A stretch of DNA of 64,000 bases from positions 15,879-79,878 of the forward strand of contig MGPS01000070.1 in the NCBI GenBank assembly GCA_001797495.1, in the 5' to 3' direction. Source of the DNA: Deltaproteobacteria bacterium GWC2_42_11 (lineage in GTDB: Bacteria > Desulfobacterota > GWC2-55-46 > UBA9637 > GWC2-42-11). The translations under genes and the position numbers were made by a program. The notes under the pieces are model-generated. The model was given only the letters and a program-made list of their open reading frames with translations, was not told the origin of the DNA and made no database searches. Positions 1 through 64,000 of this stretch are shown here, piece by piece; position 1 is the stretch's first letter; the number at the start of each line of letters is the position of its first letter.

Positions 1-273
1 GGATATCTACTGGCAGGTTTTGGAACGAGGATGAGTTTTCATGTTTATGCGAGTTCAATTTTAGAGGCTATTAACATCACAGATATTATAGCATCACTAT
101 TGAAGAGTTTGTTTTTTGGTCTTATAATAGGCGCTGTGTGCTGCTATCATGGATTAAAGGTCGGGAGGAGCATAACAGAGATCCCGCAGGAAACAACAAA
201 GGCTGTAATAACAAGCCTTTTTCTTATCTTTGTGGTTGATGGAATGGTAACGATGATATTCTTTTTTATATAG
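1..273 (+). CDS. mlaE: MlaE-like ABC transporter permease, C-terminal fragment (gene starts upstream of the window)
   Basis: The ORF tail ...SLFFGLIIGAVCCYHGLKV...VVDGMVTMIFF matches the conserved C-terminus of MlaE/YrbE permeases. It lies directly upstream of an ABC ATPase and an MCE protein. Confidence 0.55.
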   Translation, partial: GYLLAGFGTRMSFHVYASSILEAINITDIIASLLKSLFFGLIIGAVCCYHGLKVGRSITEIPQETTKAVITSLFLIFVVDGMVTMIFFFI

Positions 274-280
274 GCTTATA

Positions 281-982
281 ATGTCTGCCCTCATAGAGAT
301 AAAAGACCTTACTTATATAAATGAAAACGGGGATTGCATTTTTAGCGACGTGGATGCAGCATTTTCTTCAGGGGAAAAGGCTGCCATAATAGGGGGAGGG
401 GGCAGCGGCAAGACAACACTTTTAAAACTTGTCATAGGCCTTTTGAAACCAACAGATGGCAGCATATATCTTTTTGGAGAGGATATATCTAAAATCAGCC
501 GTTCCAGACTGTACAGTATCAGGAGCCGACTTGGTTTTGTATTTGAAAATGCAATGCTTATAAGTAACTTAAAGGTGGTGGAGAATATAACACTGCCTCT
601 TTATTACCATACTGAGTATCTTGAGGATGAGATATTTAAAAGGGCTTTAACACTGTTAGATATAGTTGGTTATGAAGGTGATGTCTGGTCTTTGCCAGGT
701 CATCTTCCTGCACAGACAAAAAAGGCAGTTGCACTAGCAAGGGCAATGGCGATTGAACCTGATATTATGATATATGATAAGATCTTCGAAGAGTTTGACG
801 ATGCTCAAAGACAGGGAATGATAAATTTGATAGATAAATTTCATGCAGCAAAAAAGGAAAGGCTCTCTGTCATTACATTTGACAGAATTGATGAGATGAC
901 AGATATTCCATGCAGCAGGGTTTTAAAAATAGAAAACAAAAGGCTTGTCCCTGCAGATTTTAAGCAGGGATTGGTGGAGTGA
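281..982 (+). CDS. MlaF-like ABC transporter ATP-binding protein with an intact Walker A but degenerate Q-loop, signature, Walker B and H-loop
   Basis: Walker A is GGGGSGKTT. The LSGGQ signature is replaced by LPGHLPAQTKK, Walker B reads IMIYDK (the catalytic Glu is Lys), and there is no H-loop His. Position between the permease and the MCE protein supports the call. Confidence 0.65.
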   Translation: MSALIEIKDLTYINENGDCIFSDVDAAFSSGEKAAIIGGGGSGKTTLLKLVIGLLKPTDGSIYLFGEDISKISRSRLYSIRSRLGFVFENAMLISNLKVVENITLPLYYHTEYLEDEIFKRALTLLDIVGYEGDVWSLPGHLPAQTKKAVALARAMAIEPDIMIYDKIFEEFDDAQRQGMINLIDKFHAAKKERLSVITFDRIDEMTDIPCSRVLKIENKRLVPADFKQGLVE

Positions 983-2133
983 TGGCAAATATAGAGGAAA
1001 AAGACCCGAGGTTTAAATATCTTGAACAAAAGGTTGGGTTTTTCATAGTCCTTGTTATTGTCGGACTTCTGGCAGTCGTATTTTTTATTGGGAAGGAAAG
1101 GGAACTTTTTGCAGTAAGATACAGCATATATTTTATTGCACCCAGCGGAACAGGTTTTACAGAAGGCATGCCTGTAAAACTTTCAGGGTTCAAGATAGGC
1201 AAGGTAAAATCACTTGCATTGGATGAAAATGCAAGGGTAAAGATTATCCTTGATATAAATAAGAAATATGAAACATGGATAAGAAAAGGTTCTGTTGCGA
1301 GGCTTGTGAAAGAAGGTGTAATTGGTGAAGCAGTGGTAGAGATTACCGTTGGTCCTCCTTCAGGTGCGATCCTTGCGGGTGCTGATGAAATTCCATTTGA
1401 AAAAGTAGCAGGGTTTGAGGAACTCGCAAAAGAGGTTAAACCCCTTGTCAGGGATGTGAAGGAGATAATTGAATATATCAATGACCCTGACGGAAATGTA
1501 AAAAGGACGCTTTCAAATATTGAGGAGATATCATTTGGACTAATTGGAACGAGGGACAGGATTGACAGCCTCCTTAATGATGTAAAAGACCTTGTGAAAG
1601 ACATAAGCCGTGCAGCAGATAAGGCTGTTGCGCTTGAGGATAGGGCTATCCCGCTTCTGGAAGGGGCAGGGAAGGCTGTAAAGAATATTGAGATGGCAAC
1701 AGAAAAGATTGAGCCGATAGTTGATAGGGCAAAAAATATTGCAACTGATATTGAAAATGTAACAGGGAAACTGCAGGACAGACTGGAGAAGATTGACAGC
1801 ATACTGACAGATGTCAAGGATGCCTCTGTAAAATTGCCTGAGGTGATGGGAAAGGCGGACAAGGTTCTGGAAAATGTCAAAGAGGCTGCAGAAGGGCTGC
1901 CTGATGTCCTGGAAAAGACAAAAGAGGTAATGAATGATGTTAAAAAGGCAACAGGTATTATTGCAGAAGAAGGTCCTAGGATAAGGGAGATGTTAAATGC
2001 CACAGATAATATGCTTCAGGATACACGGGAGATTGTAAAAGGTGTAAAAGAAAGTTGGCCCGTAAACAGATTAATCCCTGAAAAAGAGGATATAAAACTA
2101 GTTCCTCTGGAAGGACTTGAAAGAGGGTATTGA
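979..2133 (+). CDS. mlaD: MlaD-like MCE-domain substrate-binding protein with a long C-terminal coiled-coil extension
   Basis: An N-terminal TM segment is followed by an MCE domain (PVKLSGFKIGKVKSL..., ARLVKEGVIGEAVVEI). The start overlaps the ATPase stop (ATGA). Confidence 0.65.
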   Translation: MMANIEEKDPRFKYLEQKVGFFIVLVIVGLLAVVFFIGKERELFAVRYSIYFIAPSGTGFTEGMPVKLSGFKIGKVKSLALDENARVKIILDINKKYETWIRKGSVARLVKEGVIGEAVVEITVGPPSGAILAGADEIPFEKVAGFEELAKEVKPLVRDVKEIIEYINDPDGNVKRTLSNIEEISFGLIGTRDRIDSLLNDVKDLVKDISRAADKAVALEDRAIPLLEGAGKAVKNIEMATEKIEPIVDRAKNIATDIENVTGKLQDRLEKIDSILTDVKDASVKLPEVMGKADKVLENVKEAAEGLPDVLEKTKEVMNDVKKATGIIAEEGPRIREMLNATDNMLQDTREIVKGVKESWPVNRLIPEKEDIKLVPLEGLERGY

Positions 2134-3134
2134 TGAACAATGTTAAATGTTCAGTGTTGAGTGTTCAATGGCTGTGGGTCAAAGGTTTTTTGCCTTTGCT
2201 TTTACTCATAACTCTAAACTCATCACTCATCACTATTCTGGCTGGCTGTGCCTCAAAACAGGTTGATAAGATACCCGCAGTAAAACAGAAAGCAGTTGAT
2301 TTGAATTATGCAGGTGTTAAGTACAGTGATAATTATAATAAGGCACTGAAAAATTTTGAAAGGGCACTTATTATAAATAAAAAGATAGACAATAGAACTG
2401 GGATAGTTGTAAATGAACTTAATATTGCCAGAACATACATTGCAGAGGGCAGGTATGAGACTGCATTCCCATTTATAAAAGAGGCTGTGGATATGGCAGA
2501 ATCAGAAAGTGATGTTTTACTTTTGAGTGAAGCATATGCTACTATTTCTAATTATTATTACCTTAACGGTGATTATAATAAATCACTCAGTTATATTGAA
2601 AAGGGGATTGATATAGATAAACATCATGGCTTATCATCTGTTGGCGGCAAACTGAATCTGAAGGCACTTGTATATAAAGCGACAGGTGAAGCGGATAAAT
2701 CAATGGAGGTAATAAACGAGGCGTTAAAGCAGAATGAGTCAGGCAATAACAGAAGAGGTGTTGCTGACACATACAGGGTGTCAGGGAGTGTGATGTTGTC
2801 AGGAAAGAAGTATGATGATGCTGTGCTGAATTTTGAGAAAGCACTGGCAATAGATAAGGAACTGGCAAGAGGCAGGGCAATAGCACTGGATTTGACAGGA
2901 CTGGCCAATGTATATGTTGGCAAGGGTGAATACAGGAAGGCTATTGATTATCTGAAGAAGGCATATGATGTAAATGCTGCAAACAGTTATAAGGAGAATG
3001 CACTGGCTGATATTGACAGGATTATAGAAACAGCAACATTACTCGGAGATACCAATATTGTCAGGATATTTTCAGAAGAAAGGGAGAGGTTTGTTTCTGA
3101 CAGCAATTTATCTGTTGGCAGAGGTTTAAAGTGA
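2130..3134 (+). CDS. TPR-repeat lipoprotein
   Basis: A signal peptide is followed by the lipobox LAGC. Repeated TPR-like motifs follow (AxxYxxxGxYxKA...). Confidence 0.55.
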   Translation: MMNNVKCSVLSVQWLWVKGFLPLLLLITLNSSLITILAGCASKQVDKIPAVKQKAVDLNYAGVKYSDNYNKALKNFERALIINKKIDNRTGIVVNELNIARTYIAEGRYETAFPFIKEAVDMAESESDVLLLSEAYATISNYYYLNGDYNKSLSYIEKGIDIDKHHGLSSVGGKLNLKALVYKATGEADKSMEVINEALKQNESGNNRRGVADTYRVSGSVMLSGKKYDDAVLNFEKALAIDKELARGRAIALDLTGLANVYVGKGEYRKAIDYLKKAYDVNAANSYKENALADIDRIIETATLLGDTNIVRIFSEERERFVSDSNLSVGRGLK

Positions 3135-3209
3135 AGGTAAGTCTTCTCAGGTCAAACTGCCGGCTAATGTCATAGAGGACATACCTGAAACAGGTATAGA
3201 CTTTAATAC

Positions 3210-3368
3210 ATGCTTACCGATGAGTTCGAAAGGGAACTGATAATAAAGGCACTAGAGAAGGCAAGGGGTGTAAAAAACAAGGCTGCACAGTTATTGGGTA
3301 TAAACAGGACGACCCTGATAGAAAAGATGAAAAAAAGGGGATGCTTGCATAGCATAAAACCCATCTGA
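3210..3368 (+). CDS. Small stand-alone Fis-family HTH protein (52 aa)
   Basis: The ORF is below the track size cutoff. The sequence MLTDEFERELIIKALEKARGVKNKAAQLLGINRTTLIEKMKKRG is a textbook Fis/NtrC C-terminal HTH_8 motif. A stop lies 2 codons upstream, so the frame cannot extend. Confidence 0.35.
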   Translation: MLTDEFERELIIKALEKARGVKNKAAQLLGINRTTLIEKMKKRGCLHSIKPI

Positions 3369-3535
3369 AAACAATCCTTAAGTTTCAGAAAACATTCAGA
3401 TTTATGTTATAAATCAACAAGTTATAAAATTGTTCGCGCTGATTTAAAAAATATCTTGTATTTTCAAAATAATTTTGATTATTATATACTGTATACAATA
3501 AGTTTTGCCGGAATTTGGCTTAAAATAAATGGAAG

Positions 3536-3733
3536 GTGGTGATGGTAGTGGCAATAAAGATTACTCAAGACTGTGTAGCATGCGGCGTTTGTCTGCCTGA
3601 ATGTCCTGTAAATGCCATAACTGAAGGGGAGATATATGTTATAGACCCTTCGGTGTGTGTGGAATGCAAGGGCTATTATGATTCACCCAAGTGCGCTGAA
3701 GTCTGTCCTGTTGATTGCTGTGTACCAGCATAA
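3536..3733 (+). CDS. 2x[4Fe-4S] ferredoxin
   Basis: Two CxxCxxCxxxCP motifs are present (CVACGVCLPECP; CVECKGY...CAEVCP). A GGTGGTG RBS precedes the start. Confidence 0.8.
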   Translation: MVMVVAIKITQDCVACGVCLPECPVNAITEGEIYVIDPSVCVECKGYYDSPKCAEVCPVDCCVPA

Positions 3734-3760
3734 GACCGTTATACGTGAACGTTATGCGTT

Positions 3761-3812
3761 AGATGCCTGTCCCACCGAAACATCACGCACACGTATCACG
3801 GCATTCAAGGAG
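3761..3812 (+). promoter_or_regulatory. Conserved ~50-nt leader motif, copy 1 (upstream of hdrB-like)
   Basis: agatgcctgtcccaccgaaacatcacgcacacgtatcacggcattcaaggag. It is nearly identical to 8035-8087 and ends in the RBS. Confidence 0.5.
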
Positions 3813-3822
3813 TATTTTTACA

Positions 3823-4776
3823 ATGAAAGATTTTGCAATATTCTGGGGCTGTACAATTCAATCCCGTTTCCCATTTCTTGAAAAATCAACAAGGATGGTT
3901 TTGGATGGGTTTAACCTGCCATACAGGGATGTTGACGGTTTCACATGTTGTCCTGAGAAATCACTTGTTAATAACATTGACCGCGGCTTATGGGTTTTAA
4001 CTGCTGCAAGGAATATTGCACTCCTTGATAAAGCAGGGCTTGACCTTGTAAGTCCATGTACAGGATGTGTATCAAATCTTGCAACCGTTAACTCCGAACT
4101 CCATTTAAGTTATAAAGAAAAGGAGAAGGTAAACTCTGTACTGCATGAGGTCGGGCTTGAATTTAAAGGAAAGAATAAACTCAGTCACCTTGTCCCGTTC
4201 TTCCATGACGAGGTCGGCATCCATGCTGTAAAGAATAAGGTTGTAAAGCCTTTCAACGGGATGAGGATAGCAATACATTATGGCTGTCACATGATAAGGC
4301 CGAGCCATACACTGAAGAATGATGACCCGCTTGAACCTAAGAAGTTTGATAACCTTATAAAGGCACTCGGTGCTGAGAGCGTGCAGCATATGACAAAACT
4401 TATGTGCTGCGGACAGGGGCTTGACAGGGTTGACCAGCATGAAAATTCGCTCCATTTTGCAAGAATTAAACTTAAAGAATTGAAGGCACTGGGAATTGAT
4501 GCAATGACACTGTGCTGTCCGTCATGCTATCTGCAGTTTGACAATAACCAATTCCTCATGGAAAAGGAAGGTGAGAAGTTAGGCATACCGATACTTTATT
4601 TTACAGAACTCCTCGGACTTGCAATGGGTTATAAACAAGAAGACCTTGGTCTTGAGTCTCACAGGATTGATGTTACACCATTTCTTGAAAAATGGAACAG
4701 GTTAAACGGAGAGTTGTCCCATGTCAGCGACTTAAACAGAGAACTGGAGGAAGGTTTTGGAATCGCTCAACCTTAA
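3823..4776 (+). CDS. Heterodisulfide reductase subunit B-like protein (two CCG domains)
   Basis: Cys-rich CCG signatures are FTCCPEK...CTGC and LMCCGQG...LCCPSCY. The start is taken at MKDFAIFWGC behind a GGAG RBS; the track ORF extends further 5' through a repeated leader motif. Confidence 0.7.
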   Translation: MKDFAIFWGCTIQSRFPFLEKSTRMVLDGFNLPYRDVDGFTCCPEKSLVNNIDRGLWVLTAARNIALLDKAGLDLVSPCTGCVSNLATVNSELHLSYKEKEKVNSVLHEVGLEFKGKNKLSHLVPFFHDEVGIHAVKNKVVKPFNGMRIAIHYGCHMIRPSHTLKNDDPLEPKKFDNLIKALGAESVQHMTKLMCCGQGLDRVDQHENSLHFARIKLKELKALGIDAMTLCCPSCYLQFDNNQFLMEKEGEKLGIPILYFTELLGLAMGYKQEDLGLESHRIDVTPFLEKWNRLNGELSHVSDLNRELEEGFGIAQP

Positions 4777-5215
4777 ATTATTAGAGATATGCTTAAAGTG
4801 CGGCGCATGTTACCATATATGCCCATCCTGTCTTAATATGGAAGGATATGACCCAAGACTCGTTATAAAGGATATACTCGCAGGGCAGTATGAAAAATGG
4901 CTTAAGTCTAAGTCAATCTGGCAGTGTCTTGAGTGCCATCACTGCCTTGAGATATGTTTCCAGCACTACGGCTTTGAAAATGCAATGACTGCGATGAGGA
5001 CACTTGCAGCAAAAAAAGGCACAACACCTCCACAGGTGAAGAAGGGCTGGGATATATTTATGAAGACAGGAAAACTAGGCGAACCAACGGCATCTGCAAG
5101 AAAGAAATTGAATCTGCCTGAGGCTGCAAAGAGCGGGGCAGAAGATTTTAAGAAGATAGTGAAGATTTATCAGGAGAGAAAAGAGACTAAAGAAAGACTG
5201 AAGACCAAAGACTGA
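4757..5215 (+). CDS. Heterodisulfide reductase subunit C-like protein (2x[4Fe-4S])
   Basis: Motifs CLKCGACYHICP and CLECHHCLEICF are present. The gene overlaps the hdrB-like stop. Confidence 0.65.
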   Translation: MESLNLKLLEICLKCGACYHICPSCLNMEGYDPRLVIKDILAGQYEKWLKSKSIWQCLECHHCLEICFQHYGFENAMTAMRTLAAKKGTTPPQVKKGWDIFMKTGKLGEPTASARKKLNLPEAAKSGAEDFKKIVKIYQERKETKERLKTKD

Positions 5216-5300
5216 AGACTTTAAATGCAGACTTTAGACCATAGACTTTAAAGCAGACCATAGACTAAAGGCTAAAAACCCTCTAGTCTATAGTCTTTGG
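5187..5300. repeat. TAGACT palindromic repeat element (family R3), copy A
   Basis: agactgaagac...agaccatagactaaaggctaaaaaccctctagtctatagtctttgg. It supplies the last codons and stop of the hdrC-like gene and ends at the RBS of the next gene. Confidence 0.65.
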
Positions 5301-5316
5301 GTGAGCGGAGGCTATT

Positions 5317-6402
5317 GTGAGTCATAACTTTCAAAAAGACATTTCAGGCTGCGGTCTGATTGGTATTATAAATAAAGACCGTACGAGGATAAGCGGGAGT
5401 TTCGTAACTAAATCACTCTGCCTTATGAGGGACAGGGGGAATGGACTTGGCGCTGGTTATGCAGCATACGGCGTGTATCCCAAATATAAAGACCTGTATG
5501 CATTCCATATAATGTATGACGAACCGTCTGCGCAGAGGGATACAGAAGAATATTTAAAGAAAAATTATTATATAGAGAAAAAGGAACCGATGCCGACAGC
5601 GCCTGTGGAGGGTATTAAAATCCACCCCATCCTGTACAGGTATTTTGTAAAGCCTCTGTCAGAAAAGGCTGAAAGGGAATCTGCTGAACTGGAGGACGAC
5701 GACTTCGTTGTAAAGACTGTCATGAAAATAAACTCCGAGATAGATGGCGCATATGTGTTTTCCAGCGGCAAGGATATGGCAGTGTTCAAGGGTGTTGGTA
5801 TGCCAGGTGAGATTGCAAGGTTTTTCAGGATTGACGAATATGAAGGTTATATATGGACAGGACATACGAGGTTTCCGACAAATACTCCCGGCTGGTGGGG
5901 CGGGGCGCACCCGTTTACACTCCTTGACTGGTCGATTGTCCATAACGGGGAGATTTCTTCATACGGTATAAACAAGAGATACCTCGAGATGTATGGTTAT
6001 AAACTCACACTCCTGACAGATACAGAGGTTGTTGCGTATCTTTTTGACCTGCTTGTCAGAAGGCATGGTCTGGATGTGCTAACTGCATGCACAGCACTTG
6101 CAGCACCCTTCTGGAAAAATGTTGATACCATGCATGATGAAGAAAAAGAAGCGATGACCGCTTTAAGGGTGATATACGGGAGTGCATTGCTGAACGGTCC
6201 TTTCTCAATACTCTTCGGGCATAAGAATGGTCTTGTCGGTTTTAATGACAGGATTAAACTGAGGCCCCTTGTCGCTGCGACAAAAGGGAAAACCGTCTAT
6301 ATGGCTAGCGAGGAATCTGCCATAAGGGAGATATGTCCTAGCCCTGAAAAGATATGGTCGCCTAGGGCAGGCGAGCCTGTGATTGTTGAGTTGGAGAGTT
6401 AA
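5317..6402 (+). CDS. Class II glutamine amidotransferase domain protein (archaeal-type glutamate synthase large-subunit domain 1)
   Basis: The GCGLIGI Ntn-hydrolase nucleophile region and a GATase-2 fold pattern are present. A GTG start follows a GGAGG RBS. Confidence 0.7.
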   Translation: MSHNFQKDISGCGLIGIINKDRTRISGSFVTKSLCLMRDRGNGLGAGYAAYGVYPKYKDLYAFHIMYDEPSAQRDTEEYLKKNYYIEKKEPMPTAPVEGIKIHPILYRYFVKPLSEKAERESAELEDDDFVVKTVMKINSEIDGAYVFSSGKDMAVFKGVGMPGEIARFFRIDEYEGYIWTGHTRFPTNTPGWWGGAHPFTLLDWSIVHNGEISSYGINKRYLEMYGYKLTLLTDTEVVAYLFDLLVRRHGLDVLTACTALAAPFWKNVDTMHDEEKEAMTALRVIYGSALLNGPFSILFGHKNGLVGFNDRIKLRPLVAATKGKTVYMASEESAIREICPSPEKIWSPRAGEPVIVELES

Positions 6403-6478
6403 TGAGTTTAGGAGTTAGAGAGTAAAAACTCCTTAACCCCAGAACTCCTCAACTCCTTAACTAATTTTGGAGGTTTAA

Positions 6479-7990
6479 ATGTTTAGAAGTTTAGTGCTGC
6501 CAGAATTTCTGGCAAAGATAGACCAGGTAAAATGCATCAGGTGTAAAAGATGCATACAAAACTGTGGCTGGAGTGTGTATTCATGGAGCGGCGACAAAGT
6601 ACTGATAGATACATTCAAGTGTGTAAAGTGCCTCAGGTGTTACCACTACTGCCCCGAAGAGGCTATCGCCATACTCGATAACCCTGTCAGGTACAGGAAT
6701 AATGCAAACTGGGGCTTTTACAATATAAGGAATATTAAAAAGCAGGCAGAGACAGGTGGGATACCTCTTACAGGCATGGGAAGCGACATGCCGTATCCTG
6801 TCCTTTTTGACAGCCTTCTTATAGATGCTTGTCAGGTTACAAATCCATCCATTGACCCTTTGCGAGAGCCAATGGAACTTCGGACATACCTCGGCAAAAA
6901 ACCTGCAAAACTTGAGTTTGAAAAGGGCAAAGATGGAAAACAAAAACTCAAGACAAAGATGCCGCCCCAGATTAAACTCGAGATGCCATTTATATTTGCG
7001 CCGATGTCATACGGCTCAATAAGCCTTAATGCGCAGAAGACCCTTGCGATCGCTGCAAAGGAACTTGGGATTGTAATGAATACAGGCGAAGGCGGCTTGC
7101 ACGAGGATATATACCCATATCGGGATAATATAATAGTCCAGGTCGCATCAGGCAGGTTTGGTGTAAATCCTGACTACCTTAATGCAGGTGTCGGAGTGGA
7201 AATAAAGATAGGTCAGGGTGCAAAGCCTGGTATAGGCGGACATCTGCCAGGTGAGAAGATACCCCTTGATGTTGCAAAGACGAGGATGATACCTATTGGC
7301 ACAGATGCACTTTCTCCTGCACCGCAGCACGATATATATTCCATAGAGGATTTGAGGCAGTTGATATTTGCGATAAAAGAGGCAACCGATTATGCAAAGC
7401 CAGTCTCAGTAAAGATTGCTGCTGTCCATAATGTCGCTGCTATCGCATCAGGCATTGTCAGGGCAGGCGCAGATATTGTGTATATAGACGGGTTCAGAGG
7501 CGGGACAGGCGCTGCACCTTCAATAATAAGAGACCACCTCGGTATCCCGATAGAACATGCAATTGCAGCAGTAGATGACAGGTTAAGGCAGGAAGGGATA
7601 AGGAATGAGGCATCAATTATAGCAGCAGGTGGGATAAGGAGCAGTGCAGACGCCGCCAAGGTAATAGCACTTGGTGCAGATGCTGTTGCACTCGGAACCT
7701 CAGCACTTATAACAATGGGGTGTACAGTCTGCGGTAAGTGTTATACAGGTAACTGCAGTTGGGGTATAACAACGCAGAAACCTGAACTCACTGTAAGACT
7801 TGACCCAGAGGTTTATTCGGAGAGGCTTATAAATATGATACACGCATGGAGCCACGAGTTGAAGGAGATACTGGGCGCACTGGGTATAAATGCTGTTGAG
7901 AGCCTGAGGGGGAGCAGGGAGAGGCTCCGCGGTGTCGGACTAGATGCGCAGACACTTGACATATTAGGTATTAAACCGGCAGGGAGATAA
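6479..7990 (+). CDS. Glutamate synthase FMN-binding domain protein (GltB domain 2) with an N-terminal 4Fe-4S ferredoxin domain
   Basis: N-terminal motifs CIRCKRCIQNC and CVKCLRCYHYCP are followed by the conserved FAPMSYGSIS...GEGG...KIGQGAKPG...GGTGAAP FMN/GOGAT central-domain motifs. Confidence 0.8.
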   Translation: MFRSLVLPEFLAKIDQVKCIRCKRCIQNCGWSVYSWSGDKVLIDTFKCVKCLRCYHYCPEEAIAILDNPVRYRNNANWGFYNIRNIKKQAETGGIPLTGMGSDMPYPVLFDSLLIDACQVTNPSIDPLREPMELRTYLGKKPAKLEFEKGKDGKQKLKTKMPPQIKLEMPFIFAPMSYGSISLNAQKTLAIAAKELGIVMNTGEGGLHEDIYPYRDNIIVQVASGRFGVNPDYLNAGVGVEIKIGQGAKPGIGGHLPGEKIPLDVAKTRMIPIGTDALSPAPQHDIYSIEDLRQLIFAIKEATDYAKPVSVKIAAVHNVAAIASGIVRAGADIVYIDGFRGGTGAAPSIIRDHLGIPIEHAIAAVDDRLRQEGIRNEASIIAAGGIRSSADAAKVIALGADAVALGTSALITMGCTVCGKCYTGNCSWGITTQKPELTVRLDPEVYSERLINMIHAWSHELKEILGALGINAVESLRGSRERLRGVGLDAQTLDILGIKPAGR

Positions 7991-8034
7991 AAAGAACCGT
8001 AGTGGCGCAGGCTTCCAGCCTGTGATGACAGGCA

Positions 8035-8087
8035 AGATGCCTGTCCCACCGAAGCATCAACGCACACGCATCACGGTTTTTAAGGAG
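8035..8087 (+). promoter_or_regulatory. Conserved ~50-nt leader motif, copy 2 (upstream of GOGAT domain-3 gene)
   Basis: agatgcctgtcccaccgaagcatcaacgcacacgcatcacggtttttaaggag. Confidence 0.5.
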
Positions 8088-8091
8088 AAAC

Positions 8092-8829
8092 ATGCTTACA
8101 ATAGACGCAAAAGGGGTTTACTACAGGGAATTAAATCAGAAGGTGCGGGAGGTTGTTTCCAAAGGCGAGAAGGAGATACTCCTCAAAAATGTCAACGGGC
8201 AGTATTATATCGGAGACGGCCTGCAGGGCGATGTAAAAATCACTATTGAGGGTGTGCCGGGCAATGACCTTGCCGCATTTATGGACGGCCCTACAATTAT
8301 TATAAAGGCCAATGCACAGGATAATATCGGCAATACAATGAACAGCGGTAAGGTTGTTGTGCACGGTAATGCAGGGGATGTGCTTGGTTATGGCATGCGC
8401 GGCGGCAAACTGCATATAAGGGGTGATGTTGGTTACAGGGTGGGGATACATATGAAGGGATATAAGAAGCAGATACCTGTAATTATTGCCGGGGGGAAAG
8501 CAGGGGACTTTTTTGGGGAATACATGGCAGGCGGTGTGCTTATACTGCTGAATCTGGATAACCGTGATGACAGGCATATAACAGGCGACTATCTTGGGAC
8601 AGGTATGCACGGTGGGACGATATTTATAAGGGGTAATGTTGATAAAGGACTATGCGGTGCAGAGGTCAGCATACATGAGCCAATAAAGGATGATATTGCT
8701 GTCCTTAAAGGGTATCTTGCAGAATACTGTGCGGATTTCAATTTAAATCTTTCTGATGTAATGAGCGGCTGTTTTAAGAAGATTATACCGACATCGCTTC
8801 GGCCTTATGGTAATTTATACGCATATTGA
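8092..8829 (+). CDS. Glutamate synthase domain 3 protein (GXGXG repeats)
   Basis: Repeated G-x-G-x-G beta-helix motifs are present (VHGNAGDVLGYGMRGGKLHIRGDVGYRVG). Confidence 0.7.
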   Translation: MLTIDAKGVYYRELNQKVREVVSKGEKEILLKNVNGQYYIGDGLQGDVKITIEGVPGNDLAAFMDGPTIIIKANAQDNIGNTMNSGKVVVHGNAGDVLGYGMRGGKLHIRGDVGYRVGIHMKGYKKQIPVIIAGGKAGDFFGEYMAGGVLILLNLDNRDDRHITGDYLGTGMHGGTIFIRGNVDKGLCGAEVSIHEPIKDDIAVLKGYLAEYCADFNLNLSDVMSGCFKKIIPTSLRPYGNLYAY

Positions 8830-8854
8830 CTTTTTTTTGCCAAAGGTTTATTAT
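8826..8854 (+). promoter_or_regulatory. Candidate sigma70-type promoter for zapB-like/zapA/ssrS
   Basis: TTGACT, a 17-nt spacer, then TATTAT. The -35 box overlaps the stop codon of the upstream gene. Confidence 0.35.
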
Positions 8855-8905
8855 TAAGCAGTATAAAGACATTTATTGCGGTTGTATTAATGGAGAAAAT
8901 GGCAA

Positions 8906-9136
8906 ATGGGATTGGACAGGCTAGATGCCCTTGAGCAGAAGGTAGGCAGCCTTATTAAAATGTATGAGGTGTTGGGAGAGGAGAACAGGAAACTTGCTGA
9001 TGAACTGGAATTCAAAGAAGAGGAGTTAAAGAAGGTTAGAGAGAGGCTGAACAGGATAGAGAGCGAAAAAGGGTTAATTAAGGAGAAGGTAGAAGGCATA
9101 CTGGGGAAAATAGATGGTTTGATGCAGAATGCATGA
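8906..9136 (+). CDS. Small coiled-coil protein, ZapB-like cell division factor
   Basis: A 76-aa all-heptad coiled coil (LEQKVGSLIKMYEVLGEENRKL...) lies immediately upstream of zapA. Confidence 0.45.
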   Translation: MGLDRLDALEQKVGSLIKMYEVLGEENRKLADELEFKEEELKKVRERLNRIESEKGLIKEKVEGILGKIDGLMQNA

Positions 9137-9154
9137 TATAAAAAGAGGTATGAA

Positions 9155-9433
9155 TTGAGCAGCCCTGTTGAAGTCAAAATTTTAGAGCATAAACTAATAG
9201 TCAGGAATGAAGAAGGTGAAGAATATACTAAAAATATAGCGGACTATGTAAACGGTAAGGTACACGAAATAAAAGGGAATGCAAAGGCTGCATCCAAACT
9301 TGATATTGCACTGCTCACAGCGATGAATATAGCGGATGATTACATGAAGGCGAAGAACAGGCTTGTAATGATCGAATCGAGGACAGGAAGACTTATTGAA
9401 CTGTTAGATAAAAAGATTTTCATGGAGGACTGA
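9155..9433 (+). CDS. zapA: Cell division protein ZapA
   Basis: The sequence VEVKILEHKLIVRNEEGEEY...LDIALLTAMNIADDY has the ZapA pattern. The gene lies in the conserved zapA-ssrS-ygfA synteny. Confidence 0.7.
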   Translation: MSSPVEVKILEHKLIVRNEEGEEYTKNIADYVNGKVHEIKGNAKAASKLDIALLTAMNIADDYMKAKNRLVMIESRTGRLIELLDKKIFMED

Positions 9434-9435
9434 AC

Positions 9436-9616
9436 TTTCCCCTGCTATGTTCGTGATTAGCAGAATATTCAGAACCAACACCATCAAATAGGGAGCCTTC
9501 CCTGACTGACAGCCGACAATCCTGCTGGACGGGAAGTCGAAAGCAGTTAATTAAGGCACCCACCTATTTTATAGGTTCGAATAGACTGCTGACACGGCAT
9601 TACAGCGGGGGAGATA
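9436..9616 (+). ncRNA. ssrS: 6S RNA (ssrS)
   Basis: It lies between zapA and 5-formyl-THF cyclo-ligase, as in many bacteria. The 5' end UUUCCCCUGCUAUGUUCGUG pairs with the 3' end CACGGCAUUACAGCGGGGGAGA to form a closing stem. An internal ACCUAUUUUAUAGGUUCGAAUAGACUGCUGAC region resembles the E. coli 6S central-bubble flank. Length is ~180 nt. Confidence 0.75.
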
Positions 9617-9656
9617 AAATTTTAAATAGGAATAGAGAGGTAAGAAAGGCAGAGTA

Positions 9657-9684
9657 CCCATCTGAAAACGATGGGTTGGGCTTT
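9657..9684 (+). terminator. Stem-loop downstream of 6S RNA
   Basis: cccatc-tgaaaac-gatggg hairpin followed by ttgggcttt; the U-run is weak. Confidence 0.3.
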
Positions 9685-9977
9685 AAAGAAGGTTAAAAGG
9701 GTTAGATACAAAAAAAAGGATATGTTTACTGGCAGTTTAAAGTTCATAAAGTTACAAGTTATAAAGTAAATGGCAATTCAAATGAAAAACATAGTGATAT
9801 TAAAGTTAATTAAAGTTCATAAAGTTGAAGGTCATAGAGTTAAAGAACATTTTAGGAACTCTATAAACTTTATGAGCTTTATAAACTTTATAACTTTATA
9901 ACTTTAAACCGATACATCTGTATATCCTTTGCTATAATCCCTTCTTTAAACCTTATCATTAGCCTTTCCTAAAAATT

Positions 9978-10583
9978 GTGGACACTGCTGCAAATGATAA
10001 GAGTGCCTTGCGAAATGTCATCCTTCTAAAGCGTATAAAAATGTCTTTTGAAGATGTGTTCAGGATAAGCAGCATAATTCAGAAAAGATTTTTGCGATTA
10101 AACTCATACAAGACTTTTAAAAAACTGGCGCTTTATGCAAGTTTTAAAAATGAGGTGCTTACAGATAGTATAATGAACCATGCGATTGCTAATGGTAAGA
10201 ATGTGTATTTCCCAAAGGTTGTCAATGAATATAAAGGGCATAGAGGACTCAAGTTTGTAGAAGTTAAGGGAAAGAATGATTTTGAGCCGGGCTCATACGA
10301 TATCCATGAACCAGTTGGTAAATGCGATATGCCAGATATCAAAAAATTTGATACTGTTGTTGTGCCGGGCATAGCATTTGATATTTCTGGCAGCAGGCTG
10401 GGTTATGGCAAGGGCTATTATGATAAGGTTCTGTTTGGTCTAAAGGGATATGCAATACTAATCGGTCTTGCATTTGATTTTCAGGTTGTAAAAACACTAT
10501 CTACTGAAAGTCACGATGTTAGTATGGATATGATAATAACAGAAAGACGGATAATCAGAACAGGTAATAATTTTAGGTTATAA
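9978..10583 (+). CDS. ygfA: 5-formyltetrahydrofolate cyclo-ligase
   Basis: The GYGKGYYDK motif is present, with the ...VVVPGIAFD pattern. Position after ssrS matches E. coli synteny. The true start may be the internal Met (MSFEDVF). Confidence 0.75.
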   Translation: MDTAANDKSALRNVILLKRIKMSFEDVFRISSIIQKRFLRLNSYKTFKKLALYASFKNEVLTDSIMNHAIANGKNVYFPKVVNEYKGHRGLKFVEVKGKNDFEPGSYDIHEPVGKCDMPDIKKFDTVVVPGIAFDISGSRLGYGKGYYDKVLFGLKGYAILIGLAFDFQVVKTLSTESHDVSMDMIITERRIIRTGNNFRL

Positions 10584-10615
10584 AAAAAATCCGAATCAGA
10601 AAGGAGTGATATAAG

Positions 10616-12175
10616 ATGGAAATAATGAATGTAATATTGATATCTGTTTTAGTCTTGGCTGTTGGTATTTTAATAGGTTATATCATCCGCAGATTATTTG
10701 TAGAGGCAGGTCTGGAGAATGCAAAAAAACTTGCGCAGTCCATTATTGAAGAGGCAAATAAAGATGCGGAAAATATAAAAAAGGAGGCAAACCTTCAGGC
10801 AAAGGATAGACTCTATCAGGGTAAGATAGAACTGGATAAGGAGATAAAGGAGAGAAGGCATGAACTCCAGAATCTGGAAAAAAGGCTCTCCAGCAAAGAG
10901 GAAAACCTTGACAGGAAAATAGAACTCTTTGATAAAAAGGAGGCGGAACTTCTTAAGAGGGAGAAAGATATAGTCAATCGCGATAAGATTGTTCAGGAAA
11001 AAGAAAGGCAATACACAGAACTTTTGAACGAGCAAAAGGTTAAACTTGAAAGGGTATCAGGGATGTCATCAGAGGAGGCTAAGAGGGTTCTCATAGAATC
11101 TATGGAGGATGAAGCAAAACATGATGCTGCAAAACTTATAAAAGCTATTACTGAAGAGGCAATAGAGAATGCCAATAAAAAGGCGCAAGAAATAATGGCT
11201 ACGGCCATACAGAGATATGCTGGTGAATATGTTGCAGAAAGGACTACATCTGTTGTTAATCTTCCAAATGATGAGATGAAAGGCAGAATCATCGGAAGAG
11301 AGGGCAGGAATATAAGGGCAATAGAGGCTGCAACAGGGATTGATATAATAATAGACGATACGCCTGAGGCTGTTATACTTTCAGGGCACAACCCTGTAAG
11401 GAGAGAGATTGCAAAGATTACAATAGAACGGCTTATAGCAGATGGCAGGATACACCCTGCAAGGGTAGAAGAGGTTGTTGAGAAGGTTGAACAGGAGATT
11501 GAACAAACAATGAAAGAGGCAGGTGAGCGGGCTGTTTTTGACACAGGAATGCACGGAATACATCCTGATATTGTAAAACTTATTGGCAGATTAAAGTTTA
11601 GGACAAGTTATGCCCAGAATGTATATGTCCATTCAATGGAGGTTGCATTTATTTGCGGCATAATGGCTGCAGAGCTTGGACTTTCTACAAAACAGGCAAG
11701 AAGGGCAGGACTCCTGCACGACATCGGTAAGGCAGTTGACCATGAGGTTGAAGGCCCGCATGCAGCCATTGGCGGTGATCTAGCAAGGAAATATGGCGAA
11801 TCGCCAAAGATTGTGTCAGCAATTACAGAGCATCACGATGATCATCCTGCTTCAATAATGGGCATACTTGTTCAGGCAGCAGATGCACTTTCTGCTGCAA
11901 GACCAGGTGCAAGAAAAGAGATGATGGAGACATATGTAAAAAGGCTTGAAGACCTTGAAAAAATAGCAACATCATTTTCTGGTGTTGAAAAATCATATGC
12001 AATTCAGGCAGGCAGAGAAATCAGGGTTATTGTAAGCAATCAAACAATCTCTGATGAGGGCGCTGTTGTATTATCAAAGGATATTGCAAGGAAGATAGAA
12101 AAGGAACTCTCGTACCCTGGTCAGATAAAGGTTACTGTTATAAGGGAAGCAAGGGCAGTTGATTATGCCAGATAA
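10616..12175 (+). CDS. rny: Ribonuclease Y
   Basis: An N-terminal TM segment and coiled coil are followed by a KH domain (GREGRNIRAIEAATGIDIIID) and an HD domain (HSMEVA...LLHDIGKA). Confidence 0.9.
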   Translation: MEIMNVILISVLVLAVGILIGYIIRRLFVEAGLENAKKLAQSIIEEANKDAENIKKEANLQAKDRLYQGKIELDKEIKERRHELQNLEKRLSSKEENLDRKIELFDKKEAELLKREKDIVNRDKIVQEKERQYTELLNEQKVKLERVSGMSSEEAKRVLIESMEDEAKHDAAKLIKAITEEAIENANKKAQEIMATAIQRYAGEYVAERTTSVVNLPNDEMKGRIIGREGRNIRAIEAATGIDIIIDDTPEAVILSGHNPVRREIAKITIERLIADGRIHPARVEEVVEKVEQEIEQTMKEAGERAVFDTGMHGIHPDIVKLIGRLKFRTSYAQNVYVHSMEVAFICGIMAAELGLSTKQARRAGLLHDIGKAVDHEVEGPHAAIGGDLARKYGESPKIVSAITEHHDDHPASIMGILVQAADALSAARPGARKEMMETYVKRLEDLEKIATSFSGVEKSYAIQAGREIRVIVSNQTISDEGAVVLSKDIARKIEKELSYPGQIKVTVIREARAVDYAR

Positions 12176-12959
12176 TACTGTCAACTGCCTCTTTATCGGC
12201 GATATTATAGGCAGACCCGGCAGGATTGCCGTGAGAGATTATCTGCCTACCCTGACTGCCAGATATTCTACTGATATTGTGCTTGCAAACGGTGAGAATG
12301 CAGCAGGGGGGTTTGGTATTACACCTCAGATCGCAGAAGAACTTCTCAATTCAGGTATAGATGTTATAACATCAGGCAACCATATTTGGGACAAGAAGGA
12401 GATTATTGATTATATAAAGGACAGGAAGTGGCTTATGAGACCTGCAAATTATCCTCCCAATGTCCCTGGTTCTGGCTCAACTATATTCAAAACAAAAAGA
12501 GGTTATAATATTGGAGTTGTTAATCTTTGCGGCAGGGTTTTTATGGATGCCCTTGACTGTCCTTTCAGGGTTGGAAAGGAAATAGTTGAATCAATGAGAG
12601 AAAAAACAAATATAATTATTGTTGATATGCATGCAGAGACCACATCAGAAAAGGCTGCGATTGCATTTTATCTGGATAGTATGGTAAGTGCAGTTATTGG
12701 GACGCATACCCATGTTCAGACAGCAGATGAAAGGATACTCCCAAACGGCACTGCATTTATAACAGATGCCGGCATGACAGGTTCTGTAAATTCTGTAATA
12801 GGCATACAAAAGGATATTATAATCCAGCGGTTTTTAACCCAGATGCCGAAAAAATTTGAGGTTGAAACAAAGGATATTGAACTTCAGGGTGTTGTGATTT
12901 CAATAAATGTTGAAACAGGTCTTGCAAATAGCATCGAAAGGATTAAAATAAAAGTCTGA
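12159..12959 (+). CDS. ymdB: YmdB-family metallophosphoesterase (2',3'-cyclic-nucleotide phosphodiesterase)
   Basis: The sequence FIGDIIGRPGR...GENAAGGFGIT...GNHIWDKKE shows the TIGR00282 pattern. The gene overlaps the rny stop, the usual rny-ymdB pairing. Confidence 0.85.
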   Translation: MIMPDNTVNCLFIGDIIGRPGRIAVRDYLPTLTARYSTDIVLANGENAAGGFGITPQIAEELLNSGIDVITSGNHIWDKKEIIDYIKDRKWLMRPANYPPNVPGSGSTIFKTKRGYNIGVVNLCGRVFMDALDCPFRVGKEIVESMREKTNIIIVDMHAETTSEKAAIAFYLDSMVSAVIGTHTHVQTADERILPNGTAFITDAGMTGSVNSVIGIQKDIIIQRFLTQMPKKFEVETKDIELQGVVISINVETGLANSIERIKIKV

Positions 12960-12965
12960 ACCTAT

Positions 12966-14174
12966 ATGGATAATACCGCTCTCATCAAACAGTTGTCTAT
13001 TATAAAGAGGGGCGCTGTTGAGATTATCCTTGAAGACGAGTTTATAAAAAAACTTGAGAAATCTCTCAGGACAGGCAAGCCTTTAAGGATAAAGGCAGGT
13101 TTCGACCCTACTGCCCCTGACCTGCATCTGGGGCATACCGTCCTTTTACACAAACTTAGGCAGTTTCAGGAAATCGGACACGAAGTGTTTTTTCTTATAG
13201 GTGATTTTACCGGTATGATAGGAGACCCGACAGGCAAATCAGAGACAAGAAAACCGCTTACAAAAGACGAAGTCTTGAAGAATGCTGAAACCTACAGGTC
13301 ACAGGTCTTTAAAATACTTGATGAGAAAAGGACAAAGATTGTTTTTAACAGCGAATGGATGAACAAGGTAAATGCCTCTGACCTTATATCGCTTGCAGCA
13401 AAGCACACAGTTGCCAGAATGCTTGAGAGGGATGATTTTCATAAGAGATATTCCTCACACCGTCCTATTGCCATACATGAATTTTTATATCCTATCATAC
13501 AAGGCTATGATTCAGTTGTATTGAACGCAGATGTAGAAATAGGCGGAACAGATCAGAAGTTTAATCTCCTTATAGGGAGGGAACTGCAGAGAGAATTTGG
13601 TCAGGAGCCGCAGATCGTTATAACAATGCCGCTTCTTGAGGGGCTTGACGGTGTACAGAAGATGAGTAAGTCCCTTGGAAATTACATAGGTATTACCGAT
13701 AGTCCGAAGGATATGTTAGGTAAGGTAATGTCTATATCTGATGAACTTATGATAAAATATTACGAACTCTTAAGTGATGTTACAGATGACAGATTCGAGG
13801 CTGTAAAGAAAGGCAATGTTCATCCTAAGACTGCAAAAGAGGAACTGGCAGAGGAGATTGTAAAAAGGTATCACGGCAGTGATGCTGCTAAAAAGGCAAG
13901 GGAGGAATTTAATGCAGTATTCAGAGACAAATGCCTGCCTGATGATATAGAAGGGATAATCTTAAAAAAGGATGGTAATTTTATCTGGCTTGCAAAGGCA
14001 GTGGTAATGGCAGGTCTTGCAGGTTCTACATCTGAGGCAAAGAGGCTCATTGAACAGGGCGGTGTGACAATTGATGGTGAGAAGATTACGGACAGCAGAA
14101 AGGAAATACCCACAGGCAAAAACTATCTGTTTAAGGTTGGTAAAAAGGGATTTAAAAGGATATATTTTTCTTGA
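12966..14174 (+). CDS. tyrS: Tyrosine--tRNA ligase with a C-terminal S4 domain
   Basis: HLGH (HIGH) and KMSKS motifs are present, with the GFDPTA...LHLGH pattern. Confidence 0.9.
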
Positions 14175-14372
14175 TAGTTTTTCTGGTGCGATTTTATATA
14201 GAGCGTCATAAATAATTACGCATCATAATCAATAAAACACAAGTATTTAATGCGTTTTATTTAAGCCATCAAATAGGTGATGGAGTTCACCTTTAACCGC
14301 TTTAATGGCTGATGACTCCTACAAATTATTGGGAACAGATTTAAAATCTGTCCCCAAAAGGAGGAGGCTGAC

Positions 14373-15533
14373 ATGAAGGCGGATTTTATTCCATTAGTTG
14401 TAGGTTTATTAGTCTTTATCTCAAGTCTGATTTCTTTAAGGGTTGGATTATCCGTAGCAATAATAGAGATACTCCTTGGAGCCATTGCAGGGAATCTGGG
14501 ACTTAAGACAGAGGATTGGATGATATATCTGGCAGGTTTTGGCGGGATTATTTTAACATTTCTGGCAGGAACTGAAATTGATACCCGGCTGATGAAGGAG
14601 AAATTCAAGGAAAGTTTTTTTATTGGTATATTTTCTTTTTTGGTTCCATTTATTGGGGTTTTTCTTTATACCTATCATATTGCAGATTGGTCACTATCCG
14701 CATCACTAATTGCAGGAACCGCATTGTCCACTACATCCCTTGCCGTGGTTTATTCAATTCTTGTGGAAACAGGTTTAACAAAGACGGAGATTGGTAAATT
14801 GATAATGGCATCTACATTTGTAACAGATATGGGGGTTGCGTTTGCAATGAGTATATTATTCATTAAACCTACTCTATATACCTTTGCCTTTATATCGATT
14901 TCTATTATTGTAATAATCTTTGCAATTAAATTTTCTCATTATATCTTTGACAATCCTGAACTAAAGAACAAGGTAGTTGAGCCAGAAATAAAATATATAT
15001 TCCTCCTCATCCTTATTTTTATATACTTTGCAAACATGGGAGATGGGCATGCGGTTCTGCCTGCATTTGTATTAGGACTTTTTATGTCAAGACATTTTAC
15101 CGAGACATCTGAGACAAAGGTAGTTCGGAATAGGCTCCGAACAGTTGCCTATGCAGTAATTACCCCAATATTTTTTGTTGTTGGCGGAATGAAGATTTCT
15201 TTGCCGCTTATTTTATCCGCATTTGGGCTCTTTGTTATCCTTTTTCTCCTCAAGATAGCGGCCAAGTTTATCGGTGTTTATTTTCTTGCAAAAAGATATA
15301 TCCCAGGTGGAAGTATGTACACCACACTTTTGATGAGTACAGGACTTACCTTTGGAACAATAGCGAGTGTATTTGGTTTAAATGCAGGTTTTATAAATCA
15401 GGTGCAGTACTCTGTTCTTGTTGGAGTAGTTGTGGCAAGCGCAGTAATCCCAACATTCATAGCCCAAAAGTGGTTTATGCCTGTTCACTCAGAGGATATA
15501 GTTGATATAAACGGCGATGACATAGATAGATAA
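14373..15533 (+). CDS. Cation:proton antiporter (CPA family Na+/H+ exchanger)
   Basis: Polytopic membrane protein with a Na_H_Exchanger-like helix pattern. Confidence 0.7.
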   Translation: MKADFIPLVVGLLVFISSLISLRVGLSVAIIEILLGAIAGNLGLKTEDWMIYLAGFGGIILTFLAGTEIDTRLMKEKFKESFFIGIFSFLVPFIGVFLYTYHIADWSLSASLIAGTALSTTSLAVVYSILVETGLTKTEIGKLIMASTFVTDMGVAFAMSILFIKPTLYTFAFISISIIVIIFAIKFSHYIFDNPELKNKVVEPEIKYIFLLILIFIYFANMGDGHAVLPAFVLGLFMSRHFTETSETKVVRNRLRTVAYAVITPIFFVVGGMKISLPLILSAFGLFVILFLLKIAAKFIGVYFLAKRYIPGGSMYTTLLMSTGLTFGTIASVFGLNAGFINQVQYSVLVGVVVASAVIPTFIAQKWFMPVHSEDIVDINGDDIDR

Positions 15534-15542
15534 CGGTGTAGA

Positions 15543-16742
15543 ATGTTTCAGCCTTTGAACAGTAAAACAGAACATAAGAAAATCTTTGGGTTCCAGAAAA
15601 ATGTTTTTGTTGCCGGTCTTGTAAGTCTTTTCATGGATATATCCTCTGAAATGATATATCCCCTTGTCCCGCTTTTTCTTGCAACTGTCCTTGGAACAAC
15701 TAAAACCACAATAGGTCTTATAGAAGGCATAGCAGAATCTACAGCCAGCATCTTAAAGGTCTTTTCAGGCTATCTTTCTGATGTGCTTGGCAGACGAAAA
15801 CTTCTGATGGCTATAGGCTATGGTGTATCTGTTTTAAGCAGGCCTGTAACGGCATTATCAACAACATGGTTCCATGTGCTTTTTGCAAGGTTTGTAGACA
15901 GGTTCGGCAAAGGCATAAGGACAGCGCCAAGGGATGCAATAATAGCAGATTCTGCAGATGGAAATAATCTCGGTAGGGCATTTGGTTTTCACAGGACAAT
16001 GGATACAATCGGCGCTGTTATAGGACCTGCCATTGCTTTTTTTATACTCCTGCTATTTGCAAATAATTTTAGACTTGTCTTCTGGCTTTCTCTGATACCG
16101 GGCATTATAGCGGTAATTTTAATAGTATTCTTTATCACTGAAAAGAGAAAAACAAGAGATGAACTTGCAAAATTGCCGAAGATTACATTCAAAGACTTTA
16201 ATGGAGACTTCAGGCACTATATAGTCGTGATTGCACTCTTTTCCATTGGCAATACAAGTGATGCATTCTTGATACTTCGGGCAGAAAATCTGGGGGTGAG
16301 TAAGGAATATATCCCGATAATCTATCTCATGTTCAATCTTGTATATTCTGTTTCATCAATGCCTTTAGGGATACTTGCGGATAAGATAGGCATGAGAAAG
16401 ATGATTATACTTGGGTTTATTTTTTACGCACTTATTTATTTTGGTTTTGGTATTGCAGACTCTTCATTCTATGTCCTACCGCTCTTCTGTCTTTACGGCA
16501 TATTCAAAGGCATGAGCGAAGGCACACAACGTGCCTATCTTGCAACCCTCGCACCACCTGAAAGGAAGGCAACTGCATTCGGAGTCTATCATACGGTTGT
16601 TGGAATCTCACTTTTGCCAGCAAGCATAATCGGCGGCATTTTGTGGGATAAAATCGGTGCAGAGGCAACATTCTTTTACGGGGCAGTTACAGGCTTTATT
16701 TCAGCAGTACTTTTCATTCTTCTGGTAAGGAACAGCAGGTAA
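15543..16742 (+). CDS. MFS transporter
   Basis: Twelve predicted TM segments. MFS loop motifs GRRKLL and DRFGKG are present. Confidence 0.7.
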   Translation: MFQPLNSKTEHKKIFGFQKNVFVAGLVSLFMDISSEMIYPLVPLFLATVLGTTKTTIGLIEGIAESTASILKVFSGYLSDVLGRRKLLMAIGYGVSVLSRPVTALSTTWFHVLFARFVDRFGKGIRTAPRDAIIADSADGNNLGRAFGFHRTMDTIGAVIGPAIAFFILLLFANNFRLVFWLSLIPGIIAVILIVFFITEKRKTRDELAKLPKITFKDFNGDFRHYIVVIALFSIGNTSDAFLILRAENLGVSKEYIPIIYLMFNLVYSVSSMPLGILADKIGMRKMIILGFIFYALIYFGFGIADSSFYVLPLFCLYGIFKGMSEGTQRAYLATLAPPERKATAFGVYHTVVGISLLPASIIGGILWDKIGAEATFFYGAVTGFISAVLFILLVRNSR

Positions 16743-16745
16743 TTG

Positions 16746-17633
16746 TTAAAGCGGGAGGTCTCTCTTCAGCGCGACCCTTGAACTCATCTCTATCAACGTG
16801 CCCCTTACATCGCCGAAGAATATCAAATCCTTTACAATGCCGCCCATTGGTATCATTTCCTTTGTGAAAAACGCCTCAATCTTGCCTGTCTGCGAACCGA
16901 ATAATTCCTTGTCTATTATAATATCTGCAAGATAGTCAACATCATCAGGGTCGCTGTGTATCCTTTTATTTTTTTCCTCTGCTTTGGCAATCCTTACATA
17001 CATTGTCTTTATACCTTTTTTGGGAAATGTAGGTATATGGTATTCTCTGCCTTCCTCAATTTGTCCGTATGTGCCAAAGCGGAAGTTGTAAAATGCGGCA
17101 AGCGGGTCGTCATATATGGTGTCAGGCGGTATTTCCTCTTCCCTATCCTCCTCCTGCTTATCCCCTGTCCACCTCTTCCATTTCATAAGCCCCTTCTTAT
17201 AGTCTAGATTGGTAACAGTGCGTTTTGTCTTTGTGCCTATTGTAATGGTTTTATCAAAGACACTTGTAATAAACCTCCTGCCGTCAGGGGTTTCATTCAT
17301 ATGGGTTATATATGTGTCTTTGCGGTATCTTGTTACCCAGCCTATAACGCCAAGTGTCTCTGCTTCCAATACAGCGGTATAGCCGCCATTTTCGTTCTTT
17401 TTCAGGCTCATCCTGCCTATTGCAGCCTTTTCAAAGAGCCAAAAGCCTATGTTGTATATGAGTTTCTCACCCTCGAATGCCTCACCTATGCTTTCTGCAT
17501 AGTTTGAATATATTAGCGGGGCAGTCCTGTTTCTGCCATATACTGCCGGAATGGAGTTAAACAATGGTATTCCTCTGCAGGAAGCAATGGCAAAAAATAC
17601 TGACAGGTTTTTTAAGAAAGTGCGTCTATTCAT
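16746..17633 (-). CDS. Secreted hypothetical protein (Tat-like signal; DUF3108-like)
   Basis: MNRRTFLKNL twin-arginine-like leader. No catalytic motif recognised. Confidence 0.35.
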   Translation of the reverse strand: MNRRTFLKNLSVFFAIASCRGIPLFNSIPAVYGRNRTAPLIYSNYAESIGEAFEGEKLIYNIGFWLFEKAAIGRMSLKKNENGGYTAVLEAETLGVIGWVTRYRKDTYITHMNETPDGRRFITSVFDKTITIGTKTKRTVTNLDYKKGLMKWKRWTGDKQEEDREEEIPPDTIYDDPLAAFYNFRFGTYGQIEEGREYHIPTFPKKGIKTMYVRIAKAEEKNKRIHSDPDDVDYLADIIIDKELFGSQTGKIEAFFTKEMIPMGGIVKDLIFFGDVRGTLIEMSSRVALKRDLPL

Positions 17634-18526
17634 TGGTCAGTAACCAGTGATGAGGCAGGTACAACATCTATACCTTCACCTTTTATTATCGGTGACATCT
17701 CTTTTATTGCGGCGAATGTTGCAGGGTGCGGATGCCCTATTGCTATTGCCGAATTATTCTTCTTCGCCTTTTTTATCAAATCGTTTATCTGTCTCTTTAT
17801 ATATGAAACATCCTGCTCGTTATCAAGGAATACCTGCCTCTCTGCCATGTTCAATCCTATCTCCTTTGCTATTCTCTTTACAGCAGAATTCGGTGTTGTC
17901 TTGCTGTCAAGGAAAAAAAGACCTCTTTCCTTTACTGCACTCAACACCACCCTCATGTGTTTTACATCCTCTGTTAATTTTGATCCCATGTGATTGTTTA
18001 CGCCTTTTATATGCGGGACTGCATCAATATCCCTCAAGACCTGCTCACGTATTTCAGCCTCTGACATGGTTGTTAAAATAGAACCCCTGCCAGGGCTGTG
18101 GTTCTTCATATCTTTTGGTTCCATTGGTATATGCAGGAGGATTTCCATATTTGCCTTGTTAGCCTCTTCTGCCACGTCCTTTGAATGGGGTAAGAACGGG
18201 ATGACTGCTATTGTTATCGGCATGTCAATGTCCATTAGTTCCCTGAGGTGCTTTATGTCCTGACCCATGTCATCAATAACTATTGCTATCCTTGGTTTTG
18301 TCTTTTCTACAATCTCTGGCAGAGGTTCAACTCCAGCAGGTTTTTCTTCTGGTTTTGCAAAGGGAGGTGCTGTTGAAGGTATTGTTTCTTTTTTTATGGG
18401 CTCAACACTTCTTTTTTCACCATAATATTTAAAAAAGATTATAACTATTGCAATGCCAATAACAATTCCAAAAGTAAGGGCATTTGACCTTTTCAAATGC
18501 CCTTTATTTTTTTTATTATTACCCAT
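17630..18526 (-). CDS. Divergent polysaccharide deacetylase (YibQ/COG2861 family)
   Basis: An N-terminal TM segment is followed by the PRIAIVIDDMG...PITIAVIP...HIPMEP pattern of the YibQ family. Position next to ctpA/envC is conserved. Confidence 0.65.
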   Translation of the reverse strand: MGNNKKNKGHLKRSNALTFGIVIGIAIVIIFFKYYGEKRSVEPIKKETIPSTAPPFAKPEEKPAGVEPLPEIVEKTKPRIAIVIDDMGQDIKHLRELMDIDMPITIAVIPFLPHSKDVAEEANKANMEILLHIPMEPKDMKNHSPGRGSILTTMSEAEIREQVLRDIDAVPHIKGVNNHMGSKLTEDVKHMRVVLSAVKERGLFFLDSKTTPNSAVKRIAKEIGLNMAERQVFLDNEQDVSYIKRQINDLIKKAKKNNSAIAIGHPHPATFAAIKEMSPIIKGEGIDVVPASSLVTDQ

Positions 18527-18547
18527 TTTAAGGATTTTCCAAAATTG

Positions 18548-18715
18548 CGGTGTGCCTAATGCACAAGATGTTCACACCCAAAAATGCCCAGATGCAAGGC
18601 GGAGCAAGGCTTCAAGCGAGGCATACTTTCATAGTATGTTGAGCGAAGAAGCCGCAGCGACAACACACGGGGCACCCATTGCGGAGCAATGGGTCGGGGT
18701 ATTTTTGGGCGTGAA
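18548..18715 (-). repeat. Dispersed ~170-nt intergenic repeat (family R2), reverse orientation
   Basis: The reverse complement aligns with 38976-39140 over the core GTTGTCGCTGCGGCTTCTKCGCTCAACATACT...AAGTATGCC...TTGCTCCGCCTTGCA. Confidence 0.7.
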
Positions 18716-20068
18716 CTACGATGCCTTTTTCATAATGTCTTTAAAAATATACCAACTCTTGAGATACTCTACAGCCCTTTTTAACTGTATATCTTCTGCA
18801 TCACCCTTTTCCTTTTCGGTTTTCTCCTCAACTTTTATCTTTTTATCCTTTTCAGGTGCGGCGCCTTCTGCCTCAAGATGTCTTTCAAGGTCTTTTTCCC
18901 TCAAAATGCCTCTTGCACCGCCGTCTTTCGGGTCCTCAACCACTATATCAGGTTCAATGCCCTTTGCCTGGATAGATCTGCCTGATGGTGTATAATATTT
19001 TGAAGTTGTAAGCCTTAAGGCAGAACCGTCGCTCAGCGGGATTATAGTCTGCACAGAACCTTTGCCGAATGTCTGCACTCCGAGGACTACAGCCCTCTTG
19101 TGGTCCTGCAAAGCGCCTGCAACAATCTCAGAGGCGCTTGCGCTCCCGCTGTTCACAATAACTATTATCGGATAGTCAGGCTGTGTCCCTTCTGCCTTTG
19201 CCTCAAATTTCATATCCTGTCCTGCAATTCTCCCCTTTGTATAAACTACCATGCCAGATTTGAGGAATTTGTCAGATACCTCAACTGCTTGTGTAAGGAG
19301 TCCGCCTGGATTGTTCCTTAAGTCAAGTATAAGCCCTTTGAAATTCTCATTTCTTGAACCGAGTTTGTTAAAGGCGTCTTCGAGGTCGCTGCCGGTCCTT
19401 TCCTGGAATTGTGTAATCCTTATATAGCCAATACCGTCTTCAAGCGGTTTAAATTTGACGCTCTTTACCTCTATTACATCTCTTATTATTTCAAACGGCT
19501 TCGGTTCCTTGAAACCTTCCCGCATAATATATATTGTAACCTTTGTACCTTTCGGTCCCCTCATCAGTTTTACTGCGTTTGTCAGGCTCATGTCCTTTGT
19601 ATGCGTATCATTAATTTTGACTATCCTGTCACCTGCCTTTAAACCTGCCCTGAATGCAGGTGTATCCTCAATTGGGGATATAACAGTCAAGATATTGTCC
19701 TTTACACCTATCTCTATCCCTATGCCGCCGAAACTCCCTTTTGTCTCGACCTGCATCTCCTTGTAGTCTTCAGGCGGCATAAATGACGAGTGCGGGTCAA
19801 GGCTCTGGAGCATCCCTTTTATTGCACCGTATATAAGTGTTTTTGGGTTAACCTCTTCTGTATAATTTTCCTGCACAGTTGCAAGTGCATCCGTGAAAAT
19901 CCTTATATTCTCATATGCCTTTACAGGGACTGCGGATACCTTGTAACTTATACCTCCGGTAAATATTATAACTGCCGCAGCAACAGCAGTTAATAGTAGT
20001 ATCTTCTGCCCGAAAATCCCTTTTACAATTCTCATGTCTTTACATTCCTCCTTAATTTTTATGTGCAA
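18716..20068 (-). CDS. ctpA: Carboxyl-terminal processing protease (S41 family, PDZ domain)
   Basis: A PDZ domain and an S41 core are present (GGLLTQAVEV, TSGSASASEIVAGALQD). Confidence 0.85.
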   Translation of the reverse strand: MHIKIKEECKDMRIVKGIFGQKILLLTAVAAAVIIFTGGISYKVSAVPVKAYENIRIFTDALATVQENYTEEVNPKTLIYGAIKGMLQSLDPHSSFMPPEDYKEMQVETKGSFGGIGIEIGVKDNILTVISPIEDTPAFRAGLKAGDRIVKINDTHTKDMSLTNAVKLMRGPKGTKVTIYIMREGFKEPKPFEIIRDVIEVKSVKFKPLEDGIGYIRITQFQERTGSDLEDAFNKLGSRNENFKGLILDLRNNPGGLLTQAVEVSDKFLKSGMVVYTKGRIAGQDMKFEAKAEGTQPDYPIIVIVNSGSASASEIVAGALQDHKRAVVLGVQTFGKGSVQTIIPLSDGSALRLTTSKYYTPSGRSIQAKGIEPDIVVEDPKDGGARGILREKDLERHLEAEGAAPEKDKKIKVEEKTEKEKGDAEDIQLKRAVEYLKSWYIFKDIMKKAS

Positions 20069-21287
20069 GCCATATCATGGGGTCCTTCGGCACCCCTTTA
20101 TACCTCACCTCAAAATATAGTCGTGGACCTTCCAAAGAGCCCGAATCACCTACCTCTGCTATGACGTCCCCGTTTTCTACTATATCGTCCAGTTCCTTTA
20201 ATACCTTTGAAAGATGGGCATACAGTGTATAAAAGCCGTCCCCGTGGTCAAGTATTATAATCCTTCCATAACCCTTCAGCCAGCCTGAATATATTACCTT
20301 ACCCCTGTAAACTGATTTTACATCAGTTCCAATAGATGCCTCAATAGATATGCCGTTATTGAAGGTTGTCGTATGGAATTTCGGGTGCTCGACCTTACCA
20401 TATAATAAAACGATTTTACCTTTCACAGGTATCATGAGTCTGCCCTTCATTGCACCGAACCCTGTTGACGGGAAAGGGGTTAAATCCCTTACCGCATAAT
20501 CTTTGTCTTTTGCTGTTTCCTTTTCACTTTCCTGTTTTTTCTTTAATTCGTCTATAAATGTCTGGAGTTCTTTTGATGTCTTTTCAAGTTCTTTTATTGC
20601 TGAAAAATGTAAGTCCTTTTCCTTCCTGATGGTATTCAGGAGTGCAACCCTTTTCCCCTTTTCTTGAGCGATATCCCTCTTCTTTGCTTCTACACTGCTT
20701 TTTATAGACAGCATATCAGTTCGCATATCTTCGAGTTTCCTTTTTTCACCCTCAAGGACATCCTTGTTTTCATTATACTCCTCAAGGAGCCTGACATCGG
20801 AGTCTATAACCAGATTAATATACTTATACCTTTTTGAGAGGTCGTTGAAAGAGTTGGAAGAAAACAGGATTCTTAAATTACCGCCGCCCCTCATCTTATA
20901 CATTGATACAACCCTTTTCCTGAGTAAGTGTAATATACGCCCCCTCTCCCTTAAGAGTTCAATTATCCGTCTGTCTGTAATATCTATCCTCGTTTTAAGC
21001 CTTTTGAGGCTGCTTTCTATCTTTGCGAGTTCGTCCTCTTTCTTTGCCAGTTCCCTTTCAAGTTCATCCAGCGAGGTTAAAACAGAGGTCTCTTTTCTGC
21101 CTATTATGTCAAGTTCCTGTTTTTTTGTCTGTATCTCCTTTTCTACTGTCTCCAGTTTTTTCTCTTTTTTAATAATCTCCTGCTTGGTTTTCTGACCCCC
21201 CTTTGCATATACATAGAGAGGTGTCAGCAGAAGACAGAGGGTTATGATTACTTGATATTTAAAGACTTTCTTTAAACCGTCCTGCAA
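20052..21287 (-). CDS. envC: Murein hydrolase activator EnvC-like protein (coiled coil + M23 peptidase domain)
   Basis: A long coiled-coil N-terminal region is followed by a C-terminal LytM/M23 domain (GISIEA...GKVIYSGWLKGYGRIIILDHG). Position after ftsEX supports the call. Confidence 0.75.
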   Translation of the reverse strand: MQDGLKKVFKYQVIITLCLLLTPLYVYAKGGQKTKQEIIKKEKKLETVEKEIQTKKQELDIIGRKETSVLTSLDELERELAKKEDELAKIESSLKRLKTRIDITDRRIIELLRERGRILHLLRKRVVSMYKMRGGGNLRILFSSNSFNDLSKRYKYINLVIDSDVRLLEEYNENKDVLEGEKRKLEDMRTDMLSIKSSVEAKKRDIAQEKGKRVALLNTIRKEKDLHFSAIKELEKTSKELQTFIDELKKKQESEKETAKDKDYAVRDLTPFPSTGFGAMKGRLMIPVKGKIVLLYGKVEHPKFHTTTFNNGISIEASIGTDVKSVYRGKVIYSGWLKGYGRIIILDHGDGFYTLYAHLSKVLKELDDIVENGDVIAEVGDSGSLEGPRLYFEVRYKGVPKDPMIWLAHKN

Positions 21288-21292
21288 TTTGT

Positions 21293-22198
21293 CTAACCCT
21301 GCTTTAAAAACCTTGTTAGGGAGATAAAACTCCCGAAAACACCCATAGCAGTACCAATGCCCAATAATATTATCATAAAATCCGTTACTGGAAAAGGTAT
21401 ATTTATAAGACTGCTGAAAGACGCAGGGATGTTCTTAAGCAGCATGTATCTTACTGCATTGAACATAATAAAGGCGAGTATTGCGCCTGCCAATCCTTCA
21501 AACAGCCCCTCTATAAAAAAGGGTGTTTTTATGAAAGATTCTGTTGCACCTACAAGCCTCATGATATCTATCTCCTCCTTCCTTGCATATACAGTAAGCC
21601 TGATAGTATTGGAGATTATAAAGATCGTTGATATAAGTAGGAATACACCTATAATCAGTCCGGCAGCCTTAAAAAAACTTAAAAATGCAGTGAACCTGTC
21701 CACCCATTCCTGTCCATAGTGGATGTCGTCTATCCCCTCCAGCACTTTTAGTTTTGCAACGATTGTCCTTACGCCGTCAGAATTTCTGAAAGGTTTCTTA
21801 AGCCCTATCTCAAATGAGGATGGGAGAGGGTTTGCGCCGAGTTCATCCAGTATCCCCTTTTGCCCCTTGAGTTCGTTTTTGAAAACCTGAATTGCCATTT
21901 CCTTTGAGACATAATTTATACTGTCAACCTCTGTAAAGCTTCTTATCTTCTCTTTCATCGGGGAAGTGCTGTCTGACCTGATATCTTCTTTCAGGTATAC
22001 GATTACCTGAACATCTGCGCCAAATGTGTCAAGCATGTCCTCCATATTGATAAAGAATACAGCGAATGATGTCAGGATGGTCAGGGCAAGGGATATTGTA
22101 AATATTGCGACCATGTTTGTGAAGAGGTTGCCCTTTATGTTATGAGATGCCTCTTTTACAAAGAACAGGATTCGTCTTATGAGGAGGGATATTGTCAT
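21293..22198 (-). CDS. ftsX: Cell division permease-like protein FtsX
   Basis: Four-TM FtsX topology with a large periplasmic loop. Overlaps the ftsE stop. Confidence 0.8.
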   Translation of the reverse strand: MTISLLIRRILFFVKEASHNIKGNLFTNMVAIFTISLALTILTSFAVFFINMEDMLDTFGADVQVIVYLKEDIRSDSTSPMKEKIRSFTEVDSINYVSKEMAIQVFKNELKGQKGILDELGANPLPSSFEIGLKKPFRNSDGVRTIVAKLKVLEGIDDIHYGQEWVDRFTAFLSFFKAAGLIIGVFLLISTIFIISNTIRLTVYARKEEIDIMRLVGATESFIKTPFFIEGLFEGLAGAILAFIMFNAVRYMLLKNIPASFSSLINIPFPVTDFMIILLGIGTAMGVFGSFISLTRFLKQG

Positions 22199-22857
22199 TC
22201 TTTTTCCTGTATTACCTTTCCGCCTTCAAGCGTTATTGTCCTTTTATTTAACTTCTTAATAAGGCTGCTGTCATGCGTTGCTATTACAACGGTCGTCCCT
22301 TTTGCATTTATGTCCAGAAATAATTCCATAATACTGTTCGTGAGTGCAGGGTCAAGATTCCCTGTTGGTTCGTCTGCAAGTAGTATGGTCGGTTCTTTTA
22401 CAAGCGCCCTTGCGATTGATGCCCTTTGCTGTTCTCCTCCTGATATAGAGAGGGGTTTATAATTTGCACGGTGCTGTAGCCCGAGGTACGAGAGCACATA
22501 CGAAACCTTTTTCTTTATTTCTCTTGGGCGATGTCCGATAATATCAAGGGGCAATGCCACATTTTTATATACTGTCTTATTGCTGAGCAGTTTAAAATCC
22601 TGGAATATAAAACCGATCTTCCTCCGGAGTTCTGCTATCTCCCTTGTGCCGAACCTTGAAGTATTTTTGCCATCTATTATTATCTGGCCGCCTGTTGGTT
22701 TCTCTGAACAGAAAATGAGTTTAAGGAGGGTTGTCTTGCCTGCACCGCTCGGACCTGTCAGGAATACAAACTCACCTTTTTCCACAACAAACGATATATC
22801 AGTCAGTGCAGGACTGCTGCCATTATAGTTCTTATATACATGGTATAACTGAATCAT
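22195..22857 (-). CDS. ftsE: Cell division ATP-binding protein FtsE
   Basis: Walker A (GPSGAGKTT), signature (LSGGEQQR), Walker B (ILLADEPTGNLD) and H-loop are all intact. Confidence 0.9.
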   Translation of the reverse strand: MIQLYHVYKNYNGSSPALTDISFVVEKGEFVFLTGPSGAGKTTLLKLIFCSEKPTGGQIIIDGKNTSRFGTREIAELRRKIGFIFQDFKLLSNKTVYKNVALPLDIIGHRPREIKKKVSYVLSYLGLQHRANYKPLSISGGEQQRASIARALVKEPTILLADEPTGNLDPALTNSIMELFLDINAKGTTVVIATHDSSLIKKLNKRTITLEGGKVIQEKE

Positions 22858-22861
22858 ATAG

Positions 22862-22996
22862 TTATAAATAATTCCTAAATCCTAATATCTAATTTCTAAT
22901 AAAATATCCAATGACTAAATTTCCAATGCCTTTATCTTTGACATTTGACATTTTATTAGGAATTAGGATTTAGAAATTAGACATTTTATTAGAGGC
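22862..22996. repeat. Large imperfect palindrome between nadE and ftsE
   Basis: ctaaatcctaat pairs with attaggatttag, and tctaatttctaataaaat pairs with attttattagaaattag. The arms flank a ~45-nt centre. Confidence 0.5.
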
Positions 22997-22997
22997 A

Positions 22998-24785
22998 TTA
23001 ATAACTTCTATACCTGTTTGTTATCGGCATCCTCCTGTCTTTGCCCAGTGCACGCGGTGTTATTTTTATTCCGGGAGGCGATTGTCTCCGTTTGTATTCA
23101 GAGGCATCAACCATCCTTATAACCTTTTTCACAATACCTTTATTAAAACCCATTGCCGCTATATCTTCAAATGATTTATCTTCTTCCACATAAGTCCTTA
23201 ATATGGAGTCAAGGATTTCGTATGGCGGCAGTGTATCCTGGTCAGTCTGGTTCGGGCGGAGTTCTGCAGTAGGTGCCTTTCTTAAAACCCTTTCAGGGAT
23301 TAACACATTAATTTTGAGTTTTGACCCCTGCTTGAAACCTGCAAGGGCAAGGTTTTGAGTTTTGAGTTTATTTCTGTATTCAGCAAGTTTATAAACAAGT
23401 GTCTTGGGCACATCCTTTATGACAGCAAAGCCGCCTGCCATATCGCCGTAGAGTGTGGCATAACCTACACTCATCTCGCTCTTATTGCCTGTTGTAAGCA
23501 CAAGCCATCCAAATTTGTTAGAAAGAGCCATCAGGATATTCCCTCTTATTCTTGCCTGTATATTTTCTTCTGTGACATCAGGTTTAATTTTTTTAAATGT
23601 TTTGGAGAGCGTGGTTAGATATTTTTCAAATGTTTCCTGAATGGGGATGGTAAGGAACTCAATCTCCATATTCTTTGCAAGGTTTTCTGCGTCCTCTGAA
23701 CTTGCCCCTGACGAGTACATGGAAGGCATAAATACACCTGTAACATTACTCTTACCGAGCGCATCAACTGCTATTGCAGCGACAAGGGATGAATCTATGC
23801 CGCCGCTTAAACCAACAACAGTATGACTAAAACCATTTTTCCTGACATAGTCCTTAGTGCCCAGGGTAAGTGCCTTATATACCTCTTCAATCTGTTCAGG
23901 TGGATTTATAGGTACTTGAGCCAGCCTTTTTAATTTTTTTCTCTTTCCTGGTTTTGTGTGGAGGACTATCTCTTTCACCTTTTTTATTTCTACTTCAAGG
24001 ACAATCTTTTCCTTTCGTTTCCTCGGGTCGTGCAAACTGGCATTGAATATCCCTTCAACATCCAGTTCAGCGGTTATGAAGTCTTCCTCAAATGCCTTAC
24101 CCCTTGCAATGATATTACCTTTTTCATCCGCTATCATTCCCTGTCCATCAAATACGAGTTCGTCCTGCCCACCCACCATATTATTATAGACAACTATCAC
24201 ACCGTTGTCAGCAGCCCTGGCAGCAATCATCTCCTCCCGGAACCGTGCCTTACCCATATGATACGGAGAGGCGTTTATATTTACAATAACCTCTGCCCCT
24301 GCAAGAGATTGAACCCTTGCAGGTCCTTCAGGGTGCCAGATGTCTTCACATATACCTATCCCTATTGTGATACCATTGAGGACAATGTTCAGTGGTGTCT
24401 TGCCTGCATGGAAGTACCTCTCCTCATCAAATACACCGTAATTAGGGAGAAACATCTTGTGATATACCCCTGCTATCTCACCGTTGTGTATAACAGCAGC
24501 AGCATTGTAGATATCTCCCATACTGTCAACAAAACCTACAATTGCGGTGATACCCTTTGTTTTTCGTGCTATTTTCTTTATAAATGTTATGTTTCCTTTT
24601 ACAAACTGCGGCTTTAAGAGGAGGTCTTCAGGTGGATAGCCAGTGATGGCAAGTTCAGGGAATACAATAAGGTCTATGTCAAGCCCGATTGCCCTGTCAA
24701 GAAATCCTGATATCTTCTCTGCATTACCCCTTAGGTCGCCAACAGTAGGGTTTATCTGTGCCATTGCAATGCGGAGTGCACCCAT
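22998..24785 (-). CDS. nadE: Glutamine-dependent NAD+ synthetase (CN-hydrolase + NAD synthase domains)
   Basis: An N-terminal nitrilase-like domain and a C-terminal SGGIDSS P-loop are present. Start is taken at MGALRIAMAQ; the track ORF begins 16 codons earlier. Confidence 0.85.
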   Translation of the reverse strand: MGALRIAMAQINPTVGDLRGNAEKISGFLDRAIGLDIDLIVFPELAITGYPPEDLLLKPQFVKGNITFIKKIARKTKGITAIVGFVDSMGDIYNAAAVIHNGEIAGVYHKMFLPNYGVFDEERYFHAGKTPLNIVLNGITIGIGICEDIWHPEGPARVQSLAGAEVIVNINASPYHMGKARFREEMIAARAADNGVIVVYNNMVGGQDELVFDGQGMIADEKGNIIARGKAFEEDFITAELDVEGIFNASLHDPRKRKEKIVLEVEIKKVKEIVLHTKPGKRKKLKRLAQVPINPPEQIEEVYKALTLGTKDYVRKNGFSHTVVGLSGGIDSSLVAAIAVDALGKSNVTGVFMPSMYSSGASSEDAENLAKNMEIEFLTIPIQETFEKYLTTLSKTFKKIKPDVTEENIQARIRGNILMALSNKFGWLVLTTGNKSEMSVGYATLYGDMAGGFAVIKDVPKTLVYKLAEYRNKLKTQNLALAGFKQGSKLKINVLIPERVLRKAPTAELRPNQTDQDTLPPYEILDSILRTYVEEDKSFEDIAAMGFNKGIVKKVIRMVDASEYKRRQSPPGIKITPRALGKDRRMPITNRYRSY

Positions 24786-24834
24786 GTTTTTTAGCCTATC
24801 AAAAGGTATCAGGATTGTAAATATTAAAAACAAT

Positions 24835-25018
24835 CCGTAAAATAGCGATTAAAAACCTCGCTATTTTACAAACCTGCGATTTGCCTGCCATACTTCGTTA
24901 TCGGACAATTTTTACTCCTCACCGTATCGGTGAACATACGGCTCGTCGTAAAAATTGTCCGCTGCCTCGTCTGGCAGGCAACTTGCAAGTTTCCCCAAAA
25001 ATCAAAGTCTATTTTTGG
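24835..25018. repeat. 184-nt structured dispersed element (family R1), copy 1
   Basis: More than 90% identical to 53828-54011. It contains several perfect hairpins (aaaatagcga/tcgctatttt; ggacaatttttac/gtaaaaattgtcc; gcctgcca/tggcaggc; cccaaaaat/atttttggg). Confidence 0.75.
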
Positions 25019-25142
25019 GCAATGGATAATGGTCTACGCTTGCAATAAATTTATCCTGTAATAAATCCTGTAATAAATTTATCCTTGACAACTTGAGTAG
25101 AATTGTATTATGAATTAACACACAATTTAATATAGATATATG

Positions 25143-25259
25143 CTTATTCAGAGTGGTGGAGGGACTGGCCCTGTGAAACCACAGCAACCGGCCTGTTGCA
25201 AACGGGCGGCAGGTGCTAACTCCAGCAAGGTTTGTGATTAAAAAGCCTTGAAAGATAAG
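25143..25259 (+). promoter_or_regulatory. SAM-I (S-box) riboswitch
   Basis: P1 pairs CUUAUUCAGAG with CUUGAAAGAUAAG. Conserved cores GGUGGAGGGACUGGCCC, GUGAAACC, CAGCAACC and GGUGCUAACUCCAGCA are present. Confidence 0.85.
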
Positions 25260-25274
25260 ATTAGGTAATAAAAG

Positions 25275-25307
25275 CCTCTTCTTGATTTCAAGAAGGGGTT
25301 TTTTTTT
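25275..25307 (+). terminator. Riboswitch expression-platform terminator
   Basis: gcctcttcttga-tttc-aagaagggg hairpin followed by a T9 run. Confidence 0.7.
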
Positions 25308-25341
25308 GCAAATCATCAAAAGAAACAATAAGGAGCAGGAT

Positions 25342-26595
25342 ATGAGTTATGTAAAAGGGCTTAAATGCAGGGAATGCGGGAAGGAGTATCCGAAAGAACC
25401 CTTGCATGTATGCGAGTACTGCTTTGGTCCCCTTGAGGTTAATTATGATTATGAGAAGATCAAAAGGGCAGTAAGCAGGGATATAATATCAAAACGACAG
25501 CCGAATATGTGGAGGTACAGAGAACTCCTGCCGATAGACGGTGAGCCGGCAGTAGGTTTTGATGTAGGTTATACCCCTCTGATAAGGGCAAAAAACCTTG
25601 CGAAGGCTCTCGGTGTAAAGGAGTTATATCTGAAAAACGATGCGGTAAATTATCCGACATTATCCTTTAAAGACAGGGTTGTTGCTGTAGCAATATCAAA
25701 GGCATTGGAATTCGATTTTAAGGTTGTTGCATGTGCGTCTACAGGTAACCTTGCAAATTCTGTTGCTGCAAATGCTGCTGCCTGCGGTATGGAAAGTTAT
25801 GTGTTCATCCCTTATGACCTTGAGCAGACAAAGATTTTAGGCACGCTTGTTTACGGCACAAACCTTGTTGCAATAAAGGGTAACTATGACGAAGTAAACA
25901 GGCTGTGCAGCGAGATAGCAGGCAAGTACGGCTGGGCATTCGTAAATATAAATATAAGACCTTATTATGCAGAGGGTTCAAAGGCATTCGGCTATGAGAT
26001 TGCAGAGCAGATGGGCTGGAAACTCCCAAAGCATATTGTTGTGCCAATGGCTGGAGGTTCCCTTATCACAAAGATATGGAAGGCATTCAAGGAATTCCAC
26101 AAACTTGGACTTATTGATAATCTTGGTACAAAGGTCTATGGTGCACAGGCAACAGGGTGTGCCCCGATTACCACAGCAGTGAAGGAAGGTGCAGAACTTA
26201 TAAAGCCTGTAAAACCGAATACAATTGCAAAATCCCTTGCCATAGGAAATCCGGCAGACGGCTTTTATGCTGCAAGGGTGATGAGGGAGAGCGGCGGTTG
26301 GGGAGAGGATGTGTCAGATGAGGAAATTATTGAGTCAATCAGACTTCTTGCTGAGACAGAAGGTATCTTTACTGAGACAGCAGGCGGCGTAACACTTGGG
26401 GTTACTAGAAAACTCATTGAGCAGGGAAGGATACCAAGGGATGAATCAATAGTTGTATCAATTACAGGCAACGGACTCAAGACACAGGAGGCACTTGCAG
26501 GACGGCTAACTGTTTCTATGACAATTGATGCAAAACTTTCTGATTTTGATGAACTACTGAAAAAGCAGAATAAGGTTTATGATGCGAAAGACTAA
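25342..26595 (+). CDS. Threonine synthase family PLP enzyme with N-terminal Zn ribbon; candidate O-phosphohomoserine-dependent homocysteine synthase (MetM-like)
   Basis: SFKDR PLP-lysine motif and the ThrC fold pattern are present. Start is at MSYVKGLKCRECG behind an AAGGAG RBS. The gene sits directly behind the SAM riboswitch and upstream of sulfur-carrier genes. Confidence 0.6.
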   Translation: MSYVKGLKCRECGKEYPKEPLHVCEYCFGPLEVNYDYEKIKRAVSRDIISKRQPNMWRYRELLPIDGEPAVGFDVGYTPLIRAKNLAKALGVKELYLKNDAVNYPTLSFKDRVVAVAISKALEFDFKVVACASTGNLANSVAANAAACGMESYVFIPYDLEQTKILGTLVYGTNLVAIKGNYDEVNRLCSEIAGKYGWAFVNINIRPYYAEGSKAFGYEIAEQMGWKLPKHIVVPMAGGSLITKIWKAFKEFHKLGLIDNLGTKVYGAQATGCAPITTAVKEGAELIKPVKPNTIAKSLAIGNPADGFYAARVMRESGGWGEDVSDEEIIESIRLLAETEGIFTETAGGVTLGVTRKLIEQGRIPRDESIVVSITGNGLKTQEALAGRLTVSMTIDAKLSDFDELLKKQNKVYDAKD

Positions 26596-26677
26596 CCAAT
26601 TTTGCAGGCACGGTTTCAACCGTGCTTTATTTGCACGAATAAATTCGTGCCTACATTTTTGAGGAAGGAGATAAAAT

Positions 26678-27637
26678 ATGAGCATAACAGACCATTTTAT
26701 AGAAGACAAGGTAACCCGAATTCCTGTCAAGAAAGAAGGACAGGATGTTAAGGTAGATTTTAATGAACTCAAATCCGGCGGTTTTATCAAGCAGAGGCAG
26801 AAGGATTTATTTACAGTAAGGCTCCGCTGCCCCGGAGGAAGGCTTACCACAAAGAAACTGATAGAACTTGCAAGGATTGCTGATAAATACAGCAAAAAGG
26901 GTGTTGTGCATTTGAGTTTCAGGCAGTCCCTTGAGATTCTGTATGTTGACTACAGAGACTTTGACGCATTGGTTGCTGACCTGAGAAATGTTGGGCATAA
27001 GGTTGCATCATGCGGCCCAAGGGTCAGGGTTCCGATTGCGTGCGGCGGCTGTGAATACAATCCGAATGGTCTTACGGATACACAAAAGATGGCTGAGATG
27101 GTTGATGAAAAATTCTTCGGTACATCAACCTATCATAAGTTTAAAATGTCGTTTTCAGGATGCCCTATTGACTGTGCCAGGACAAGGGAGGCTGATTTGG
27201 GGTTTCAGGGTGTTGTTGAGCCGGCATGGGATGAGGATACATGCACAGGATGCACAATATGTTCAAGGGCTTGCAAAGAAGGTGCGATTGTTTCACATCC
27301 TGAAACAGGCAAGCCCATATACGACCCTGCAAAGTGCATATACTGCGGAGACTGCATAAGGGCATGTCCTACAGAATCATGGAAGGCAGAAAGATACGGG
27401 CATTTTGTAAGGGTCGGTGGTAAGCACGGCAGACACCCGCGGGAGGCAAATGATGCTGCGGTATTTATCCCTGATGAAAAAGTTTCAAATGTAATAGAAA
27501 AGACGCTTGAGTGGTATAAGATAAACGGCAAAAAGGGAGAGAGGATAGGAACAACCATTGACAGAATAGGATTAAAAAGTTATATAGAGTTTATGAAAAA
27601 TACATTCAGTGATGCAACAATAATTACCGGAGTATAA
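26678..27637 (+). CDS. Small sulfite/nitrite reductase-like hemoprotein with a C-terminal 2x[4Fe-4S] ferredoxin domain
   Basis: Siroheme-[4Fe-4S] Cys motifs (CGGC...SGCPIDCA) are followed by CTGCTICSRAC and CIYCGDCIRACP. Confidence 0.6.
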   Translation: MSITDHFIEDKVTRIPVKKEGQDVKVDFNELKSGGFIKQRQKDLFTVRLRCPGGRLTTKKLIELARIADKYSKKGVVHLSFRQSLEILYVDYRDFDALVADLRNVGHKVASCGPRVRVPIACGGCEYNPNGLTDTQKMAEMVDEKFFGTSTYHKFKMSFSGCPIDCARTREADLGFQGVVEPAWDEDTCTGCTICSRACKEGAIVSHPETGKPIYDPAKCIYCGDCIRACPTESWKAERYGHFVRVGGKHGRHPREANDAAVFIPDEKVSNVIEKTLEWYKINGKKGERIGTTIDRIGLKSYIEFMKNTFSDATIITGV

Positions 27638-27638
27638 A

Positions 27639-27872
27639 ATGGATATAAAGATTGACAAATCCCTTGATTTAAGAAATGTCTTATGCCCAATAAATTTTGT
27701 TAAAACAAAACTTGCATTGGAAACAATGGAAAAGGGTCAGGTGCTTGAGGTTATTATAGATGACGGCGAACCTATTCAGAATGTCCCGAAAAGCGTTAAG
27801 GAAGAGGGGCATAAGATTGTTGAGGTAAAAAAGGAAGACAATCATTTTAGATTGAAGATAGAAAGAAGATAA
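27639..27872 (+). CDS. TusA-like sulfurtransferase
   Basis: LDLRNVLCPINFVKTKLAL matches the TusA/SirA LDxxGLxCPxP motif, with the second Pro replaced by Asn. Confidence 0.6.
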   Translation: MDIKIDKSLDLRNVLCPINFVKTKLALETMEKGQVLEVIIDDGEPIQNVPKSVKEEGHKIVEVKKEDNHFRLKIERR

Positions 27873-27880
27873 AAAACAGA

Positions 27881-27967
27881 TTAAAGACTGAAGACCCGAG
27901 ACTTCAGACACAAGACTCAAGACCACAGATTTAAGACTCAAAACTTTAGTCTATAGTCTTAAGTCTG
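27881..27967. repeat. TAGACT palindromic repeat element (family R3), copy B
   Basis: agactgaagac...aaactttagtctatagtcttaagtctg. Shares agtctatagtct and agac(t/c)-type units with 5187-5300 and 40112-40187. Confidence 0.6.
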
Positions 27968-27986
27968 CATTTAAACGGAGGTTAAG

Positions 27987-28268
27987 ATGGCAATAAAGGT
28001 AAGGATTCCAACACCACTCAGAAAACTTACAAATGGTAAGGATGAGGTAATAGGGGAAGGTAAGAATGTAAAGGAACTTATAAATAACATTGAGACACAG
28101 TATCCGGGATTAAAGGAAAGGATATGCGAGGAGGATGGGAAAATAAGGCGGTTTGTGAATATCTATGTAAATGACGAGGATATAAGATTTAAAAACAGCA
28201 TAGATACAGAACTGAAAGATAGTGATGAGGTTTCAATTATACCGGCAATAGCAGGGGGTAAGTTTTGA
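27987..28268 (+). CDS. MoaD/ThiS-family sulfur carrier protein (CysO/MetO-like)
   Basis: A 93-aa beta-grasp protein ending in the diglycine AIAGGKF is adjacent to E1-like and JAMM genes. Confidence 0.6.
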   Translation: MAIKVRIPTPLRKLTNGKDEVIGEGKNVKELINNIETQYPGLKERICEEDGKIRRFVNIYVNDEDIRFKNSIDTELKDSDEVSIIPAIAGGKF

Positions 28269-28501
28269 AGAAGAGGTTTTACCTTACATACCCAAAGGAA
28301 CTGATAAAAGAGCCGCTGATATATCAGGTAGGTAAACTCTACAATGTTATAACAAATATAAGGCAGGCAACTGTTTCAGATAATATTGGTCTTGTTGCCA
28401 TTGAACTTGACGGAGAGTCTGGAGATATAGAGAAGGCGCTAAACTATTTTGCTGAAAAGGGTGTTAAGGTAGAGCCTATTGAACTGGATGTGGTAGAGTA
28501 G
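28265..28501 (+). CDS. NIL-domain protein
   Basis: The pattern LIYQVGKLYNVITNIRQATV...GLVAIELDG...ALNYFAEKGVKVE resembles the MetN C-terminal NIL domain. Confidence 0.45.
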   Translation: MKKRFYLTYPKELIKEPLIYQVGKLYNVITNIRQATVSDNIGLVAIELDGESGDIEKALNYFAEKGVKVEPIELDVVE

Positions 28502-28623
28502 GTTGAAACAGTTTAGACCGTTCAAACCGTTTAAGTAATTATTATCAGGGTAAATTCGGGATAAGAGTTTGCCCTTTTTGTTTAAGAAGATTCTTTACCA
28601 TTCTTGTAAGGAAAGGTTATAAT

Positions 28624-29562
28624 ATGAGCATACAGCAAAAAATAATCTGGGGTTGCAAAAATCCGAAGGCTTCTGTTCTTGAACTTGTTGGGAATACGCC
28701 TCTTGTCAGGATTAACAGGATTACAGAGGGTTTGAGCAAGGGTGTTCAGGTCTATGCAAAACTTGAATCATATAACCCCGGCGGCTCTGTAAAGGACAGG
28801 GCAGCATTTGGTATGATAAAGGATGCAGAAGATGCAGGCAGACTCACAAAAGATAAGATTATACTTGATTCAACATCAGGGAATACAGGTATTGCTTATG
28901 CATGGATTGGCACTGTTAAGGGTTATTATGTTGAACTTGTTGTGCCTAAAAATGTGAGTGAAGAAAGGAAAAAGATTTTAAAGGCATTTGGTGCAAAGAC
29001 AATCTTTTCAAACCCGATGGAAGGCTCTGACGGTGCCATAAGGCTTGCATGGAAACTTTATGTTGAAAACCCGGATAAATACTGCAAACTAGACCAGTAC
29101 AATAATCCATCCAATCCTCAGGCACACTATGAGACAACAGGTCCTGAGATTATAGAGCAGACAGACGGCAGGGTTACGCACTTTGTTGCAGGGATAGGCA
29201 CAGGCGGAACAATAATGGGTACAGGCAGAAGGCTAAAGGAATTTAACCGTGCAATACAGGTAATAGCAGTTGAACCTGCAACAGCGCTTCATGGTCTTGA
29301 AGGTTTGAAACATATGCCGTCATCAATTGTTCCAGGCATATACCATGAGGGAGAACTTGACAGAAAAATATCAGCGCCAACAGAAGAATCCTATGGAATG
29401 GCAAAGAGACTGGCAAGGGAGGAAGGGCTTTTTGTGGGGCAGTCATCAGGCGCTGCGATGTGGGGGGCGCTTCAGGTTGCAAGGGAACTTGAGGAAGGCG
29501 TGGTTGTTGTTATATTTCCTGATGGGGGGGACAGGTATTTGTCCACAGCATTGTGGGACTAA
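28624..29562 (+). CDS. cysM: Cysteine synthase (CysM/CysK family, PLP-dependent)
   Basis: SVKDRAA lysine motif, TSGNTGIA and GIGTGGT loops are present. Confidence 0.8.
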   Translation: MSIQQKIIWGCKNPKASVLELVGNTPLVRINRITEGLSKGVQVYAKLESYNPGGSVKDRAAFGMIKDAEDAGRLTKDKIILDSTSGNTGIAYAWIGTVKGYYVELVVPKNVSEERKKILKAFGAKTIFSNPMEGSDGAIRLAWKLYVENPDKYCKLDQYNNPSNPQAHYETTGPEIIEQTDGRVTHFVAGIGTGGTIMGTGRRLKEFNRAIQVIAVEPATALHGLEGLKHMPSSIVPGIYHEGELDRKISAPTEESYGMAKRLAREEGLFVGQSSGAAMWGALQVARELEEGVVVVIFPDGGDRYLSTALWD

Positions 29563-29587
29563 GACAACATTCTGCGAATGTTGAATT

Positions 29588-29687
29588 GTAAATTGAAGAT
29601 TGGAAGTTGGAAATTTTAAAATGGAATAAAAAGACAATTTGCAATTTAAATTTTACAATTTTCATTTTACAATTAGAGCGAAGCGAC
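29588..29687 (+). repeat. 105-bp duplicated leader element, copy 1 (upstream of mec)
   Basis: Near-identical to 30083-30197. It contains tandem gaagattg/gaaaattg octamers, then ttgcaatttaaattttacaattttcattttacaattagagcgaagcgac ending at the start codon. Confidence 0.7.
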
Positions 29688-29688
29688 C

Positions 29689-30099
29689 ATGCTTTATCTA
29701 TCTAAAGACATATATAACGAGATTATCAGCCATGCTGAGAAATCATACCCTTATGAAGGATGCGGTGTTCTTGTAGGCAGGGATAAGAGGGTTGTGAAGA
29801 TTTGTCCTGTTGAGAACATAAACAAAGACAGGGCAAATGACAGGTATGAGATAGACCCAAAGGATTTGCTCAGGGTTGAGAAAGGGGTGTCCGAAAAAGG
29901 GCTGAATGTCCTTGGGTTTTTTCATTCACATCCTGACCATCCTGATATGCCGTCTGAGTTTGACAGACAAAGGGCATGGCAATTTTATTCGTATATGATT
30001 GTATCTGTGCATAATGGAAAATCTGTTTCAGTAAAATCATGGACATTTGAAGATGAAAATGAACCATTCAGAGAGGAGGAGGTAAAGATTGAAGATTGA
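29689..30099 (+). CDS. mec: JAMM/MPN+ metalloprotease (Mec-like sulfur-carrier peptidase)
   Basis: EGCG...HSHPDHPDMPSEFD JAMM motif. Confidence 0.8.
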   Translation: MLYLSKDIYNEIISHAEKSYPYEGCGVLVGRDKRVVKICPVENINKDRANDRYEIDPKDLLRVEKGVSEKGLNVLGFFHSHPDHPDMPSEFDRQRAWQFYSYMIVSVHNGKSVSVKSWTFEDENEPFREEEVKIED

Positions 30100-30197
30100 A
30101 AATTGAAAATTGGAAATTGGAAATTTTAAAATGGAATAAAAAGACAATTTGCAATTTAAATTTTGCAATTTTCATTTTACAATTAGAGCGAAGCGAC
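30083..30197 (+). repeat. 105-bp duplicated leader element, copy 2 (upstream of E1-like gene)
   Basis: See copy 1. The 5' part overlaps the last codons of mec. Confidence 0.7.
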
Positions 30198-31019
30198 ATG
30201 AATTTCACAGAAGAGCAAATAGAGAGATATTCAAGGCATATAATCCTGCCTGAGGTCGGCGGCAAAGGACAGGCAAAGTTATTAACTGCAAAGGTCTTTG
30301 TGCTTGGTGCAGGCGGGCTTGGATCACCTGCACTTTATTACCTTGCTGCAGCAGGTGTAGGCACAATCGGCATAGCAGATGCTGATTGTGTTGATTTATC
30401 TAACCTTCAGAGGCAGATAATCCATTCTACATCAAAAATAGGGCTGCCCAAAGTGGAGTCAGCAAAAAGGACTATTGAAGACTTAAACCCTGATGTAAAG
30501 GTTATTGCATACAACGAAAGGCTCAATATTGGCAACATAACACAGATAATAAGGGATTATGATGTAATTCTTGACGGCAGTGATAATTTCCCAACAAGAT
30601 TTCTGATGAACGATGCCTGCTTTTTTGAAAAAAAGACACTTGTTTCAGGGAGCATGTTCAGGTTTGATGGTCAGGTTACAATATTCCAGCCGCATGAGGG
30701 TAAGCCGTGCTACAGGTGTCTTTACCCTGAGCCCCCGCCAAAAGGGCTTGTACCCAGTTGTCAGGAAGCAGGCGTGCTCGGTGCACTGGCAGGCGTGATA
30801 GGTGTTATACAGGCAGTTGAGGCGATAAAACAGGTTTTAAAGATAGGCGATGAACTTGCAGGATACTTACTTATATTTGATGCACTTGCAATGACATTCA
30901 GAAAGGTTAAGGTCAGGAGAGACCCGCAGTGCAGCCTTTGCGGTGATAATCCGACAATAAAGGAACTGATTATGTATGAAGAGACGTGTGAGATAAGGGA
31001 AAAGAGGTGTGAAAAATAG
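30198..31019 (+). CDS. moeB: ThiF/MoeB-family E1-like sulfur-carrier adenylyltransferase
   Basis: GAGGLGS nucleotide-binding loop and CxxC...CxxC Zn motif are present. Start is taken at MNFTEEQIERYSRH; the track ORF starts inside the upstream repeat. Confidence 0.8.
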   Translation: MNFTEEQIERYSRHIILPEVGGKGQAKLLTAKVFVLGAGGLGSPALYYLAAAGVGTIGIADADCVDLSNLQRQIIHSTSKIGLPKVESAKRTIEDLNPDVKVIAYNERLNIGNITQIIRDYDVILDGSDNFPTRFLMNDACFFEKKTLVSGSMFRFDGQVTIFQPHEGKPCYRCLYPEPPPKGLVPSCQEAGVLGALAGVIGVIQAVEAIKQVLKIGDELAGYLLIFDALAMTFRKVKVRRDPQCSLCGDNPTIKELIMYEETCEIREKRCEK

Positions 31020-31048
31020 ATGGAAATCACGCATTATGGTATTTCTAT

Positions 31049-32263
31049 ATGAATAAGTATAAAACACTGCATAATCCTGCGTACCTCAAGATAGACCTTA
31101 TGCTTAACGGCATAAAGGCTGATAACGAGACTATCCAAAGACTCGGTTTAGACTTAAGATACGGTTATACAGGTGTTACAGGGGGACTGGATATTTTACT
31201 GCCTCATAATACATGGGTTAATGCATCGTTCCTTGAAGAGTTTGCAAAGTCCTCTAAATATGAACTTGTCTTAAGGGATAAAAAGACATTTATAAAGGCA
31301 GGAGATGAATCTGTTAAGGTTGATATTATGCCAAAGCCTGAGTTTTATAAACTGAGCACAGCAACAGGCATCCCTCTTTCAAAGATAGGGGCAATGCACG
31401 GCGGTTATGTGGCAATAACACCTGATACAAGGTGCGAGTTCTTTAACATGAATATAGAATGCAGATACTGTGCCGGGAATTTTAATTCCGGAGGCAGCGG
31501 CAGGGTCTATACAGTTGAAGAGGTTCTTGAGACTGTTGATGCTGCAAATAAGGAAGGCAAGGCAGAAATTGTTTATCTCTCAATCGGTTTTTCAGAGACA
31601 CCTGACGGAGGCATAGAATTTTTAAAACCTTATATAAAGGCGATAAAAAAGCACTTCAACACACTTGTTGCTGTAGAGGCGCTTCCGCCAAAGGAAAACC
31701 ATTTTATAGATGAGACTTATGCAGTAGGCGCTGATTCTGTTCTCTACAACATGGAGATATTTGATGAAAGGCTGTTTAAAGAGATATGTCCAGGAAGGGA
31801 TAGACTTATCGGAAGGGAAAGATACATAGATGCGCTTAAATATGCTGCGAAGGTATTTCCTAACGGCACAGTTGCAACACACCTGATTGTAGGACTTGAA
31901 CCCGCAGAGTCAACAATAAAAGGGATTGACTTCTTTACAGGTATAAGGGTTGTGCCTATACTTCCTATATACAGACCATCTGTCGGGGCTAATCTCCTCA
32001 ATTATAAAGTGCCTTCGCTGGATGATGTGCTGCCTGTTTACAGAGACCTGTATCATGCTGTAAAGAAGAATAAAATAAATATAAATTGGGTTAGGGATAT
32101 AAGTGTAATAACAACCCCTATTGAGGCAAGGTTTTTTGCAAAGACAAAGTTTAATAAGACTCTGATGGAAAGATTTTACAAAACAAAGTTAGGCGTTAAG
32201 ACTGCGTGGGGACTTTCAACATTACGGAGGAAACTGCGGGTTAGAGAAGGCGGGGAAGGATAA
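31049..32263 (+). CDS. Conserved hypothetical protein with a CX8CX2C motif (possible non-canonical radical-SAM/TIM-barrel enzyme)
   Basis: The Cys triad TRCEFFNMNIECRYCAG is followed by glycine-rich SGGSGR. No confident family assignment from sequence alone. Confidence 0.3.
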   Translation: MNKYKTLHNPAYLKIDLMLNGIKADNETIQRLGLDLRYGYTGVTGGLDILLPHNTWVNASFLEEFAKSSKYELVLRDKKTFIKAGDESVKVDIMPKPEFYKLSTATGIPLSKIGAMHGGYVAITPDTRCEFFNMNIECRYCAGNFNSGGSGRVYTVEEVLETVDAANKEGKAEIVYLSIGFSETPDGGIEFLKPYIKAIKKHFNTLVAVEALPPKENHFIDETYAVGADSVLYNMEIFDERLFKEICPGRDRLIGRERYIDALKYAAKVFPNGTVATHLIVGLEPAESTIKGIDFFTGIRVVPILPIYRPSVGANLLNYKVPSLDDVLPVYRDLYHAVKKNKININWVRDISVITTPIEARFFAKTKFNKTLMERFYKTKLGVKTAWGLSTLRRKLRVREGGEG

Positions 32264-32265
32264 TA

Positions 32266-33693
32266 ATGAATGTAGTTATAGACAAAAGACCTATATGGGT
32301 TATACTTTTATCAAGGTCTTTAAGACCTTTGTTTTTTGTAGTTGTTGCCATTATTTTCTGGTATCTTGTAAGTATTCCCACACCGGACGGGCTTGGTTTA
32401 GAGGGACAGAGGACTATAGCGCTTTTTGTTGTGTGCCTTATACTGTGGGTTTCAGGGGTTCTGCCCCTTGCTATAACAAGTCTTCTTGCGATTGTAATGG
32501 TGCCGCTTTTAGGGGTGCTGGATAAAAAGGCAGCATATGCACTTTTTGGGAATGAGGCTGTATTTTTTATACTTGGTGCGTTTATACTTTCAGGCGCTGT
32601 AATGCATTCAGGGCTTGCAGGCAGGACAGCAGTAGTAATAATGAGCAGATTCGGAGAGACGCCAAAGAGACTCATTGCATCCATCTTTTTCCTTGCTGCA
32701 GTTCTCTCGTTTTTTATGTCAGAGCATGCTGTTGCTGCCATGTTCTTCCCGATTGTGCTTGAGATAGCAAAGGGTCTGAATCTAAAGCCAGGAAAATCAG
32801 TTTATGCAAAATCACTCTTTCTTGCACTTGCGTGGGGCTGCATAATTGGCGGTGTTGCAACATTTTTAGGAGGGGCAAGGGTCCCGCTTGCAGTAGGTAT
32901 GCTTAAGGAGGCAACAGGTATAAATATAGGTTTTTTTGAATATACGGCTGCAGCATTTCCAACGGTCTTAATAATGCTGCTTATAGGTTATTTTATGCTT
33001 ACAAAATTTTTACCTTCAGATGTTGAGGACATACATAAGATAAAGGCAGTCTTTGAAAGGAAGATAAAAGAACTTGGGAAGATAGGTTATGCTGAATATG
33101 CAGTAGGCGTCTTAATGGCAGTAACCATATTTTTATGGCTGTTTCTGGGCAGGACAATTGGCATTGCAAATATTGCGATTGCCTCTGTAGTTGTTTTATT
33201 TGTGTTTAAACTTGTAAGATGGAAAGATATTGAAGAGTATGTGAACTGGGGGATAATACTTATGTATGGAGGCGCTATAACACTTGGCGCAGCAATGGAA
33301 AAATCAGGTGCAGCAGCATGGATAGCAAATACAGTTATAAGCGAATGGGCAAGGAGCCCTTTGATAATTATAGCGATACTTTCTTTGCTGACGATACTAC
33401 TGACAGAAGGGATGAGCAATGCCGCTGTTATTGCAATACTTCTGCCTGTGGGGATTGGCATAGCAGGAAAATTTAATCTTGACCCCAGGATTATTACTTA
33501 CACTATTGCAATTCCGGCAGGGCTTGCGTTCTGCTTCCCGATGTCAACACCTGCGAATGCAATAGCAGTATCATCAGGGTATGTAACAGCAAGAGATATG
33601 GCAAAGGCAGGGGTTTTAATGATGATATCAGCATGGGTGCTGTTTAATATAACTGTATTTATTTACTGGCCGCTTATAGGGATAAAAATATGA
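32266..33693 (+). CDS. Anion permease (SLC13/DASS - ArsB/NhaD superfamily), putative sulfate transporter
   Basis: About 12-14 TM segments in an internally repeated architecture. Sits within the sulfur assimilation context. Confidence 0.55.
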   Translation: MNVVIDKRPIWVILLSRSLRPLFFVVVAIIFWYLVSIPTPDGLGLEGQRTIALFVVCLILWVSGVLPLAITSLLAIVMVPLLGVLDKKAAYALFGNEAVFFILGAFILSGAVMHSGLAGRTAVVIMSRFGETPKRLIASIFFLAAVLSFFMSEHAVAAMFFPIVLEIAKGLNLKPGKSVYAKSLFLALAWGCIIGGVATFLGGARVPLAVGMLKEATGINIGFFEYTAAAFPTVLIMLLIGYFMLTKFLPSDVEDIHKIKAVFERKIKELGKIGYAEYAVGVLMAVTIFLWLFLGRTIGIANIAIASVVVLFVFKLVRWKDIEEYVNWGIILMYGGAITLGAAMEKSGAAAWIANTVISEWARSPLIIIAILSLLTILLTEGMSNAAVIAILLPVGIGIAGKFNLDPRIITYTIAIPAGLAFCFPMSTPANAIAVSSGYVTARDMAKAGVLMMISAWVLFNITVFIYWPLIGIKI

Positions 33694-34154
33694 GTTGCGT
33701 ACTTCTAATACTATCAACATCAAGGACATCGCAGAATGCCATTGAATATGCTGTTGACCTTGCAAAAAAGGGAAAGGCTAAACTCGTTGTCCTCTATATA
33801 ATAGAGACTGAACTTACAAATGAGGTCTTTGATAAATTTACAGACATAGGTTTCATTGGCGATAAGCCGTCAACTCAACTGACTGAAGCAATCATGAAGG
33901 AATACCGGCAGCGCGGTTATGAGGAGATGGGTAAGGTTCAAATCAGGGCAATGGAAGAGAATGTTGATTTTGATGCTGTTACGACACAGGGTGATTTTGT
34001 TGAAAAGGCCATTGAAGTGATTGATAGGTACAAGGTTACAACAGCAGTAGCAATAAAAAGGAAGAGGTCTGCATTTTTAAAATATTTTTCAAAATCAGTA
34101 GTTGATGAACTTGTTGAAAAGGCGCCGTGCAAGGTAGAGGTATTTGAAGAGTAA
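33690..34154 (+). CDS. Universal stress protein (UspA family)
   Basis: About 150 aa with the Usp alpha/beta pattern (KLVVLYII...VVDELVEKAPCKVEV). Confidence 0.6.
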   Translation: MSCVLLILSTSRTSQNAIEYAVDLAKKGKAKLVVLYIIETELTNEVFDKFTDIGFIGDKPSTQLTEAIMKEYRQRGYEEMGKVQIRAMEENVDFDAVTTQGDFVEKAIEVIDRYKVTTAVAIKRKRSAFLKYFSKSVVDELVEKAPCKVEVFEE

Positions 34155-34168
34155 AAAAAGGAGATGAT

Positions 34169-34780
34169 ATGATTCAGCAGAAGGCTACAAACATTAAATG
34201 GCATCATGGGAAGATTACAAGAGACGACAGAGTGAAACTTATGAAGCAGAAGGGTGTGACTATATGGCTTACAGGTCTTTCTGGTTCAGGGAAATCAACG
34301 ATTGCTGTTGAACTTGAGCATGCGCTTCTTGAAAACAGACATCAGGCATATATATTAGACGGTGATAATATTAGATATGGTTTGAATAAAAATCTTGGCT
34401 TCTCACCAGAGGACAGGTCTGAAAATATTCGTAGAATTGGCGAGGTTGCAAAACTGTTTACCGATGCAAATATTATAACAATTACAGCATTCATATCACC
34501 ATACAGTGCTGACAGGGACAATGCCAGAAAATTTCAAAAAGAAGGTGAGTTTGTGGAGGTCTATGTGAAATGCCCACTTAAGGTATGCGAGGAGAGGGAT
34601 ACAAAGGGATTATATAAAAAGGCAAGGGCAGGTGAGGTGAAAGAATTTACCGGCATATCAGCGCCATATGAAGAACCCTTAAATTCGGAGATAACCATTG
34701 ATACATCAAAACTTTCTGTTGAGGAGTCAACGAGGGTTATTTTGAATTATCTGGAGAAGAAGGGGTATATAAAATTTTAA
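34169..34780 (+). CDS. cysC: Adenylyl-sulfate kinase
   Basis: P-loop GLSGSGKST, APS-binding FISPY and DGDNIR motifs are present. Confidence 0.9.
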   Translation: MIQQKATNIKWHHGKITRDDRVKLMKQKGVTIWLTGLSGSGKSTIAVELEHALLENRHQAYILDGDNIRYGLNKNLGFSPEDRSENIRRIGEVAKLFTDANIITITAFISPYSADRDNARKFQKEGEFVEVYVKCPLKVCEERDTKGLYKKARAGEVKEFTGISAPYEEPLNSEITIDTSKLSVEESTRVILNYLEKKGYIKF

Positions 34781-34813
34781 TTATAAAGACTGTTTTTTTA
34801 AGCGGGGGGAGTT

Positions 34814-35905
34814 ATGGTCAAGAAGGATATTAATAAAGAATTAGAAAGACTTAAGGCGGAAAAGAATGAACTGGAGAGGATAAATAAGGAGATTGACGGC
34901 AGGGTGCTTGAGCTGTACATGCTTTATAATGTCAGCAAGATACTTAATCTGAGCCTGAACATTGAAGAGATTTTCAACGGCATAATAAATATTATCGGGA
35001 AAACCATTCATATTGACGAGTTCTGTATCATGCTGCTTGATGAAGCCACTCAGAAACTTGTGGTAAGGGCATGGTATCCCAACAGCGGTACACTACCTGA
35101 TATGTCTTTTGATATAGGTGAGGGCATTTCTGGCACTGTGGCAAAAACAGGTAATGCAATGCTGATTCAGGATACAAGAAAAGAGCCGAATTTTATGTTT
35201 TATAAAGGGGTTAAGATGGACATAGGTGCCTTCATGTCCATTCCACTGACAGGTAAGAAAGGGGATGTACTCGGCGTGTTTAACATTCATAAGAAAGAGC
35301 CTTTTTCTTTTACAGAGAACGACAGGAAGTTTTTCCAAGAGGTGGCAAATCAGATAGCGATAGCAGTAGAAAATGCAATAATATACGACAGGGCCCGGGA
35401 GGCTTCAATGCATGACGAACTTACAGGTCTTTATAACAGAAGATATTTTTTTGAGTATATTGAAAAAGAACTGGCAAGGGCGAACAGGTATAAAAAGAGT
35501 TTTTCAATTTTAATGATAGATATAGACAGTTTTAAGAATTTTAATGATAAAAATGGTCACCTCAAGGGTGATAAGGTCTTAAAAGAGACTGCAAAACTGT
35601 TTGTAAGTAACTTAAGGGCTTCTGATGTGGTTGTGCGGTTCGGTGGAGAGGAGTTTATATGCCTTATCCCTGAGACACCCAAAGAGATAGCGGTAACTAC
35701 TGCTGAAAAACTCAGGAGGGCGGTAGAAGAAAACATATATAAAGGCGGTGAGAACCAGCCCGGCGGGAAGGTAACAATTACAATAGGCGTTGCAACATGG
35801 CCTGACGATGCACAGTCTGCAATTGAACTGATTGACTATGCTGATAAGGCTATGTATCTGGGTAAGTGCAAAGGGAAGAATATTGTTTTCCCGCTGGTCA
35901 AATAA
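34814..35905 (+). CDS. GAF-domain diguanylate cyclase (GGDEF)
   Basis: A coiled-coil and GAF N-terminal half precede a C-terminal GGDEF domain with an intact RFGGEEF active site. Confidence 0.8.
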   Translation: MVKKDINKELERLKAEKNELERINKEIDGRVLELYMLYNVSKILNLSLNIEEIFNGIINIIGKTIHIDEFCIMLLDEATQKLVVRAWYPNSGTLPDMSFDIGEGISGTVAKTGNAMLIQDTRKEPNFMFYKGVKMDIGAFMSIPLTGKKGDVLGVFNIHKKEPFSFTENDRKFFQEVANQIAIAVENAIIYDRAREASMHDELTGLYNRRYFFEYIEKELARANRYKKSFSILMIDIDSFKNFNDKNGHLKGDKVLKETAKLFVSNLRASDVVVRFGGEEFICLIPETPKEIAVTTAEKLRRAVEENIYKGGENQPGGKVTITIGVATWPDDAQSAIELIDYADKAMYLGKCKGKNIVFPLVK

Positions 35906-35923
35906 TTCAAGAGGGCTGCAAAT

Positions 35924-36640
35924 ATGAGGATTGAAGACCTTACAGAAGAGACGTTAAAACAACTGAATGCAATGCCTGCAGATGAACTCATCAGATGGGC
36001 ATTTGATAATTTTGGTGAAAGGGCTGCAATAGGCACTAGTTTTCAATTGACAGGCACAGTAATTATTGATATTGCCAACAGGCATTTAAAAAAAATCAGG
36101 GTGTTTACTATAGATACCCTGCGGCTGCACCCAGAGACATATGAGGCACTCAATAATACTGAAGAAAGATATGGGTTGGCAGTGGAGAGGTTTTACCCTG
36201 ATGAAGATACATTAAAAAATATGCTGGAAAGGTTTGGAGAATACCTCTTTTTCATGGACAAGGCTAAACAGGAATACTGCTGTTTTGTACGAAAGGTTGA
36301 GCCGAACAGGCGCGCACTTAAAACACTTGATGTCTGGATAACAGGTTTGAGGAGAGACCAGTCGGATTACAGGAAAGATGTGCCAAAGGCATCTGTAATT
36401 GAAGAGGACAGCAGGAAGATATTAAAGATATCTCCGCTTGCTGACTGGGATATGGATAAGATATGGCACTATATAAAAGAGAACAATGTGCCATACAATA
36501 AACTCTTTGATATGGACTATGACAGCATCGGCTGCATAATATGCTCAACACCCCTTGTTGAAGGCGAGCCGCCCCGCTCAGGCAGGTGGAGGTGGTTTCA
36601 TAAAGAGGATGATAAGAAGGAGTGCGGGATACATAAATAG
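35924..36640 (+). CDS. cysH: Phosphoadenosine phosphosulfate / adenylylsulfate reductase (thioredoxin-dependent)
   Basis: PAPS_reduct fold with a C-terminal ECGIH catalytic Cys motif. Confidence 0.8.
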   Translation: MRIEDLTEETLKQLNAMPADELIRWAFDNFGERAAIGTSFQLTGTVIIDIANRHLKKIRVFTIDTLRLHPETYEALNNTEERYGLAVERFYPDEDTLKNMLERFGEYLFFMDKAKQEYCCFVRKVEPNRRALKTLDVWITGLRRDQSDYRKDVPKASVIEEDSRKILKISPLADWDMDKIWHYIKENNVPYNKLFDMDYDSIGCIICSTPLVEGEPPRSGRWRWFHKEDDKKECGIHK

Positions 36641-36775
36641 TTCACGCTGAAGAATGTCCATCTGCGGCGTTGTTGCTGCAGCTTCTGCGCTCAACATACT
36701 ACAAAGTATGCCTCGCTTGAAGCCTTGCTCCGCCTTGCATCTGTGCCATTCTTGAGCATGAACTTGTTGTGAAGT
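36638..36775 (+). repeat. Dispersed intergenic repeat family R2, shorter copy
   Basis: agttcacgctga...ctgcggcgttgttgctgcagcttctgcgctcaacatactacaaagtatgcctcgcttgaagccttgctccgccttgca. It begins at the cysH stop codon. Confidence 0.65.
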
Positions 36776-36805
36776 ATTTTCATTTTAGAAAAGGAGGCAT
36801 AAATA

Positions 36806-37963
36806 ATGCCAGGTTTGATTGAGCCGCATGGCGGTAAACTTGTAAACATGATACTGGAGGGAAAGGAGAGAGAAGATGCTCTAGAGAGGTCAAAGAAACT
36901 TAAGAAGGTGATTTTGAATGACAGGGAAGTTTCTGATATTGAGATGATTGCAATCGGTGCTTTCAGTCCTTTGGACGGCTTTATGAAAAGGGATGACTAC
37001 CACAGTGTTATGGACAATATGAAACTATCAAATGGTCTTCCGTGGACAATACCTATTACCCTGTCAGTTACAAATGATGAGGCAGCGGATCTGAAGGAAG
37101 GGGAAGATGTAAGCCTTGTCAATAAAGATGGGGAGATACTTGCTGTTATGCAGATTGAAGAAAAGCACAACCACGATAAGGAAAAGGAGTCGCTGCAGGT
37201 TTATGGGACAGGGGATATGGCACATCCCGGTGTTGCAAAGGTTTTTGAGATGAGAGATGTCCTGCTTGGAGGCAGGGTATCAGTTGTGCACAGGATAAAA
37301 CAGGAAAAATTTAATCAATACAGGCTTGACCCAGAAGAAACAAGGACGTTATTCAAGGAGAAGGGATGGAAAAGGGTTGTAGGTTTCCAGACAAGAAATC
37401 CTATACACAGGGCACATGAATATATCCAGAAATGTGCGATGGAGGTTGTTGACGGACTGATGATACACCCGATTGTAGGTGAGACAAAGGGTGATGATAT
37501 ATCTGCAGATGTAAGGATGAAATGCTACGAGGTTCTCCTTGAAAACTATTATCCGAAAGACAGGGTTATGCTTGTTGTTAATCCTGCAGCGATGAGGTAT
37601 GCAGGCCCAAAAGAGGCAATATTCCATGCCCTTATAAGGAAGAACTACGGTTGTACCCATTTTATTGTGGGGAGAGACCATGCAGGGGTTGGCAACTACT
37701 ACGGTTCCTTCGATGCCCATTATATATTTGATGAGTTTGACCCGCAGGAGATAGGCATAACACCGATGTTCTTTGACCATACATTCTACTGCAAAAGATG
37801 TGAAAGTATGACGTCGTACAAGACATGCCCGCATGACTCCAGTTGTCATATTACGCTTTCCGGGACAAAGGTTAGGGAGATGCTGAAGGCAGGAGTCATC
37901 CCGCCTGCTGAGTTTTCAAGACATGAGGTTGCAAAGATTTTAATAGATGCGATGAAGCAGTAG
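36806..37963 (+). CDS. sat: Sulfate adenylyltransferase (ATP sulfurylase)
   Basis: QTRNPIHRAHE and GRDHAG motifs are present. Confidence 0.9.
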   Translation: MPGLIEPHGGKLVNMILEGKEREDALERSKKLKKVILNDREVSDIEMIAIGAFSPLDGFMKRDDYHSVMDNMKLSNGLPWTIPITLSVTNDEAADLKEGEDVSLVNKDGEILAVMQIEEKHNHDKEKESLQVYGTGDMAHPGVAKVFEMRDVLLGGRVSVVHRIKQEKFNQYRLDPEETRTLFKEKGWKRVVGFQTRNPIHRAHEYIQKCAMEVVDGLMIHPIVGETKGDDISADVRMKCYEVLLENYYPKDRVMLVVNPAAMRYAGPKEAIFHALIRKNYGCTHFIVGRDHAGVGNYYGSFDAHYIFDEFDPQEIGITPMFFDHTFYCKRCESMTSYKTCPHDSSCHITLSGTKVREMLKAGVIPPAEFSRHEVAKILIDAMKQ

Positions 37964-38000
37964 GCAGAACGCGGGAAACGCGGGAAAGGTTACGGACATT

Positions 38001-38975
38001 ATGTCAAAAGGACCTATTTCAAAATTTATTGAGACGCATTATCTGCACTTTAATGCTGCTGTGCTTGTGGATGCTGCGAAGGCATACGAGTCGCATATAA
38101 ACGAACGCGGAAAGATGATGATAACCCTTGCAGGGGCAATGAGCACTGCGGAACTCGGGAAATCTCTATCTGAGATGATACGAAAGGACAAGGTTCATAT
38201 TATTACATGCACAGGTGCTAATATTGAGGAGGATGTCTTCAATCTTGTGGCACATAATTACTATAAGAGGGTTCCGCATTACCGCGAGTTAAGTCCTGAT
38301 GATGAGTGGAATCTTATGCAGGATGGTTTCAACCGTGTAACTGATACCTGTATTCCTGAAGATGAGGCAATCAGGAGGATAGAGCGCCATATATTTGACC
38401 TGTGGAAGGACGCTGACAGAAGCGGCAAAAGATATCTGCCCCATGAATATTTTTATCAGTTGTTGAAAAGCGGGGTATTAAAACAATATTATCAGATTGA
38501 CCCAAAAGACTCATGGCTTCTTACTGCATGTGAAAAGAACCTTCCTGTTATTGTGCCGGGCTGGGAAGATTCAACACTCGGAAATATCTTTGCCTCATAT
38601 TGTGTAACAGGCGAGTTAAAAGCGGTTACTGTAAAATCAGGGATAGAATACATGGTATCTCTTGCTGACTGGTACATGGAAAATTCAAAGGGGAAGGGAA
38701 TCGGCTTTTTCCAGATAGGAGGAGGTATTGCAGGTGATTTTCCAATATGTGTTGTGCCCATGCTTAGGCAGGATCTGAAAAAGGCTGATACACCTTTCTG
38801 GAGTTACTTCTGCCAGATTTCTGATTCCACAACAAGTTACGGCTCATATTCCGGCGCAGCGCCAAATGAAAAGATAACATGGGGTAAGTTGAGTAAAAAT
38901 ACACCAAGATTCATCATTGAATCAGATGCGAGTATAGTTGCACCGCTTGTGTTTGCATGGGTGCTGGGATGGTAA
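38001..38975 (+). CDS. Deoxyhypusine synthase-like protein (homospermidine synthase-like)
   Basis: Deoxyhypusine synthase family pattern (GAMSTAELG...ITCTGANIEED...GGGIAGDF). Confidence 0.65.
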   Translation: MSKGPISKFIETHYLHFNAAVLVDAAKAYESHINERGKMMITLAGAMSTAELGKSLSEMIRKDKVHIITCTGANIEEDVFNLVAHNYYKRVPHYRELSPDDEWNLMQDGFNRVTDTCIPEDEAIRRIERHIFDLWKDADRSGKRYLPHEYFYQLLKSGVLKQYYQIDPKDSWLLTACEKNLPVIVPGWEDSTLGNIFASYCVTGELKAVTVKSGIEYMVSLADWYMENSKGKGIGFFQIGGGIAGDFPICVVPMLRQDLKKADTPFWSYFCQISDSTTSYGSYSGAAPNEKITWGKLSKNTPRFIIESDASIVAPLVFAWVLGW

Positions 38976-39140
38976 AATAGTTAACGTTGAAAATACCCCG
39001 GCCCATTGCTTTGCAATGGGTGCCCCGTGCGTTGTCGCTGCGGCTTCTGCGCTCAACATACTGCAAAAGTATGCCCCCCGACAGTTTCAATCGGGGGTTT
39101 GCTCCGCCTTGCAGATGGGCAATTTTTGAGCGTCAACTAC
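38976..39140 (+). repeat. Dispersed intergenic repeat family R2, full-length copy
   Basis: aatagttaacgttgaaaatacccc...cccattgctttgcaatgggtgccccgtgcgttgtcgctgcggcttctgcgctcaacatactgcaaaagtatgcc...ttgctccgccttgcagatgggcaatttttgagcgtcaac. Confidence 0.7.
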
Positions 39141-39174
39141 CAATAAAATGTATTGTTAAGAGGTAGAGTATATA

Positions 39175-40131
39175 ATGTCTTCTTATCCTTTAAGTGTAAT
39201 GCACAACTTCGGCGGTCTGGATGAGAAGGCATCCTCATTCAAAAAGGCAAAGTTTGTTGTCCTGCCTGTTCCGTATGATATGACAGCATCTTATCAGAGC
39301 GGGACAAGAAAAGGTCCGTATGCAATCATTGATGCGTCAACCCATATGGAATTATATAATGAGGAACTGGACATAGAGGCATATAAGGTCGGGATACACA
39401 CAATGCCTTATCTGGAGCCAACCTCAAAAGGTCCTAAGGAGATGGTGGATATTGTTTATGAGGCATCCAGCTATATAGTGAACTTAGATAAAATTCCGGT
39501 TATGCTCGGCGGTGAGCACAGTATAACCCTGGGGCTTGTCAGAGCGCTTAAAAAAAAATATCCGAATATGTCTGTTCTTCAACTGGATGCACATGCAGAC
39601 ATGAGGGATAAATATCAGGAAAGCCCGTATAACCATGCGTGTATTGCAAGGAGAATATCAGAGATGTGTCCGATTGTTCAGGTTGGCATAAGGAGTTTAA
39701 GTGTTGAAGAGGCAGAGTTCTTAAAAAAGGGGTTGGAACACAGAACACAGAAGTCAGAAAAAACGCATCACGCATCACACATCACGCATCACAGTATCCA
39801 TACCTATTTTGCAAAGGATATTATAAGAGGCATCCCTGTAGAGGATATATGCAGTAATCTGACGAATGAAGTTTTTATTACCATTGACCTTGATGTGTTT
39901 GACCCTTCAATTATGCCTGCAACAGGAACCCCTGAACCAGGAGGGTTGATGTGGTATGAAGTGACGGGATTATTGAGGAACATTGCTGCTAAAAAAGAGA
40001 TAATCGGTTTTGATGTGGTTGAGTTGTGCCCGCTGGCAGGTAATTTATCTCCGGATTTCCTTGCTGCAAAACTTGTTTATAAGATGATGGGATATATAGT
40101 AAAAGACAAAAAAGCAGACTATAGACTTTAA
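39175..40131 (+). CDS. speB: Agmatinase / arginase-family ureohydrolase
   Basis: Arginase-fold Mn-ligand motifs are present (GGEHSIT, DAHADM, DLDVFDPS). It carries a His-rich insertion encoded by a nucleotide repeat. Confidence 0.8.
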   Translation: MSSYPLSVMHNFGGLDEKASSFKKAKFVVLPVPYDMTASYQSGTRKGPYAIIDASTHMELYNEELDIEAYKVGIHTMPYLEPTSKGPKEMVDIVYEASSYIVNLDKIPVMLGGEHSITLGLVRALKKKYPNMSVLQLDAHADMRDKYQESPYNHACIARRISEMCPIVQVGIRSLSVEEAEFLKKGLEHRTQKSEKTHHASHITHHSIHTYFAKDIIRGIPVEDICSNLTNEVFITIDLDVFDPSIMPATGTPEPGGLMWYEVTGLLRNIAAKKEIIGFDVVELCPLAGNLSPDFLAAKLVYKMMGYIVKDKKADYRL

Positions 40132-40187
40132 AGTAGACCATAGACTAAAGACTAAAAAGTCTAAAGTCTATAGTCTAAAGTCTAAAC
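40112..40187. repeat. TAGACT palindromic repeat element (family R3), copy C
   Basis: gcagactatagactttaaagtagaccatagactaaagactaaaaagtctaaagtctatagtctaaagtctaaac. It supplies the last codons and stop of speB. Confidence 0.65.
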
Positions 40188-40206
40188 AAGAAGGAGGACT
40201 TGAAAA

Positions 40207-40755
40207 GTGAGCATGGTGCCAAGAAGGGTATTCTTTACAAAGGGTGTAGGGACGCATAAGGAAGAACTCCATTCCTTTGAACTCGCGCTCAGGGATGCAG
40301 GCATAGAAAAACTCAATATCGTAACAGTCTCCAGCATATTCCCGCCGGGCTGTAAGGTTATTTCAAGAACTCAAGGATTAAAGATGCTTTCCCCCGGTCA
40401 GGTAACATTCTGCGTGATGAGCAGGTGCTGCAGTAACGAGCCCAGGAGGCTCATGGCAGCATCCGTAGGGTGTGCAATACCAATGGATAAAAAGGTATAT
40501 GGATACTTAAGCGAGCACCATGCCTTTGGCCAGACTGATAAGTTTGCAGGCGACTATGCAGAAGACCTTGCTGCAGCAATGCTTGCCTCCACACTGGGTA
40601 TAGAACTTGATGAGAACCTTGGGTGGGACGAGAAGAAAGAGATTTACAGGATAAGCGACAAGATAGTAAGAACAACAAACATCACGCAGTCGGCAATAGT
40701 AAAGGGTGACGGCAGGTATACAACCGTGATTGCTGCTGCTGTACTTATTCTTTAA
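40207..40755 (+). CDS. pdaD: Pyruvoyl-dependent arginine decarboxylase
   Basis: About 180 aa. The N-terminal pattern FFTKGVG...[27 protein letters not shown] matches the archaeal-type PdaD family. Confidence 0.65.
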
Positions 40756-41681
40756 TGGCAGATTTTTTCGACCTGGCGATAGCATGGGAATGGGAGTATG
40801 ACAGGGATTTCGTATGCAGTATTGACAGGGAGTGTCAGAAAAACATGCTAAGCAGTTATCTTATTTATCCGGCAAATCTTAATGAAACGCTTAATCTGCA
40901 GGCAGAAGGTAAGATTGCATTCAGGATGCTTTTTGACCGTGCATCAGACACAAACCCCAAGTTCCATGATATTATACATTTTGCAAAGAGATTCCCTTTC
41001 AAGATGGTAAATGAGGTATCTCTTTTACCAAGGGCAGTTGACAAGGCAACCATGCACCTTGAGTTTATTTCAAACGGTATCAATGTCCCTTACACGATAA
41101 TACTTTCGCCGTGGCAGAAGAATCAAGAGATTTATACCATGATGAAACTTTCTGACTTTAAAAAACTTGGTATGCCGTTTATAATAAAACCTGCACACGG
41201 CGGCGGCGGCGTTGGTGTGGTTATCGATGCAAGGACAATACAGGAGGTAGTAAAGGCAAGGATGGAAATTGCACATGATAAATATCTGCTGCAGGAGAAG
41301 ATAGTACCTGTATTTCTTGGCAAAGATTTGAGCCGCAAGGCATGGTTCAGGGTATTTTATGTATGCGGTGAGATAATCCCATGCTGGTGGAATAATGAAA
41401 CCTTCATTTACAACATGATAACATCTGATGAGGTAAAAAAGTATGATTTTTCAGAACTGCATGATATAACTAAAAAGATTGCAGATATATGCGGCCTTGA
41501 TTTTTTCTCTACAGAGATAGTAAAGGTGAAAGATGGCAGATTTATTGTTGTAGATTATGTAAATGATATGTGCGATATGAGAAGGAAATCCAGATACCCC
41601 GATGGTGTGCCTGATGAGGTAGTGGGAAAAGTTATTAAAAGACTTGTCAGATATGTGAAGGAAAATGCCAAGAAGGATTAG
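40755..41681 (+). CDS. ATP-grasp domain protein of unknown specificity
   Basis: The central IIKPAHGGGGVGV and downstream acidic residues are typical of ATP-grasp ligases. The start overlaps the pdaD stop (TAATG). Confidence 0.5.
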   Translation: MADFFDLAIAWEWEYDRDFVCSIDRECQKNMLSSYLIYPANLNETLNLQAEGKIAFRMLFDRASDTNPKFHDIIHFAKRFPFKMVNEVSLLPRAVDKATMHLEFISNGINVPYTIILSPWQKNQEIYTMMKLSDFKKLGMPFIIKPAHGGGGVGVVIDARTIQEVVKARMEIAHDKYLLQEKIVPVFLGKDLSRKAWFRVFYVCGEIIPCWWNNETFIYNMITSDEVKKYDFSELHDITKKIADICGLDFFSTEIVKVKDGRFIVVDYVNDMCDMRRKSRYPDGVPDEVVGKVIKRLVRYVKENAKKD

Positions 41682-41698
41682 ACATTTAGTAAATTAGC

Positions 41699-42721
41699 AT
41701 GAATGTTGCCATAACATACAACATAAAAAAGAAAGAGACTTTAACAGAGAATCTCCCCCCTGATTTTTATGCTGAATGGGATGATGATGAGACAATAGAC
41801 GCAATAAGGGATGCTGTCTCAAAAAGGCATGAGGTGGTTTTAATAGAGGCAGATAAAGAGGGGTATCAGAAACTTGTAAAAGAAAAACCTGATATGGTTT
41901 TTAATATTGCAGAGGGCATTAACGGCAGAAACAGGGAATCCCATATCCCTGCCATGCTGGAGATGCTCGGGATACCATATACAGGTTCAGGTCCTCTGAC
42001 ACTTGGCATCTGCCTTGATAAGGCAAGGGCAAAAGAGATACTCTCTTATTACAATATTCCAACTGCCAGATTTTTTGTATCACACTCAGCGCTCAGCGCT
42101 CAACACTCGGCGCTCTCCTTCCCCCTCATTGTCAAACCCCTTTATGAGGGTTCAAGTAAGGGCATAAGGAATGACTCTATAGTCTATAATATTGACGACC
42201 TCAATAAAAAGACTGAATGGGTCATTAACGAATACAGGCAGCCTGCCCTTGTCGAGGAATTCCTTGATGGGAGGGAGTTTACAGTCGCCGTGATGGGCAA
42301 TGGTGATGAAGTAAATTGCCTTCCTATTGTTGAAATAAATTATTCAACACTCCCTGAAGGGGTAAACCCGATTTATTCCTATGAAGCAAAGTGGCTATGG
42401 GATACACCTGATAACCCGCTGGAGATATTCACCTGTCCGGCACAGATAGAAGCCGAATTAACCCAGAGGATAGAAGAGATATGCAAAAGGGCGTTTCAGG
42501 TTCTGGACATCAAAGACTGGTGCAGGATAGATATAAGACTGGATGGTAAAGGTACTCCGCACATCCTGGAACTTAATCCGCTGCCGGGGATACTGCCTGA
42601 CCCTAAAAGTAATTCATGTTTTCCAAAGGCAGCAAGGGCTGCTGGCATGGATTACAATAGACTTATAAATACAGTACTTGATATTGCGTGTAAGAGATAT
42701 GGTATTTATGGCAACCGCTGA
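41699..42721 (+). CDS. D-alanine--D-alanine ligase family ATP-grasp protein, paralog 1
   Basis: Ddl-family motifs (GIPYTGSGPLTLGICLDK, LIVKPLYEGSSKGI, the ELNPLPG region) are present. The family tolerates an in-frame SALSAQHSALS repeat insertion. Confidence 0.65.
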   Translation: MNVAITYNIKKKETLTENLPPDFYAEWDDDETIDAIRDAVSKRHEVVLIEADKEGYQKLVKEKPDMVFNIAEGINGRNRESHIPAMLEMLGIPYTGSGPLTLGICLDKARAKEILSYYNIPTARFFVSHSALSAQHSALSFPLIVKPLYEGSSKGIRNDSIVYNIDDLNKKTEWVINEYRQPALVEEFLDGREFTVAVMGNGDEVNCLPIVEINYSTLPEGVNPIYSYEAKWLWDTPDNPLEIFTCPAQIEAELTQRIEEICKRAFQVLDIKDWCRIDIRLDGKGTPHILELNPLPGILPDPKSNSCFPKAARAAGMDYNRLINTVLDIACKRYGIYGNR

Positions 42722-43733
42722 AAAAATTACCATAACATACAATGACGATTTAGATATTGGAAGAAGGGATATTGATTGCTCAATTTCCTGCGAGGGGGTT
42801 ATTGATACAGCGATGTCCGTAAAAAAGGCGATAGAAGGGGGTGGTATAACTTTGGTACTTGTTCCATTGGAAGATAACCCTTATGCATTTATAGATACGC
42901 TCCGCCGAAGTGCACCCGATATAATCTTTAACCTGTGTGAAGGGGCATTAGGTTTGAGTTCAATGGAGATGAATGTGGCTTCTTTCTATGAACTGTTTGG
43001 CTTCAGATATACAGGTTCAGGACCTTTGACATTAGGTTTGTGCCTTAATAAGGGACTTGCCAAAAACATATTGTGTGCAAACAGCGTCCCGACGCCTGCA
43101 TATACTGTTGTTAAAGGCACAGGTTTACTTGCAGATATCGGCATAAATTTTCCGCTTATTGTAAAGCCTCTGCAGGAAGATGCAGGTATAGGCGTGGACA
43201 GCAGTGCGGTTGTGCACGATACCGAATCACTTAAAAAGAGGGTCCAATATATATTAGATGTTTGCAAACAGCCTGCACTGGTTGAGGAGTATATTAACGG
43301 GAGGGAATTCAATGTATCGGTCATGGGCAATGGAGATGATTTAAGGGTATTGCCTGTTTCGGAGATAGATTTTTCAGGACTGCCTGAAGACATGCCTCGT
43401 CTGGTTGGCTATGAGGCAAAATGGGTTGCCGCAAGCATATCTTATAAGAATACAGTACCTGTATGCCCTGCAAAGGTATCAGAAGATTTAAAAGAAAGGC
43501 TGTCGTCTATAGCAGTAAAGGCTTACAGGTTGATGGGCTGCCGTGATTATGCCAGGGTTGATATAAGGATGGGAAAGGATAATGTGCCAAAGGTGCTTGA
43601 GGTTAACCCCAACCCTGACATATCGCCTGATGCAGGTATTGCAAGAAGCGCTTTTGCAGCGGGAATGACCTACAGCACACTCATACATGAGATAATAAAA
43701 TGTGCCATGAGCAGATACGGCTGTAATGAGTGA
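42708..43733 (+). CDS. D-alanine--D-alanine ligase family ATP-grasp protein, paralog 2
   Basis: Same motif set as paralog 1 (GFRYTGSGPLTLGLCLNK, LIVKPLQEDAGIGV, EVNPNPD). Overlaps paralog 1 by 14 nt. Confidence 0.65.
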   Translation: MATAEKITITYNDDLDIGRRDIDCSISCEGVIDTAMSVKKAIEGGGITLVLVPLEDNPYAFIDTLRRSAPDIIFNLCEGALGLSSMEMNVASFYELFGFRYTGSGPLTLGLCLNKGLAKNILCANSVPTPAYTVVKGTGLLADIGINFPLIVKPLQEDAGIGVDSSAVVHDTESLKKRVQYILDVCKQPALVEEYINGREFNVSVMGNGDDLRVLPVSEIDFSGLPEDMPRLVGYEAKWVAASISYKNTVPVCPAKVSEDLKERLSSIAVKAYRLMGCRDYARVDIRMGKDNVPKVLEVNPNPDISPDAGIARSAFAAGMTYSTLIHEIIKCAMSRYGCNE

Positions 43734-43754
43734 CAGGAACAATACTGAACGGAT

Positions 43755-44231
43755 ATGGAGATACGAAAGGTTTCATCAGATGACAGGGATACAATAATCT
43801 CGATAATTAACAGAAATGTCAACTTTACAGCAGAAGAAAAAGATTGTGCTGCTGAACTTCTGGATATTTATCTCGGAAATCCATGTCAGAATGACTATGA
43901 CTTCTTCTGTGCAGTAAATGAAGGTAATAAGGTTATTGGATACATCTGCTACGGCAGAGTCCCTTTAACAGAATCCACCTATGACCTCTACTGGATAGTT
44001 GTTGACCCTCTGTTCCATAGCATGGGGATTGGCAAAATGCTTGTCAATTATCTTGAAAGTATGTTAATAAATATCAGGGCAAGAATGCTTCTGGCAGAGA
44101 CATCATCAAGGTCAGATTATTACAAAACCAGGGTTTTCTATGAACAGAATAGTTTTACAGAGGCAGCAAGGATAAAGGATTTTTACAGGGCAGGCGACGA
44201 TAAAATAATATATAAAAAGACTTTTGTTTGA
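43755..44231 (+). CDS. GNAT-family N-acetyltransferase
   Basis: Acetyl-CoA binding pattern (HSMGIGKMLVNYLE). Confidence 0.6.
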   Translation: MEIRKVSSDDRDTIISIINRNVNFTAEEKDCAAELLDIYLGNPCQNDYDFFCAVNEGNKVIGYICYGRVPLTESTYDLYWIVVDPLFHSMGIGKMLVNYLESMLINIRARMLLAETSSRSDYYKTRVFYEQNSFTEAARIKDFYRAGDDKIIYKKTFV

Positions 44232-44283
44232 TAAATAATAGAGAGAGGTATTAGTAAATACGGTTTTTTTTAAAGGAGGAGTT

Positions 44284-44904
44284 GTGTTGGAAACAGAAAC
44301 AATAAAAAAGATATATGCGGGCTATTCAAATGCATATGATGCAATCTTTAAAAGGTTCTTTTTCCCGAGAATAAAACATGCCATTGCAACTATGGATATA
44401 AGACATGGCGACAAGGTTCTGGATGTCGGCGTTGGTACAGGTCTTTCCCTCCCTCTGTTCCCCAGATACTGTGATGTTACCGGAATAGATATATCTTCCG
44501 CTATGTTAAAAAAAGCAAAGGAAAAGACAAACAAACTGAATTTGAACCACATTGAACTCATGGAAATGGACGCTATGAACCTGGAATTTCCTGATAACAG
44601 TTTCGACAAGGTCTTTATATCCCATGTTGTAAGCGTCGTACCTGACCCTTATAAAACAATGTCAGAGGTAAAGAGGGTATGCAAGAGAAATGGGAAAATC
44701 GTTGTAGTCAATCATTTCAGGAGTCCTAACAAAATGGTTGGGAGTGTTGTAAGGATGCTGAACCCTATAACGAAAAAGATAGGCTGGAGGACAGACCTGT
44801 CTTTAGACGAGTTTATAAAAAAAGCAAACTTATGTGTAGAAAAGAAATATAAATTGAAGAAGATAGACCTCTGGTATGTTATATTCGCCGTGAATGAAAA
44901 ATAA
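44284..44904 (+). CDS. Class I SAM-dependent methyltransferase
   Basis: Motif I VLDVGVGTG is followed by an acidic residue and post-I and II motifs. Confidence 0.7.
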   Translation: MLETETIKKIYAGYSNAYDAIFKRFFFPRIKHAIATMDIRHGDKVLDVGVGTGLSLPLFPRYCDVTGIDISSAMLKKAKEKTNKLNLNHIELMEMDAMNLEFPDNSFDKVFISHVVSVVPDPYKTMSEVKRVCKRNGKIVVVNHFRSPNKMVGSVVRMLNPITKKIGWRTDLSLDEFIKKANLCVEKKYKLKKIDLWYVIFAVNEK

Positions 44905-45421
44905 GCCAATCCCTGACAAGCCGTATATATGTCCTGATGCGGACATAACCATCCTTCCCATGTCCCGCAATGATATTGATGAAATTCTAGAAATAGAAAA
45001 TGTGTCTTTCCCTGGACCGTGGTCAATGTCCATTTTTGAAAAAGAACTCAAAAACCCCTTTTCTTTTCCGTTTGTGGCACGATTTGATAAGACTGAAACC
45101 AAGACCATTGCCGGATATATAATAGTCTGGCTTGTCGCAGAAGAGGCGCATATATTAAACCTTGCTGTCCATCCTGATTTCAGGAGAAAGGGGATAGCCC
45201 GATTACTGCTGGAATTCATGCTGGACTTTCTTGCCGGAAGGTCTGCAAGGGTTGTGTATCTGGAGGTGAGGAGGTCAAATATTTCAGCACAAAGACTTTA
45301 CATGGGTTTTGGTTTCAGCGAGATAGGAGTCAGGAAGGAATATTATTCTGACAATAAGGAAGATGCTATAGTTATGGGGCTTGAGATGGCTTGCAAAAGC
45401 AGGGCAGCAAAGGTCGTATGA
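44894..45421 (+). CDS. RimI-like GNAT acetyltransferase
   Basis: RimI-like pattern (IENVSFPGPWS...ILNLAVHPDFRRKGIARLLL). Confidence 0.6.
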   Translation: MKNKPIPDKPYICPDADITILPMSRNDIDEILEIENVSFPGPWSMSIFEKELKNPFSFPFVARFDKTETKTIAGYIIVWLVAEEAHILNLAVHPDFRRKGIARLLLEFMLDFLAGRSARVVYLEVRRSNISAQRLYMGFGFSEIGVRKEYYSDNKEDAIVMGLEMACKSRAAKVV

Positions 45422-46302
45422 TATCAGAGGTTCTTTATAATAAAAATGTATTACCGTCTTATTACAAACTGGGGCTTGCTGTTGGGAGAGAATTTGACGG
45501 TGCTGTGCCGGGACAGTTTGTTATGCTGAGGATAAGCGGACAATTAGACCCGTTTTTGCGCAGACCTTTTGGAATATACAAAAGGTGGGATCAAAAGATA
45601 GGATCACCCCGTTTAGATGGGTCAAAGGCGGGTGCCCTCTGGGCGCGGTCAAGCAGCAAAGGGCAAAAGATAGAGATACTTTATAAGGTAGTAGGGAAAG
45701 GCACAGGGATTATGTCAGGACTAAAAATAGGTGATAGGGTTGATATTCTTGGACCCTTTGGTAATACATTCCCTTCAGCAGAGAGAAATAAAAACATTAT
45801 TATGGTAGCAGGCGGTATAGGTATTGTGCCGTTTTACCTCCTTGCCAAAGGGTGCAAGAAAACATGGGTTGGGTTGAAACTTCTGTTTGGCGGAAAAAGC
45901 AAGGAAGACCTCCCTGGTCTGGATGATTTTAAAAAACTTAAGATTGATGTGTCTGTTTCCACAGATGATGGCAGCGTGGGAGAGAAGGGCATGGTAACAA
46001 AACTTCTCTTGAAGGAGTTATTAGGAAGGGATTTAAGTTCAGCAGTTGTATATGCATGCGGCACAAAACCAATGCTCAAGACAGTTGCAGATATAGCAGA
46101 TAGAAACAACATTCCGTGTTATGTTTCCCTTGATAATGTAATGGCTTGCGGTATAGGTGCATGTCTTGGGTGTGCTGTAAAAGTAACGGGGTCAAAGGTT
46201 CAAGGAGTCAAGGGGTATAGAAACAACTCACAACTCTACAAGATGGTTTGCAAGGACGGGCCTATATTTGATGCAAGGGATATAGATTGGGAAGCGATAT
46301 GA
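45418..46302 (+). CDS. pyrK: Dihydroorotate dehydrogenase electron-transfer subunit
   Basis: FAD/NAD-binding fold with C-terminal [2Fe-2S] cysteines (CGIGACLGC). Start is at MISEVL. It contains a ~25-aa low-complexity insertion. Confidence 0.75.
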   Translation: MISEVLYNKNVLPSYYKLGLAVGREFDGAVPGQFVMLRISGQLDPFLRRPFGIYKRWDQKIGSPRLDGSKAGALWARSSSKGQKIEILYKVVGKGTGIMSGLKIGDRVDILGPFGNTFPSAERNKNIIMVAGGIGIVPFYLLAKGCKKTWVGLKLLFGGKSKEDLPGLDDFKKLKIDVSVSTDDGSVGEKGMVTKLLLKELLGRDLSSAVVYACGTKPMLKTVADIADRNNIPCYVSLDNVMACGIGACLGCAVKVTGSKVQGVKGYRNNSQLYKMVCKDGPIFDARDIDWEAI

Positions 46303-47231
46303 AAAAGGGCAAAGGGCAAGAGATAAATTTATCTGTAACCATCGCAGGGATAGAACTTAAAAATCCTGTGATGACAGCATCAGGCACATTCGGGTACGGT
46401 GAGGAATTCAGCCCCTTTGTTGACTTTAATAAACTTGGCGCTGTTGTTGTGAAAGGGCTATCCCTTAAACCAAGGCAGGGCAACCCATCTCCAAGGATTG
46501 TTGAGACACCGGCAGGTATGCTTAATGCCATAGGGCTTCAGAATGTTGGTGTTGAAGTATTTATAAAAGAGAAACTTCCGTTTTTAAGAAAATATAATGT
46601 GCCTGTGATTGCAAATATCTTTGGCGAGAATGTCAGAGAATATGCAGAGGTGGCAAAAAGGCTTGATGAAACAGATGGCATTGCAGGTCTTGAAATAAAC
46701 ATATCCTGTCCAAATGTAAAAAAGGGCGGCATTGTATTCGGCATAAATCCGAAAGAATCTGCAAAGGTAATAAGGGCTGTAAAGAAGGCAACTCGGTTTC
46801 CTGTTGTTACCAAACTCTCCCCGAATGTTACGGATATAAAAGTCATGGCAAAGGCTGCGGAGGATGCAGGAAGCGATGCTATATCCCTTATCAATACTAT
46901 CACAGGCATGGCAATTGATGTTGAAACAAGGAAACCTAAACTGGCAAATATTACAGGCGGGCTGTCAGGTCCGGCAATAAGACCAATTGCTGTGAGGATG
47001 GTTTGGGAGGCTGCAAAGGTTGTTAAAATTCCGATTATCGGCATAGGCGGCATAATGACAGCCAGTGACGCCCTTGAGTTTATAATAGCAGGTGCAGCAG
47101 CAGTTCAGATAGGCACAGCAAACTTTGTTGAGCCTGATGCAGCGATAAAGATACTTGAAGGGATTAAGGACTACTGCATGAGGCATGGGGTTAAAAGATT
47201 GAAGGGACTGATAAGGAGTTTAGGTAGTTGA
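46299..47231 (+). CDS. pyrD: Dihydroorotate dehydrogenase catalytic subunit (class 1B)
   Basis: NPVMTASGTFGYG, LEINISCPN and IGIGGI motifs are present. Confidence 0.85.
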   Translation: MKKGKGQEINLSVTIAGIELKNPVMTASGTFGYGEEFSPFVDFNKLGAVVVKGLSLKPRQGNPSPRIVETPAGMLNAIGLQNVGVEVFIKEKLPFLRKYNVPVIANIFGENVREYAEVAKRLDETDGIAGLEINISCPNVKKGGIVFGINPKESAKVIRAVKKATRFPVVTKLSPNVTDIKVMAKAAEDAGSDAISLINTITGMAIDVETRKPKLANITGGLSGPAIRPIAVRMVWEAAKVVKIPIIGIGGIMTASDALEFIIAGAAAVQIGTANFVEPDAAIKILEGIKDYCMRHGVKRLKGLIRSLGS

Positions 47232-47345
47232 CGCTGACATGCGGCTTTTTCGCTCAACATTTCCATTGCAAAAGAAGCCCGAAGGGTTTGGATGTTAATC
47301 TTTTGCACCATGTTAGCCGCCGTTGCAGGCATCCATTAAAATAGA
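47229..47345 (+). repeat. Degenerate copy of repeat family R2
   Basis: agttgacgctgacatgcggctttttcgctcaacat... aligns with the R2 5' half. It begins at the pyrD stop codon. Confidence 0.45.
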
Positions 47346-47361
47346 ACCGTTCTATTTTTCT
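47337..47361 (+). terminator. Rho-independent terminator after pyrD
   Basis: aaaatagaa-ccg-ttctatttt hairpin followed by ttctc. Confidence 0.5.
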
Positions 47362-47429
47362 CAATCCCATTTCCCCTTTTTCTTTTTGCGAAATATTGAA
47401 ACAATGTCAAGAAAAATTTTATTATCCGC

Positions 47430-47996
47430 TCAATTCAACTCGTCATCTTTCCAGTACTTGGTTCCTTTAACCGTAGCCTGAAGCGCCAGCCCGCTTTTCG
47501 TTAACTGATAAATGGTTATGCCATCTATCAAGGCTTCGCCTCCCACGGCTGCGCCTTTGTCGCCGGCCTTAGCCGCTGCATCGGCATGCCCCCCGAATTC
47601 CCAACCGCTGTTGATGAACTTTGTCAGGGTTGTCCGGTCATGGAAAATAAATACAGCGCGAAAATCTTTAACGCCAAGCCCTAACCCGATACCGACCTCT
47701 CCCATTTTCATGAAAACAGGCCTGCCGGTTTTGTTGTCGTTAACAACCCCATAGCCGCCGCCGAAGCTGGCGAAAATTATATTGATGTTGACGTTGCTGA
47801 AAACTGCATAACCCGGCGCCGCTGCAATCTCGGCTCTTGCCTGAGGGTGAACTTTATAAAGCTCCGACAGGACTTCGTTTCTCATGGAGAGAATAGACTG
47901 ACGTTTGTCTTGAGTGGTTTTACCGCCGGTTGTGGCACAACCACTCAAAATGAAGATCATTACCATGCCGCACAATACAATTTTCACTTGTTCCAT
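47430..47996 (-). CDS. Lipoprotein with SYLF/Ysc84-like (DUF500) domain
   Basis: Lipobox LSGC is followed by the GGGYGVV...GIGLGLGVKD pattern. Confidence 0.45.
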   Translation of the reverse strand: MEQVKIVLCGMVMIFILSGCATTGGKTTQDKRQSILSMRNEVLSELYKVHPQARAEIAAAPGYAVFSNVNINIIFASFGGGYGVVNDNKTGRPVFMKMGEVGIGLGLGVKDFRAVFIFHDRTTLTKFINSGWEFGGHADAAAKAGDKGAAVGGEALIDGITIYQLTKSGLALQATVKGTKYWKDDELN

Positions 47997-48119
47997 AATA
48001 TCTCCAGACCATTTGATTATACTCTTTCACCTTATATCAGACGTCATACTAAAATACAACAACGAATTGCCTTGTCACCGAACAATTAAAAGTGCACTAG
48101 TTTAACGATCAAAAGTGCA

Positions 48120-48332
48120 CTATAGTGTCTTCTCGGTTTTTCTATCAACCAACAAATCAGGGAGTTGAGGTCTGGCATGTGCCTGCACAAAGTCTGTGGT
48201 TATCCTTAATTCTCTGGAGAGTATAATCTTCTTAAAATACTTAGACACAATAAAACCTATGGAGAGGGTAAGGACAACGATAAAGAAAAAACTGAGGATA
48301 GAAAACTTATATAGGGGATTGGTTCTTAACAT
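48120..48332 (-). CDS. Small membrane-anchored hypothetical protein
   Basis: One predicted TM helix. No homology recognised. Confidence 0.2.
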   Translation of the reverse strand: MLRTNPLYKFSILSFFFIVVLTLSIGFIVSKYFKKIILSRELRITTDFVQAHARPQLPDLLVDRKTEKTL

Positions 48333-48340
48333 TTAAGATA

Positions 48341-49714
48341 TTACCCTGCCCCGCTTATATCCATTTTGTGAAGGAGCAAACTAGGTGCGCCGATATTCCC
48401 GAAGAATCTTATATCGTTTCCAGTTTTGATTATCCTTGAGAACAGGTCAAGCAGGTTTCCTGCAATTGCCATGCCCCTTACAGGACAGGAGACCGTGCCG
48501 TTTTCTATATAAAATCCTGCTGCACCAATGGAAAAATCCCCTGATATTGTATTTACCGTATGAACACCAAGAAGTCCTGTAATAAAAACCCCTTTATTCG
48601 CCTCTTTCATAAGGCTATCCAGTTCAGTATCCCCGTTTTTTATATACATATTTGATATACTTATGCCAGGGACAGACTTGAAACCTGACCTTGAACTGTT
48701 TCCTGTAGATTCTACACCCTCCCTTTTTGCCCAGTATGTGTCATAGAGATAATTTTCAAGAACGCCGTTTGTTATAAGAGAGGTCTTTTGTTTTGGTATG
48801 CCCTCGCTGTCAAAAAGGGATGAACTCCAGCCTCTATGCATAATGCCGTTATCTAAAATTGTTATGCAGTCTGAAAATATCTTTTTACCTTTTTTATCCT
48901 TCAGCATGGATTTCCCCTTATGGATGTTATCTGCAAGGAAAGATGGTGCAATGACCTCAAGGAATTCTACTGCTACAGAGTTTTCAAGCACAACAGGGCA
49001 TTTAATGCTTTTTATCTCCCTTGCACCGAGCATAGAGACCGCCCTTTTTGCAGCGCCGATTCCAATCTTTTGTGCATCAATGTCATTTACAAAATGGGAA
49101 AAGTCCATTTCCCAGCCCATCTGGGAATCATTATTCTCTTCTGCTACTGCCATGATACTGCCTGATGCAAATGTCTTGTTATCTGTCAGGTTTATGCCTT
49201 TTGAATTTAGTATTGAAGATGAATAAGTTGTTTCGCTGTAAACAGCATTTCTAACCTGTCTGACCCTTTTGTCAAATGACCTTGCAGCATCTTCAAGCAG
49301 GAGAGACTTTTCTATCTTTTTTGCCTCCGGTGTGTCTTTGATTGTTTTGTCAAAAAGTCCGAGTTCTTTGGATTTTATATCTTCTGCTAAAGGGAAGGAA
49401 TAAAACTCATCTGCTGTAACAGCACTTCCTGCTGATAAGGCATTATCTATCATATTGGAAAGCGCATTATCTGATAGGTCAGAAGAGAATGAAAATCCGA
49501 GTCTTTTGTCTTTCAACACCCTGACACCAATGCCCTTGCTGCAGGAGACCTTCATGGATTCAACAGTTCCATCCTTTGCCTCTATGCTTATACCGTCCTG
49601 AGATGAATAGAATATCTCCCATTCATCTATCTCCTGTTTGCGTTTAAGCATCCTGACAAGATTTTCTAATACCCCTGATTTCTCATTTCTCATTTCTGCT
49701 CCCTGTTTTTTCAT
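48341..49714 (-). CDS. pmbA: TldD/PmbA-family metalloprotease
   Basis: PmbA_TldD pattern throughout (GIGVRVL...GRSSIG-like C-terminus). Confidence 0.75.
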   Translation of the reverse strand: MKKQGAEMRNEKSGVLENLVRMLKRKQEIDEWEIFYSSQDGISIEAKDGTVESMKVSCSKGIGVRVLKDKRLGFSFSSDLSDNALSNMIDNALSAGSAVTADEFYSFPLAEDIKSKELGLFDKTIKDTPEAKKIEKSLLLEDAARSFDKRVRQVRNAVYSETTYSSSILNSKGINLTDNKTFASGSIMAVAEENNDSQMGWEMDFSHFVNDIDAQKIGIGAAKRAVSMLGAREIKSIKCPVVLENSVAVEFLEVIAPSFLADNIHKGKSMLKDKKGKKIFSDCITILDNGIMHRGWSSSLFDSEGIPKQKTSLITNGVLENYLYDTYWAKREGVESTGNSSRSGFKSVPGISISNMYIKNGDTELDSLMKEANKGVFITGLLGVHTVNTISGDFSIGAAGFYIENGTVSCPVRGMAIAGNLLDLFSRIIKTGNDIRFFGNIGAPSLLLHKMDISGAG

Positions 49715-50160
49715 AGTTCAATCATTACCGCAGTCTCATCGCAATTCGGGAATTTAAAGCACTTTATACATTCTCCCCATATCTTATGCGGTAGTGTCAT
49801 CTTGTCAATGGATATAAATCCGAGTTTTTCAAAGAATACAGGTTTATATGTAAGTGCGAACACCCTTTTAATACCGAGTGCCTTTGCTTCATCAAGACAC
49901 GCGTTTACAAGGACACTGCCTATGCCTTTCCCTGATGACCCTTCTTTAACTGTAAGCGACCTTATCTCTGCCATGTCCTCCCAGATAATGTGTAAAGCAC
50001 ATGAACCGATGATAGCACTATCTTCCTCATATACATAAAAATCCCGCAGGTTGTCATACATATCTGTCAGGGGTCTATGCAGCATCTCGCCCTTGTTTGC
50101 AAAGGCCTCTATAAGTTTATATATCTCTTTTATGTCGCTTATGTTTGCCCTGCGTATCAT
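49711..50160 (-). CDS. GNAT-family N-acetyltransferase
   Basis: RSLTVKEGSSGKGIGSVLV acetyl-CoA motif. Confidence 0.6.
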   Translation of the reverse strand: MIRRANISDIKEIYKLIEAFANKGEMLHRPLTDMYDNLRDFYVYEEDSAIIGSCALHIIWEDMAEIRSLTVKEGSSGKGIGSVLVNACLDEAKALGIKRVFALTYKPVFFEKLGFISIDKMTLPHKIWGECIKCFKFPNCDETAVMIEL

Positions 50161-51464
50161 CAGTTCAGTACCTCTATTATTAGTGGTTTTGTTTCAACTT
50201 TATCCTTGCAAAACGAGAATGCATTTTCAAGCATTTTTATTGTTGGGTCCCTTTTTGAAATATTGTTGAAATAAATAACAGCCAATTCTTCATTTATTCT
50301 GACCTGGTCACCAACTTTTTTGTTCAGTATTATACCTGCTGCATGGTCAATTCTGTCATCTACCTTTATCCTCCCTGCACCGAGATGCATTGCAGCAATG
50401 CCAACCCGCTCTGCATCTATTCCTGATATGAAACCTTCTCCTCTGGCAGCAAAGGTCTCAGAATATCTTGCCGAACTAAAAAGGGACGGGTTATCAATTA
50501 CATCTGTAATCCCACCCTGACCTGCAACCATTTCTTTAAACTTCTTAAGACCGCTTCTGCTTTTGATTGCCTTCCTGATTTTCTGTCGTCCCAGAGCCAT
50601 GGAATCAGCCTTCCCTGCCAATAAAAGCATCCATGCACTTGTTTCAACGGTCAATTCTGCAACATCAGCGGGTCCTTTACCGTTCAGTACATCAATTGCT
50701 TCTATTACTTCAAGGCTGTTGCCGACTGCCATACCCAGCGGCTGGTTCATATCAGTCAATACAGCAATGACCTTTTTTCCCATCCCTTTGCCTATCTCTA
50801 TCATGGTCTTTGCAAGTTTCCTTGCATCATCCTGATTTTTCATAAATGCACCACTCCCGACCTTTATGTCAAGCACAAGGGCATCAATCCCTTCTGCAAG
50901 TTTCTTGCTCATTATGCTGCTTGTAATAAAGGGTATGCTTTCAACTGTCGCAGTTATATCCCTGATGGCGTATAATCTCCTGTCAGCAGGTGCAATCTCG
51001 CCTGTCTGTCCTATTATTGAGATACCTGTCTTTTCTACCTGTCTTGTAAATTCTTCAAGGGTGAGGTCTGTTCTGAATCCGGGTATGGATTCAAGTTTAT
51101 CAATCGTCCCGCCAGTGTGTCCAAGCCCCCTCCCTGCAATCATGGGTATATAAACGCCGCATGATGCAGCAAGCGGTGCAGCAGCCAATGTAATCTTGTC
51201 GCCTACTCCGCCTGTGGAATGTTTATCTATTTTCTTGTCTTTGATGGAATTAAGGTCAAGCACCCTGCCAGAATACAGCATCTCTCTGGTCAGTGCAGCA
51301 GTCTCTTCTTCTGTCATCCCTTGGAAATATACTGCCATGAGGAGGCTTGATATCTGGCAGTCAGGAATGCTGCCGGAGGTTACACCTTTAATAAAGAACG
51401 ATATCTCTTCACCGCTGAGTTCCACGCCGTCCCTTTTTTTCTTTATAATATCATAAACTCTCAC
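50160..51464 (-). CDS. pdp: Pyrimidine-nucleoside (thymidine) phosphorylase
   Basis: The N-terminal MRVYDIIKKKRDG...MTEEETAALT and KHSTGGVGDK phosphate-binding motifs are present. Confidence 0.85.
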   Translation of the reverse strand: MRVYDIIKKKRDGVELSGEEISFFIKGVTSGSIPDCQISSLLMAVYFQGMTEEETAALTREMLYSGRVLDLNSIKDKKIDKHSTGGVGDKITLAAAPLAASCGVYIPMIAGRGLGHTGGTIDKLESIPGFRTDLTLEEFTRQVEKTGISIIGQTGEIAPADRRLYAIRDITATVESIPFITSSIMSKKLAEGIDALVLDIKVGSGAFMKNQDDARKLAKTMIEIGKGMGKKVIAVLTDMNQPLGMAVGNSLEVIEAIDVLNGKGPADVAELTVETSAWMLLLAGKADSMALGRQKIRKAIKSRSGLKKFKEMVAGQGGITDVIDNPSLFSSARYSETFAARGEGFISGIDAERVGIAAMHLGAGRIKVDDRIDHAAGIILNKKVGDQVRINEELAVIYFNNISKRDPTIKMLENAFSFCKDKVETKPLIIEVLN

Positions 51465-51466
51465 CG

Positions 51467-51859
51467 TTACTTTCTGCCCTCGAGTATCCTTTCGGTTTGT
51501 TCTATTATTTCTGTTGCAGTTGCCCTGTCTTTTAAAATGATATTTTCTTGGGCATCCACGCTTATCTTTGTTGTTTTTGTCGTAATCCGTTCAAGGTCTA
51601 TATAAATTTTTAAATTTGGTGTTTTTGCTATAATCTTGATTCCATTTTCTATGTCTTTTTTCCCAACCTCTACAACCCCCATATTTTTTAAGGTGGTGTA
51701 TGTTGCAGCCTCTACATGGCTAAACGGATAACTCGTAGTTTTGTATGCAATATTTGTTACTGTATACACAATTGCACCGCTTGCGCCTGCTATTACAATG
51801 GCTGCACAGCCCGAGGAGGTAAATAAGATCAATACCAAATTAAGTGCTGTTTTCTTCAT
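51467..51859 (-). CDS. Hypothetical lipoprotein
   Basis: A signal peptide carries the lipobox SSGC. Confidence 0.35.
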   Translation of the reverse strand: MKKTALNLVLILFTSSGCAAIVIAGASGAIVYTVTNIAYKTTSYPFSHVEAATYTTLKNMGVVEVGKKDIENGIKIIAKTPNLKIYIDLERITTKTTKISVDAQENIILKDRATATEIIEQTERILEGRK

Positions 51860-52012
51860 TTTTTGTTCCTTTTAATATATTTTTGACCAGTATTCTGGAT
51901 TTCCTGCGGTTGTATGCAGTTTTTGTTCTATGTATGGCAGATGGTTTGGGCACAGGTTTTCTTACCTTTTCTAAAATATCTCTTGTTTTAATGAACATCT
52001 TCTTATTCTTTT

Positions 52013-53188
52013 TCACAGGAGTTGTTTTAAAAAACTTTCGCCGTTCTGCATCTCTTGAAGCCCGAATACATTTGCAATGGTCTGCCCTACATCCGCAAAT
52101 GTTTCCCTTGTCCCCATGTCTATCCCTCCCTTTAATCCTTTACCGTAAACCAGAAGCGGGACATACTCCCTTGAATGGTCGGTTGAGGGTGTTGTTGGGT
52201 CGCAGCCGTGGTCTGCTGTAATTATAAGCATATCGCTGTCTTTAAACAATGCCGTTATACCGGGTAATCTTGCATCAAATTCCATCAGCGATTTTGCATA
52301 ACCCTCTGCATCGTTCCTGTGCCCGTAAAGCATATCAAAATCAACAAGGTTTGTGAATAATAGTCCCCTGTCTGTATGTTTAATCGCATCGATGGTTTTA
52401 TCAATGCCGTCCATATTGTCCCTTATGTGGATTTCTCCTGTGAGTCCTCTATGTCCATATATATCGCCAATTTTACCGATACCGATAACAGGCAATCCAA
52501 TTGCTTTGAGTTTGTCAAGGACTGTCTCGCCTGTTGGGGCGATTGAAAAATCCTTTCTCTGTGCAGTCCTTTTGAAAGAGCCGGCACTGCCTTCAAATGG
52601 TCTTGCTATCACCCTGCAGACGCCGTAATCATCGAGTATCCTGCGGGTTATTTTGCAGACCTCGTAAAGTCTTTCACCCGGTATTACAGCCTCATGTGCG
52701 GCAATCTGGAATACGCTATCTGCAGATGTATAAACAATTAGTTTTTTAGTTTTAATATGTTCTTCACCAAACTTTTGGATGATTTCTGTCCCTGATGCAG
52801 CAATGTTGCCGATGTAGTCCATCCCTGTTTCTGTCTTAAACCTTTTCATTATCTCTTCAGAAAAACCATGCGGGTATGTAGGGAATGGCTTATCAAGGAT
52901 GATACCTGCAATCTCCCAATGACCTGTTGCAGTATCCTTGCCTTTTGATGCCGCCATCATCCTGCCGTAGGATGCGAGAGGGGATGATGTTCTCTTTAAC
53001 CCTTCAACACCCTTTATATTCCCTATGCCGAGCGACTCAAGATTTGGGATGCTGAACCACCTAATGGTCTTTACTATGTTACCCAGGGTATTGCTGCCTT
53101 TATCACCGTAATATTCAGCATCAGGGAGTTCCCCGATACCAAGACTGTCAAGCACAATGATGATTATCCTGTTCAGGTTATTATACAT
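52013..53188 (-). CDS. deoB: Phosphopentomutase
   Basis: IIVLDSLGIGELPDA, GNHE-like metal ligands and the DHGCDP motif are present. Start is taken at MYNNLNR. Confidence 0.85.
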   Translation of the reverse strand: MYNNLNRIIIIVLDSLGIGELPDAEYYGDKGSNTLGNIVKTIRWFSIPNLESLGIGNIKGVEGLKRTSSPLASYGRMMAASKGKDTATGHWEIAGIILDKPFPTYPHGFSEEIMKRFKTETGMDYIGNIAASGTEIIQKFGEEHIKTKKLIVYTSADSVFQIAAHEAVIPGERLYEVCKITRRILDDYGVCRVIARPFEGSAGSFKRTAQRKDFSIAPTGETVLDKLKAIGLPVIGIGKIGDIYGHRGLTGEIHIRDNMDGIDKTIDAIKHTDRGLLFTNLVDFDMLYGHRNDAEGYAKSLMEFDARLPGITALFKDSDMLIITADHGCDPTTPSTDHSREYVPLLVYGKGLKGGIDMGTRETFADVGQTIANVFGLQEMQNGESFLKQLL

Positions 53189-53292
53189 GTAAGACCTTTG
53201 TCTTAATGTTCTGGAGGGTATATCCAATATATACTGCAACAATAAAAAGAAAGGAAAGGCAGGCAATGTATTCCTGCCTTTATATAGCAGGG

Positions 53293-53622
53293 TTATAGAA
53301 CCTTGTCTATCAAAGCCTTTATCTGTGTTTTAGGCACAGCACCCACTACCTGGTCAACGACCTGTCCGTTTTTGAAGAGTATGAGTGTCGGAATGCCCCT
53401 GACGCCGTATTTGCCCGGTGTTGCAGGGTTTTCATCAACATTCATTTTTGTTATCTTAACCTTCCCTGCATAGGCATCAGCCATCTCCTCTACAACCGGG
53501 GCTATTGCCCTGCACGGTGCGCACCATGTTGCCCAGAAATCAACAAGTGCAGGTATGGGGGACTTTAGTACCTCTGTATCAAAATTACTGTCGGTAACAT
53601 GAATAACATTTTCTGACATCAT
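53293..53622 (-). CDS. trxA: Thioredoxin
   Basis: WCAPCR active site (WATWCAPCRAIAP) in a 109-aa protein. Confidence 0.9.
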   Translation of the reverse strand: MMSENVIHVTDSNFDTEVLKSPIPALVDFWATWCAPCRAIAPVVEEMADAYAGKVKITKMNVDENPATPGKYGVRGIPTLILFKNGQVVDQVVGAVPKTQIKALIDKVL

Positions 53623-53697
53623 TTTCTCCTTTCGAAAGTGTTTTGTTTAAATTTATGGTTTAAGTGGTTGTTTATCAATAATTATTGTTGTATTAAC

Positions 53698-53774
53698 TGG
53701 GGTGAGCGAGGGGATTTGAACCCCCAGCCCTCGGAGCCACAGTCCGATGCTCTAACCATTGAGCTACGCCCACC
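53698..53774 (-). tRNA. tRNA-His (GUG) with encoded G-1 and CCA
   Basis: The reverse complement folds as a cloverleaf: acceptor GGUGGGCG..CGCUCACC, anticodon loop CUGUGGC, T-arm GGGGGUUCAAAUCCCC, 3' CCA. Confidence 0.9.
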
Positions 53775-53827
53775 GTTTTTTAATTTATTATCATAGTGTG
53801 CATTATACTGTCAACATTTTAAAGTCC

Positions 53828-54011
53828 CCGTAAAATAGCGATTAAAAACCTCGCTATTTTACAAACCTGCGATTTGGCTGCCATACTTCGTTATCGGCCA
53901 ATTTTTGTTCCTCACCGTATCGGTGAACATACGGCTCGTCTCAAAGATTGTCCGCTGCCTCGTCTGGCAGCCAACTTGCAGGTTTCCCCAAAAATCAATG
54001 TCTATTTTTGG
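53828..54011. repeat. 184-nt structured dispersed element (family R1), copy 2
   Basis: See copy 1 at 24835-25018. Confidence 0.75.
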
Positions 54012-54077
54012 GAGTTCGGTAAACAATTTAAGAAATTTCATTGACTGCCGATTTAAAAGGTGTAAGAATATATATGT

Positions 54078-54461
54078 ATGAAATATACAGAAATATTGAA
54101 AGGGAGAAAAGGGTTTATTAAATTTAAGACCCTTTTTACGCTTTTGGTTCTTGCGCTCCTTGTTTATGCAGGGATAGAGGTTATCCCATTGTATATAGGT
54201 AATTATATGCTTGAGCAGGAGGTCAGTTCGGCTGCAGAGATGGCAATGCATAAATCCGATGCAGATATAAATAAAAGGCTTGTTGAGAGGGCAAATTCAT
54301 GGGGCATTACCCTGAAAGAAGGCGACATTAAGATTGAGAGGGGAGAGTATGATGTAAGCATTTATACTGCATATGATATAGAGGTGAATTTTCTGGGGCA
54401 GTACAAAAAGAAGTTTGCATTTGATATAGATGTCGTTAAACCGATACAAAAGGTGGAATAA
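54078..54461 (+). CDS. Hypothetical membrane-anchored protein (DUF4845-like)
   Basis: An N-terminal TM helix precedes a ~100-aa soluble domain. Confidence 0.35.
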   Translation: MKYTEILKGRKGFIKFKTLFTLLVLALLVYAGIEVIPLYIGNYMLEQEVSSAAEMAMHKSDADINKRLVERANSWGITLKEGDIKIERGEYDVSIYTAYDIEVNFLGQYKKKFAFDIDVVKPIQKVE

Positions 54462-54515
54462 GTCTGATTTTGATGTCGTACCATCTATAGGGCAGGAAAG
54501 GAATAAGGTGCCGCC

Positions 54516-54968
54516 ATGAGAAAAATAACATTAGCACTAAATTTGCTGCTTATACTTTTTATATGCCCTGTCTATGCAGAGGATTCATATACTATTATAT
54601 TAAACCATGATTACCCTGTAATGGTGCGCGGGGAGTATGAATACTATCCCACGATAGAACAGGCGTATGCTGTAAGTTCACATGTCCTGATGACAATGGA
54701 CTGGAGTTACGGTCACTTTCCTGATGATGGAAAAATAATTGATAGCGACAATGCAATATGGTTTTATATGGTTAATGTCCGTCAAGGGATAAAGGTATTT
54801 TTGGTTGGAAAGGCAGTAACTGTTAATAATAACCTGCCTGCGTGGGCTGTAGAATATCTTCCGTCTGTAGAGGCGGAACTGGAAAGAGACGGCGGTGTGG
54901 AAAAGGTGATAAGGAAGTTTGAGAAGTCATCTGATAAGCATAAGGCAGGGTATCAAGTGGAGATGTAG
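54516..54968 (+). CDS. Secreted hypothetical protein
   Basis: Signal peptide (LLLILFICPVYA). Confidence 0.35.
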   Translation: MRKITLALNLLLILFICPVYAEDSYTIILNHDYPVMVRGEYEYYPTIEQAYAVSSHVLMTMDWSYGHFPDDGKIIDSDNAIWFYMVNVRQGIKVFLVGKAVTVNNNLPAWAVEYLPSVEAELERDGGVEKVIRKFEKSSDKHKAGYQVEM

Positions 54969-55054
54969 CAGCAACATCATATTGCAAAATTTATATTGAC
55001 TAAGGATTTTAAAAGGTGTAATTAAGGTATAAAGGTTTTTTTAAAAACCCTTTT

Positions 55055-55168
55055 AATTTAACCCGGCGAGGTTAAGAAAGGGAGATATGATACCATCAAT
55101 AAACAAAAAAAGAATATGTACTTTACGATATACCTCCTTGTCCGAATGGGCGCGGAGGTATTTTTTTG
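55055..55168 (+). promoter_or_regulatory. PyrR-dependent transcription attenuator in the pyr leader
   Basis: AACCCGGCGAGGTT matches the PyrR binding-loop consensus ARUCCNGNGAGGYU. It is followed by the terminator hairpin acctccttgtccgaatgggcgcggaggt and a T7 run. Confidence 0.6.
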
Positions 55169-55210
55169 TCTGCTTTCAGCCTGACTGCAATGATTACATA
55201 GGAGGTTTAA

Positions 55211-55753
<543 letters not shown>

Positions 55754-55865
55754 AACATTCATGAGCCTTTGGCTTGCAAAAGATGATGAAAATCTGTAGT
55801 CGCACCCTTTATGGGTGCGTTTGCGCAGGCATAAAGCCTGCGGCTACCATTATTAGGATTTTCAG

Positions 55866-56789
55866 ATGAAACTCAATAGAAAGGACATACTCAGCATAGA
55901 AGATTTAACAAAGGAAGAGATAGAACTCGTCCTGAAGACTGCCGAATCATTTAAAGAGGTGTCTGAAAGGGATATCAAGAAGGTCCCTACGTTGCGCGGC
56001 AAAACTATTATTAACCTATTTTACGAGCCATCCACAAGGACAAGGACATCTTTTGAGATTGCTGCCAAGAGAATGAGTGCGGATGCTATAAATATATCTG
56101 CTTCATCCAGCAGTGTTGTGAAGGGCGAGACATTGAAAGATACTGCAAAAAACCTTGAGGCAATGAATCCTGACTGCATTGTCCTGAGGCATTCCTTCAG
56201 CGGCGCGCCACATATTCTGGCAGGTCTGGTAAAGTGTTCTGTTATAAATGCAGGGGATGGGTGCCATGAGCATCCAAGTCAGGCGCTGCTTGATATGCTG
56301 ACGGTTAAGGAAAAACTCGGAAGGATAGAAGGATTAAAGATTGCAATAATAGGCGACATCCTGCACTCAAGGGTTGCAAGAAGCAATATCTACGGCTTTA
56401 CAAAACTCGGTGCAGAGGTAAGGGCTGCCGGGCTTCCGACAATGATGCCGTGCAGGATTGAGCAGATGGGCTGCAGGGTATTTTACAATATGGAAGATGC
56501 TATTAAAGATTCAGATGTAATAATGATGTTAAGAATACAACTGGAGAGGCAGAATGCCGCACTATTTCCCACAGTCAGGGAATACTCAAAACTCTTTGGT
56601 CTGGATTCAAAAAAACTTGAGATGGCAAAGAAGGATGTAATTATCCTTCATCCAGGACCAATAAACAGGGGTGTTGAAATTTCATCGGATGTTGCAGATG
56701 GAAGGTCATCACTTATACTTGATCAGGTTACAAACGGTGTGGCTGTGAGGATGGCTTTGTTTTATCTCCTGCTTGGGAGGGAGTTATGA
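55866..56789 (+). CDS. pyrB: Aspartate carbamoyltransferase catalytic subunit
   Basis: STRTR carbamoyl-phosphate motif and HPxQ are present. Confidence 0.9.
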
Positions 56790-58072
56790 GTAAACTTCTA
56801 ATAAAAGGCGGGCATGTTGTTGACCCTGCAAATGGGATTGACGGGATATTTGATGTTTATTGTGTTGACGGCAAAATCGTTGAAATCACGCATCACGCAT
56901 CCCGCATCACGCACAACGATTGCACTGTCATAGATGCAACGGGTCTTCATGTTTTCCCGGGTTTTATTGACATGCACACGCATTTAAGAGAGCCGGGCTA
57001 TGAATATAAAGAGGACATAAGAACAGGCACAATGGCAGCAGCAGCAGGAGGTTTTACATCTGTTGCATGTATGGCAAATACTGACCCTGTTAATGACAAT
57101 TCATCTGTTACAAGATATATCCTGAAAAAGGCACAGGAAGAGGGTATTGTAAATGTCTTTCCTGTTGGTGCAGTAAGTAAAGGTTTAAAAGGTGAGATAC
57201 TTGCAGAGATTAGCGATTTGAAAGATGCGGGATGTGTTGCGATTTCAGATGACGGCAAGCCTGTTTCTGACAGCAGGTTGATGAGGCTGGCACTGGAATA
57301 TTCAAAACCTTTTAATCTGCCTGTTATATCCCACTGCGAGGATTTAACCCTTGCAGGGGATGGTGTTATGAACGAAGGTTTTATTTCTACAAAACTGGGT
57401 TTAAAGGGCATCCCGAATGCAGCAGAGGATATTATGGTTGCAAGGGATATTGCCCTTGCAGAACTTACACACGGGAAACTGCACATTGCCCATGTATCTG
57501 CATCTGGGAGTGTTGAACTTATAAGAAATGCCAAGTCAAGAGGTGTAAATGTTACAGCAGAGGTTACGCCGCACCACTTTACACTAACAGATGAATGTGT
57601 AACCGGCTACAACACCAATGCAAAGATGAACCCTCCGCTTCGCAGTATTAGTGATATAGAGGCATTGAAACAGGGGCTTAAACACGGAACAATAGATGTC
57701 ATTGCAACAGACCATGCACCACAGAATGCTGATGAAAAGGATGTGGAATTTGATAAGGCAGCAAACGGTGTTGTTGGACTTGAGACTGCATTCTCACTTT
57801 CTTTAAAACTCGTTTCAGACGGGCTTATTTCATTATCTGTCCTGATTGAAAAAATCTCTCTAAACCCTTCAAGGATTTTAGGGCTTGATAAAAAAGGCTC
57901 TCTAAAAGTCGGCAATGATGCTGATATAACGATTGTGGATTTAAATAAGGAATGGTTTGTTGATGTAAATAAATTAAAATCAAAGAGCAAAAATACTCCG
58001 TTTGAAAACTGGAAGATGAAAGGTAAAGTTGTGAAGACAATAGTTGGAGGGAAGGTGGTGTATGAGGGATAG
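56786..58072 (+). CDS. pyrC: Dihydroorotase (multifunctional-complex type)
   Basis: [10 protein letters not shown] metal-binding motif. It contains an in-frame CATCACGCATCACGCATC repeat coding [10 protein letters not shown]. Confidence 0.85.
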
Positions 58073-59240
58073 GAATAAGGCAGTCCTTGCACTTGCAGAC
58101 GGCACTGTATTTGAAGGTTATTCATTCGGCGCTGAAGGTGAGTCAATAGGTGAGGTAGTTTTCAATACCTCAATGACAGGGTATCAGGAAATTTTAACTG
58201 ACCCGTCTTATAAAGGACAGATTGTTACAATGACCTATACCCAGATTGGAAATTACGGGATAAATAGTGAGGATATTGAATCAGCAAGACCATGGATTGA
58301 AGGATTTATTGTAAAGGAATTTTGCCAATATCCAAGCAACTGGCGTTCAAAAGAGACTCTGGATAGTTATCTAAAAAGGCACAATATTGTTGGGATACAC
58401 GGAATAGATACAAGGGCTTTGACAAAGCATTTAAGGGATAATGGCGCTATGAATGGGGTTATATCAACTGTTGATTTGGACCCAGAAAGACTTGTTAAAA
58501 AGGCAAAGGGATTTCCATCCATGGCAGGGCTTGACCTTGCAAAAGAGGTAACATGCAAAGAGCCATATAAATTGAAGCAGGGTTTGTGGAATATAGAAAG
58601 AGGTTACTCATCACTCAGCACTCATCACTCGCCACTCTATAAGGTGGTTGCATATGACTTTGGCATAAAATACAACATCCTCCGAAACCTTGTTAATGTC
58701 GGGTGTGATGTTACAGTTGTGCCTGCATGGACATCTGCTGATGATGTTTTGAAGATGAACCCGGACGGCGTATTCCTTTCAAATGGCCCCGGCGACCCTG
58801 ATGCAGTTAAATACGCAATTGAGAATGTGAGAAAACTCATTGGCAAAAAACCAATATTTGGAATCTGTCTCGGACATCAGATACTTGGGCTTGCTCTTGG
58901 CGGAAAGACATATAAACTAAAATTCGGTCATCGCGGGGGCAATCAGCCTGTTATGGATTTAACAACAAGAAAGGTTGAGATTACATCCCAGAATCACGGC
59001 TTTGCAGTTGATGTTAATTCTTTAAAAGGCATTGCTGAACTTACACATATAAACCTAAATGACAAAACAGTTGAAGGGCTTGCACACAAAAAACTACCGC
59101 TATTTTCTGTCCAGTATCATCCAGAGGCATCGCCAGGTCCGCATGATGCAAGTTATCTTTTCAAAAGGTTTGTGGATTTGATGGAGGGTAAATGGTCATT
59201 GAATTTAAGCCTTTCAATGCAGGCTTTGAAGAATGCTTAA
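58062..59240 (+). CDS. carA: Carbamoyl-phosphate synthase small subunit
   Basis: Class I GATase triad region (GICLGHQ). It contains an in-frame CTCATCACTCAGCACTCATCAC repeat. Confidence 0.85.
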
Positions 59241-59845
59241 AAGAGTTTAAAGACTATTTTATAAATGAGACATTTGCCGAAGAGATAAAACTTGCAAAAG
59301 AAGAATTTACAAATTCTGGCATAGATTTAAATGAGGGTGAGAATTATGAGGAAAGGCTTAGTATATTTTTTGACTGGTATCTGTTTGACAGACCATTGTC
59401 AGATACAAATCTAACCCCTGTCAGATATTTTGTTGAAACCCTTTCAAACAAAGGAGATATATACGATGGATTTTCAAAAACCATACAAAGCATATTTGTT
59501 ATAAAGCGGAGGGGTATTGGATATGTAAAGGTAAAGGATATGTTTACAAGAAAAAAATATATAGTGAATGGCGATAATCTTATAGGTTTTGAAAAGAGGG
59601 ATATAATGGAGGCAAGGCTTATCCCGTTTGAGAGGTCTTACAGATTTTCAGAGACATTCTGTTTTTATCCTGATGATATAAAGACTATGCTGAAAAAAGA
59701 GATAAAAGAGGCAAAAAAACAGGAAGAGGCAGACTTTTATCCTGTTTTATTAAAGTTTAGAAGATTAAAAACCATGTCAGAGAGATTTACAAGGATGGAT
59801 ATAAAAAAGGTTTATACCTTAATGGAGGAAGGATTGCTTGCCTAA
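59192..59845 (+). CDS. Hypothetical protein encoded between carA and carB
   Basis: A 217-aa ORF with no recognisable domain. It overlaps the carA 3' end by ~49 nt and its stop overlaps the carB start. Confidence 0.35.
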
Positions 59846-62800
59846 ACGAACTGACATAAAAAAAATACTCATCATCGGCGCGGGACCTATTGTCATAGGC
59901 CAGGCATGCGAGTTTGACTATTCAGGCACGCAGGCGTGCAAGGCTCTAAAAGAAGAGGGTTATAAGGTCATCCTCATCAACTCAAACCCTGCGACCATTA
60001 TGACTGACCCGGAGATTGCTGACAGGACATATATTGAGCCGATTACGCCTGAAATAGTTGAAAAAATCATTGAGAAGGAAAGACCTGATGCAATCCTTCC
60101 GACTATGGGCGGACAGACCGCGCTCAATACAGCGGTGGCTCTGGCGGAATCCGGCGTTTTGGAAAAATATCATGTTGAGCTCATCGGCGCTAAACTCCAT
60201 GCAATAAAAAAGGCAGAAGACAGGGAACTCTTTAAAGAGGCAATGGAAAGGATTGGTCTTGAGGTGCCAAGAAGCGGTTATGCAAAGACCCTGACAGATG
60301 CAATGAGTATAATGGAGACCATGGATTATCCTGCAATCATAAGGCCATCTTTTACACTCGGCGGCACAGGCGGCGGTATCGCATATAACAGCGAGGAATT
60401 TAAGGACATGGTTCAGTATGGACTGGATGCAAGCCCGTATAGCGAAATCCTCATTGAAGAATCTGTAATAGGCTGGAAGGAATATGAACTGGAGGTTATG
60501 AGGGATGGTAAGGACAATGTTGTTATTATCTGTTCAATAGAGAATTTTGACCCTATGGGAGTCCATACAGGGGATTCCATAACTGTTGCGCCTGCCCAGA
60601 CATTAACAGATAAGGAATATCAGATAATGAGGGATGCGGCACTCAAGATTATAAGGGAAATCGGTGTTGATACAGGAGGCTCAAACATCCAATTTTCTGT
60701 TAATCCTCAAAATGGGAAGATGCATGTGATTGAGATGAACCCCAGGGTTTCCCGCTCATCTGCACTTGCAAGCAAGGCAACCGGTTTTCCTATTGCAAAG
60801 ATTGCCGCAAAACTTGCGGTAGGATATACGCTTGATGAGATTCCCAATGACATAACAAAAAAGACACCTGCCTCATTTGAGCCGACAATTGACTATGTGG
60901 TCACAAAGGTTCCGAGGTTTACATTTGAAAAATTTCCTGAGGCGGATGCTATACTCACAACACAGATGAAGTCTGTGGGAGAGGTAATGGCAATAGGAAG
61001 GACATTTAAAGAGTCTTTACAGAAGGCACTCAGGTCGCTTGAGATAGGGAGTTATGGGTTTGAAGAAAGGGTTCAAGGGGTCGGGGGTTCAAGGGTTAAG
61101 GAAGAGATTACTGAAAAACTCAGGACACCTAATTGGGAGAGGCTTTGGTATATTGCAGATGCCTTCAGAGCAGGCATGACTGTTGATGAGATATTTGATT
61201 TATCAAAGGTTGACAGGTGGTTTCTGAATAATATAAGGGAGATTGTGGAGTTTGAGAGTGAGTTAGAGAGTTTAGGAGTAAAAGAAAAGACAGTTAAGGA
61301 GTCAACTCCTCAACTCCTCAACTCATTACGGCAGGCAAAAGAACTTGGATTTTCTGACAAACGGATAGCACAGTTATCAGGTAAAACCGAAGCAGAAATA
61401 AGAGAGGCGAGAAAACAGGCAGGGGTTGAGCCTGTATATAAGACAGTTGATACATGCGGCGCAGAGTTTGAGGCATATACACCGTATCTGTATTCTGCAT
61501 ATGAAAAACCATTTTATAGCATAGAGCATGGAGCAGAGAGCAAAGAGCAAAAGAAATATCCCTATGCCCTATGCCCTATGCCCTATGCGCTTACTGTTGC
61601 TTGTGAATCCAACCCCACCACCCGCAAAAAAGTCATAATCCTCGGCAGTGGTCCCAATAGAATCGGTCAGGGCATTGAGTTTGATTACTGCTGTGTCCAT
61701 GCAGCATTTGCATTAAAGGAAGATGGCATCGAGACCATAATGGTAAACTGCAATCCTGAGACAGTATCAACTGATTATGACACTTCTGACAGGCTCTATT
61801 TCGAACCCCTCACATTTGAAGATGTTATGAACATAATTGAAAAGGAGAAACCTTTTGGCGTTATTGTCCAGTTCGGCGGGCAGACGCCTTTAAAACTTGC
61901 AGTGTCTCTGGAAAAGGCTGGAGTAAAAATCCTCGGCACATCGCCTGATTCCATTGATATCGCAGAAGACAGGGAAAGGTTTGACAAACTCCTCACAAAA
62001 CTAAATCTAAAAAGACCTGAAAGCGGCATTGCCCGTTCAATTGATGAGGCAATAAAGGTTGCAAATAAAATTGGGTATCCTGTTATGGTAAGACCTTCCT
62101 ATGTACTCGGCGGAAGGGCGATGGAGATAGTCTATACAGAGGAGAGTTTAAAGGACTACATGAAAAGGGCTGTTGAGGCATCCCCTGAACACCCTGTCCT
62201 GATTGATAAATTTTTAAACAATGCAACAGAGGTGGATGTTGACTGCGTTTCTGATGGTAAGGATATTGTTATTGGTGGTATTATGGAGCATATTGAAGAG
62301 GCAGGCATACATTCAGGTGATTCGGCATGCTCAATACCGCCGTATTCTCTTGATTTAAATATCATTGATGAGATAAGAAGGCAGACAATTTTGCTTGCAA
62401 AAGAATTAAATGTAATAGGACTAATGAATGTCCAGTTTGCAGTGAAAAAAAATCCCCCCATCCCCCCCTTTGAAAAAGGGGAGATTGAGGGGGGATTAAA
62501 CAAGGGGCAAGGGTCAGAAATATATGTTCTTGAGGTTAACCCAAGGGCATCAAGGACTGTTCCATTTGTAAGCAAGGCAATAGGAAAACCCCTTGCAAAG
62601 ATTGCTGCAAAGGTTATGGCAGGTAAGACCCTTAAGGAATTAGATTTCACAAAAGAGATTGTGCCAGGGCATATTTCTGTAAAGGAATCTGTCTTTCCAT
62701 TTATAAAATTTCCGGGTGTTGATACGATCCTTGGTCCTGAGATGAAGTCAACAGGAGAGGTAATGGGCATAGATAAAGATTTCGGCAGGGCATTTGCAAA

Positions 62801-63266
62801 GGCACAGATTGCAGCAGGGACAAAACTGCCACCCCCACCTTTATCCTCCCCCTTAAAGGGGGAGGGGAGGGGAGGGGGCAAGGTTTTTATAAGCGTAAAA
62901 GATGAGGATAAACAAGAGGCCATATCAGCGGCAAAACGGCTGAGGGAGATGGGCTTTGAGATAGTTGCTACAAGCGGTACAGGAAAATATTTAAAAGATA
63001 ATGGGGTTGATACAGAGTTTGTATATAAGGTTGGAGAGGGAAGGCCGCATATAGTGGATAAGATAAAAAGCGGCGATATTGCTATGGTTATAAATACTTC
63101 ATTTGGTGCAAAGGCAGTTAAGGATTCCTTTTCAATAAGAAGGTCAGCGCTTGTCTATGGTGTGCCTTATTTTACAACGATTTCAGGCGCAAAGGCAGCA
63201 AGCCTTGGTATAGAGGCACTCATAAAAGAGGGCATGGGAGTAAAGCCGCTGCAGGAATACAATTAA
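59838..63266 (+). CDS. carB: Carbamoyl-phosphate synthase large subunit (with several short in-frame insertions)
   Basis: Two ATP-grasp halves and an MGS-like domain are present. It is collinear with E. coli CarB except for insertions at 61559-61586, 62446-62515 and 62844-62865. Confidence 0.9.
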
Positions 63267-63390
63267 GTTCGTAAAGTTAATAATGTTAAAAGTTATTAAA
63301 ACTTTCTGCGGGAGCAGGTTTGTAACCTGCTCCTCTATGGGTTCAGGTTGCAAACCTGAACCCGCATTAGAACCTGAACCCGCATTAGGT

Positions 63391-63425
63391 CAAGGGTCAT
63401 GAGAGAACTTGCCCCTTGTTTTTGG
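63391..63425 (+). terminator. Rho-independent terminator after carB, preceded by two perfect stem-loops
   Basis: caaggg...cccttg stem followed by ttttt. The upstream hairpins are ggagcaggtttgtaacctgctcc and gggttcaggttgcaaacctgaaccc. Confidence 0.45.
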
Positions 63426-63452
63426 CATAGAGTTTGCTACTAAATTAAAAGC

Positions 63453-64000
63453 ATGAGGCACAAGATTTTCAAAGTTTCTCTATTTTTCATCTTTTCCCTA
63501 ATCCCTATTACCTATCACCTATCGCCCGCCTTTTCCCAAGACCGTCTTACCCTCGGCATTGTCCCGTTCCAGAGCCCCTCTAAGACAGCAGAGATGTTTA
63601 TACCTCTTGTGAATTATCTCACTGAAAAAACAGGTATAAAGATTGATTTTGCAGTTGCCAGAGACTTTAAGATATATCAGGAGAGAATGGAAAGGGGAGA
63701 ATATGACATAACATTTTCAAACCCATTTCAGTATATTGCTGCAAACAGCAGGGCAGGGTATAAGGCATTTGCAAAGGTGGCGGGAGAACCTTTTACAGGT
63801 ATAATCCTTGTCAGAAATGATTCAGGTATAAAAAGGATTGAGGACTTAAAAGGCAAGACAATTGCATTTGCATACCCAACTGCATGGGCTGCTGCTGTTC
63901 AGACAAGGAAATGGCTGGAGGATAAATACAGCATTGATTATTACAGGGATATGAAACCGCTGTTTGTTACCTCTCATGATTCTGCAATTCTGTCTGTATA
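63453..64000 (+). CDS. PhnD/SsuA-like ABC transporter substrate-binding protein, N-terminal part (runs off the window)
   Basis: A signal peptide is followed by LTLGIVPFQSP...DITFSNPFQY, as in phosphonate-binding proteins. Confidence 0.55.
   Translation, partial: MRHKIFKVSLFFIFSLIPITYHLSPAFSQDRLTLGIVPFQSPSKTAEMFIPLVNYLTEKTGIKIDFAVARDFKIYQERMERGEYDITFSNPFQYIAANSRAGYKAFAKVAGEPFTGIILVRNDSGIKRIEDLKGKTIAFAYPTAWAAAVQTRKWLEDKYSIDYYRDMKPLFVTSHDSAILSV

Follow-up and report, generated by a model that had tools for sequence, protein, structure and literature searches.

Why a riboswitch of the SAM-I (S-box) class should precede a gene annotated as threonine synthase is the question raised by a locus of Deltaproteobacteria bacterium GWC2_42_11, examined here within a 64-kb stretch of DNA (64,000 nucleotides, henceforth the window), in which all features discussed below lie on the + strand. 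The riboswitch very probably works as an OFF switch that controls, at the level of transcription, an operon whose products make homocysteine in a carrier-protein-dependent manner, and the “threonine synthase” at positions 25342–26595 is almost certainly MetM, an enzyme of the methionine pathway, an identity predicted as an orthologue-level match on the basis of gene context.

The segment 25141–25261 is a full-length SAM-I aptamer. It is matched by the Rfam model RF00162 over its entire extent (model positions 1–108 of 108) with 81.5 bits against a gathering threshold of 44.4, at an E-value of 1.2e-17 in a scan of the 64-kb window that found no second SAM riboswitch; over positions 24800–32400, nothing besides the SAM-I aptamer appeared in Rfam at E ≤ 1. 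The aptamer motifs GGTGGAGGGACTGGCCC (25155–25171), GTGAAACC (25173–25180), CAGCAACC (25182–25189) and GGTGCTAACTCCAGCA (25212–25227) are accompanied by the two P1 strands, CUUAUU (25143–25148) and GAUAAG (25254–25259), and the P2 loop (CUGG, 25165–25168) can form a pseudoknot with J3/4 (CCAG, 25222–25225). Folded alone, the segment assumes the expected P1–P4 arrangement at −38.7 kcal/mol, so that the four helices around a junction and the P2-loop/J3-4 pseudoknot typifying SAM-I are all represented. A custom covariance model for SAM-I searches, built from 18 leaders of orthologous loci, scores the window aptamer at 113.6 bits. Across 40 related leaders, in an alignment fitted to the model, 98.6% of cells are paired and 11 pairs carry compensatory changes, values as high as which were seen in none of 500 shuffles and which slid registers came nowhere near. 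Compensatory covariation is present in each of the helices P1, P2, P3 and P4, and extends to the CUGG/CCAG pseudoknot, for which compensatory variants occur among the leaders of relatives. Judging by these features, the leader would be expected to bind SAM.

Immediately downstream, the leader has the classical design of SAM-OFF transcription attenuation. The OFF state is represented by an intrinsic terminator (25270–25307) composed of an upstream A-tract (25270–25273), a core stem of GCCUCUUCUUG (25274–25284) and CAAGAAGGGGU (25289–25299) closed by the loop AUUU (25285–25288), and a run of nine T residues (T9, 25299–25307), with a folding energy of −21.9 kcal/mol that includes the A/U pairs on its flanks. 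The ON state is represented by an antiterminator (25247–25292) that combines three helices, namely CUUGAAA (25247–25253) with UUUCAAG (25286–25292), UAAGA (25256–25260) with UCUUG (25280–25284), and AGGU (25263–25266) with GCCU (25274–25277). In isolation this antiterminator amounts to −14.1 kcal/mol, and transcripts ending at 25290–25296, before the 3′ arm of the terminator is complete, adopt it as their minimum-free-energy structure. Since it takes up the 3′ strands of P4 and P1 as well as the 5′ arm and loop of the terminator, it excludes P1/P4 and the terminator alike, giving the mutually exclusive set of structures expected of S-box-type attenuation. With the pairs enforced on the leader as a whole, P1 plus terminator (OFF) reached −57.8 kcal/mol and the ON state −49.8 kcal/mol, which implies that the choice between them must be kinetic and made during transcription. 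A kinetic decision of this kind is typical of classical S-box leaders.

Support for the antiterminator comes from the folding of truncated transcripts and from comparison of related leaders. An intrinsic terminator is present in essentially all 40 of them, and the consensus of its 5′ arm, CCUCUUCUUAUC, complements the P1 3′ strand, GAUAAGAAG. Specifically, in loci L040 and L050/L059 the P1 3′ strand reads GAUGAGA, while the P1 5′ strand and the terminator arm both read UCUCAU(C). Such three-way covariation is a prediction of the P1/antiterminator/terminator model, and therefore argues for the antiterminator. These two lines of evidence were used in place of a comparison of the longest contiguous complement with shuffled sequences, a metric that proved uninformative, the strands being purine-rich on one side and pyrimidine-rich on the other. 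The initial annotation had described S-box motifs, a P1 helix and a hairpin with a T9 terminator ahead of the ribosome-binding site, and had named the RF00162 scan and the P1/antiterminator pairing as the points to be checked. The motifs and P1 are all in place, the scan returned the full model well above its gathering threshold, the T-run ends upstream of the ribosome-binding site (AAGGAG, 25330–25335, 6 nt before the ATG at 25342), and the P1, antiterminator and terminator alternatives can all form.

The closest parallels to this arrangement are the S-box leaders of B. subtilis (yitJ, metI; RF00162), which share the four-helix aptamer, the pseudoknot and SAM-OFF attenuation, and in which P1 likewise competes with an antiterminator and the antiterminator with an intrinsic terminator. 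The genes served are different, as the B. subtilis leaders control transsulfuration, methylation and SAM-synthetase genes, whereas the leader in the window, from another phylum, controls what is predicted to be a carrier-thiocarboxylate pathway. As for the start of transcription, reading of the upstream sequence reveals a putative sigma-70-type promoter at 25085–25111 (−35 TTGACA, 25085–25090; −10 TATTAT, 25106–25111), which might serve the riboswitch unit. Its 15-nt spacer falls outside the range of 16–18 nt, and for this reason it was missed by the consensus scan. The promoter that the scan did propose, at 25115–25144, was rejected because its −10 element would put the transcription start within P1.

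The initial annotation had assigned one regulated gene to the switch, and was right about the first, although the unit that the riboswitch governs is longer and comprises at least five genes. Following the metM-like gene is that of a small sulfite/nitrite-reductase-like (SiR-like) protein of 319 aa (26678–27637; PF01077 91 bits, PF03460 64 bits), which contains two 4Fe-4S ferredoxin motifs, scores far under the cut-offs of the AsrC/DsrAB models, and is kept in this position in close relatives. Next are a TusA-family sulfurtransferase of 77 aa (27639–27872; PF01206, 82.8 bits), present in 21 related loci, and a ThiS/MoaD-type sulfur carrier of 93 aa (27987–28268; PF02597, 66.3 bits) resembling MetO and CysO. 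The carrier gene lies 1.4 kb downstream of the metM-like gene within the riboswitch-headed unit, and its product terminates in ...PAIAGG-KF, i.e., a GG followed by a two-residue tail. Finally, a NIL-domain protein of 78 aa (28265–28501; PF09383, 51.1 bits) is encoded from a TTG start that overlaps the carrier stop codon.

Beyond these five genes, the riboswitch heads a complete co-directional island leading from sulfate to cysteine and homocysteine. It continues with cysM (28624–29562; TIGR01138, 394.5 bits against a cut-off of 394.2), a JAMM/Mec-like peptidase (29689–30099; PF14464, 92.9 bits; JAMM motif HSHPDHPDMPSEFD) and a ThiF/MoeB-type E1 (ORF 30096–31019, likely start 30198; PF00899, 273 bits) that has no rhodanese domain and is matched by the MoeZ/MoeB models through its adenylation domain only. 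These are followed by a variant radical SAM protein (31049–32263), a Na/sulfate symporter (32266–33693), a Usp (33690–34154), cysC (34169–34780), a GGDEF protein (34814–35905), cysH (35924–36640) and sat (36806–37963).

How far SAM control reaches into this island is a matter on which the evidence is divided. All genes between 25342 and 37963 are on the + strand, with many junctions that are short or overlapping, and in two related loci (L013, L014) the next gene follows NIL with no terminator between them, as might be expected if the riboswitch controlled the whole island from the metM-like gene to sat (~12.6 kb, 16 genes) and thereby throttled all sulfate assimilation. Against such an extended reach, which on balance we regard as unlikely, the NIL gene is followed by a terminator-like hairpin with a T-run (28547–28584, hairpin 28547–28575, from a motif scan) and by a promoter-like site (28594–28623, 10/12 in a consensus scan) just before cysM. 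Moreover, four loci (L003, L006, L008, L069) have the five-gene module with no cysM, JAMM or E1 gene after it, which argues for an autonomous unit. A hairpin comparable to that at 28547–28584 is kept only in some relatives and the post-NIL terminator is missing in many, so that we infer, rather than observe, the 3′ end of the operon. This end is probably at 28547–28584, and the hairpin, the promoter-like site and the cysM-less modules together suggest that SAM control stops before cysM.

Conservation of the locus was followed in 80 orthologous loci retrieved from 185,579 species-representative genomes. The orthologues are 60–86% identical and carry at least ten phylum-level labels, the closest belonging to groundwater Deltaproteobacteria/Thermodesulfobacteriota MAGs, and the more distant to Acidobacteriota/Terriglobia, Omnitrophota, Nitrospinae, Armatimonadota, Planctomycetota, Latescibacterota, Methylomirabilota, Actinomycetota and others. 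A gene for a ThiS/MoaD-type carrier is found nearby on the same strand in 68 of the 80 loci. For 11 of the 12 remaining loci the contig ends too early downstream, or before the position of the carrier in close relatives, and in the twelfth (L052) ~7 kb of downstream sequence contained no carrier match. The carriers of all relatives have the C-terminus PAIAGG or a near variant of it, ending at the GG in 26 loci and extending into a tail of 1–4 residues in 28, and in-frame fusions join the carrier to a NIL domain, placed behind the GG, in eight loci and to the E1 in two. Genes for JAMM, E1 and CysM recur near the metM-like gene, and a NIL gene stands beside that of the carrier in 39 of the 80 loci, spread over many phyla.

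The riboswitch is itself a recurrent part of this neighbourhood. With the custom covariance model, 39 of the 80 loci were found to have a SAM-I aptamer on the same strand, ahead of the enzyme gene or of the operon to which it belongs; in four of all 80 there was no upstream sequence to search. In 35 cases the aptamer directly precedes the enzyme gene (in L040, the small NIL gene), and in the other four (L013, L014, L021, L065) it stands before preceding genes of the operon. Nine of the loci lacking a SAM-I aptamer (from Nitrospinae, Armatimonadota, Fervidibacter, an Actinomycetota MAG and others) were sampled for riboswitches of any Rfam class, and none was found in them. With about half of the orthologous loci having no riboswitch, SAM control is common in this family, but not universal.

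What, then, does the first gene encode? Translation from the ATG at 25342 gives a 417-aa protein that aligns with its orthologues from residue 1, and the models PF00291 (240.8 bits) and ThrC identify it as a threonine-synthase homologue among the PLP enzymes of fold-type II. Assignment to the threonine-synthase family, as made by the initial annotation, is upheld by TIGR00260 (ThrC equivalog, 295.6 bits against a cut-off of 167.1) and NF006050 (threonine synthase, 308.8 bits against 303), and public records concur, “threonine synthase” being the name given to all 120 close relatives among the matches listed in the protein search, and also to the 100%-identical public entry from Deltaproteobacteria bacterium GWC2_42_11. 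Identical copies of the protein are further found on ENA and JGI metagenome contigs. The protein features an N-terminal CxxC...CxxC ribbon and the PLP-lysine motif SFKDR, the latter kept in 74 of 77 orthologues, and its best matches among the solved structures of the PDB (E 1e-51 to 1e-58) are true ThrC enzymes that are without the first ~55 residues of the MetM-like protein. The Zn-ribbon was considered as a signature of MetM and set aside, as archaeal-type ThrC and the cysteate-synthase models align from residue ~7 too. With ThrC models above their cut-offs and ThrC enzymes as nearest structures, sequence alone cannot separate MetM from ThrC. By the same token, TIGR00260 evidently admits MetM-type proteins, and a score above its cut-off is no proof of ThrC function.

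The distinction is drawn instead by the surroundings of the gene, for which Streptomyces albulus offers a precedent. A MetM/MetO/Mec/MoeZ pathway was described in this organism (Hasebe et al. 2024, Appl Environ Microbiol 90:e01247-24, as presented in the GapMind 2026 preprint). In the summary given by that preprint, MetO is a sulfur carrier that is matured by Mec and to which MoeZ ligates sulfur, while MetM is a homocysteine synthase that acts on O-phosphohomoserine, depends on the MetO thiocarboxylate, and is “often misannotated” as threonine synthase. Searches of the literature for earlier reports of S-box control over ThrC-like or carrier genes returned nothing relevant; a SAM riboswitch upstream of S. 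albulus metM is reported in a 2025 mSystems paper (PMC12172450). The pairing of riboswitch and metM is therefore known, and the target is not “unusual” for SAM control, as the initial annotation had it; the role in the methionine pathway that it proposed is nonetheless favoured by both the carrier synteny and the MetM/MetO precedent. As far as these accounts describe S. albulus metM-metO, the likeness, which derives from gene context, includes a ThrC homologue beside a ThiS/MoaD-type carrier, a JAMM protein (Mec) and an E1 (MoeZ), an upstream SAM riboswitch and the routine misannotation as ThrC. In the window the carrier is linked to the enzyme gene, and the JAMM and E1 proteins are encoded in the next unit. 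Again within the limits of these accounts, the window differs in that its E1 is without the rhodanese domain of MoeZ and its operon adds the small SiR-like protein, TusA and the NIL-domain protein. The host is also different, an uncultured groundwater Deltaproteobacteria/Thermodesulfobacteriota MAG.

Two further carrier-based systems are worth comparing. A protein-thiocarboxylate methionine pathway consisting of HcyS/HcyD/HcyF/MetY was reportedly characterized in Wolinella succinogenes by Krishnamoorthy & Begley in 2011. It is like the system in the window in its ThiS-like carrier, from whose C-terminus a JAMM protein takes off an extension, and in its adenylating E1, its sulfite reductase and its homocysteine product. 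The acceptor enzymes are unlike, that of Wolinella being an O-acetylhomoserine sulfhydrylase of fold-type I, and that of the window a fold-type II ThrC homologue predicted to use O-phosphohomoserine. The CysO-CysM-Mec-MoeZ system of Mycobacterium tuberculosis makes cysteine and is not SAM-regulated. Its cysM, JAMM and E1 genes beside a ThiS-like carrier are paralleled in the window, where, unlike in M. tuberculosis, the carrier apparently serves the MetM-like enzyme and its gene is placed inside the SAM-controlled unit.

Given a PLP enzyme in a sulfur-assimilation cluster, the MetM-like protein could in principle catalyse another sulfur-incorporating reaction, such as a cysteate-synthase-like addition of sulfite or an O-phosphoserine-dependent synthesis of cysteine, with SAM control reflecting general sulfur economy. 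Cysteate synthase is a paralogue of ThrC, its model TIGR03844 spans the whole protein (residues 7–383) including the N-terminal ribbon, and the cluster does contain an SiR-like gene and cysH. However, the TIGR03844 score is 65.1 bits against a cut-off of 324.9, and the cluster already has a CysM that reaches its own cut-off. SAM-I riboswitches are moreover overwhelmingly found on methionine/SAM genes, a distribution that speaks against this reaction, as does the adjacency of the carrier, which fits MetM/MetO; we consider it quite improbable. Even harder to credit is a true threonine synthase, repressed by SAM to balance O-phosphohomoserine between threonine and methionine, since against the curated ThrC models, the best PDB matches and the public names stand a reversed regulatory logic in which high SAM would stop threonine synthesis (in plants, SAM activates threonine synthase), the tie to the carrier in 68 of 80 loci together with JAMM, E1 and CysM, none of which is needed for threonine, and the same misannotation on record for MetM.

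With the first gene taken as MetM, the following sequence of events may be proposed. Transcription would start ~20–50 nt before position 25141. At low SAM, the segment 25247–25260, which holds the 3′ strands of both P4 and P1, would pair with the 5′ arm and loop of the terminator (25274–25292), and the antiterminator thus formed would let RNA polymerase read through into the operon, so that all five proteins of the unit, from the MetM-like enzyme to the NIL protein, would be expressed. When SAM is high, its binding to the four-way-junction aptamer would lock P1 and P4 and free the 5′ arm, allowing the 25274–25299 hairpin to form and transcription to stop at T9. On the metabolic side, sulfite derived from the action of CysH would be reduced, with the SiR-like protein and TusA as the presumed providers of reduced sulfur, and the carrier (27987–28268) would be adenylated by the downstream E1 and then be given sulfur. 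As this E1 has no rhodanese domain, sulfur delivery to the carrier may go via TusA. The MetM-like enzyme would then convert O-phosphohomoserine to homocysteine at the expense of the C-terminal thiocarboxylate of the carrier, while the JAMM peptidase may trim the GG-KF tail of the carrier and/or free the product, and CysM may make cysteine from the same carrier or from sulfide. A more specific version of this scheme, offered tentatively as a possibility, regards the five-gene unit as a self-contained sulfite-to-homocysteine module, in which loading of the carrier by the reductase and TusA would take the place of rhodanese-MoeZ, and in which NIL would be an unrecognised core component of MetM/MetO (e.g., a methionine-sensing or carrier-docking subunit).

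Part of this picture is already known, including RF00162 with its standard attenuation platform, the MetM/MetO pathway (2024) and the pairing of riboswitch and metM in Streptomyces. What is new is that members of this pathway occur in uncultured Deltaproteobacteria as well as in a number of other phyla, and that the accessory set is a different one, with an SiR-like protein, TusA and NIL beside an E1 that has no rhodanese domain. The SAM-I regulon is thereby widened, and the reported link between riboswitch and metM is carried well past Streptomyces. The riboswitch and the sulfur-carrier synteny place the relatives labelled “threonine synthase” in methionine synthesis, so that the public annotation of the family would be systematically wrong, the protein and thousands of close relatives carrying this name and passing the ThrC thresholds. 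Metabolic reconstructions and predictions of auxotrophy would change as a consequence for uncultured groundwater Deltaproteobacteria, Acidobacteriota, Omnitrophota, Latescibacterota, Methylomirabilota and Planctomycetota.

Least accounted for in the locus is the conserved NIL-domain partner, which at times forms a fusion with the carrier, and the literature searched contained no relevant report linking the NIL domain to sulfur carriers. Together with the TusA and small SiR-like genes, it is a candidate accessory of the MetM/MetO pathway. As a minor observation on the layout of the operon, the long apparent spacers downstream of the switch turned out to encode the small TusA and NIL genes.

The carrier-linked, SAM-regulated family to which the MetM-like enzyme (25342-26595) belongs scores above the cut-offs of TIGR00260 and NF006050, the NCBIfam threonine-synthase equivalog models, and among the 120 close protein relatives listed (P0001-P0120) every named public entry is called 'threonine synthase'. 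For this family, such naming looks like a systematic misannotation.

Directly 3' of the ThiS-like carrier gene lies a gene for a small NIL-domain protein (28265-28501, + strand), whose first codon overlaps the stop codon of the carrier gene. NIL domains are found elsewhere in MetN and in methanogen homocysteine genes. Within the set of 80 loci holding orthologues of the MetM-like enzyme, a NIL-domain gene is present in 39, spread over many phyla, and in eight loci (L013, L014, L021, L024, L026, L028, L029 and L075) the NIL domain continues the carrier's reading frame beyond the GG. In two loci of the set, L025 (8277-9347) and L063 (8244-9317), the carrier is fused in frame to the ThiF/MoeB-type E1; the E1 sequence starts directly after the GG, so the carrier would have to be cut free at this point. 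In the window's own E1 (30096-31019), matches to MoeZ/MoeB models are confined to the adenylation domain (e.g., positions 13-275 of 392 in NF005902), indicating that it lacks a rhodanese domain, whose function TusA and the SiR-like protein of the upstream unit may take over.

Reading the sequence shows two tandem copies of AATAAATTTATCCT (25044-25057, 25072-25085) and, between them, a shortened one (25060-25069). These repeats (25044-25085) adjoin the putative -35 element TTGACA upstream of the riboswitch and could be a protein-binding site providing a second layer of control. AAGACT/AGTCTT repeats crowd the spacer upstream of the carrier gene (27874-27986), which also has a hairpin (CTGAAGACCCGAGACTTCAG) without a T-run. 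Among the related loci, L012 (~4800-4860) and L017 (~10735-10795) have in common a near-identical AT-rich element 3' of the NIL gene with two TTGAC motifs (…TTCTTGACAAAATTA[C/G]TAATGTATTATAAACTTGAC[A/T]ATACTACTAAGGTATT…), which may be a promoter or operator of the cysM unit.

Other RNAs are encoded on the + strand of the window as well. A 6S RNA (9436-9615; RF00013, 84.1 bits) precedes the gene for 5-formyltetrahydrofolate cyclo-ligase (9978-10583), the classical ssrS-ygfA arrangement. Downstream of a fluoride riboswitch (14267-14328; RF01734, 62.3 bits) lie genes for a CPA2-like cation:proton antiporter (14373-15533) and then an MFS transporter (15543-16742). Immediately 3' of sat, also on the + strand, a polyamine gene set (38001-41681) encodes a deoxyhypusine/homospermidine-synthase-like protein, agmatinase, a pyruvoyl-dependent arginine decarboxylase and a RimK-family ligase.

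Follow-up and report, generated by a model that had tools for sequence, protein, structure and literature searches.

The sequence that is repeated in front of mec and of the moeB-like gene is a general gene-junction element, oriented and dispersed, and it is not a sulfur-specific leader, because copies precede many unrelated genes in several phyla. The genomes of this lineage are populated throughout by heptamer hairpins, of which the element, with its AATTGNA and TNCAATT heptamers, is one family.

The two copies in the window

In the window, by which we mean the whole 64-kb stretch analysed, a repeat search identified an ungapped direct repeat of 103 nt (29585-29687 and 30095-30197), 96% identical, which bears out the near-identical duplicated leader of about 105 bp described in the first-pass annotation. 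The copies were said to end at start codons; copy 2 ends at 30197 and immediately adjoins the ATG (30198) of the moeB/ThiF-like gene, and copy 1 ends at 29687, with one additional C before the ATG of mec at 29689. The overlap of copy 2 with the end of mec is also confirmed: the stop codon (TGA) lies at 30097-30099, the heptamer array begins at 30085, and mec thus takes its final 5 codons and its stop from repeat sequence. The units, which had been read as octamers, are heptamers, since TRF reports a period of 7 at 30088-30125 (5.4 copies, 93% matches) and our own periodicity scan gave the same period. The three TTTNCAATT units that had been noted are the left-hand units in reverse complement, and each copy is therefore an imperfect hairpin.

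Each copy is laid out as (AATTGNA)n, a loop, (TNCAATT)n and an unpaired tail, AGAGCGAAGCGAC (Table 1); the inverted-repeat search gave arms of 40 nt that are 75-77% complementary and a loop of 11 nt. The minimum free energy of the RNA is -35.5 kcal/mol for copy 1 (z -4.7) and -25.2 for copy 2 (z -3.4), and the right-arm heptamers of copy 1 are pyrimidine-rich and G-poor. A 36-nt string from the right arm, with up to 3 mismatches, occurs at only two places in the window (0 expected, from 100 shuffles), and an nhmmer search of the 64 kb with the family profile matched these two copies only (29633-29687, E = 4e-11; 30143-30197, E = 1.2e-11). Both window tails read AGAG instead of GGAG, and mec and moeB are without a good Shine-Dalgarno sequence (SD).

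Paralogous copies are 95% identical in the window and 86% in L011, as against 80-82% across genomes. In the closest relative the orthologs are 80-82% alike to the window copies, and there the second copy is followed by a gene other than moeB. The local copies have probably been homogenised by gene conversion, or one may have been copied recently from the other, and these values make plausible the earlier suggestion that the repeat could mediate recombination.

Several familiar identities were considered for the copies. No intrinsic (Rho-independent) terminator is present in 29563-29688 or 30100-30197; GAGCGAAGCGAC comes after the stems, which are AU-rich. No Rfam family reached the gathering threshold at the copies, and with E <= 10 the region 29500-30260 gave two chance-level matches (E >= 0.85). 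The tail does not read as a sigma-54 promoter (no GG at -24), as a CRISPR repeat (no spacers) or as a uORF, the ATG in CAATGGAG having no consistent frame to the downstream gene (distances 0-17 nt). By reading, the RYYYAAC and GTTRRRY cores of an integron attC are absent from the element ends, and mec is not an integron cassette, because it is syntenic in most of the relatives examined, lying between cysM and moeB-like genes (L010, L012, L014, L057), although L011 has a gene other than moeB next to mec on the downstream side. The specific regulator of the sulfur-carrier cluster is likely to be the SAM riboswitch at its head (Table 1), rather than the heptamer hairpin element.

Table 1. Positions of the repeat modules, neighbouring genes and other heptamer hairpins in the window.
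Feature	Positions	Strand	Evidence
AGACT-family heptamer hairpin	5190..5300	+	hairpin scan, repeat search
Heptamer/octamer hairpin GAGTTNGA / AACTCCTN, across stop-to-SD spacer	6385..6465	+	TRF, hairpin scan
Heptamer-to-nonamer hairpin AAAGTTN / AACTTTAT	9795..9912	+	TRF, hairpin scan
Heptamer hairpin between two minus-strand genes	22868..22990	-	hairpin scan
SAM riboswitch, head of sulfur-carrier gene cluster	25141..25261	+	Rfam RF00162, 81.5 bits
Hairpin, heptamer AAGACTN / NAGTCTT, TusA-ThiS spacer of sulfur cluster	27880..27970	+	TRF, hairpin scan
cysM-like PLP enzyme gene, upstream of copy 1	28624..29562	+	PF00291
5' module: distinct 19-nt hairpin CAACATTC-TGC-GAATGTTG, upstream of copy 1 and directly after cysM stop (29560-29562)	29565..29583	+	sequence, fold
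Copy 1 left arm, AATTGTA AATTGAA GATTGGA AGTTGGA AATTTTA...	29584..29623	+	TRF period 7, inverted repeat
Copy 1 loop	29624..29634	+	inverted repeat, fold
Copy 1 right arm, CAATTTG CAATTTA AATTTTA CAATTTT CATTTTA CAATT	29635..29674	+	inverted repeat, TRF
Copy 1 unpaired tail AGAGCGAAGCGAC (family consensus GGAGCGAAGCGAC)	29675..29687	+	sequence, family alignment
mec-like JAMM/Prok-JAB metallopeptidase gene; 3' end in copy 2 left arm	29689..30099	+	PF14464
Copy 2 left arm, AAGATTG AAGATTG AAAATTG AAAATTG GAAATTG GAAATT..., including mec stop	30085..30133	+	inverted repeats, TRF, period scan
Copy 2 loop	30134..30144	+	inverted repeat, fold
Copy 2 right arm	30145..30184	+	inverted repeat, string scan
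Copy 2 tail AGAGCGAAGCGAC, adjoining ATG 30198	30185..30197	+	sequence, family alignment
moeB/ThiF-like adenylyltransferase gene	30198..31019	+	PF00899
AGACT-family heptamer hairpin, paralog of 5236-5296	40108..40190	+	hairpin scan, repeat search

A dispersed family at gene junctions

The pattern TTCATTTTRCAWTDGAGCGMAGCRAC, which spans the right arm and the tail, was found at 30 loci in GTDB genomes, where about 0.01 are expected from the length of the pattern, and 14 of these loci belong to a single MAG; a second pattern was found at 40 loci in metagenomes. These scans demanded the tail or the right arm, which introduces an ascertainment bias. The host MAGs are labelled Nitrospinota, Nitrospirae, Stahlbacteria, WOR-3, Edwardsbacteria and 'Deltaproteobacteria', labels that may include mis-binned contigs, and an AT-rich copy is present in a MAG of about 58% GC (record name).

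Sixty-eight distinct copies were collected, in about 0.65 Mb of fetched loci. A co-oriented start codon lies no more than 17 nt from the tail in 54 of the 68; it is found 0-5 nt past the tail (34 copies), or 9-17 nt past it if an additional AAGGAGG is present (20 copies), and where the start is within 5 nt the tail is the sole possible SD. The first-pass annotation had said that its reading would fall if the repeat were scattered at random, independently of gene starts; many further copies do exist, yet they are strongly associated with starts. On the other side of the element, 53 of the 68 copies have the stop of a co-oriented ORF within 300 nt, with spacers of 54-284 nt (median about 100). 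Among the copies with a left arm an upstream stop was present in 37 of 39, mostly from -12 to +34 nt from the start of the arm, and in 14 of the 39 it falls inside the arm. The typical copy fills the entire spacer between two co-oriented genes. The downstream genes, identified with Pfam or by their N-termini, include rpoB, rpoC, rpsG, an EF-G-like GTPase, rpsJ and rpsK, and also rpmG, glnA, ispH and a trpB-like gene, and they have no shared function. One 8-kb locus (rpoC, rpsG and the EF-G-like gene) holds three copies.

The full element is about 90-125 nt long and consists, in order, of an optional small GC hairpin, a purine-rich AATTGNA array, a loop, a pyrimidine-rich TNCAATT array and the tail. 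The tail is 13 nt long, unpaired and nearly invariant (consensus GGAGCGAAGCGAC), and alignment of the copies places a sharp 3' boundary at ...GCGAC. An HMM of the right arm only detected 51 arms in 646 kb, of which 45 carry the tail; at least 4 of the 6 tail-less matches, and probably all, are left arms read in reverse. In one MAG many copies are without any left arm and have kept the right arm, the tail and the position. Paired arms, of 35-45 nt, fold as imperfect stems of about 25-35 pairs, and the hairpin is kept in 17 diverged copies (z -1 to -5.6).

Comparison of copies bears on the level at which the palindrome is maintained. In the 5' module, which is common to 10 loci, 97.4% of the cells are paired and 5 of the 8 pairs have changed on both sides; none of 500 shuffles showed covariation as good, and all changes are double Watson-Crick substitutions, with no G-U intermediates. 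For the mini-hairpin GCGAAGC, covariation gave neither register consistent support among the few tail variants. No sense-strand wobble excess is seen among the arm mismatches of this family (23 vs 15 vs 104 transversion-type) or of other heptamer families (19/24/60), and the sense RNA is more stable than the antisense in 11 of 17 family copies and in about 8 of 18 heptamer hairpins of the window. Because there is no wobble excess, stability shows no strand asymmetry and the stem changes are Watson-Crick only, the palindrome appears to be made or maintained at the DNA level; nothing here points to a selected RNA fold, which is therefore not supported.

Period-7 arrays number 11 in the window, periods of 5, 6 and 8-11 give 0-2 and shuffles give 0, and in almost every group of host genomes sampled period 7 is dominant. 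Hairpins of like architecture made from other heptamers abound in the window and in its relatives (Table 1), at least 8 heptamer families being present in one genome, and small repeats are nested within arrays or loops. These hairpins were scored by periodicity and inverted-repeat criteria, which replaced a sliding-window RNAfold scan for long hairpins that returned far too many spurious hits. Two AGACT hairpins form a dispersed pair, 89% identical over 61 nt (5236-5296 and 40116-40176); only 1 of 18 hairpins, that between the two minus-strand genes, has a pyrimidine-rich 5' arm. The cysM-mec and mec-moeB spacers hold heptamer hairpins in all relatives examined, with differing units. Hairpins of the class are also found in frame inside carB, as insertions of 31, 21 and about 8 aa relative to E. 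coli CarB.

It is the distribution of the copies that suggests mobility. A search for carriers of horizontal transfer, with the tail pattern in IMG/VR and by blastn against plasmids and phages, gave no matches, and neither terminal inverted repeats, target-site duplications, a transposase nor an empty site was found, the mec junctions of the relatives included. At the ispH junction a comparison of occupied and empty sites (L048 and L014) proved invalid, the upstream genes being different.

Possible function and competing explanations

We lean, with some reserve, towards an explanation in which the element is a MITE-like, intercistronic junction cassette that is copied and pasted, and in which a hairpin and a ribosome-binding tail keep the operon expressible; a role in translation or coupling is what the sequence suggests. 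Such a cassette would survive, or even be favoured, as it keeps the operon expressible. Whatever the frame, the TGA or TAA carried in the tandem heptamers would end translation within 7 codons; the hairpin would fold away an insert of roughly 90 nt so that stop and start remain close, and the tail would provide a GGAG Shine-Dalgarno sequence 9 nt from the ATG. SD-like cores in the window lie mostly 4-11 nt from starts, and a GGAG at 9 nt therefore fits. The G-poor, U-rich right arm is a plausible S1 or standby site, and it would be laid open when a ribosome terminates at the stem base, which could result in translational coupling.

A bolder version, which we think rather unlikely, makes the element an autonomous "plug-in gene junction" passed horizontally from phylum to phylum, whose left arm would end translation in any frame and whose hairpin would draw stop and start together. 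The right arm and tail would form a portable region for translation initiation, in which U-rich heptamers serve as an S1/Csp-type platform and an SD follows, and the upstream ribosome would melt the stem and unmask this region, so that coupling is enforced. A DNA-level process common to these lineages would create and exchange heptamer-hairpin spacers and keep them palindromic, and it would recognise ends such as GCGAAGC-GAC.

The element may instead be a selfish or neutral palindromic repeat of the MITE or REP type, with no role in expression, its association with starts reflecting tolerated insertions and its tail the recognition sequence of a mobilising enzyme. The many dispersed copies across phyla, including the AT-rich one in the GC-rich MAG, are consistent with this, as are the random, strand-symmetric spectrum of arm mismatches, the purely Watson-Crick stem changes, the occupation of the same orthologous spacers by different families, the in-frame hairpins within carB and the sharp 3' boundary. 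We nevertheless consider it doubtful, because start-codon precision (54 of 68 copies co-oriented and near a start, 34 of them with the tail as the sole possible SD) demands that translation be under selection or else that target choice be specific to an unprecedented degree, and the hallmarks of a transposable unit (terminal inverted repeats, target-site duplications, transposase) were not found. Alternatively, the element could be an intercistronic signal for RNA processing or stability, in which RNase III cuts the AU-rich duplex, or RNase E/Y the AU-rich arm, so that the upstream cistron keeps a 3' hairpin and the downstream cistron receives a short structured 5' end, on the model of the RNase III sites in T7 early mRNA or of plastid intercistronic expression elements. 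Long imperfect stems between cistrons, a conserved GC hairpin on the 5' side and a location inside polycistronic operons would all suit such a signal, but neither stability nor wobble pairs show a sense-strand bias, and many copies of one MAG have no left arm while retaining right arm, tail and position; we give this little credence.

The first-pass annotation had proposed a duplicated promoter/operator or 5'-UTR that would give mec and moeB identical regulation, with sulfur/methionine regulators as candidates. The duplicated leader at two starts stands; a promoter or operator for sulfur- or methionine-responsive transcription is not supported, since the motif is not confined to one regulon and the genes downstream (rpoB, rpoC, rpsG, glnA, ispH etc.) have no common function. 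A duplicated internal promoter does find a sigma-70-like match in both window copies (TTTAAA-17-TACAAT, 9/12) and a better one inside the element in L033 (TTGACT-16-TACAAT, 10/12). A variant, in which the heptads are operators for a ribbon-helix-helix protein, can appeal to the fact that 7-bp iterons, direct and inverted, are a known operator architecture, of which the heptad arrays bound by the omega repressor of plasmid pSM19035 are an example. However, promoter-like matches in the region barely exceed those in shuffles (22 vs 14.9 +/- 4.1), 20 of 30 family members read TGCAAT, without the A at -11, where the window copies read TACAAT, and the 8 or more heptamer families of one genome would require equally many binding proteins. 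Many copies, moreover, are found within conserved operons, in which one would expect no internal promoter, as at the rpoB-rpoC, rpsG-fusA and tuf-rpmG junctions. Near-consensus sigma-70 promoters are situated upstream of the element in L033 (11/12) and L038 (12/12), which places it in a transcribed 5' UTR at those two loci. A promoter or operator role is thus unlikely, and we would assign it a small share of the probability. There remains the idea that the repeat has no wider significance and is a single local duplication or an artefact of assembly. The window does hold two copies only, but the mec-moeB arrangement with both repeats is present in nine contigs from independent ENA/JGI assemblies, with 4 SNP positions only; L011 and L057 have the element at the same junction; and about 70 related copies exist elsewhere, in GTDB and metagenome loci. 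The arrangement is not an assembly artefact, and these observations refute the idea, to which we attach virtually no weight. Several short contigs end inside copy 2, as expected at a repeat.

Relation to known repeats

A literature search on heptamer hairpins, STRR, intercistronic stem-loops and the tail in both orientations yielded a single close precedent, the paper on TAACTGA repeats. The element is apparently undescribed, and is kin both to these start-proximal heptamer repeats and to palindromic intergenic repeats. If the junction-element reading is right, the duplicated leader does not represent private regulation of two sulfur-relay genes; it would belong to a general, apparently undescribed class of junction elements in which entire stop-to-start spacers consist of exchangeable hairpins of 7-nt repeats, one family having a 13-nt tail that is conserved across phyla exactly at the ribosome-binding position. 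A connection would then exist between uncultivated groundwater lineages and the heptamer repeats, so far unexplained, of Beggiatoaceae and cyanobacteria (TAACTGA and STRR), heptamer repeats would gain a defined element structure (two ends, an orientation and a tail), and there would be a testable hypothesis for how repeats insert into operons without breaking expression. In practice, such elements disrupt short-read assemblies, encode spurious C- or N-terminal extensions and insert peptide stretches in conserved proteins such as CarB, and they can mislead gene callers and motif-based predictions of regulons, as with the promoter/operator reading here.

With REP/BIME/REPIN sequences and MITEs (Correia, RUP, ERIC, BOX) the element shares short, multi-copy, palindromic, non-coding sequence in intergenic positions, often inside operons, with hairpins in mRNA or ssDNA that may be recombination substrates. 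As in MITEs, its copies are dispersed at non-homologous sites; unlike MITEs, by reading, it has no terminal inverted repeats at its ends (CAACATTC... and ...GGAGCGAAGCGAC) and no target-site duplication in its flanks (the stop region and the SD/ATG). A GTAG-type head as in REP/REPIN is absent at either end in 40 aligned copies. Unlike REP/REPIN, the element has arms that are tandem heptamer arrays of about 40 nt, and it is strictly oriented to, and set precisely against, the downstream start, whereas REPs lie mostly 3' of genes. Rickettsia palindromic elements (RPE) are palindromic repeats that also insert in frame in protein-coding genes, which parallels the carB insertions of the class and the last 5 residues of Mec encoded by copy 2; RPE are not known to contain heptamers or to be associated with start codons, and the two copies described here are intercistronic. 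MIRU occupy intercistronic spacers in operons and overlap at their ends with the stop and start codons on either side, much as the element does, and have been proposed to preserve translational coupling, but they are direct tandem units of 40-100 bp with small ORFs and are not known to form heptamer hairpins.

Functional analogues include the RNase III hairpins between the early cistrons of T7, T4 genes 38 and 25, where a hairpin bridges SD and AUG, and AU-rich enhancers that depend on S1, for example TMV Omega (ACAAUUAC repeats). A further analogue is the plastid intercistronic expression element (PMC2230500). They have in common with the element an intercistronic hairpin near the ribosome-binding site, a G-poor A/U-rich tract 5' of the SD/AUG or a stem that joins stop and start; there is no sequence homology, and the likeness lies in a possible mode of action and does not make the element a member of any of them.

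Long simple-sequence heptanucleotide repeats have been described, among them the cyanobacterial STRR1-3 (Mrazek et al. 2007, as summarised in PMC4679880). In these STRR/LSSR, as in the class of the element, period 7 dominates, the arrays are intergenic with many unit sequences, and small repeats are nested. Small dispersed repeats embedded in tandem heptamers have reportedly been seen in Nostoc. The element differs in its hosts, which are uncultivated groundwater and sediment lineages and not cyanobacteria, in its inverted pairs of arms, in abutting the start codon and in its conserved tail.

The closest resemblance is to the start-proximal TAACTGA direct repeats of marine Beggiatoaceae, some Cyanobacteria and Bacteroidetes (MacGregor 2015, PMC4679880). 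Both consist of tandem heptamers that are mostly intergenic, are oriented to the start codon and end a few nt away from it; both supply stop codons in all frames and in many cases run into the 3' end of the ORF before them; both precede unrelated genes, including ribosomal and RNA polymerase genes, often with no canonical SD; and both are distributed patchily across phyla, no mechanism of transfer being known. Most numerous in BOGUAY are the TAACTGA arrays that end 1 nt upstream of the start, and 169 direct sets stand against one inverted set only, with no predicted structure (PMC4679880). By contrast, the element has a different heptamer (TNCAATT / TTTTRCA), its array is paired with an inverted complement as a hairpin, and a non-repeat 13-nt tail and optional 5' hairpin give it defined ends, like a discrete element. 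Tandem TAACTGA is absent from the window and was seen only at orthologous spacers of L057 and, in part, of L014; in L057 a TAACTGA-type array ending ...TAACTGTTAACTGAG-ATG occupies the orthologous cysM-mec spacer.

The duplicated element around mec

A repeat search of the window found a gapless direct repeat of 103 nt (96% identity) at 29585-29687, before mec (copy 1), and 30095-30197, before the moeB-like gene (copy 2). The first-pass annotation had described near-identical direct repeats ending at two start codons, and this was borne out: ATG 29689 comes one base after the end of copy 1, and ATG 30198 directly abuts copy 2. No third place in the 64 kb matched the 36-nt core of the right half with up to three mismatches, and shuffled sequences predict none. 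Independent assemblies from ENA and JGI supply nine contigs with this arrangement, which differ at four SNP positions only, and the duplication is therefore real. Several short contigs break off within copy 2. The source MAG is named “Deltaproteobacteria bacterium GWC2_42_11”.

Each copy has a left array, (AATTGNA)n, and a right array, (TNCAATT)n, that are reverse complements, so that the copy forms an imperfect hairpin with 40-nt arms, 75-77% complementarity and an 11-nt loop, followed 3' of the right arm by an unpaired 13-nt tail, AGAGCGAAGCGAC. The minimum free energies of the RNAs are -35.5 kcal/mol for copy 1 (z -4.7) and -25.2 for copy 2 (z -3.4). Tandem units had been recognized on first inspection, as octamers; the tandem units are present but the unit is a heptamer (by TRF the period at 30088-30125 is 7, with 93% matches, and a separate periodicity scan is concordant). 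The reported overlap of copy 2 with the end of mec also holds, since the left arm begins within that gene and its heptamers encode the last five codons and the TGA (30097-30099). TTG 30096, which overlaps this stop, shares the frame of the moeB ATG; copy 2 is entirely open in that frame, a potential 34-residue N-terminal extension, and the public gene calls begin at the ATG. In copy 1 the cysM stop is separated from the left arm by an extra 19-nt hairpin (29565-29583).

The surrounding cluster has the order ThrC-like, sulfite-reductase-like, TusA, ThiS (ending GGKF), NIL, cysM, mec, moeB, radical SAM, and its obvious specific regulator is the SAM riboswitch. Transcription of cysM-mec-moeB might be partly independent of the riboswitch-controlled genes upstream, because the gap between the NIL-domain gene and cysM contains a terminator-like hairpin with a T-run (28547-28575).

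Coordinates and units of features in the window and at the mec spacers of relatives
Feature	Position	Details
PALP enzyme, cysM-like	28624-29562	public gene calls and Pfam on identical contigs
Prok-JAB/JAMM peptidase, mec-like	29689-30099	public gene calls and Pfam on identical contigs
ThiF-family enzyme, moeB-like	30198-31019	public gene calls and Pfam on identical contigs
SAM riboswitch	25141-25261	cluster head; Rfam, above gathering score; own terminator hairpin 25259-25314
6S RNA	9436-9615	Rfam, above gathering score
Fluoride riboswitch	14267-14328	Rfam, above gathering score
AGACT-family heptamer hairpin	5190-5300	61 nt, 89% identity to 40108-40190 hairpin
AGACT-family heptamer hairpin	40108-40190	61 nt, 89% identity to 5190-5300 hairpin
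Heptamer-type hairpin spacer	6385-6465	
Heptamer-type hairpin spacer	9795-9912	
Heptamer-type hairpin spacer	22868-22990	
Heptamer-type hairpin spacer	27880-27970	
carB insertion, 31 aa	aa 558-588	comparison with E. coli CarB
carB insertion, 21 aa	aa 873-893	comparison with E. coli CarB
carB insertion, ~8 aa	near aa 478-485	comparison with E. coli CarB
Unit at mec spacers, window and L011		AATTGNA
Unit at mec spacers, L010		GAGTTNA, both spacers
Units at mec spacers, L012		GGCNATA, AGACTNN
Units at mec spacers, L014		AGGTTNA, AAGTTNN
mec spacers, L057		TCAGTKA/TAACTGA hairpin before mec; AATTG element before moeB

An oriented family in stop-to-start spacers

That further copies might exist elsewhere had been raised as a check, and they do. 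When each GTDB species, represented by one genome, was scanned for the right arm and tail, TTCATTTTRCAWTDGAGCGMAGCRAC, a pattern long enough that about 0.01 matches would be expected, 30 loci matched, and a metagenome scan added 40 more. These scans took the tail or right arm as their anchor; the window's tail variant, CAATTAGAGCG, would not match the pattern, and the window's own genome was searched within the 64 kb. The 30 GTDB-scan matches carry the MAG labels Nitrospinota, Nitrospirae/Nitrospiria, Candidatus Stahlbacteria, WOR-3, Edwardsbacteria and several “Deltaproteobacteria”, which are the basis of the taxonomy here; the Nitrospinota MAG has ~58% GC according to its record name, and a single MAG, CAYRBN01, contributes 14 of them. 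Viral contigs, plasmids and phages gave no matches, nor did an Rfam search with the element or a literature search on the tail sequence.

The family consensus is ...ATAAATTTRCAATTTGCATTTTGCAATTTTCATTTTGCAATGGAGCGAAGCGAC. A profile of the right arm alone found 51 arms in 646 kb of fetched DNA, 45 of them with the tail, and of the remaining six at least four, probably all, are left arms seen from the opposite strand. The tail is thus an integral part and gives an otherwise palindromic element an orientation. At all loci it contains GCGAAGC, which as single-stranded DNA forms an exceptionally stable mini-hairpin. Many full-length copies share a 5' module, CAACATTC-N3-4-GAATGTTG. At ten loci its stem shows covariation (97.4% of the cells are paired, five of eight pairs changed on both sides, none of 500 shuffles as good). 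The frame of the ATG within the consensus CAATGGAG is inconsistent relative to the downstream gene. In three loci of CAYRBN01 (L018, L023 and L038) another small repeat, GTGGAGCAAGMYGCYCYAYCTGTTA, occupies the loop or upstream region, and the intergenic DNA of this MAG holds further recurring repeats (GGTAACCGCAAGGGTTACC palindromes and GAATCTGCGTCCTA), which suggests nested small elements.

A co-oriented start codon follows the tail by no more than 17 nt in 54 of the 68 distinct copies. Its distance is bimodal, with 34 copies at 0-5 nt and 20 at 9-17 nt, the latter with an AAGGAGG-type SD after the tail. A co-oriented upstream ORF ends within 300 nt in 53 of the 68, and the upstream stop was found in 37 of the 39 copies with a recognisable left arm, mostly between -12 and +34 nt relative to where the arm starts, and in 14 copies inside the arm. 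Where both neighbours are seen the spacer measures 54-284 nt (median ~100), and the element thus fills it. These data show a discrete, oriented, multi-copy element that makes up the whole stop-to-start spacer. Three copies occur together in an 8-kb locus with rpoC, rpsG and an EF-G-like gene, which recalls the situation at mec with a copy on each side.

Could the element be a promoter or operator, as the first-pass annotation proposed? An operator for sulfur or methionine control is ruled out, since the genes downstream across the family have no common function (by Pfam rpoB, rpoC, rpsG, EF-G-like GTPase, rpsK, rpsJ, rpmG, glnA, ispH and trpB-like, with others recognised from their N-termini). 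Both window copies contain TTTAAA-17-TACAAT, a 9/12 promoter match; the region has scarcely more matches of this kind than expected (22 versus 14.9 +/- 4.1 in shuffles), and two-thirds of family members have TGCAAT, which lacks the -11 A. Copies also occur at junctions within conserved operons. A near-consensus promoter precedes the element at L033 (11/12, 10 nt upstream) and at L038 (12/12, ~115 nt upstream), placing the element there in the 5' UTR. Because a further 10/12 match at L033 is built on the element's own TACAAT, some copies could conceivably act as promoters.

The nearest parallel is a set of heptamer repeats, TAACTGA, in marine Beggiatoaceae, cyanobacteria and Bacteroidetes (PMC4679880). 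These point to start codons and end most often 1 nt upstream, frequently stand in for the SD and sometimes overlap the upstream ORF end. The genes downstream are unrelated, ribosomal and RNA polymerase genes among them, and the spread of the repeats across phyla is unexplained. The AATTG family differs in its unit sequence, in pairing its array with an inverted one as a hairpin, and in its conserved non-repeat tail and 5' module. Like REP/REPIN elements and MITEs it is multi-copy and palindromic, but the heads, TIRs and TSDs of those elements are absent; it is therefore not filed under any named family. Intercistronic placement is common to MIRUs and in-frame insertion to RPEs, which the carB hairpin insertions resemble in behaviour.

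Related hairpins in the window and in relatives

The window contains 11 period-7 arrays, compared with none in shuffles and 0-2 for other periods, and at least eight further spacers have the same architecture with other heptamers; some hairpins of this class lie in frame within genes. The two AGACT-family hairpins, by their similarity, are dispersed paralogs. A purine-rich arm lies 5' and a pyrimidine-rich arm 3' in 17 of 18 hairpins examined, independently of the strand read. Five relatives (L011, L010, L012, L014 and L057; Mec 80-63% identical) have heptamer or octamer hairpins in the cysM-mec and post-mec spacers, starting just past the last conserved codon and finishing at the ATG. In L057 (reverse strand) the 3' arm in the orthologous cysM-mec spacer is ACTGATAACTGATAACTGATAACTGTTAACTGAG-ATG. 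The published TAACTGA repeats thus occur in a groundwater lineage labelled “deltaproteobacterial”, here with an inverted partner array.

A carB-like ORF (59838-63266, 1142 aa) has in-frame insertions relative to E. coli CarB, and these coincide with heptamer/octamer hairpins or C-run/G-run repeats (61518-61590, 62454-62520 and 61248-61325). Single-arm arrays (ACGCATC, ACTCATC, CTCAGCG) within long ORFs, at 39757-39792, 56882-56913, 58600-58637, 2218-2234 and 42085-42115, probably represent repeats that were inserted in frame and carry no stop codon; the two with the unit ACGCATC are 88% alike. Other dispersed repeats are a 204-nt direct repeat (24816-25019 and 53809-54012, 91% identity), one site just 5' of the SAM riboswitch and the other beside a tRNA (53701-53773), and a GC-richer, non-heptameric intergenic family at 18580-18705 (minus strand), 36667-36764 and 38990-39138 (86 nt at 91% and 44 nt at 98% complementarity or identity).

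Palindromy, translation and history

If the fold were selected in mRNA, mismatches should favour sense-strand G-U. No such bias was found among 17 AATTG-family hairpins (23 sense-wobble, 15 antisense-wobble and 104 transversion-type mismatches) or 14 others (19, 24 and 60), both sets being near random expectation. The sense RNA is the stabler in only 11 of 17 family copies and ~8 of 18 hairpins, and substitutions in the 5' stem are double Watson-Crick changes only, with no G-U intermediates. The palindromy therefore appears to be made or kept at the DNA level, at the birth of the element or via arm-to-arm correction. The strong orientation to start codons must reflect expression-level selection or some targeting mechanism.

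On the most likely reading the tail would be the ribosome-binding site: in the 0-5-nt class GGAG lies 9 nt from the ATG, within the 4-11 nt spanned by SD-like cores in the window. Since 7 and 3 share no common factor, heptamers with TGA or TAA would stop translation arriving in any frame after at most 7 codons; MacGregor made the same point for TAACTGA (PMC4679880). The stem would hold stop and start near each other. A ribosome terminating at the stem base could then expose the G-poor, U-rich right arm, which resembles S1-dependent enhancers, and so couple translation of the two genes. Both window tails are mutated to AGAG, leaving mec and moeB without a good SD; these genes would be more dependent on coupling, or simply poorly translated.

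The window copies are 95% identical to each other and 80-82% to either copy in L011, the closest relative, whose copies are 86% identical mutually; this indicates gene conversion or recent re-copying in the window. At L011 (2031-2540) the second copy is followed by an unrelated ORF (MNNIYLPYLATIEDIYEE...) and not by moeB, which suggests a rearrangement with its breakpoint at the element, consistent with recombination there.

Follow-up and report, generated by a model that had tools for sequence, protein, structure and literature searches.

Heptanucleotide arrays read in frame in loops of agmatinase and dihydroorotase of an uncultured deltaproteobacterium are probably simple sequence repeats

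The 64-kb stretch of DNA analysed here, referred to as the window, belongs to a groundwater MAG, Deltaproteobacteria bacterium GWC2_42_11, and encodes a CarA protein that is 100% identical to P0331. Two conserved enzyme genes in the window, speB and pyrC, carry short tandem arrays of 7-nt units within their coding sequences. The two genes and their arrays are the following.

39175 to 40131, plus strand: speB, agmatinase of the Arginase family, 318 aa (Pfam E 2.6e-64)
39736 to 39762, plus strand: degenerate period-7 array GAACACA GAACACA GAAGTCA GAAAAA(A) in speB, read as EHRTQKSEK and collinear with the speB gene of the related locus L003
39763 to 39792, plus strand: tandem heptanucleotide array (ACGCATC)4.3 in speB (Tandem Repeats Finder, TRF; 91% matches), read as THHASHITHH
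56786 to 58072, plus strand: pyrC, dihydroorotase, 428 aa, with Amidohydro_1 and DHOase matches and a match of 6.9e-122 to the Aquifex DHOase 3d6n
56885 to 56913, plus strand: array (ATCACGC)4.1 in pyrC (TRF; 90% matches), at the end of strand 30-36 and in the loop 37-46

The speB gene lies in a deoxyhypusine-synthase-like / agmatinase / pyruvoyl arginine decarboxylase cluster, and pyrC is part of the gene order pyrR-pyrB-pyrC-carA-carB. Positions 39762-39794 read aacgcatcacgcatcacacatcacgcatcacag and positions 56885-56918 read atcacgcatcacgcatcccgcatcacgcacaacg; the coordinates of both stretches in the preliminary description of this DNA were exact. The units ACGCATC of speB and ATCACGC of pyrC, as reported by TRF, are one unit in different rotation, and both arrays are in frame within long ORFs, the array in speB being read as KTHHASHITHHSIH. 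The observation from which the preliminary description started, that one unit family occurs in frame in two unrelated enzymes, agrees with the sequences, the ORFs and the Pfam and 3d6n matches. A search of the window for CATCACGCATCACG with two or fewer mismatches returned 8 occurrences compared to 0.17 expected, and none of 100 shuffles reached 8. One full cycle of the unit, ACG CAT CAC GCA TCA CGC ATC, is translated as T-H-H-A-S-R-I, and the THHAS[HR]I peptides therefore follow from the cyclic translation of ACGCATC, with histidine supplied by its CAT and CAC codons. No RNA structure was found for the ACGCATC arrays in speB and pyrC (z +2.1 and -0.8).

Six contigs (L169-L174, from NCBI, JGI and ENA) matched the window at 99.66-100% and were gap-free in the arrays that they cover. 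These same-species contigs cover the pyrC array and an array in carB (described below) four times each and an array in carA six times, while the speB array lies outside them. Because the covered arrays are identical across independently assembled contigs of the same species, an assembly artefact was rejected as their source.

The loop insert of speB consists of the GAACACA-type array and the adjoining ACGCATC array and occupies roughly residues 187-207. An alignment of 36 agmatinases showed hypervariability within the close clade at this site, between the helix with EEAEFLKK and the strand with TYFAKD, and a short or absent insert in distant 282-aa agmatinases and in PDB 3pzl and 3lhl. Among the close relatives, the L003 gene, 68% identical at the DNA level, bears an insert that is collinear with that of the window and equally long, with decayed versions of both arrays, and the segment from EFL to TYFA measures 99 nt in both the window and L003 compared to 57 nt in L004. 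At this place the L004 gene (81% amino-acid identity) has only AAAACACATCACGCAATC, and the difference of 42 nt corresponds to 6 units or 14 codons. The L001 gene has one ACGCATCACGG and at this place is 21 nt shorter than the window (an alignment by eye; MAFFT puts the gaps elsewhere), and it also bears an unrelated palindromic insert, ACCCATC...GATGGGT. The L002 gene carries (AAACTCA)4.9 instead of the arrays of the window and encodes the His-free peptide TQNSKLKTQN. In other relatives the length differences are not multiples of 7, and a THH beside the strand is retained in four of six close speB relatives. Given the collinear, equal-length insert of L003 and the shorter or different sequences of the other relatives, the speB double array is, as judged from these alignments, a lineage-specific insertion that arose before the window and L003 diverged and has been lost or replaced in other members.

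Comparison of the window with L003 gave a DNA identity of 73.5% for the insert and 68% for the rest of the gene, and at third codon positions the values were 64% (14/22) and 45%, the former resting on the small number of 22 positions. At the sequence level, this conservation of the insert might hint at constraint or concerted evolution, and it is only suggestive. In the AlphaFold2 model, the insert overlaps the C-terminal end of helix 177-191 and fills the loop up to strand 208-212, and the array residues 197-206 fall within coil 192-207 between these two elements. The pLDDT of the model averages 48 at residues 191-200 and 67 at residues 201-210, and lies below 50 at residues 195-198. The modelled loop would be a helix-to-strand link of the alpha/beta fold on the side opposite the metal site.

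In pyrC, the loop between GKIxE and VIDAxG is variable in all dihydroorotases that were aligned. The loop of the window is 3 residues longer than that of Aquifex 3d6n, and most close relatives have a longer loop than the window. With a net gain of only 3 residues over Aquifex, 'insertion' is the wrong term for the pyrC array. Different arrays occupy the same loop in relatives: (AGTCAGG)5.4 in L085, a degenerate (GTCAAAG)~5 in L086 and (TCTCACG)3.9 in L087, and the loop of L088 shows a decayed period-7 pattern. Even between members of protein clusters at 90% identity or more the loop is wholly different, and several close relatives have His-free loops (SGVRSRESGVRS, GQRVKVSKGQRVK and PPNPPLEKGG). 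For pyrC, an AlphaFold2 model puts the array into the N-terminal beta domain, where it occupies a hairpin loop and is clear of the catalytic barrel. The preliminary description had taken both arrays for in-frame insertions, which alignment to orthologues was expected to reveal as lineage-specific. This is correct for speB, the insert being absent in distant agmatinases, 3pzl and 3lhl; it does not apply to pyrC, where the loop has nearly the Aquifex length. It had also asked whether structures would show the inserts to be surface loops; the models predict a low-confidence coil for the speB array and a beta-domain hairpin loop for the pyrC array.

Further period-7 arrays lie in other genes of the window, and two leader blocks contain units related to ACGCATC. 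These features, with one intergenic hairpin adjoining speB, are listed below.

2218 to 2234, plus strand: (ACTCATC)2.4 in the N-terminal signal/lipobox region of a TPR protein (TRF), read as NSSLIT
3762 to 3812, plus strand: AGATGCCTGTCCCACCGAAACATCACGCACACGTATCACGG..AAGGAG, first copy of a conserved leader block, followed by a CCG-domain gene with its start at 3823
8036 to 8087, plus strand: second copy of the leader block, with the motif at 8057-8076, followed by a GXGXG (glutamate-synthase-like) gene with its start at 8092
23352 to 23369, minus strand: (AAAACTC)2.6 in NadE, given on the coding strand and read as KLKTQN
40140 to 40186, plus strand: (AGACTAA)/(AAAGTCT) periodic hairpin, intergenic, right after the speB stop codon (z -3.8)
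42085 to 42115, plus strand: (CTCAGCG)4.4 in an ATP-grasp ligase (TRF), read as HSALSAQHSAL
58606 to 58637, plus strand: (ACTCATC)~4.5, one base off ACGCATC, in the carA interdomain linker (TRF), with a peptide that includes STHHSPL
61518 to 61588, plus strand: inverted heptamer pair (AGCATAG)n and (CCCTATG)4 in carB, a periodic hairpin (z -3.9)

The carA array brings no net change in length compared to E. coli CarA. In relatives, the carA linker encodes peptides with a 7-aa period (LRTPNSELRT, IRNPQSAIRN and STVHRPPSTI), and the carA of the relative P0352 contains TTHHASRH. The inverted pair of carB lies within a 31-aa insertion at the boundary of the two CarB halves; the protein has 1142 aa compared to 1073 in E. 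coli and contains in addition a palindromic 21-aa PPFEKGE insert, which forms a hairpin. At the site matching the array of the ATP-grasp ligase, the L002 orthologue has (CACTCTC)5, and the AAAACTC unit of NadE is also found in L002 speB and in acetyltransferases of L001 and L002.

The two leaders are near-identical over a block of about 43 nt. In the upstream copy, the 3' part (3781-3803) is a decayed CGCAYCA-type array with a partial complement at 3740-3764, and the region 3735-3825 pairs a CGCAYCA-type arm with its own complement. Degenerate units of the ACGCATC family are present at 3781-3803 and at 8057-8076, as the preliminary description had held. A search for the leader block, GCCTGTCCCACCGAA, returned the two copies of the window and no match in 168 other loci, about 2 Mb in all, which also lack (CATCACG)2. 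No Rfam family falls on the arrays or the leaders. The Rfam matches in the window are a 6S RNA, a SAM riboswitch, a fluoride riboswitch and a tRNA.

TRF detected about 25 period-7 tandem arrays in the window, built from about 15 different heptamer units, including ACTCATC, GAACACA, AAAGTCT, AAGACTG, CTCAGCG, AAAACTC, ATTGAAA, ACAATTT, AGCATAG and CCCTATG. The preliminary description had overlooked these arrays, among them the two ACTCATC arrays at 2218-2234 and in carA. Its notion of one special element gives way to this diversity of units, and to the unrelated heptamers held by the corresponding loops of relatives. Exact period-7 runs numbered 10 compared to 0.15 expected, and periods 4-6 and 8 were near expectation. 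In a mismatch-tolerant scan, the window had 2.19 period-7 arrays per 10 kb compared to 0.205 in controls (80 unrelated loci, 1.17 Mb), roughly a tenfold excess, and periods 5, 6 and 8 were at background in the window; the same scan gave 5.8 and 1.5 period-7 arrays per 10 kb for the related MAG loci L002 and L001, respectively. Arrays of at least 3.5 copies reached 1.39 per 10 kb in the window compared to 0.163 in controls (1.72 Mb), and the copy number of period-7 arrays has its mode at 3.5-5.5. The control loci, too, have period 7 far more often than periods 5, 6 and 9, which agrees with the published rank of heptanucleotides as the commonest long-unit simple sequence repeats (SSRs) of prokaryotes. 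Scans of genome contigs and metagenome contigs for close relatives of the window returned none (best identities 63% and 60%, respectively), and loci from these scans served as controls only.

Although non-coding DNA makes up about 9% of the window, 13 of the 25 TRF period-7 arrays are intergenic, a density about 11 times that in coding sequence. The intergenic arrays are mostly inverted pairs that form periodic hairpins (z -3.1 to -4.95). The coding arrays, about half of the total, always lie in variable loops or linkers (speB, pyrC, carA, carB, ATP-grasp ligase and NadE). As a 7-nt unit passes through all three frames every 21 nt, a filter for stop-free units is expected under selection. The result showed that the unit is free of stop codons in all three phases of the sense strand in 10 of 12 coding arrays, compared to 5 of 13 intergenic arrays on the plus strand (one-sided Fisher p about 0.03), and that nine of the ten sense-stop-free coding arrays have a stop in antisense. 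The complement of ACGCATC contains TGA, so that only one orientation of this unit can code.

Taken together, these results are best explained if the speB and pyrC arrays are part of a genome-wide, lineage-enriched array population. We consider it probable that the two stretches are heptanucleotide SSRs that owe their origin to slippage or template switching and their persistence to a selective filter, with the histidines as a by-product. Arrays would arise from short proto-repeats and turn over when replication slips or the template is switched, and selection would then act as a filter, with most arrays surviving between genes, often as inverted hairpin-forming pairs. Survival in coding sequence would depend on a unit that is stop-free in the three sense-strand phases, on a total length that keeps the frame through 21-nt steps or compensating indels, and on a loop or linker that accepts any hydrophilic peptide. 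The sequences themselves show the arrays, the enrichment of period 7, the position in loops, the exchange of units at one site among relatives and the filter against stop codons, and from these we infer slippage or template switching as the generator and neutrality of the encoded peptides. In line with this, the same site carries different units in speB, pyrC, the ATP-grasp ligase and the carA linker, and some of the speB length differences fit steps of 7 x 3 nt (42 nt in L004; 21 nt in L001 by eye). The preliminary description had spoken of a mobile or slippage-prone mini-element; the slippage-prone part suits a tandem 7-nt array, and the discrete mobile element found no support.

Several observations, however, go against the SSR reading. 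Units are common to non-homologous sites above chance: comparison of the 14 strongest arrays yielded 2 pairs with the same unit and 8 pairs whose units differ by one mismatch (P about 0.006). In another genome, L002, the pyrK gene has an array almost identical to that of carA in the window (about 39/44 nt match by eye). Slippage by a single unit shifts the frame in a coding array, which makes stepwise growth from a 1.3-unit seed to 4 units awkward. Furthermore, the pyrC, carA and carB arrays have no copy-number polymorphism in the same-species assemblies, one of which is at 99.66%, and between the window and L003 the speB insert is conserved to no lesser degree than the remainder of the gene. 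Nor does the SSR model account for why period 7 and about 4 units are preferred.

Some of these points would be accommodated if preformed blocks of heptamer families were copied to new sites, for example as one arm of REP-like periodic hairpins, by microhomology-mediated template switching or an unknown trans-acting activity; the coding copies would then be half-elements that retain the stop-free arm only. Such copying is possible, and on balance we regard it as unlikely. The sharing of units is non-random in a way that suits it, AC[GT]CATC occurring at four coding sites, all in sense orientation, and in the two leaders, and AAAACTC in NadE, L002 speB and the acetyltransferases. The pairing of a CGCAYCA-type arm with its complement in the upstream leader, the restriction of coding to one orientation of ACGCATC, the resemblance of the carA and pyrK arrays, the TTHHASRH peptide of P0352 CarA, and the palindromic inserts in other loops of the lineage (the PPFEKGE hairpin of carB and the insert of L001 speB) all point the same way. 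However, no inverted repeats were found flanking the speB array, and the candidate at pyrC, a 17-nt pair with 76% complementarity that encodes two beta strands, was rejected as being at chance level. When the flanks of the ACGCATC-family arrays were compared by eye, no shared ends were seen beyond A-rich 5' sequence, and copies have only the repeat itself in common, the dimer (CATCACG)2 being confined to the window among the loci surveyed. A transfer of array and flank from pyrK to carA, considered since about 17/18 nt after the array match, was likewise rejected, YK[VM]V being native to both families. In addition, orthologous sites carry different units, the single-unit seeds of L004 and L001 at the spot of the array in the window fit a change in situ, and at least 15 unit families per 64 kb would require many separate elements. 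The stronger proposal, that an active process propagates heptamer families and copies hairpin arms into the loops of essential enzymes, making of them hypervariable cassettes wholly different even in strains of 90% identity or more, we hold to be quite unlikely; if true, it would define a novel class of selfish or templated repeat inside genes and a natural source of variation in the loops of housekeeping proteins.

Agmatinase, of the Arginase family, has a binuclear Mn centre, and dihydroorotase, of the Amidohydrolase family, a binuclear Zn centre. That both host enzymes are binuclear metallohydrolases would suit the alternative that His-rich patches were selected for metal binding and aid metal capture or delivery, as would the THH next to the strand in most of the close speB relatives and an insert no less conserved than the remaining gene between the window and L003. 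Selection for His patches, which the preliminary description had also offered, is nevertheless very unlikely. The unit sequence trivially accounts for the histidine content through its CAT and CAC codons, close relatives have the His-free loops given above at both sites, and the AC[GT]CATC family gives a His-containing peptide in CarA and the non-His NSSLIT in a signal peptide. The models, moreover, suggest that the speB loop, which precedes a beta strand, lies away from the active site and that the pyrC loop belongs to a non-catalytic beta domain. Still less probable, and in our view highly improbable, is a role of the arrays as contingency loci, with frameshifts that would switch speB and pyrC on and off. 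A change by one 7-nt unit does shift the frame, and pathogens have phase-variable loci with heptanucleotide repeats, such as Haemophilus HMW1A (PMC8262952). The hosts here, however, are housekeeping biosynthetic genes, and the arrays lie mid-gene in loops and not near the N-termini of surface proteins. Array length is constant at pyrC and carB in four assemblies and at carA in six, these being consensus assemblies that leave the speB array outside. The arrays are also short, with only about 4 units, and contain mismatches already, which lowers slippage rates.

On the favoured reading as SSRs, a heptanucleotide-rich genome shows the outcome of such repeats entering coding sequence. For annotators, this means that low-complexity His-, Ser- or Lys-rich inserts of this kind are not to be taken as functional motifs. 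The lineage offers natural replicates, in that the loop of each relative bears a different 7-nt unit, and it suits the question of why 7 nt and about four units. The reason for this bacterial preference is raised and left unanswered in the papers on such repeats cited below.

Heptanucleotides have been described as the most abundant long-unit SSRs in many prokaryotes, with polymerase slippage as the proposed origin (Mrazek, Guo and Shah 2007, as cited in PMC4679880 and PMC4692102). A paper devoted to SSRs of coding regions (PMC3315296) is confined to units of 1-3 nt. The arrays of the window resemble these long-unit SSRs in their tandem 7-nt units, in an excess at period 7 with periods 5, 6, 8 and 9 at background, and in being mostly intergenic. 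They differ in that about half are in frame inside conserved housekeeping enzymes, in the diversity of their AT-rich or mixed units, and in their host, an uncultured groundwater lineage. In Geobacter metallireducens, (GGACCGG)4 occurs at 49 sites, both between and within genes, and (MTYCTGA)5 at palindromic sites, and the authors read these elements as regulatory RNAs or binding sites (PMC2700814). Common to that host, likewise a 'deltaproteobacterium', and the window are about four heptamers per array, positions within and between genes, and some strand-switching palindromes; however, one or two GC-rich units dominate there, compared to many units here, and no GGACCGG was found.

The GGGNATC and GGGGA(T/C)T heptamers of Xanthomonas and Nostoc, which prefer four units, and the cyanobacterial STRR (PMC4692102) provide another comparison. 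The Xanthomonas and Nostoc heptamers are similar to the present ones in forming genome-wide arrays of about four units, mostly between co-directional ORFs, and they differ in that ACGCATC is unstructured and cannot form G4. TAACTGA direct repeats are known from marine Beggiatoaceae, cyanobacteria and Bacteroidetes, with one unit just upstream of start codons (PMC4679880). With these the present arrays share their shortness (2-6 copies there), a stop-limited orientation in ORFs and a location in peripheral or non-functional parts of proteins; no TAACTGA arrays were found, the 3 weak matches being single and degenerate.

Rickettsia palindromic elements (RPEs), the classical example of selfish repeats in frame, and MITE-like repeats insert in frame into coding genes (PMC2229807, PMC10969869). 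As with RPEs, repeat DNA is here in frame in surface loops of conserved proteins whose function is kept. Presence in frame in a conserved gene with absence in orthologues holds for speB, and in pyrC the difference comes to merely 3 residues. RPEs are palindromic, measure about 100-150 bp and have many near-identical copies, in contrast to the one-armed 30-nt arrays of speB and pyrC. Compared to all of these systems, what is new here, and only mildly so, is that different 7-nt arrays have repeatedly come to occupy the same loops of enzymes.

CarB (carB, 59838-63266) is 1142 aa long, versus 1073 in Escherichia coli; the protein is longer because it contains several repeat-derived in-frame inserts:

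61060-61101, period-8 array
61248-61324, inverted pair GAGTTAGA/TCAACTCC
61518-61588, heptamer hairpin
62452-62497, palindromic element encoding a 14-residue peptide
62849-62877, hairpin CCTCCCCC..GGGGGAGG with (GGGGA)3.8

Peptides of the PP[LF][ES]KGG type are also contained in the pyrC and carA loops of relatives. Furthermore, the pyrK gene of the relative GCA_016223005.1 (locus L002) carries two adjoining in-frame arrays:

L002 10482-10553, (AAGGCAA)5 followed by (ACTCATC)~4

The two arrays encode RQKAKSKRQKANNSSLITHHSPL, immediately N-terminal to the conserved LYKMVCKDG, and the (ACTCATC)~4 array is almost identical to the carA array in the window. The GWC2_42_11 sequences of SpeB and PyrC themselves were absent from the protein search results, despite the presence of this genome's contigs and gene calls in the collection, which is probably a clustering or indexing effect.

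One ORF lies between carA and carB:

59192-59845, 217-aa ORF, Pfam DUF7986 in the precomputed gene calls

This ORF overlaps the end of carA by approximately 49 nt, and the interruption of the carAB pair by it is an unusual arrangement.

A block of approximately 43 nt, AGATGCCTGTCCCACCGAArCATCA(A)CGCACACGyATCACGG..AAGGAG, was found in two nearly identical copies:

3762-3812, leader block, copy 1
8036-8087, leader block, copy 2

The copies directly precede the ribosome-binding sites of the CCG-domain gene and the GXGXG gene, respectively, which differ from each other and are both members of the glutamate-synthase-like cluster. The block had no match in Rfam and no further copy among the 168 other loci searched. 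The two genes may share it as a translational or regulatory leader.

At the gathering threshold, the Rfam matches in the window were as follows:

9436-9615, 6S RNA
14267-14328, fluoride riboswitch
25141-25261, SAM riboswitch
53701-53773, tRNA

A 185-nt segment is present twice with 94.6% identity (24835-25019 and 53828-54012), one copy in the vicinity of the SAM-riboswitch gene region and the second close to the tRNA (53701-53773). A stretch of 97 nt (53850-53946), present in both the window and the JGI contig, is missing from the organism's UBA re-assembly (GCA_003532155.1; contig L169, 5883-5886). This difference, which adjoins the 185-nt repeat, reflects a genuine indel or, alternatively, a discrepancy between the assemblies.

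Outside genes, inverted pairs of tandem arrays with a unit of 7 or 8 nt form periodic hairpins (folding z-scores from -3.1 to -4.95), all intergenic:

6388-6462, periodic hairpin
22875-22985, periodic hairpin
27913-27966, periodic hairpin
29584-29674, periodic hairpin, near-copy of 30088-30184
30088-30184, periodic hairpin, near-copy of 29584-29674
40140-40186, periodic hairpin

The two near-copies flank the ORF at 29689-30099 on both sides. The periodic hairpins look like REP-type elements assembled from tandem units.

Follow-up and report, generated by a model that had tools for sequence, protein, structure and literature searches.

A conserved cassette of two Ddl-derived ligases and an acetyltransferase, linked in some genomes to arginine decarboxylase

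The genes that follow pdaD in the 64-kb window (the whole stretch of DNA that was analysed) contain a conserved unit, Ddl1-Ddl2-GNAT, consisting of two paralogous ATP-grasp ligases derived from D-Ala-D-Ala ligase (Ddl) and a small N-acetyltransferase, and only these three genes form it. Model scores and predicted substrate-site residues show that this core is not a housekeeping D-Ala-D-Ala ligase. As a tentative reading of these sequences, we propose that the cassette encodes ATP-dependent amide ligases that may make a small capped cationic peptide-amine conjugate from agmatine or a polyamine. We found no literature on a Ddl1-Ddl2-GNAT cassette.

Organization of the gene string

An earlier sequence-only reading had described a six-gene array after pdaD, and all six ORFs were recovered on the + strand exactly where it had placed them, in the order RimK/LysX-like ATP-grasp, Ddl1, Ddl2, GNAT, SAM methyltransferase and RimI (Table 1). 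The tight spacing also held, with gaps from pdaD to RimI of -1, 17, -14, 21, 52 and -11 nt, and the 14-nt overlap of the two ligase genes was exact (the Ddl2 ATG lies at 42708 and the Ddl1 TGA ends at 42721). pdaD overlaps the first ATP-grasp gene by 1 nt (TAATG) and is translationally coupled to it. No convincing intrinsic terminator was found inside the gene string, which ends with the co-directional housekeeping bystanders pyrK and pyrD, joined with 4-nt overlaps when the gene-caller starts are taken (45418 for pyrK, 46299 for pyrD).

Table 1. Genes of the string, in window coordinates, with the best supporting models
Gene or product	Position	Strand	Support
Deoxyhypusine-synthase-like protein	38001..38975	+	Pfam DS 139 bits
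Agmatinase, speB-type ureohydrolase	39175..40131	+	TIGR01230 233.9 bits vs cut-off 174.3
pdaD, pyruvoyl-dependent arginine decarboxylase	40207..40755	+	NF009064 222.8 bits vs cut-off 207
Divergent RimK/LysX-like ATP-grasp ligase	40755..41681	+	Pfam RimK 22.7 bits; TIGR00768 rimK_fam 49 bits vs cut-off 143
Ddl1, Ddl-derived ATP-grasp ligase	41699..42721	+	Dala_Dala_lig_C 130 bits
Ddl2, paralogous ATP-grasp ligase	42708..43733	+	Dala_Dala_lig_C 105 bits
Small GNAT N-acetyltransferase, 2R7H family	43755..44231	+	Pfam Acetyltransf_1
Class-I SAM methyltransferase, distantly PmtA-like	44284..44904	+	Methyltransf_11 91.6 bits
RimI, ribosomal protein S18-alanine N-acetyltransferase	44894..45421	+	TIGR01575 133.1 bits vs cut-off 86.4
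pyrK-pyrD, dihydroorotate dehydrogenase B subunits	45391..47231	+	Pfam DHODB_Fe-S_bind, NCBIfam pyrK models; DHO_dh on identical contigs

The product of pdaD is agmatine, and the agmatinase and the deoxyhypusine-synthase (DHS)-like protein upstream provide a polyamine-operon context, the latter lying outside the ligase core. In 15 of 24 related loci, pdaD is preceded by the agmatinase gene. The DHS-like protein is of a divergent type (the NCBIfam DHS and homospermidine models all give about 107 bits, far under their cut-offs); a different type of DHS, which reaches the NF002006 cut-off, is encoded in other pdaD-linked genomes.

Conservation of the core and its partners

We surveyed the gene neighbourhoods of 80 species-representative loci. 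Relatives of Ddl1 occur in at least 588 species of roughly ten phyla; Ddl2 is adjacent to Ddl1 in 76/80 loci, and a GNAT gene follows Ddl2 in 68/80. The gene order of the window, for which the sequence-only reading had suggested such a survey, is shared by 20-odd other species, with proteins 55-70% identical, an arrangement that exceeds chance, and the core itself recurs across roughly ten phyla. That reading had not anticipated the gene found most often with the core: a KamA-type lysine 2,3-aminomutase is the commonest fourth gene (50/80 loci), and Ddl1-Ddl2-GNAT-aminomutase is the commonest architecture (44/80). This aminomutase keeps D293, D330 and K337 of the Clostridium lysine 2,3-aminomutase, and its best NCBIfam model is lys_2_3_AblA (468-521 bits against a cut-off of 525). 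In the pdaD-linked form, pdaD stands directly upstream of the ligases (24/80 species, mostly with the methyltransferase). The aminomutase was found neither in the window nor near the cassette in this lineage.

The six genes do not behave as a single array. RimI scores above the equivalog cut-off of the S18 acetyltransferase model and adjoins the cassette nowhere but in the pdaD-linked lineage, where pyrK-pyrD always follows; it is probably a bystander. The pyrK-pyrD synteny of this region is inherited and clearly non-functional. The first ATP-grasp gene is, besides the window, present in the survey only in L010-L012 (3/24 pdaD-linked genomes), and elsewhere the gene stands alone. We grade this lineage-specific insertion as an uncertain member of the pathway. 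Its protein resembles the RimK/LysX/MptN-type ligases and can be aligned over its whole length to the rimK_fam model (E = 4e-13), but it scores far below the cut-off (Table 1), is one of a small family of its own, with 407 representatives in 1.84 billion proteins, and has no S6 or LysW-type substrate gene nearby. The methyltransferase is part of the cassette within the pdaD-linked lineage: it is present in 19/24 of these loci, and in L010, the closest relative examined, it forms a fusion with the GNAT. Its best NCBIfam match is the phospholipid N-methyltransferase PmtA (144 bits; cut-off 390).

The GNAT is a clear homologue of PDB 2R7H (E = 4e-29 over 145 residues), a structural-genomics GNAT from Desulfovibrio labelled 'putative D-alanine N-acetyltransferase'. 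That label was the depositors' guess, and the sole paper that we found mentioning the entry uses it for structural comparison.

Relationship of the two ligases to Ddl

Ddl is the best sequence match of both ligases (E ~1e-32 for Ddl1, ~1e-24 for Ddl2) and also the best structural match, and the proteins are named D-alanine--D-alanine ligase in databases. Residue roles were transferred from E. coli DdlB (PDB 2DLN/1IOV) at 28-34% identity, and conservation was counted over 82 Ddl1 and 72 Ddl2 sequences. K97, K144, E180, E187, K215, R255, D257, E270 and N272 of DdlB are invariant in all of these, so that by alignment both ligases retain every checked catalytic residue of ATP-grasp enzymes. They share with DdlB and the Van ligases the ATP-grasp fold and the checked catalytic and Mg/ATP residues, and would be expected to proceed likewise through an acyl-phosphate intermediate to amide bond formation.

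The predicted substrate site differs. In place of Y216 both ligases invariably have W, in place of H63 they have E, and at L282 Ddl1 has C and Ddl2 has G. Ddl1 retains E15, S150 and S281 of DdlB, and its Y216W, H63E and L282C changes are invariant in the 82 sequences. The E15 position varies in Ddl2, where G149D, S150A, G276D, S281A and L282G are each at least 96% conserved (72 sequences). The cassette ligases also have a shortened N-terminal domain and a 4-residue insertion before S281. An AF2 model of Ddl1, unreliable in the omega-loop region (pLDDT <50, residues 196-249), matches Ddl structures.

We regard it as scarcely credible that one or both paralogues are D-Ala-D-X ligases for peptidoglycan precursors, of the housekeeping or Van-like kind. 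Besides the database name and the top matches, the label of the GNAT's PDB homologue would speak for such a role. All Ddl, Van and D-Ala-D-Ser models, however, remain under their cut-offs (for example 192 bits for Ddl1 and 147 for Ddl2 against 243), the substrate-site changes include the loss of S150 and S281 in Ddl2, and the two paralogues share more identity with each other (39%) than with DdlB (34% for Ddl1, 28% for Ddl2). The constant partners of this paralogue pair are a GNAT and an aminomutase or arginine decarboxylase, the GNAT travelling with it across roughly ten phyla. Neither a Mur ligase nor a further Ddl homologue was found in the window by Pfam and tblastn searches of most ORFs of at least 150 aa (all but one candidate, 22195-22857 on the - strand; the genes at 54.5-59.8 kb were read from the annotation already available for an overlapping contig), and no mur context was seen in survey loci with annotated flanks. 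The sequence-only reading, which had noted the absence of mur genes and argued against a peptidoglycan context, is supported on both points.

Candidate pathway and product

In the pathway that we tentatively favour, Ddl1 would condense two amino-acid-type substrates, because it retains the Ddl residues that hold the donor ammonium and the acceptor carboxylate. One of the two would probably be beta-lysine supplied by the KamA-type aminomutase, whose gene most often stands fourth and, in split cassettes, is found beside Ddl1. Ddl2 would then activate the resulting free carboxylate and couple it to an amine that lacks a carboxylate; the likeliest candidate is agmatine, the product of arginine decarboxylase, or one of the polyamines made from it. 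An amine fits better than an amino acid as the predicted acceptor, since Ddl2 has lost the serine assigned to the acceptor carboxylate and gained invariant aspartates. The GNAT would acetylate a remaining free amine, and in the pdaD-linked lineage the methyltransferase would methylate another group. The overlaps, short gaps and uninterrupted run of the operon support such a pathway, and the product could serve as an osmolyte, a polyamine-like metabolite or a storage form of polyamine. No consistent specificity-changing substitution separates the Ddl1 proteins of the pdaD-linked and aminomutase lineages; with no aminomutase near the pdaD-linked cassette, either the enzyme is encoded elsewhere in these genomes or beta-lysine is not obligatory.

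The logic proposed for Ddl2 has a precedent in glutathionylspermidine/trypanothione synthetase, whose ATP-grasp-type domain links the carboxylate of a peptide to an amine of a polyamine. In both cases ATP would serve to activate the C-terminal carboxylate of a peptide, and a primary amine of the polyamine type would capture it. The analogy extends to the mechanism alone: our searches detected no sequence relationship, and the cassette lacks an amidase domain. The pathway to N-epsilon-acetyl-beta-lysine (AblA/AblB) resembles the cassette in that most carrier genomes have a KamA-family aminomutase beside a GNAT, but the window has no aminomutase, those of the cassette score just under the AblA cut-off, the cassette GNAT has no AblB-family match, and two ATP-grasp ligases would be superfluous to that pathway. 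The analogies to NAGGN and mycosporine synthesis drawn in the sequence-only reading failed on every testable feature. With the Ngg/AsnO route to NAGGN (N-acetylglutaminylglutamine amide) the cassette shares a GNAT and ATP-grasp peptide-bond formation leading to an N-acetylated small peptide, but among the ten proteins scanned TIGR03103 matched only RimI (15.9 bits against a cut-off of 569), and the cluster has neither a GNAT-ATP-grasp fusion nor an asnO-type amidotransferase.

It is quite unlikely that the ligases instead modify a macromolecule, either a conserved protein, at its C-terminal or a side-chain carboxylate (compare RimK on S6 and LysX on LysW), or a component of the cell envelope, such as peptidoglycan or the uronic acid of a glycan. 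Such a role would be consistent with the conservation of Ddl1, the best-conserved core gene (53-70% identity across phyla), with the lack of a conserved residue for the donor alpha-amino group in Ddl2, as expected for a peptide or protein donor, and with housekeeping neighbours such as RimI, lepA-lepB, recG and recJ. The RimK-like ligase inserted in the array of the window and two GT4 glycosyltransferases in one variant locus point the same way. Ddl1, however, is no more conserved than PyrD in the same loci, the glycosyltransferase link is confined to that single locus, and no conserved candidate substrate gene (small carrier protein, efp or ribosomal protein) adjoins the cassette in the 80 loci. 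A free-lysine aminomutase and an arginine decarboxylase both suggest that the building blocks are small molecules.

A further possibility, which we consider somewhat unlikely, is that the cassette makes an N-acetylated di- or tripeptide based on beta-lysine, for example a compatible solute resembling N-epsilon-acetyl-beta-lysine or NAGGN, with no chemical link to agmatine or polyamines; the position of pdaD would then reflect inherited synteny, as for RimI-pyrK-pyrD downstream. Each of the 44 Ddl1-Ddl2-GNAT-aminomutase loci lacks a polyamine gene within 8 kb of the cassette (0/44); agmatine would have to be supplied from elsewhere, or it is not a substrate. The aminomutase has kept its lysine-binding aspartates, unrelated housekeeping genes are likewise conserved beside the cassette in the pdaD-linked lineage, and cultured carriers include members of Desulfuromonas and Geoalkalibacter with marine or haloalkaliphilic habitats. 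Many carriers, however, come from freshwater, groundwater or soil, and the predicted amine acceptor of Ddl2 fits a solute peptide less well.

Two further observations argue against a solute without agmatine and lend independent support to the agmatine/polyamine idea of the sequence-only reading. In Nitrospinota, the cassette is split into pdaD-Ddl2-GNAT (L098, L100 and L101; preceded by nadE in L090) and aminomutase-Ddl1 (L076 and L082; preceded by lepA-lepB in L056), and L027 and L099 carry the combined form pdaD-Ddl2-GNAT-aminomutase-Ddl1. pdaD thus stays with Ddl2-GNAT despite rearrangement, and its adjacency in the window lineage and in Nitrospinota could go back to a single inherited event. 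In one organism of the Lentisphaerae, a speA-CASDH-CASDC-agmatinase operon lies next to the cassette in divergent orientation; its arginine decarboxylase, SpeA, is not homologous to pdaD.

The gene string around the Ddl-like ligases

The sequence-only reading had described an array of ATP-grasp, acetyltransferase and methyltransferase genes behind pdaD, with a 14-nt overlap between the two Ddl-like genes, and the ORF coordinates, gaps and visible overlaps bear this out. The string runs in one direction from sat to pyrD, and the gaps from pdaD to pyrD amount to -1, 17, -14, 21, 52, -11, -4 and -4 nt. The TAATG junction between pdaD and the first ATP-grasp gene and the 14-nt overlap of Ddl1 and Ddl2 can be read directly, and no convincing intrinsic terminator was found within the string. 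Rfam searches covering the window together with eight related loci gave no riboswitch adjoining the cassette. Database comparison returned a 100% identical protein in the groundwater MAG 'Deltaproteobacteria bacterium GWC2_42_11' as well as identical metagenome contigs.

Coordinates and profile scores of the gene string and of further features in the window
Feature	Position	Strand	Profile score or remark
6S RNA	9436-9615	+	84.1 bits
5-formyltetrahydrofolate cyclo-ligase gene	9978-10583		
Fluoride riboswitch	14267-14328	+	62.3 bits
Na+/H+-exchanger-family gene	14373-15533		
nadE	22998-24833	-	
SAM riboswitch	25141-25261	+	81.5 bits
PLP-dependent enzyme gene	25282-26595		
sat	36806-37963	+	first gene of the co-directional string
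Deoxyhypusine-synthase (DHS)-like gene	38001-38975	+	~107 bits with every DHS and homospermidine model; divergent type
Agmatinase	39175-40131	+	
pdaD	40207-40755	+	NF009064, 222.8 bits (equivalog cut-off 207, passed)
Divergent RimK/LysX-like ATP-grasp	40755-41681	+	TIGR00768, 49.2 bits (cut-off 143.4, failed)
Ddl-like 1 (Ddl1)	41699-42721	+	
Ddl-like 2 (Ddl2)	42708-43733	+	
Small GNAT	43755-44231	+	TIGR01575, only 45.2 bits (under cut-off 86.4)
Class-I SAM methyltransferase	44284-44904	+	NF045882 PmtA, 144.4 bits (equivalog cut-off 390, failed); full-length alignment
RimI	44894-45421	+	TIGR01575, 133.1 bits (equivalog cut-off 86.4, passed)
pyrK, pyrD	45391-47231	+	end of the string, after RimI
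Second group of pyrimidine genes	55217-63266		~8 kb past pyrD

The polyamine and ligase genes begin directly where a sulfur-assimilation block, which comes after the PLP-dependent enzyme gene, ends (a sulfite-reductase-like gene, a second PALP enzyme, ThiF, a radical SAM gene, a Na/sulfate symporter, Usp, cysC, a GAF-GGDEF gene, cysH and sat). The DHS-like protein of the window shares 21-25% identity with that of most sister genomes, whose type (L021:5395-6447) reaches the cut-off of NF002006 (434.6 vs 434). Therefore, two different DHS-like genes fill one operon position. Midway along the agmatinase there is a histidine-rich insertion (…HRTQKSEKTHHASHITHHSIH…).

A conserved core of two ligases and an acetyltransferase

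Alignment of Ddl1 relatives against one genome per species gave at least 588 confirmed matches, many of them in carriers from sediment, groundwater or soil. The best 80 of these loci have Ddl1 proteins 53-70% identical to that of the window and belong to 'Deltaproteobacteria'/Thermodesulfobacteriota MAGs, Nitrospinota, Acidobacteriota, Ignavibacteriota, Bacteroidota, Chlorobiaceae, Planctomycetia, Wallbacteria and Desulfuromonadales; matches to the GNAT add Lentisphaerae, Riflebacteria and Melioribacter. Cultured carriers include Desulfuromonas versatilis and Geoalkalibacter species. The cassette GNAT is clearly homologous to a structural-genomics protein, PDB 2R7H, whose label 'D-alanine N-acetyltransferase' is putative. 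We take its source to be a Desulfovibrio strain, which may be another cultured carrier.

The survey of gene order in these best 80 loci revealed a recurring core, with Ddl2 beside Ddl1 in 76 and the GNAT in 68, its absences being mostly contig ends. A KamA-family radical-SAM aminomutase accompanies Ddl1 in 50 loci, pdaD in 24 and a methyltransferase in 19. The most frequent architecture is Ddl1-Ddl2-GNAT-aminomutase (44/80), and that of the window, ([DHS][agmatinase]) pdaD-Ddl1-Ddl2-GNAT-MT-RimI-pyrK-pyrD, is restricted in this survey to a single group of 'Deltaproteobacteria' MAGs from groundwater and sediment. No other gene family is kept around the core across the surveyed loci; recG, recJ and a response regulator recur within single lineages only. 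Since the core partners are constant and no other family is conserved, the unit is Ddl1-Ddl2-GNAT and not the six genes proposed from the window. From that larger unit the 80-locus survey retains the core and, in the pdaD-linked lineage, the methyltransferase; RimI drops out and the place of the first ATP-grasp gene is uncertain.

The methyltransferase does belong to the cassette in the pdaD-linked lineage, because it follows the GNAT in 19 of the 24 pdaD-linked loci and is fused to it in the closest relative examined (L010, Ddl1 70% identical to that of the window). There, GNAT (residues 3-155) and methyltransferase (residues 190-394) form one protein of 394 residues (L010:8143-9327, +), the sole such fusion seen, which could also stem from misassembly or from loss of a stop codon. 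RimI passes the S18-acetyltransferase cut-off and accompanies the core, like pyrK and pyrD, only in the pdaD-linked lineage, and we therefore count it among the bystanders.

The first ATP-grasp gene was found in only three surveyed genomes besides the window, and its place in the pathway is uncertain. Its family is small (407 representatives among 1.84 billion proteins), and homologs elsewhere are solitary genes in unrelated neighborhoods. Members of this RimK-like family fused to an M3 oligopeptidase or a GNAT domain (P0381, 908 aa; P0367, 439 aa) suggest that it acts on peptides or N-acyl amino acids. The fused GNAT showed no specific kinship with either GNAT of the window, and a single-sequence AF2 model of the ligase was uninformative (pLDDT 31).

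Ddl1 and Ddl2 compared with D-alanine-D-alanine ligases

Fold and expected chemistry are those of Ddl. The best sequence matches of both ligases are D-Ala-D-Ala ligases, as are the top structural matches of the Ddl1 AF2 model. However, both proteins lie beneath all curated Ddl, Van and D-Ala-D-Ser cut-offs, with 192.2 (Ddl1) and 146.8 bits (Ddl2) on NF002378 (cut-off 243) and 159.3 and 117.1 bits on TIGR01205 (cut-off 245.65). They share 39% identity with each other, and 34% (Ddl1) and 28% (Ddl2) with E. coli DdlB.

When 82 Ddl1 and 72 Ddl2 sequences were aligned to DdlB, the checked ATP-grasp catalytic and Mg/ATP residues (K97, K144, E180, E187, K215, R255, D257, E270 and N272 in DdlB numbering) were invariant in both families, so both ligases are probably active. 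The substrate residues differ from those of Ddl. Ddl1 retains E15, S150 and S281 and carries invariant Y216W, H63E and L282C (n = 82), whereas Ddl2 varies at E15 and has S150A, S281A, L282G, G149D and G276D, each with a conservation of at least 96% (n = 72). The donor site (E15/S150/Y216) thus reads E, S, W in Ddl1 and variable, A, W in Ddl2, the acceptor-carboxylate site (S281/L282) reads S, C and A, G, and neither ligase has the Ddl pattern at either site. According to structural work on DdlB, E15 holds the donor ammonium and S281 the acceptor carboxylate, and we infer from a low-identity alignment that these roles would carry over to Ddl1 and Ddl2. No residue separated the pdaD-linked from the aminomutase-linked lineage at 90%. 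Position 216 of Ddl1 (S vs D) was considered as a lineage marker and set aside as a weaker single candidate that is not strict.

No mur gene was found in the window or in the survey loci with annotated flanks. Most of the larger ORFs of the window were annotated, and among these there was neither a Mur ligase nor a further Ddl homolog; the genes at 54.5-59.8 kb were taken solely from the precomputed annotation of an overlapping contig, and a candidate ORF at 22195-22857 (-) lay outside the scan. A role as cell-wall Ddl (EC 6.3.2.4) is very unlikely on cut-offs, substrate residues and the gene context examined, and the same evidence supports the earlier view that this is not a peptidoglycan context. 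We are highly confident that Ddl1-Ddl2-GNAT is a conserved ligase cassette of non-peptidoglycan function. The cassette is widespread, consistently mis-annotated and not ordinary, and we found no published description of it in the literature. Thousands of database proteins bear the label 'D-alanine--D-alanine ligase', very probably in error, which would misguide the annotation of cell-wall and vancomycin-resistance genes.

Partner enzymes and a proposed pathway

The usual partner of the cassette is a lysine aminomutase, which could not be seen from the window. No KamA homolog is encoded there, and the contig downstream likewise lacks an aminomutase (a putative phosphonate-binding protein, a sensor histidine kinase and a cytochrome c are found instead). 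The aminomutases of other carriers have TIGR03820, the model for lysine 2,3-aminomutase, as their best match, just short of its cut-off (468-521 bits vs 525.4), and keep D293, D330 and K337 of structure 2A5H, a lysine 2,3-aminomutase from Clostridium. Therefore, beta-lysine is their likely product, as judged by sequence.

Nitrospinota genomes have the cassette in rearranged form, often as two separate modules, pdaD-Ddl2-GNAT (L090, L098, L100 and L101) and aminomutase-Ddl1 (L056, L076 and L082, preceded by lepA-lepB in L056). A combined form, pdaD-Ddl2-GNAT-aminomutase-Ddl1, occurs in L027 and L099. The aminomutase thus pairs with Ddl1, and the arginine decarboxylase with Ddl2 and the GNAT. 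In one Lentisphaerae genome, a speA-CASDH-CASDC-agmatinase operon divergently adjoins the cassette. SpeA is PLP-dependent and unrelated to the pyruvoyl enzyme PdaD, and inherited synteny alone can hardly explain why two non-homologous arginine decarboxylases stand beside the cassette. On the other side, no polyamine gene lies within 8 kb in any of the 44 Ddl1-Ddl2-GNAT-aminomutase loci. The proposed fusion to polyamine metabolism is supported by the Nitrospinota and Lentisphaerae loci and finds no counterpart in the commonest architecture. In Nitrospinota, nadE lies directly upstream of pdaD (L027:2774-4492; L090:194-1936). The nadE of the window, ~15 kb upstream of pdaD on the opposite strand, may be a remnant of ancestral synteny shared with them.

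We class the system with the ATP-grasp amide-ligase pathways and propose four steps for it. Ddl1 would couple two amino-acid-type substrates, one of them probably beta-lysine. Ddl2 would then activate the free carboxylate of this product and join it to a carboxylate-free amine, most plausibly agmatine or an agmatine-derived polyamine. The GNAT would acetylate a free amine and, in the pdaD-linked lineage, the methyltransferase would add a methyl group, giving a small capped cationic peptide-amine conjugate. We regard the pathway as stated as possible, if slightly on the improbable side. Against it, no aminomutase was found near the cassette in the window's lineage, yet Ddl1 shows no consistent lineage-specific substitutions, and most carriers would need agmatine from an unlinked gene. 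That in at least 588 species of about 10 phyla a dedicated Ddl-derived ligase pair builds a hitherto unknown class of metabolite, an N-capped peptide with beta-lysine (or lysine) in amide linkage to agmatine or a polyamine, seems to us rather unlikely. If true, this 'peptidyl-polyamine' would be made independently of ribosome and NRPS and be tied to core polyamine metabolism. The comparative data give a testable hypothesis for the building block of each ligase; should it be correct, bacterial polyamine and beta-lysine metabolism would gain a branch and Ddl-type enzymes a further class of substrates.

Neither of the two biosynthetic analogies suggested earlier held. Of ten proteins run against the NAGGN Ngg model TIGR03103, only RimI matched (15.9 bits vs 569), and the cluster contains no asnO-type amidotransferase. 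The annotated genes, both of the window and of related loci, include no sugar-phosphate cyclase (DDGS/EEVS), which sets the cassette apart from mycosporine (MysD) clusters by gene context alone. The logic of N-epsilon-acetyl-beta-lysine synthesis by AblA/AblB is partly shared, in other carrier genomes only; the window has no KamA homolog, its GNAT has no AblB-family match, and the carrier aminomutases stay under the TIGR03820 cut-off. For the proposed Ddl2 step, glutathionylspermidine synthetase may serve as the closest analogy, in mechanism only. Modification of EF-P by an EpmAB analog was rejected, with no efp or other substrate gene linked and no support in the literature, and is kept only within the alternative of a macromolecular substrate. 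One locus (L055:2336-6830) lacks the GNAT and instead continues after Ddl1-Ddl2 with two GT4 glycosyltransferases flanked by a methyltransferase on each side, which hints at a glycoconjugate-linked version of the cassette.

Elsewhere in the window, the SAM riboswitch lies just upstream of the PLP-dependent enzyme gene, and the fluoride riboswitch precedes the Na+/H+-exchanger-family gene, which is not a fluoride exporter of the crcB/eriC type. The 6S RNA immediately upstream of the cyclo-ligase gene is the classic ssrS-ygfA arrangement. The pyrimidine genes stand in two places, pyrK-pyrD at the end of the ligase string and a second group with a phosphoribosyltransferase (pyrR/upp-like), pyrB, pyrC, carA and carB, in which a DUF7986 gene sits between carA and carB.
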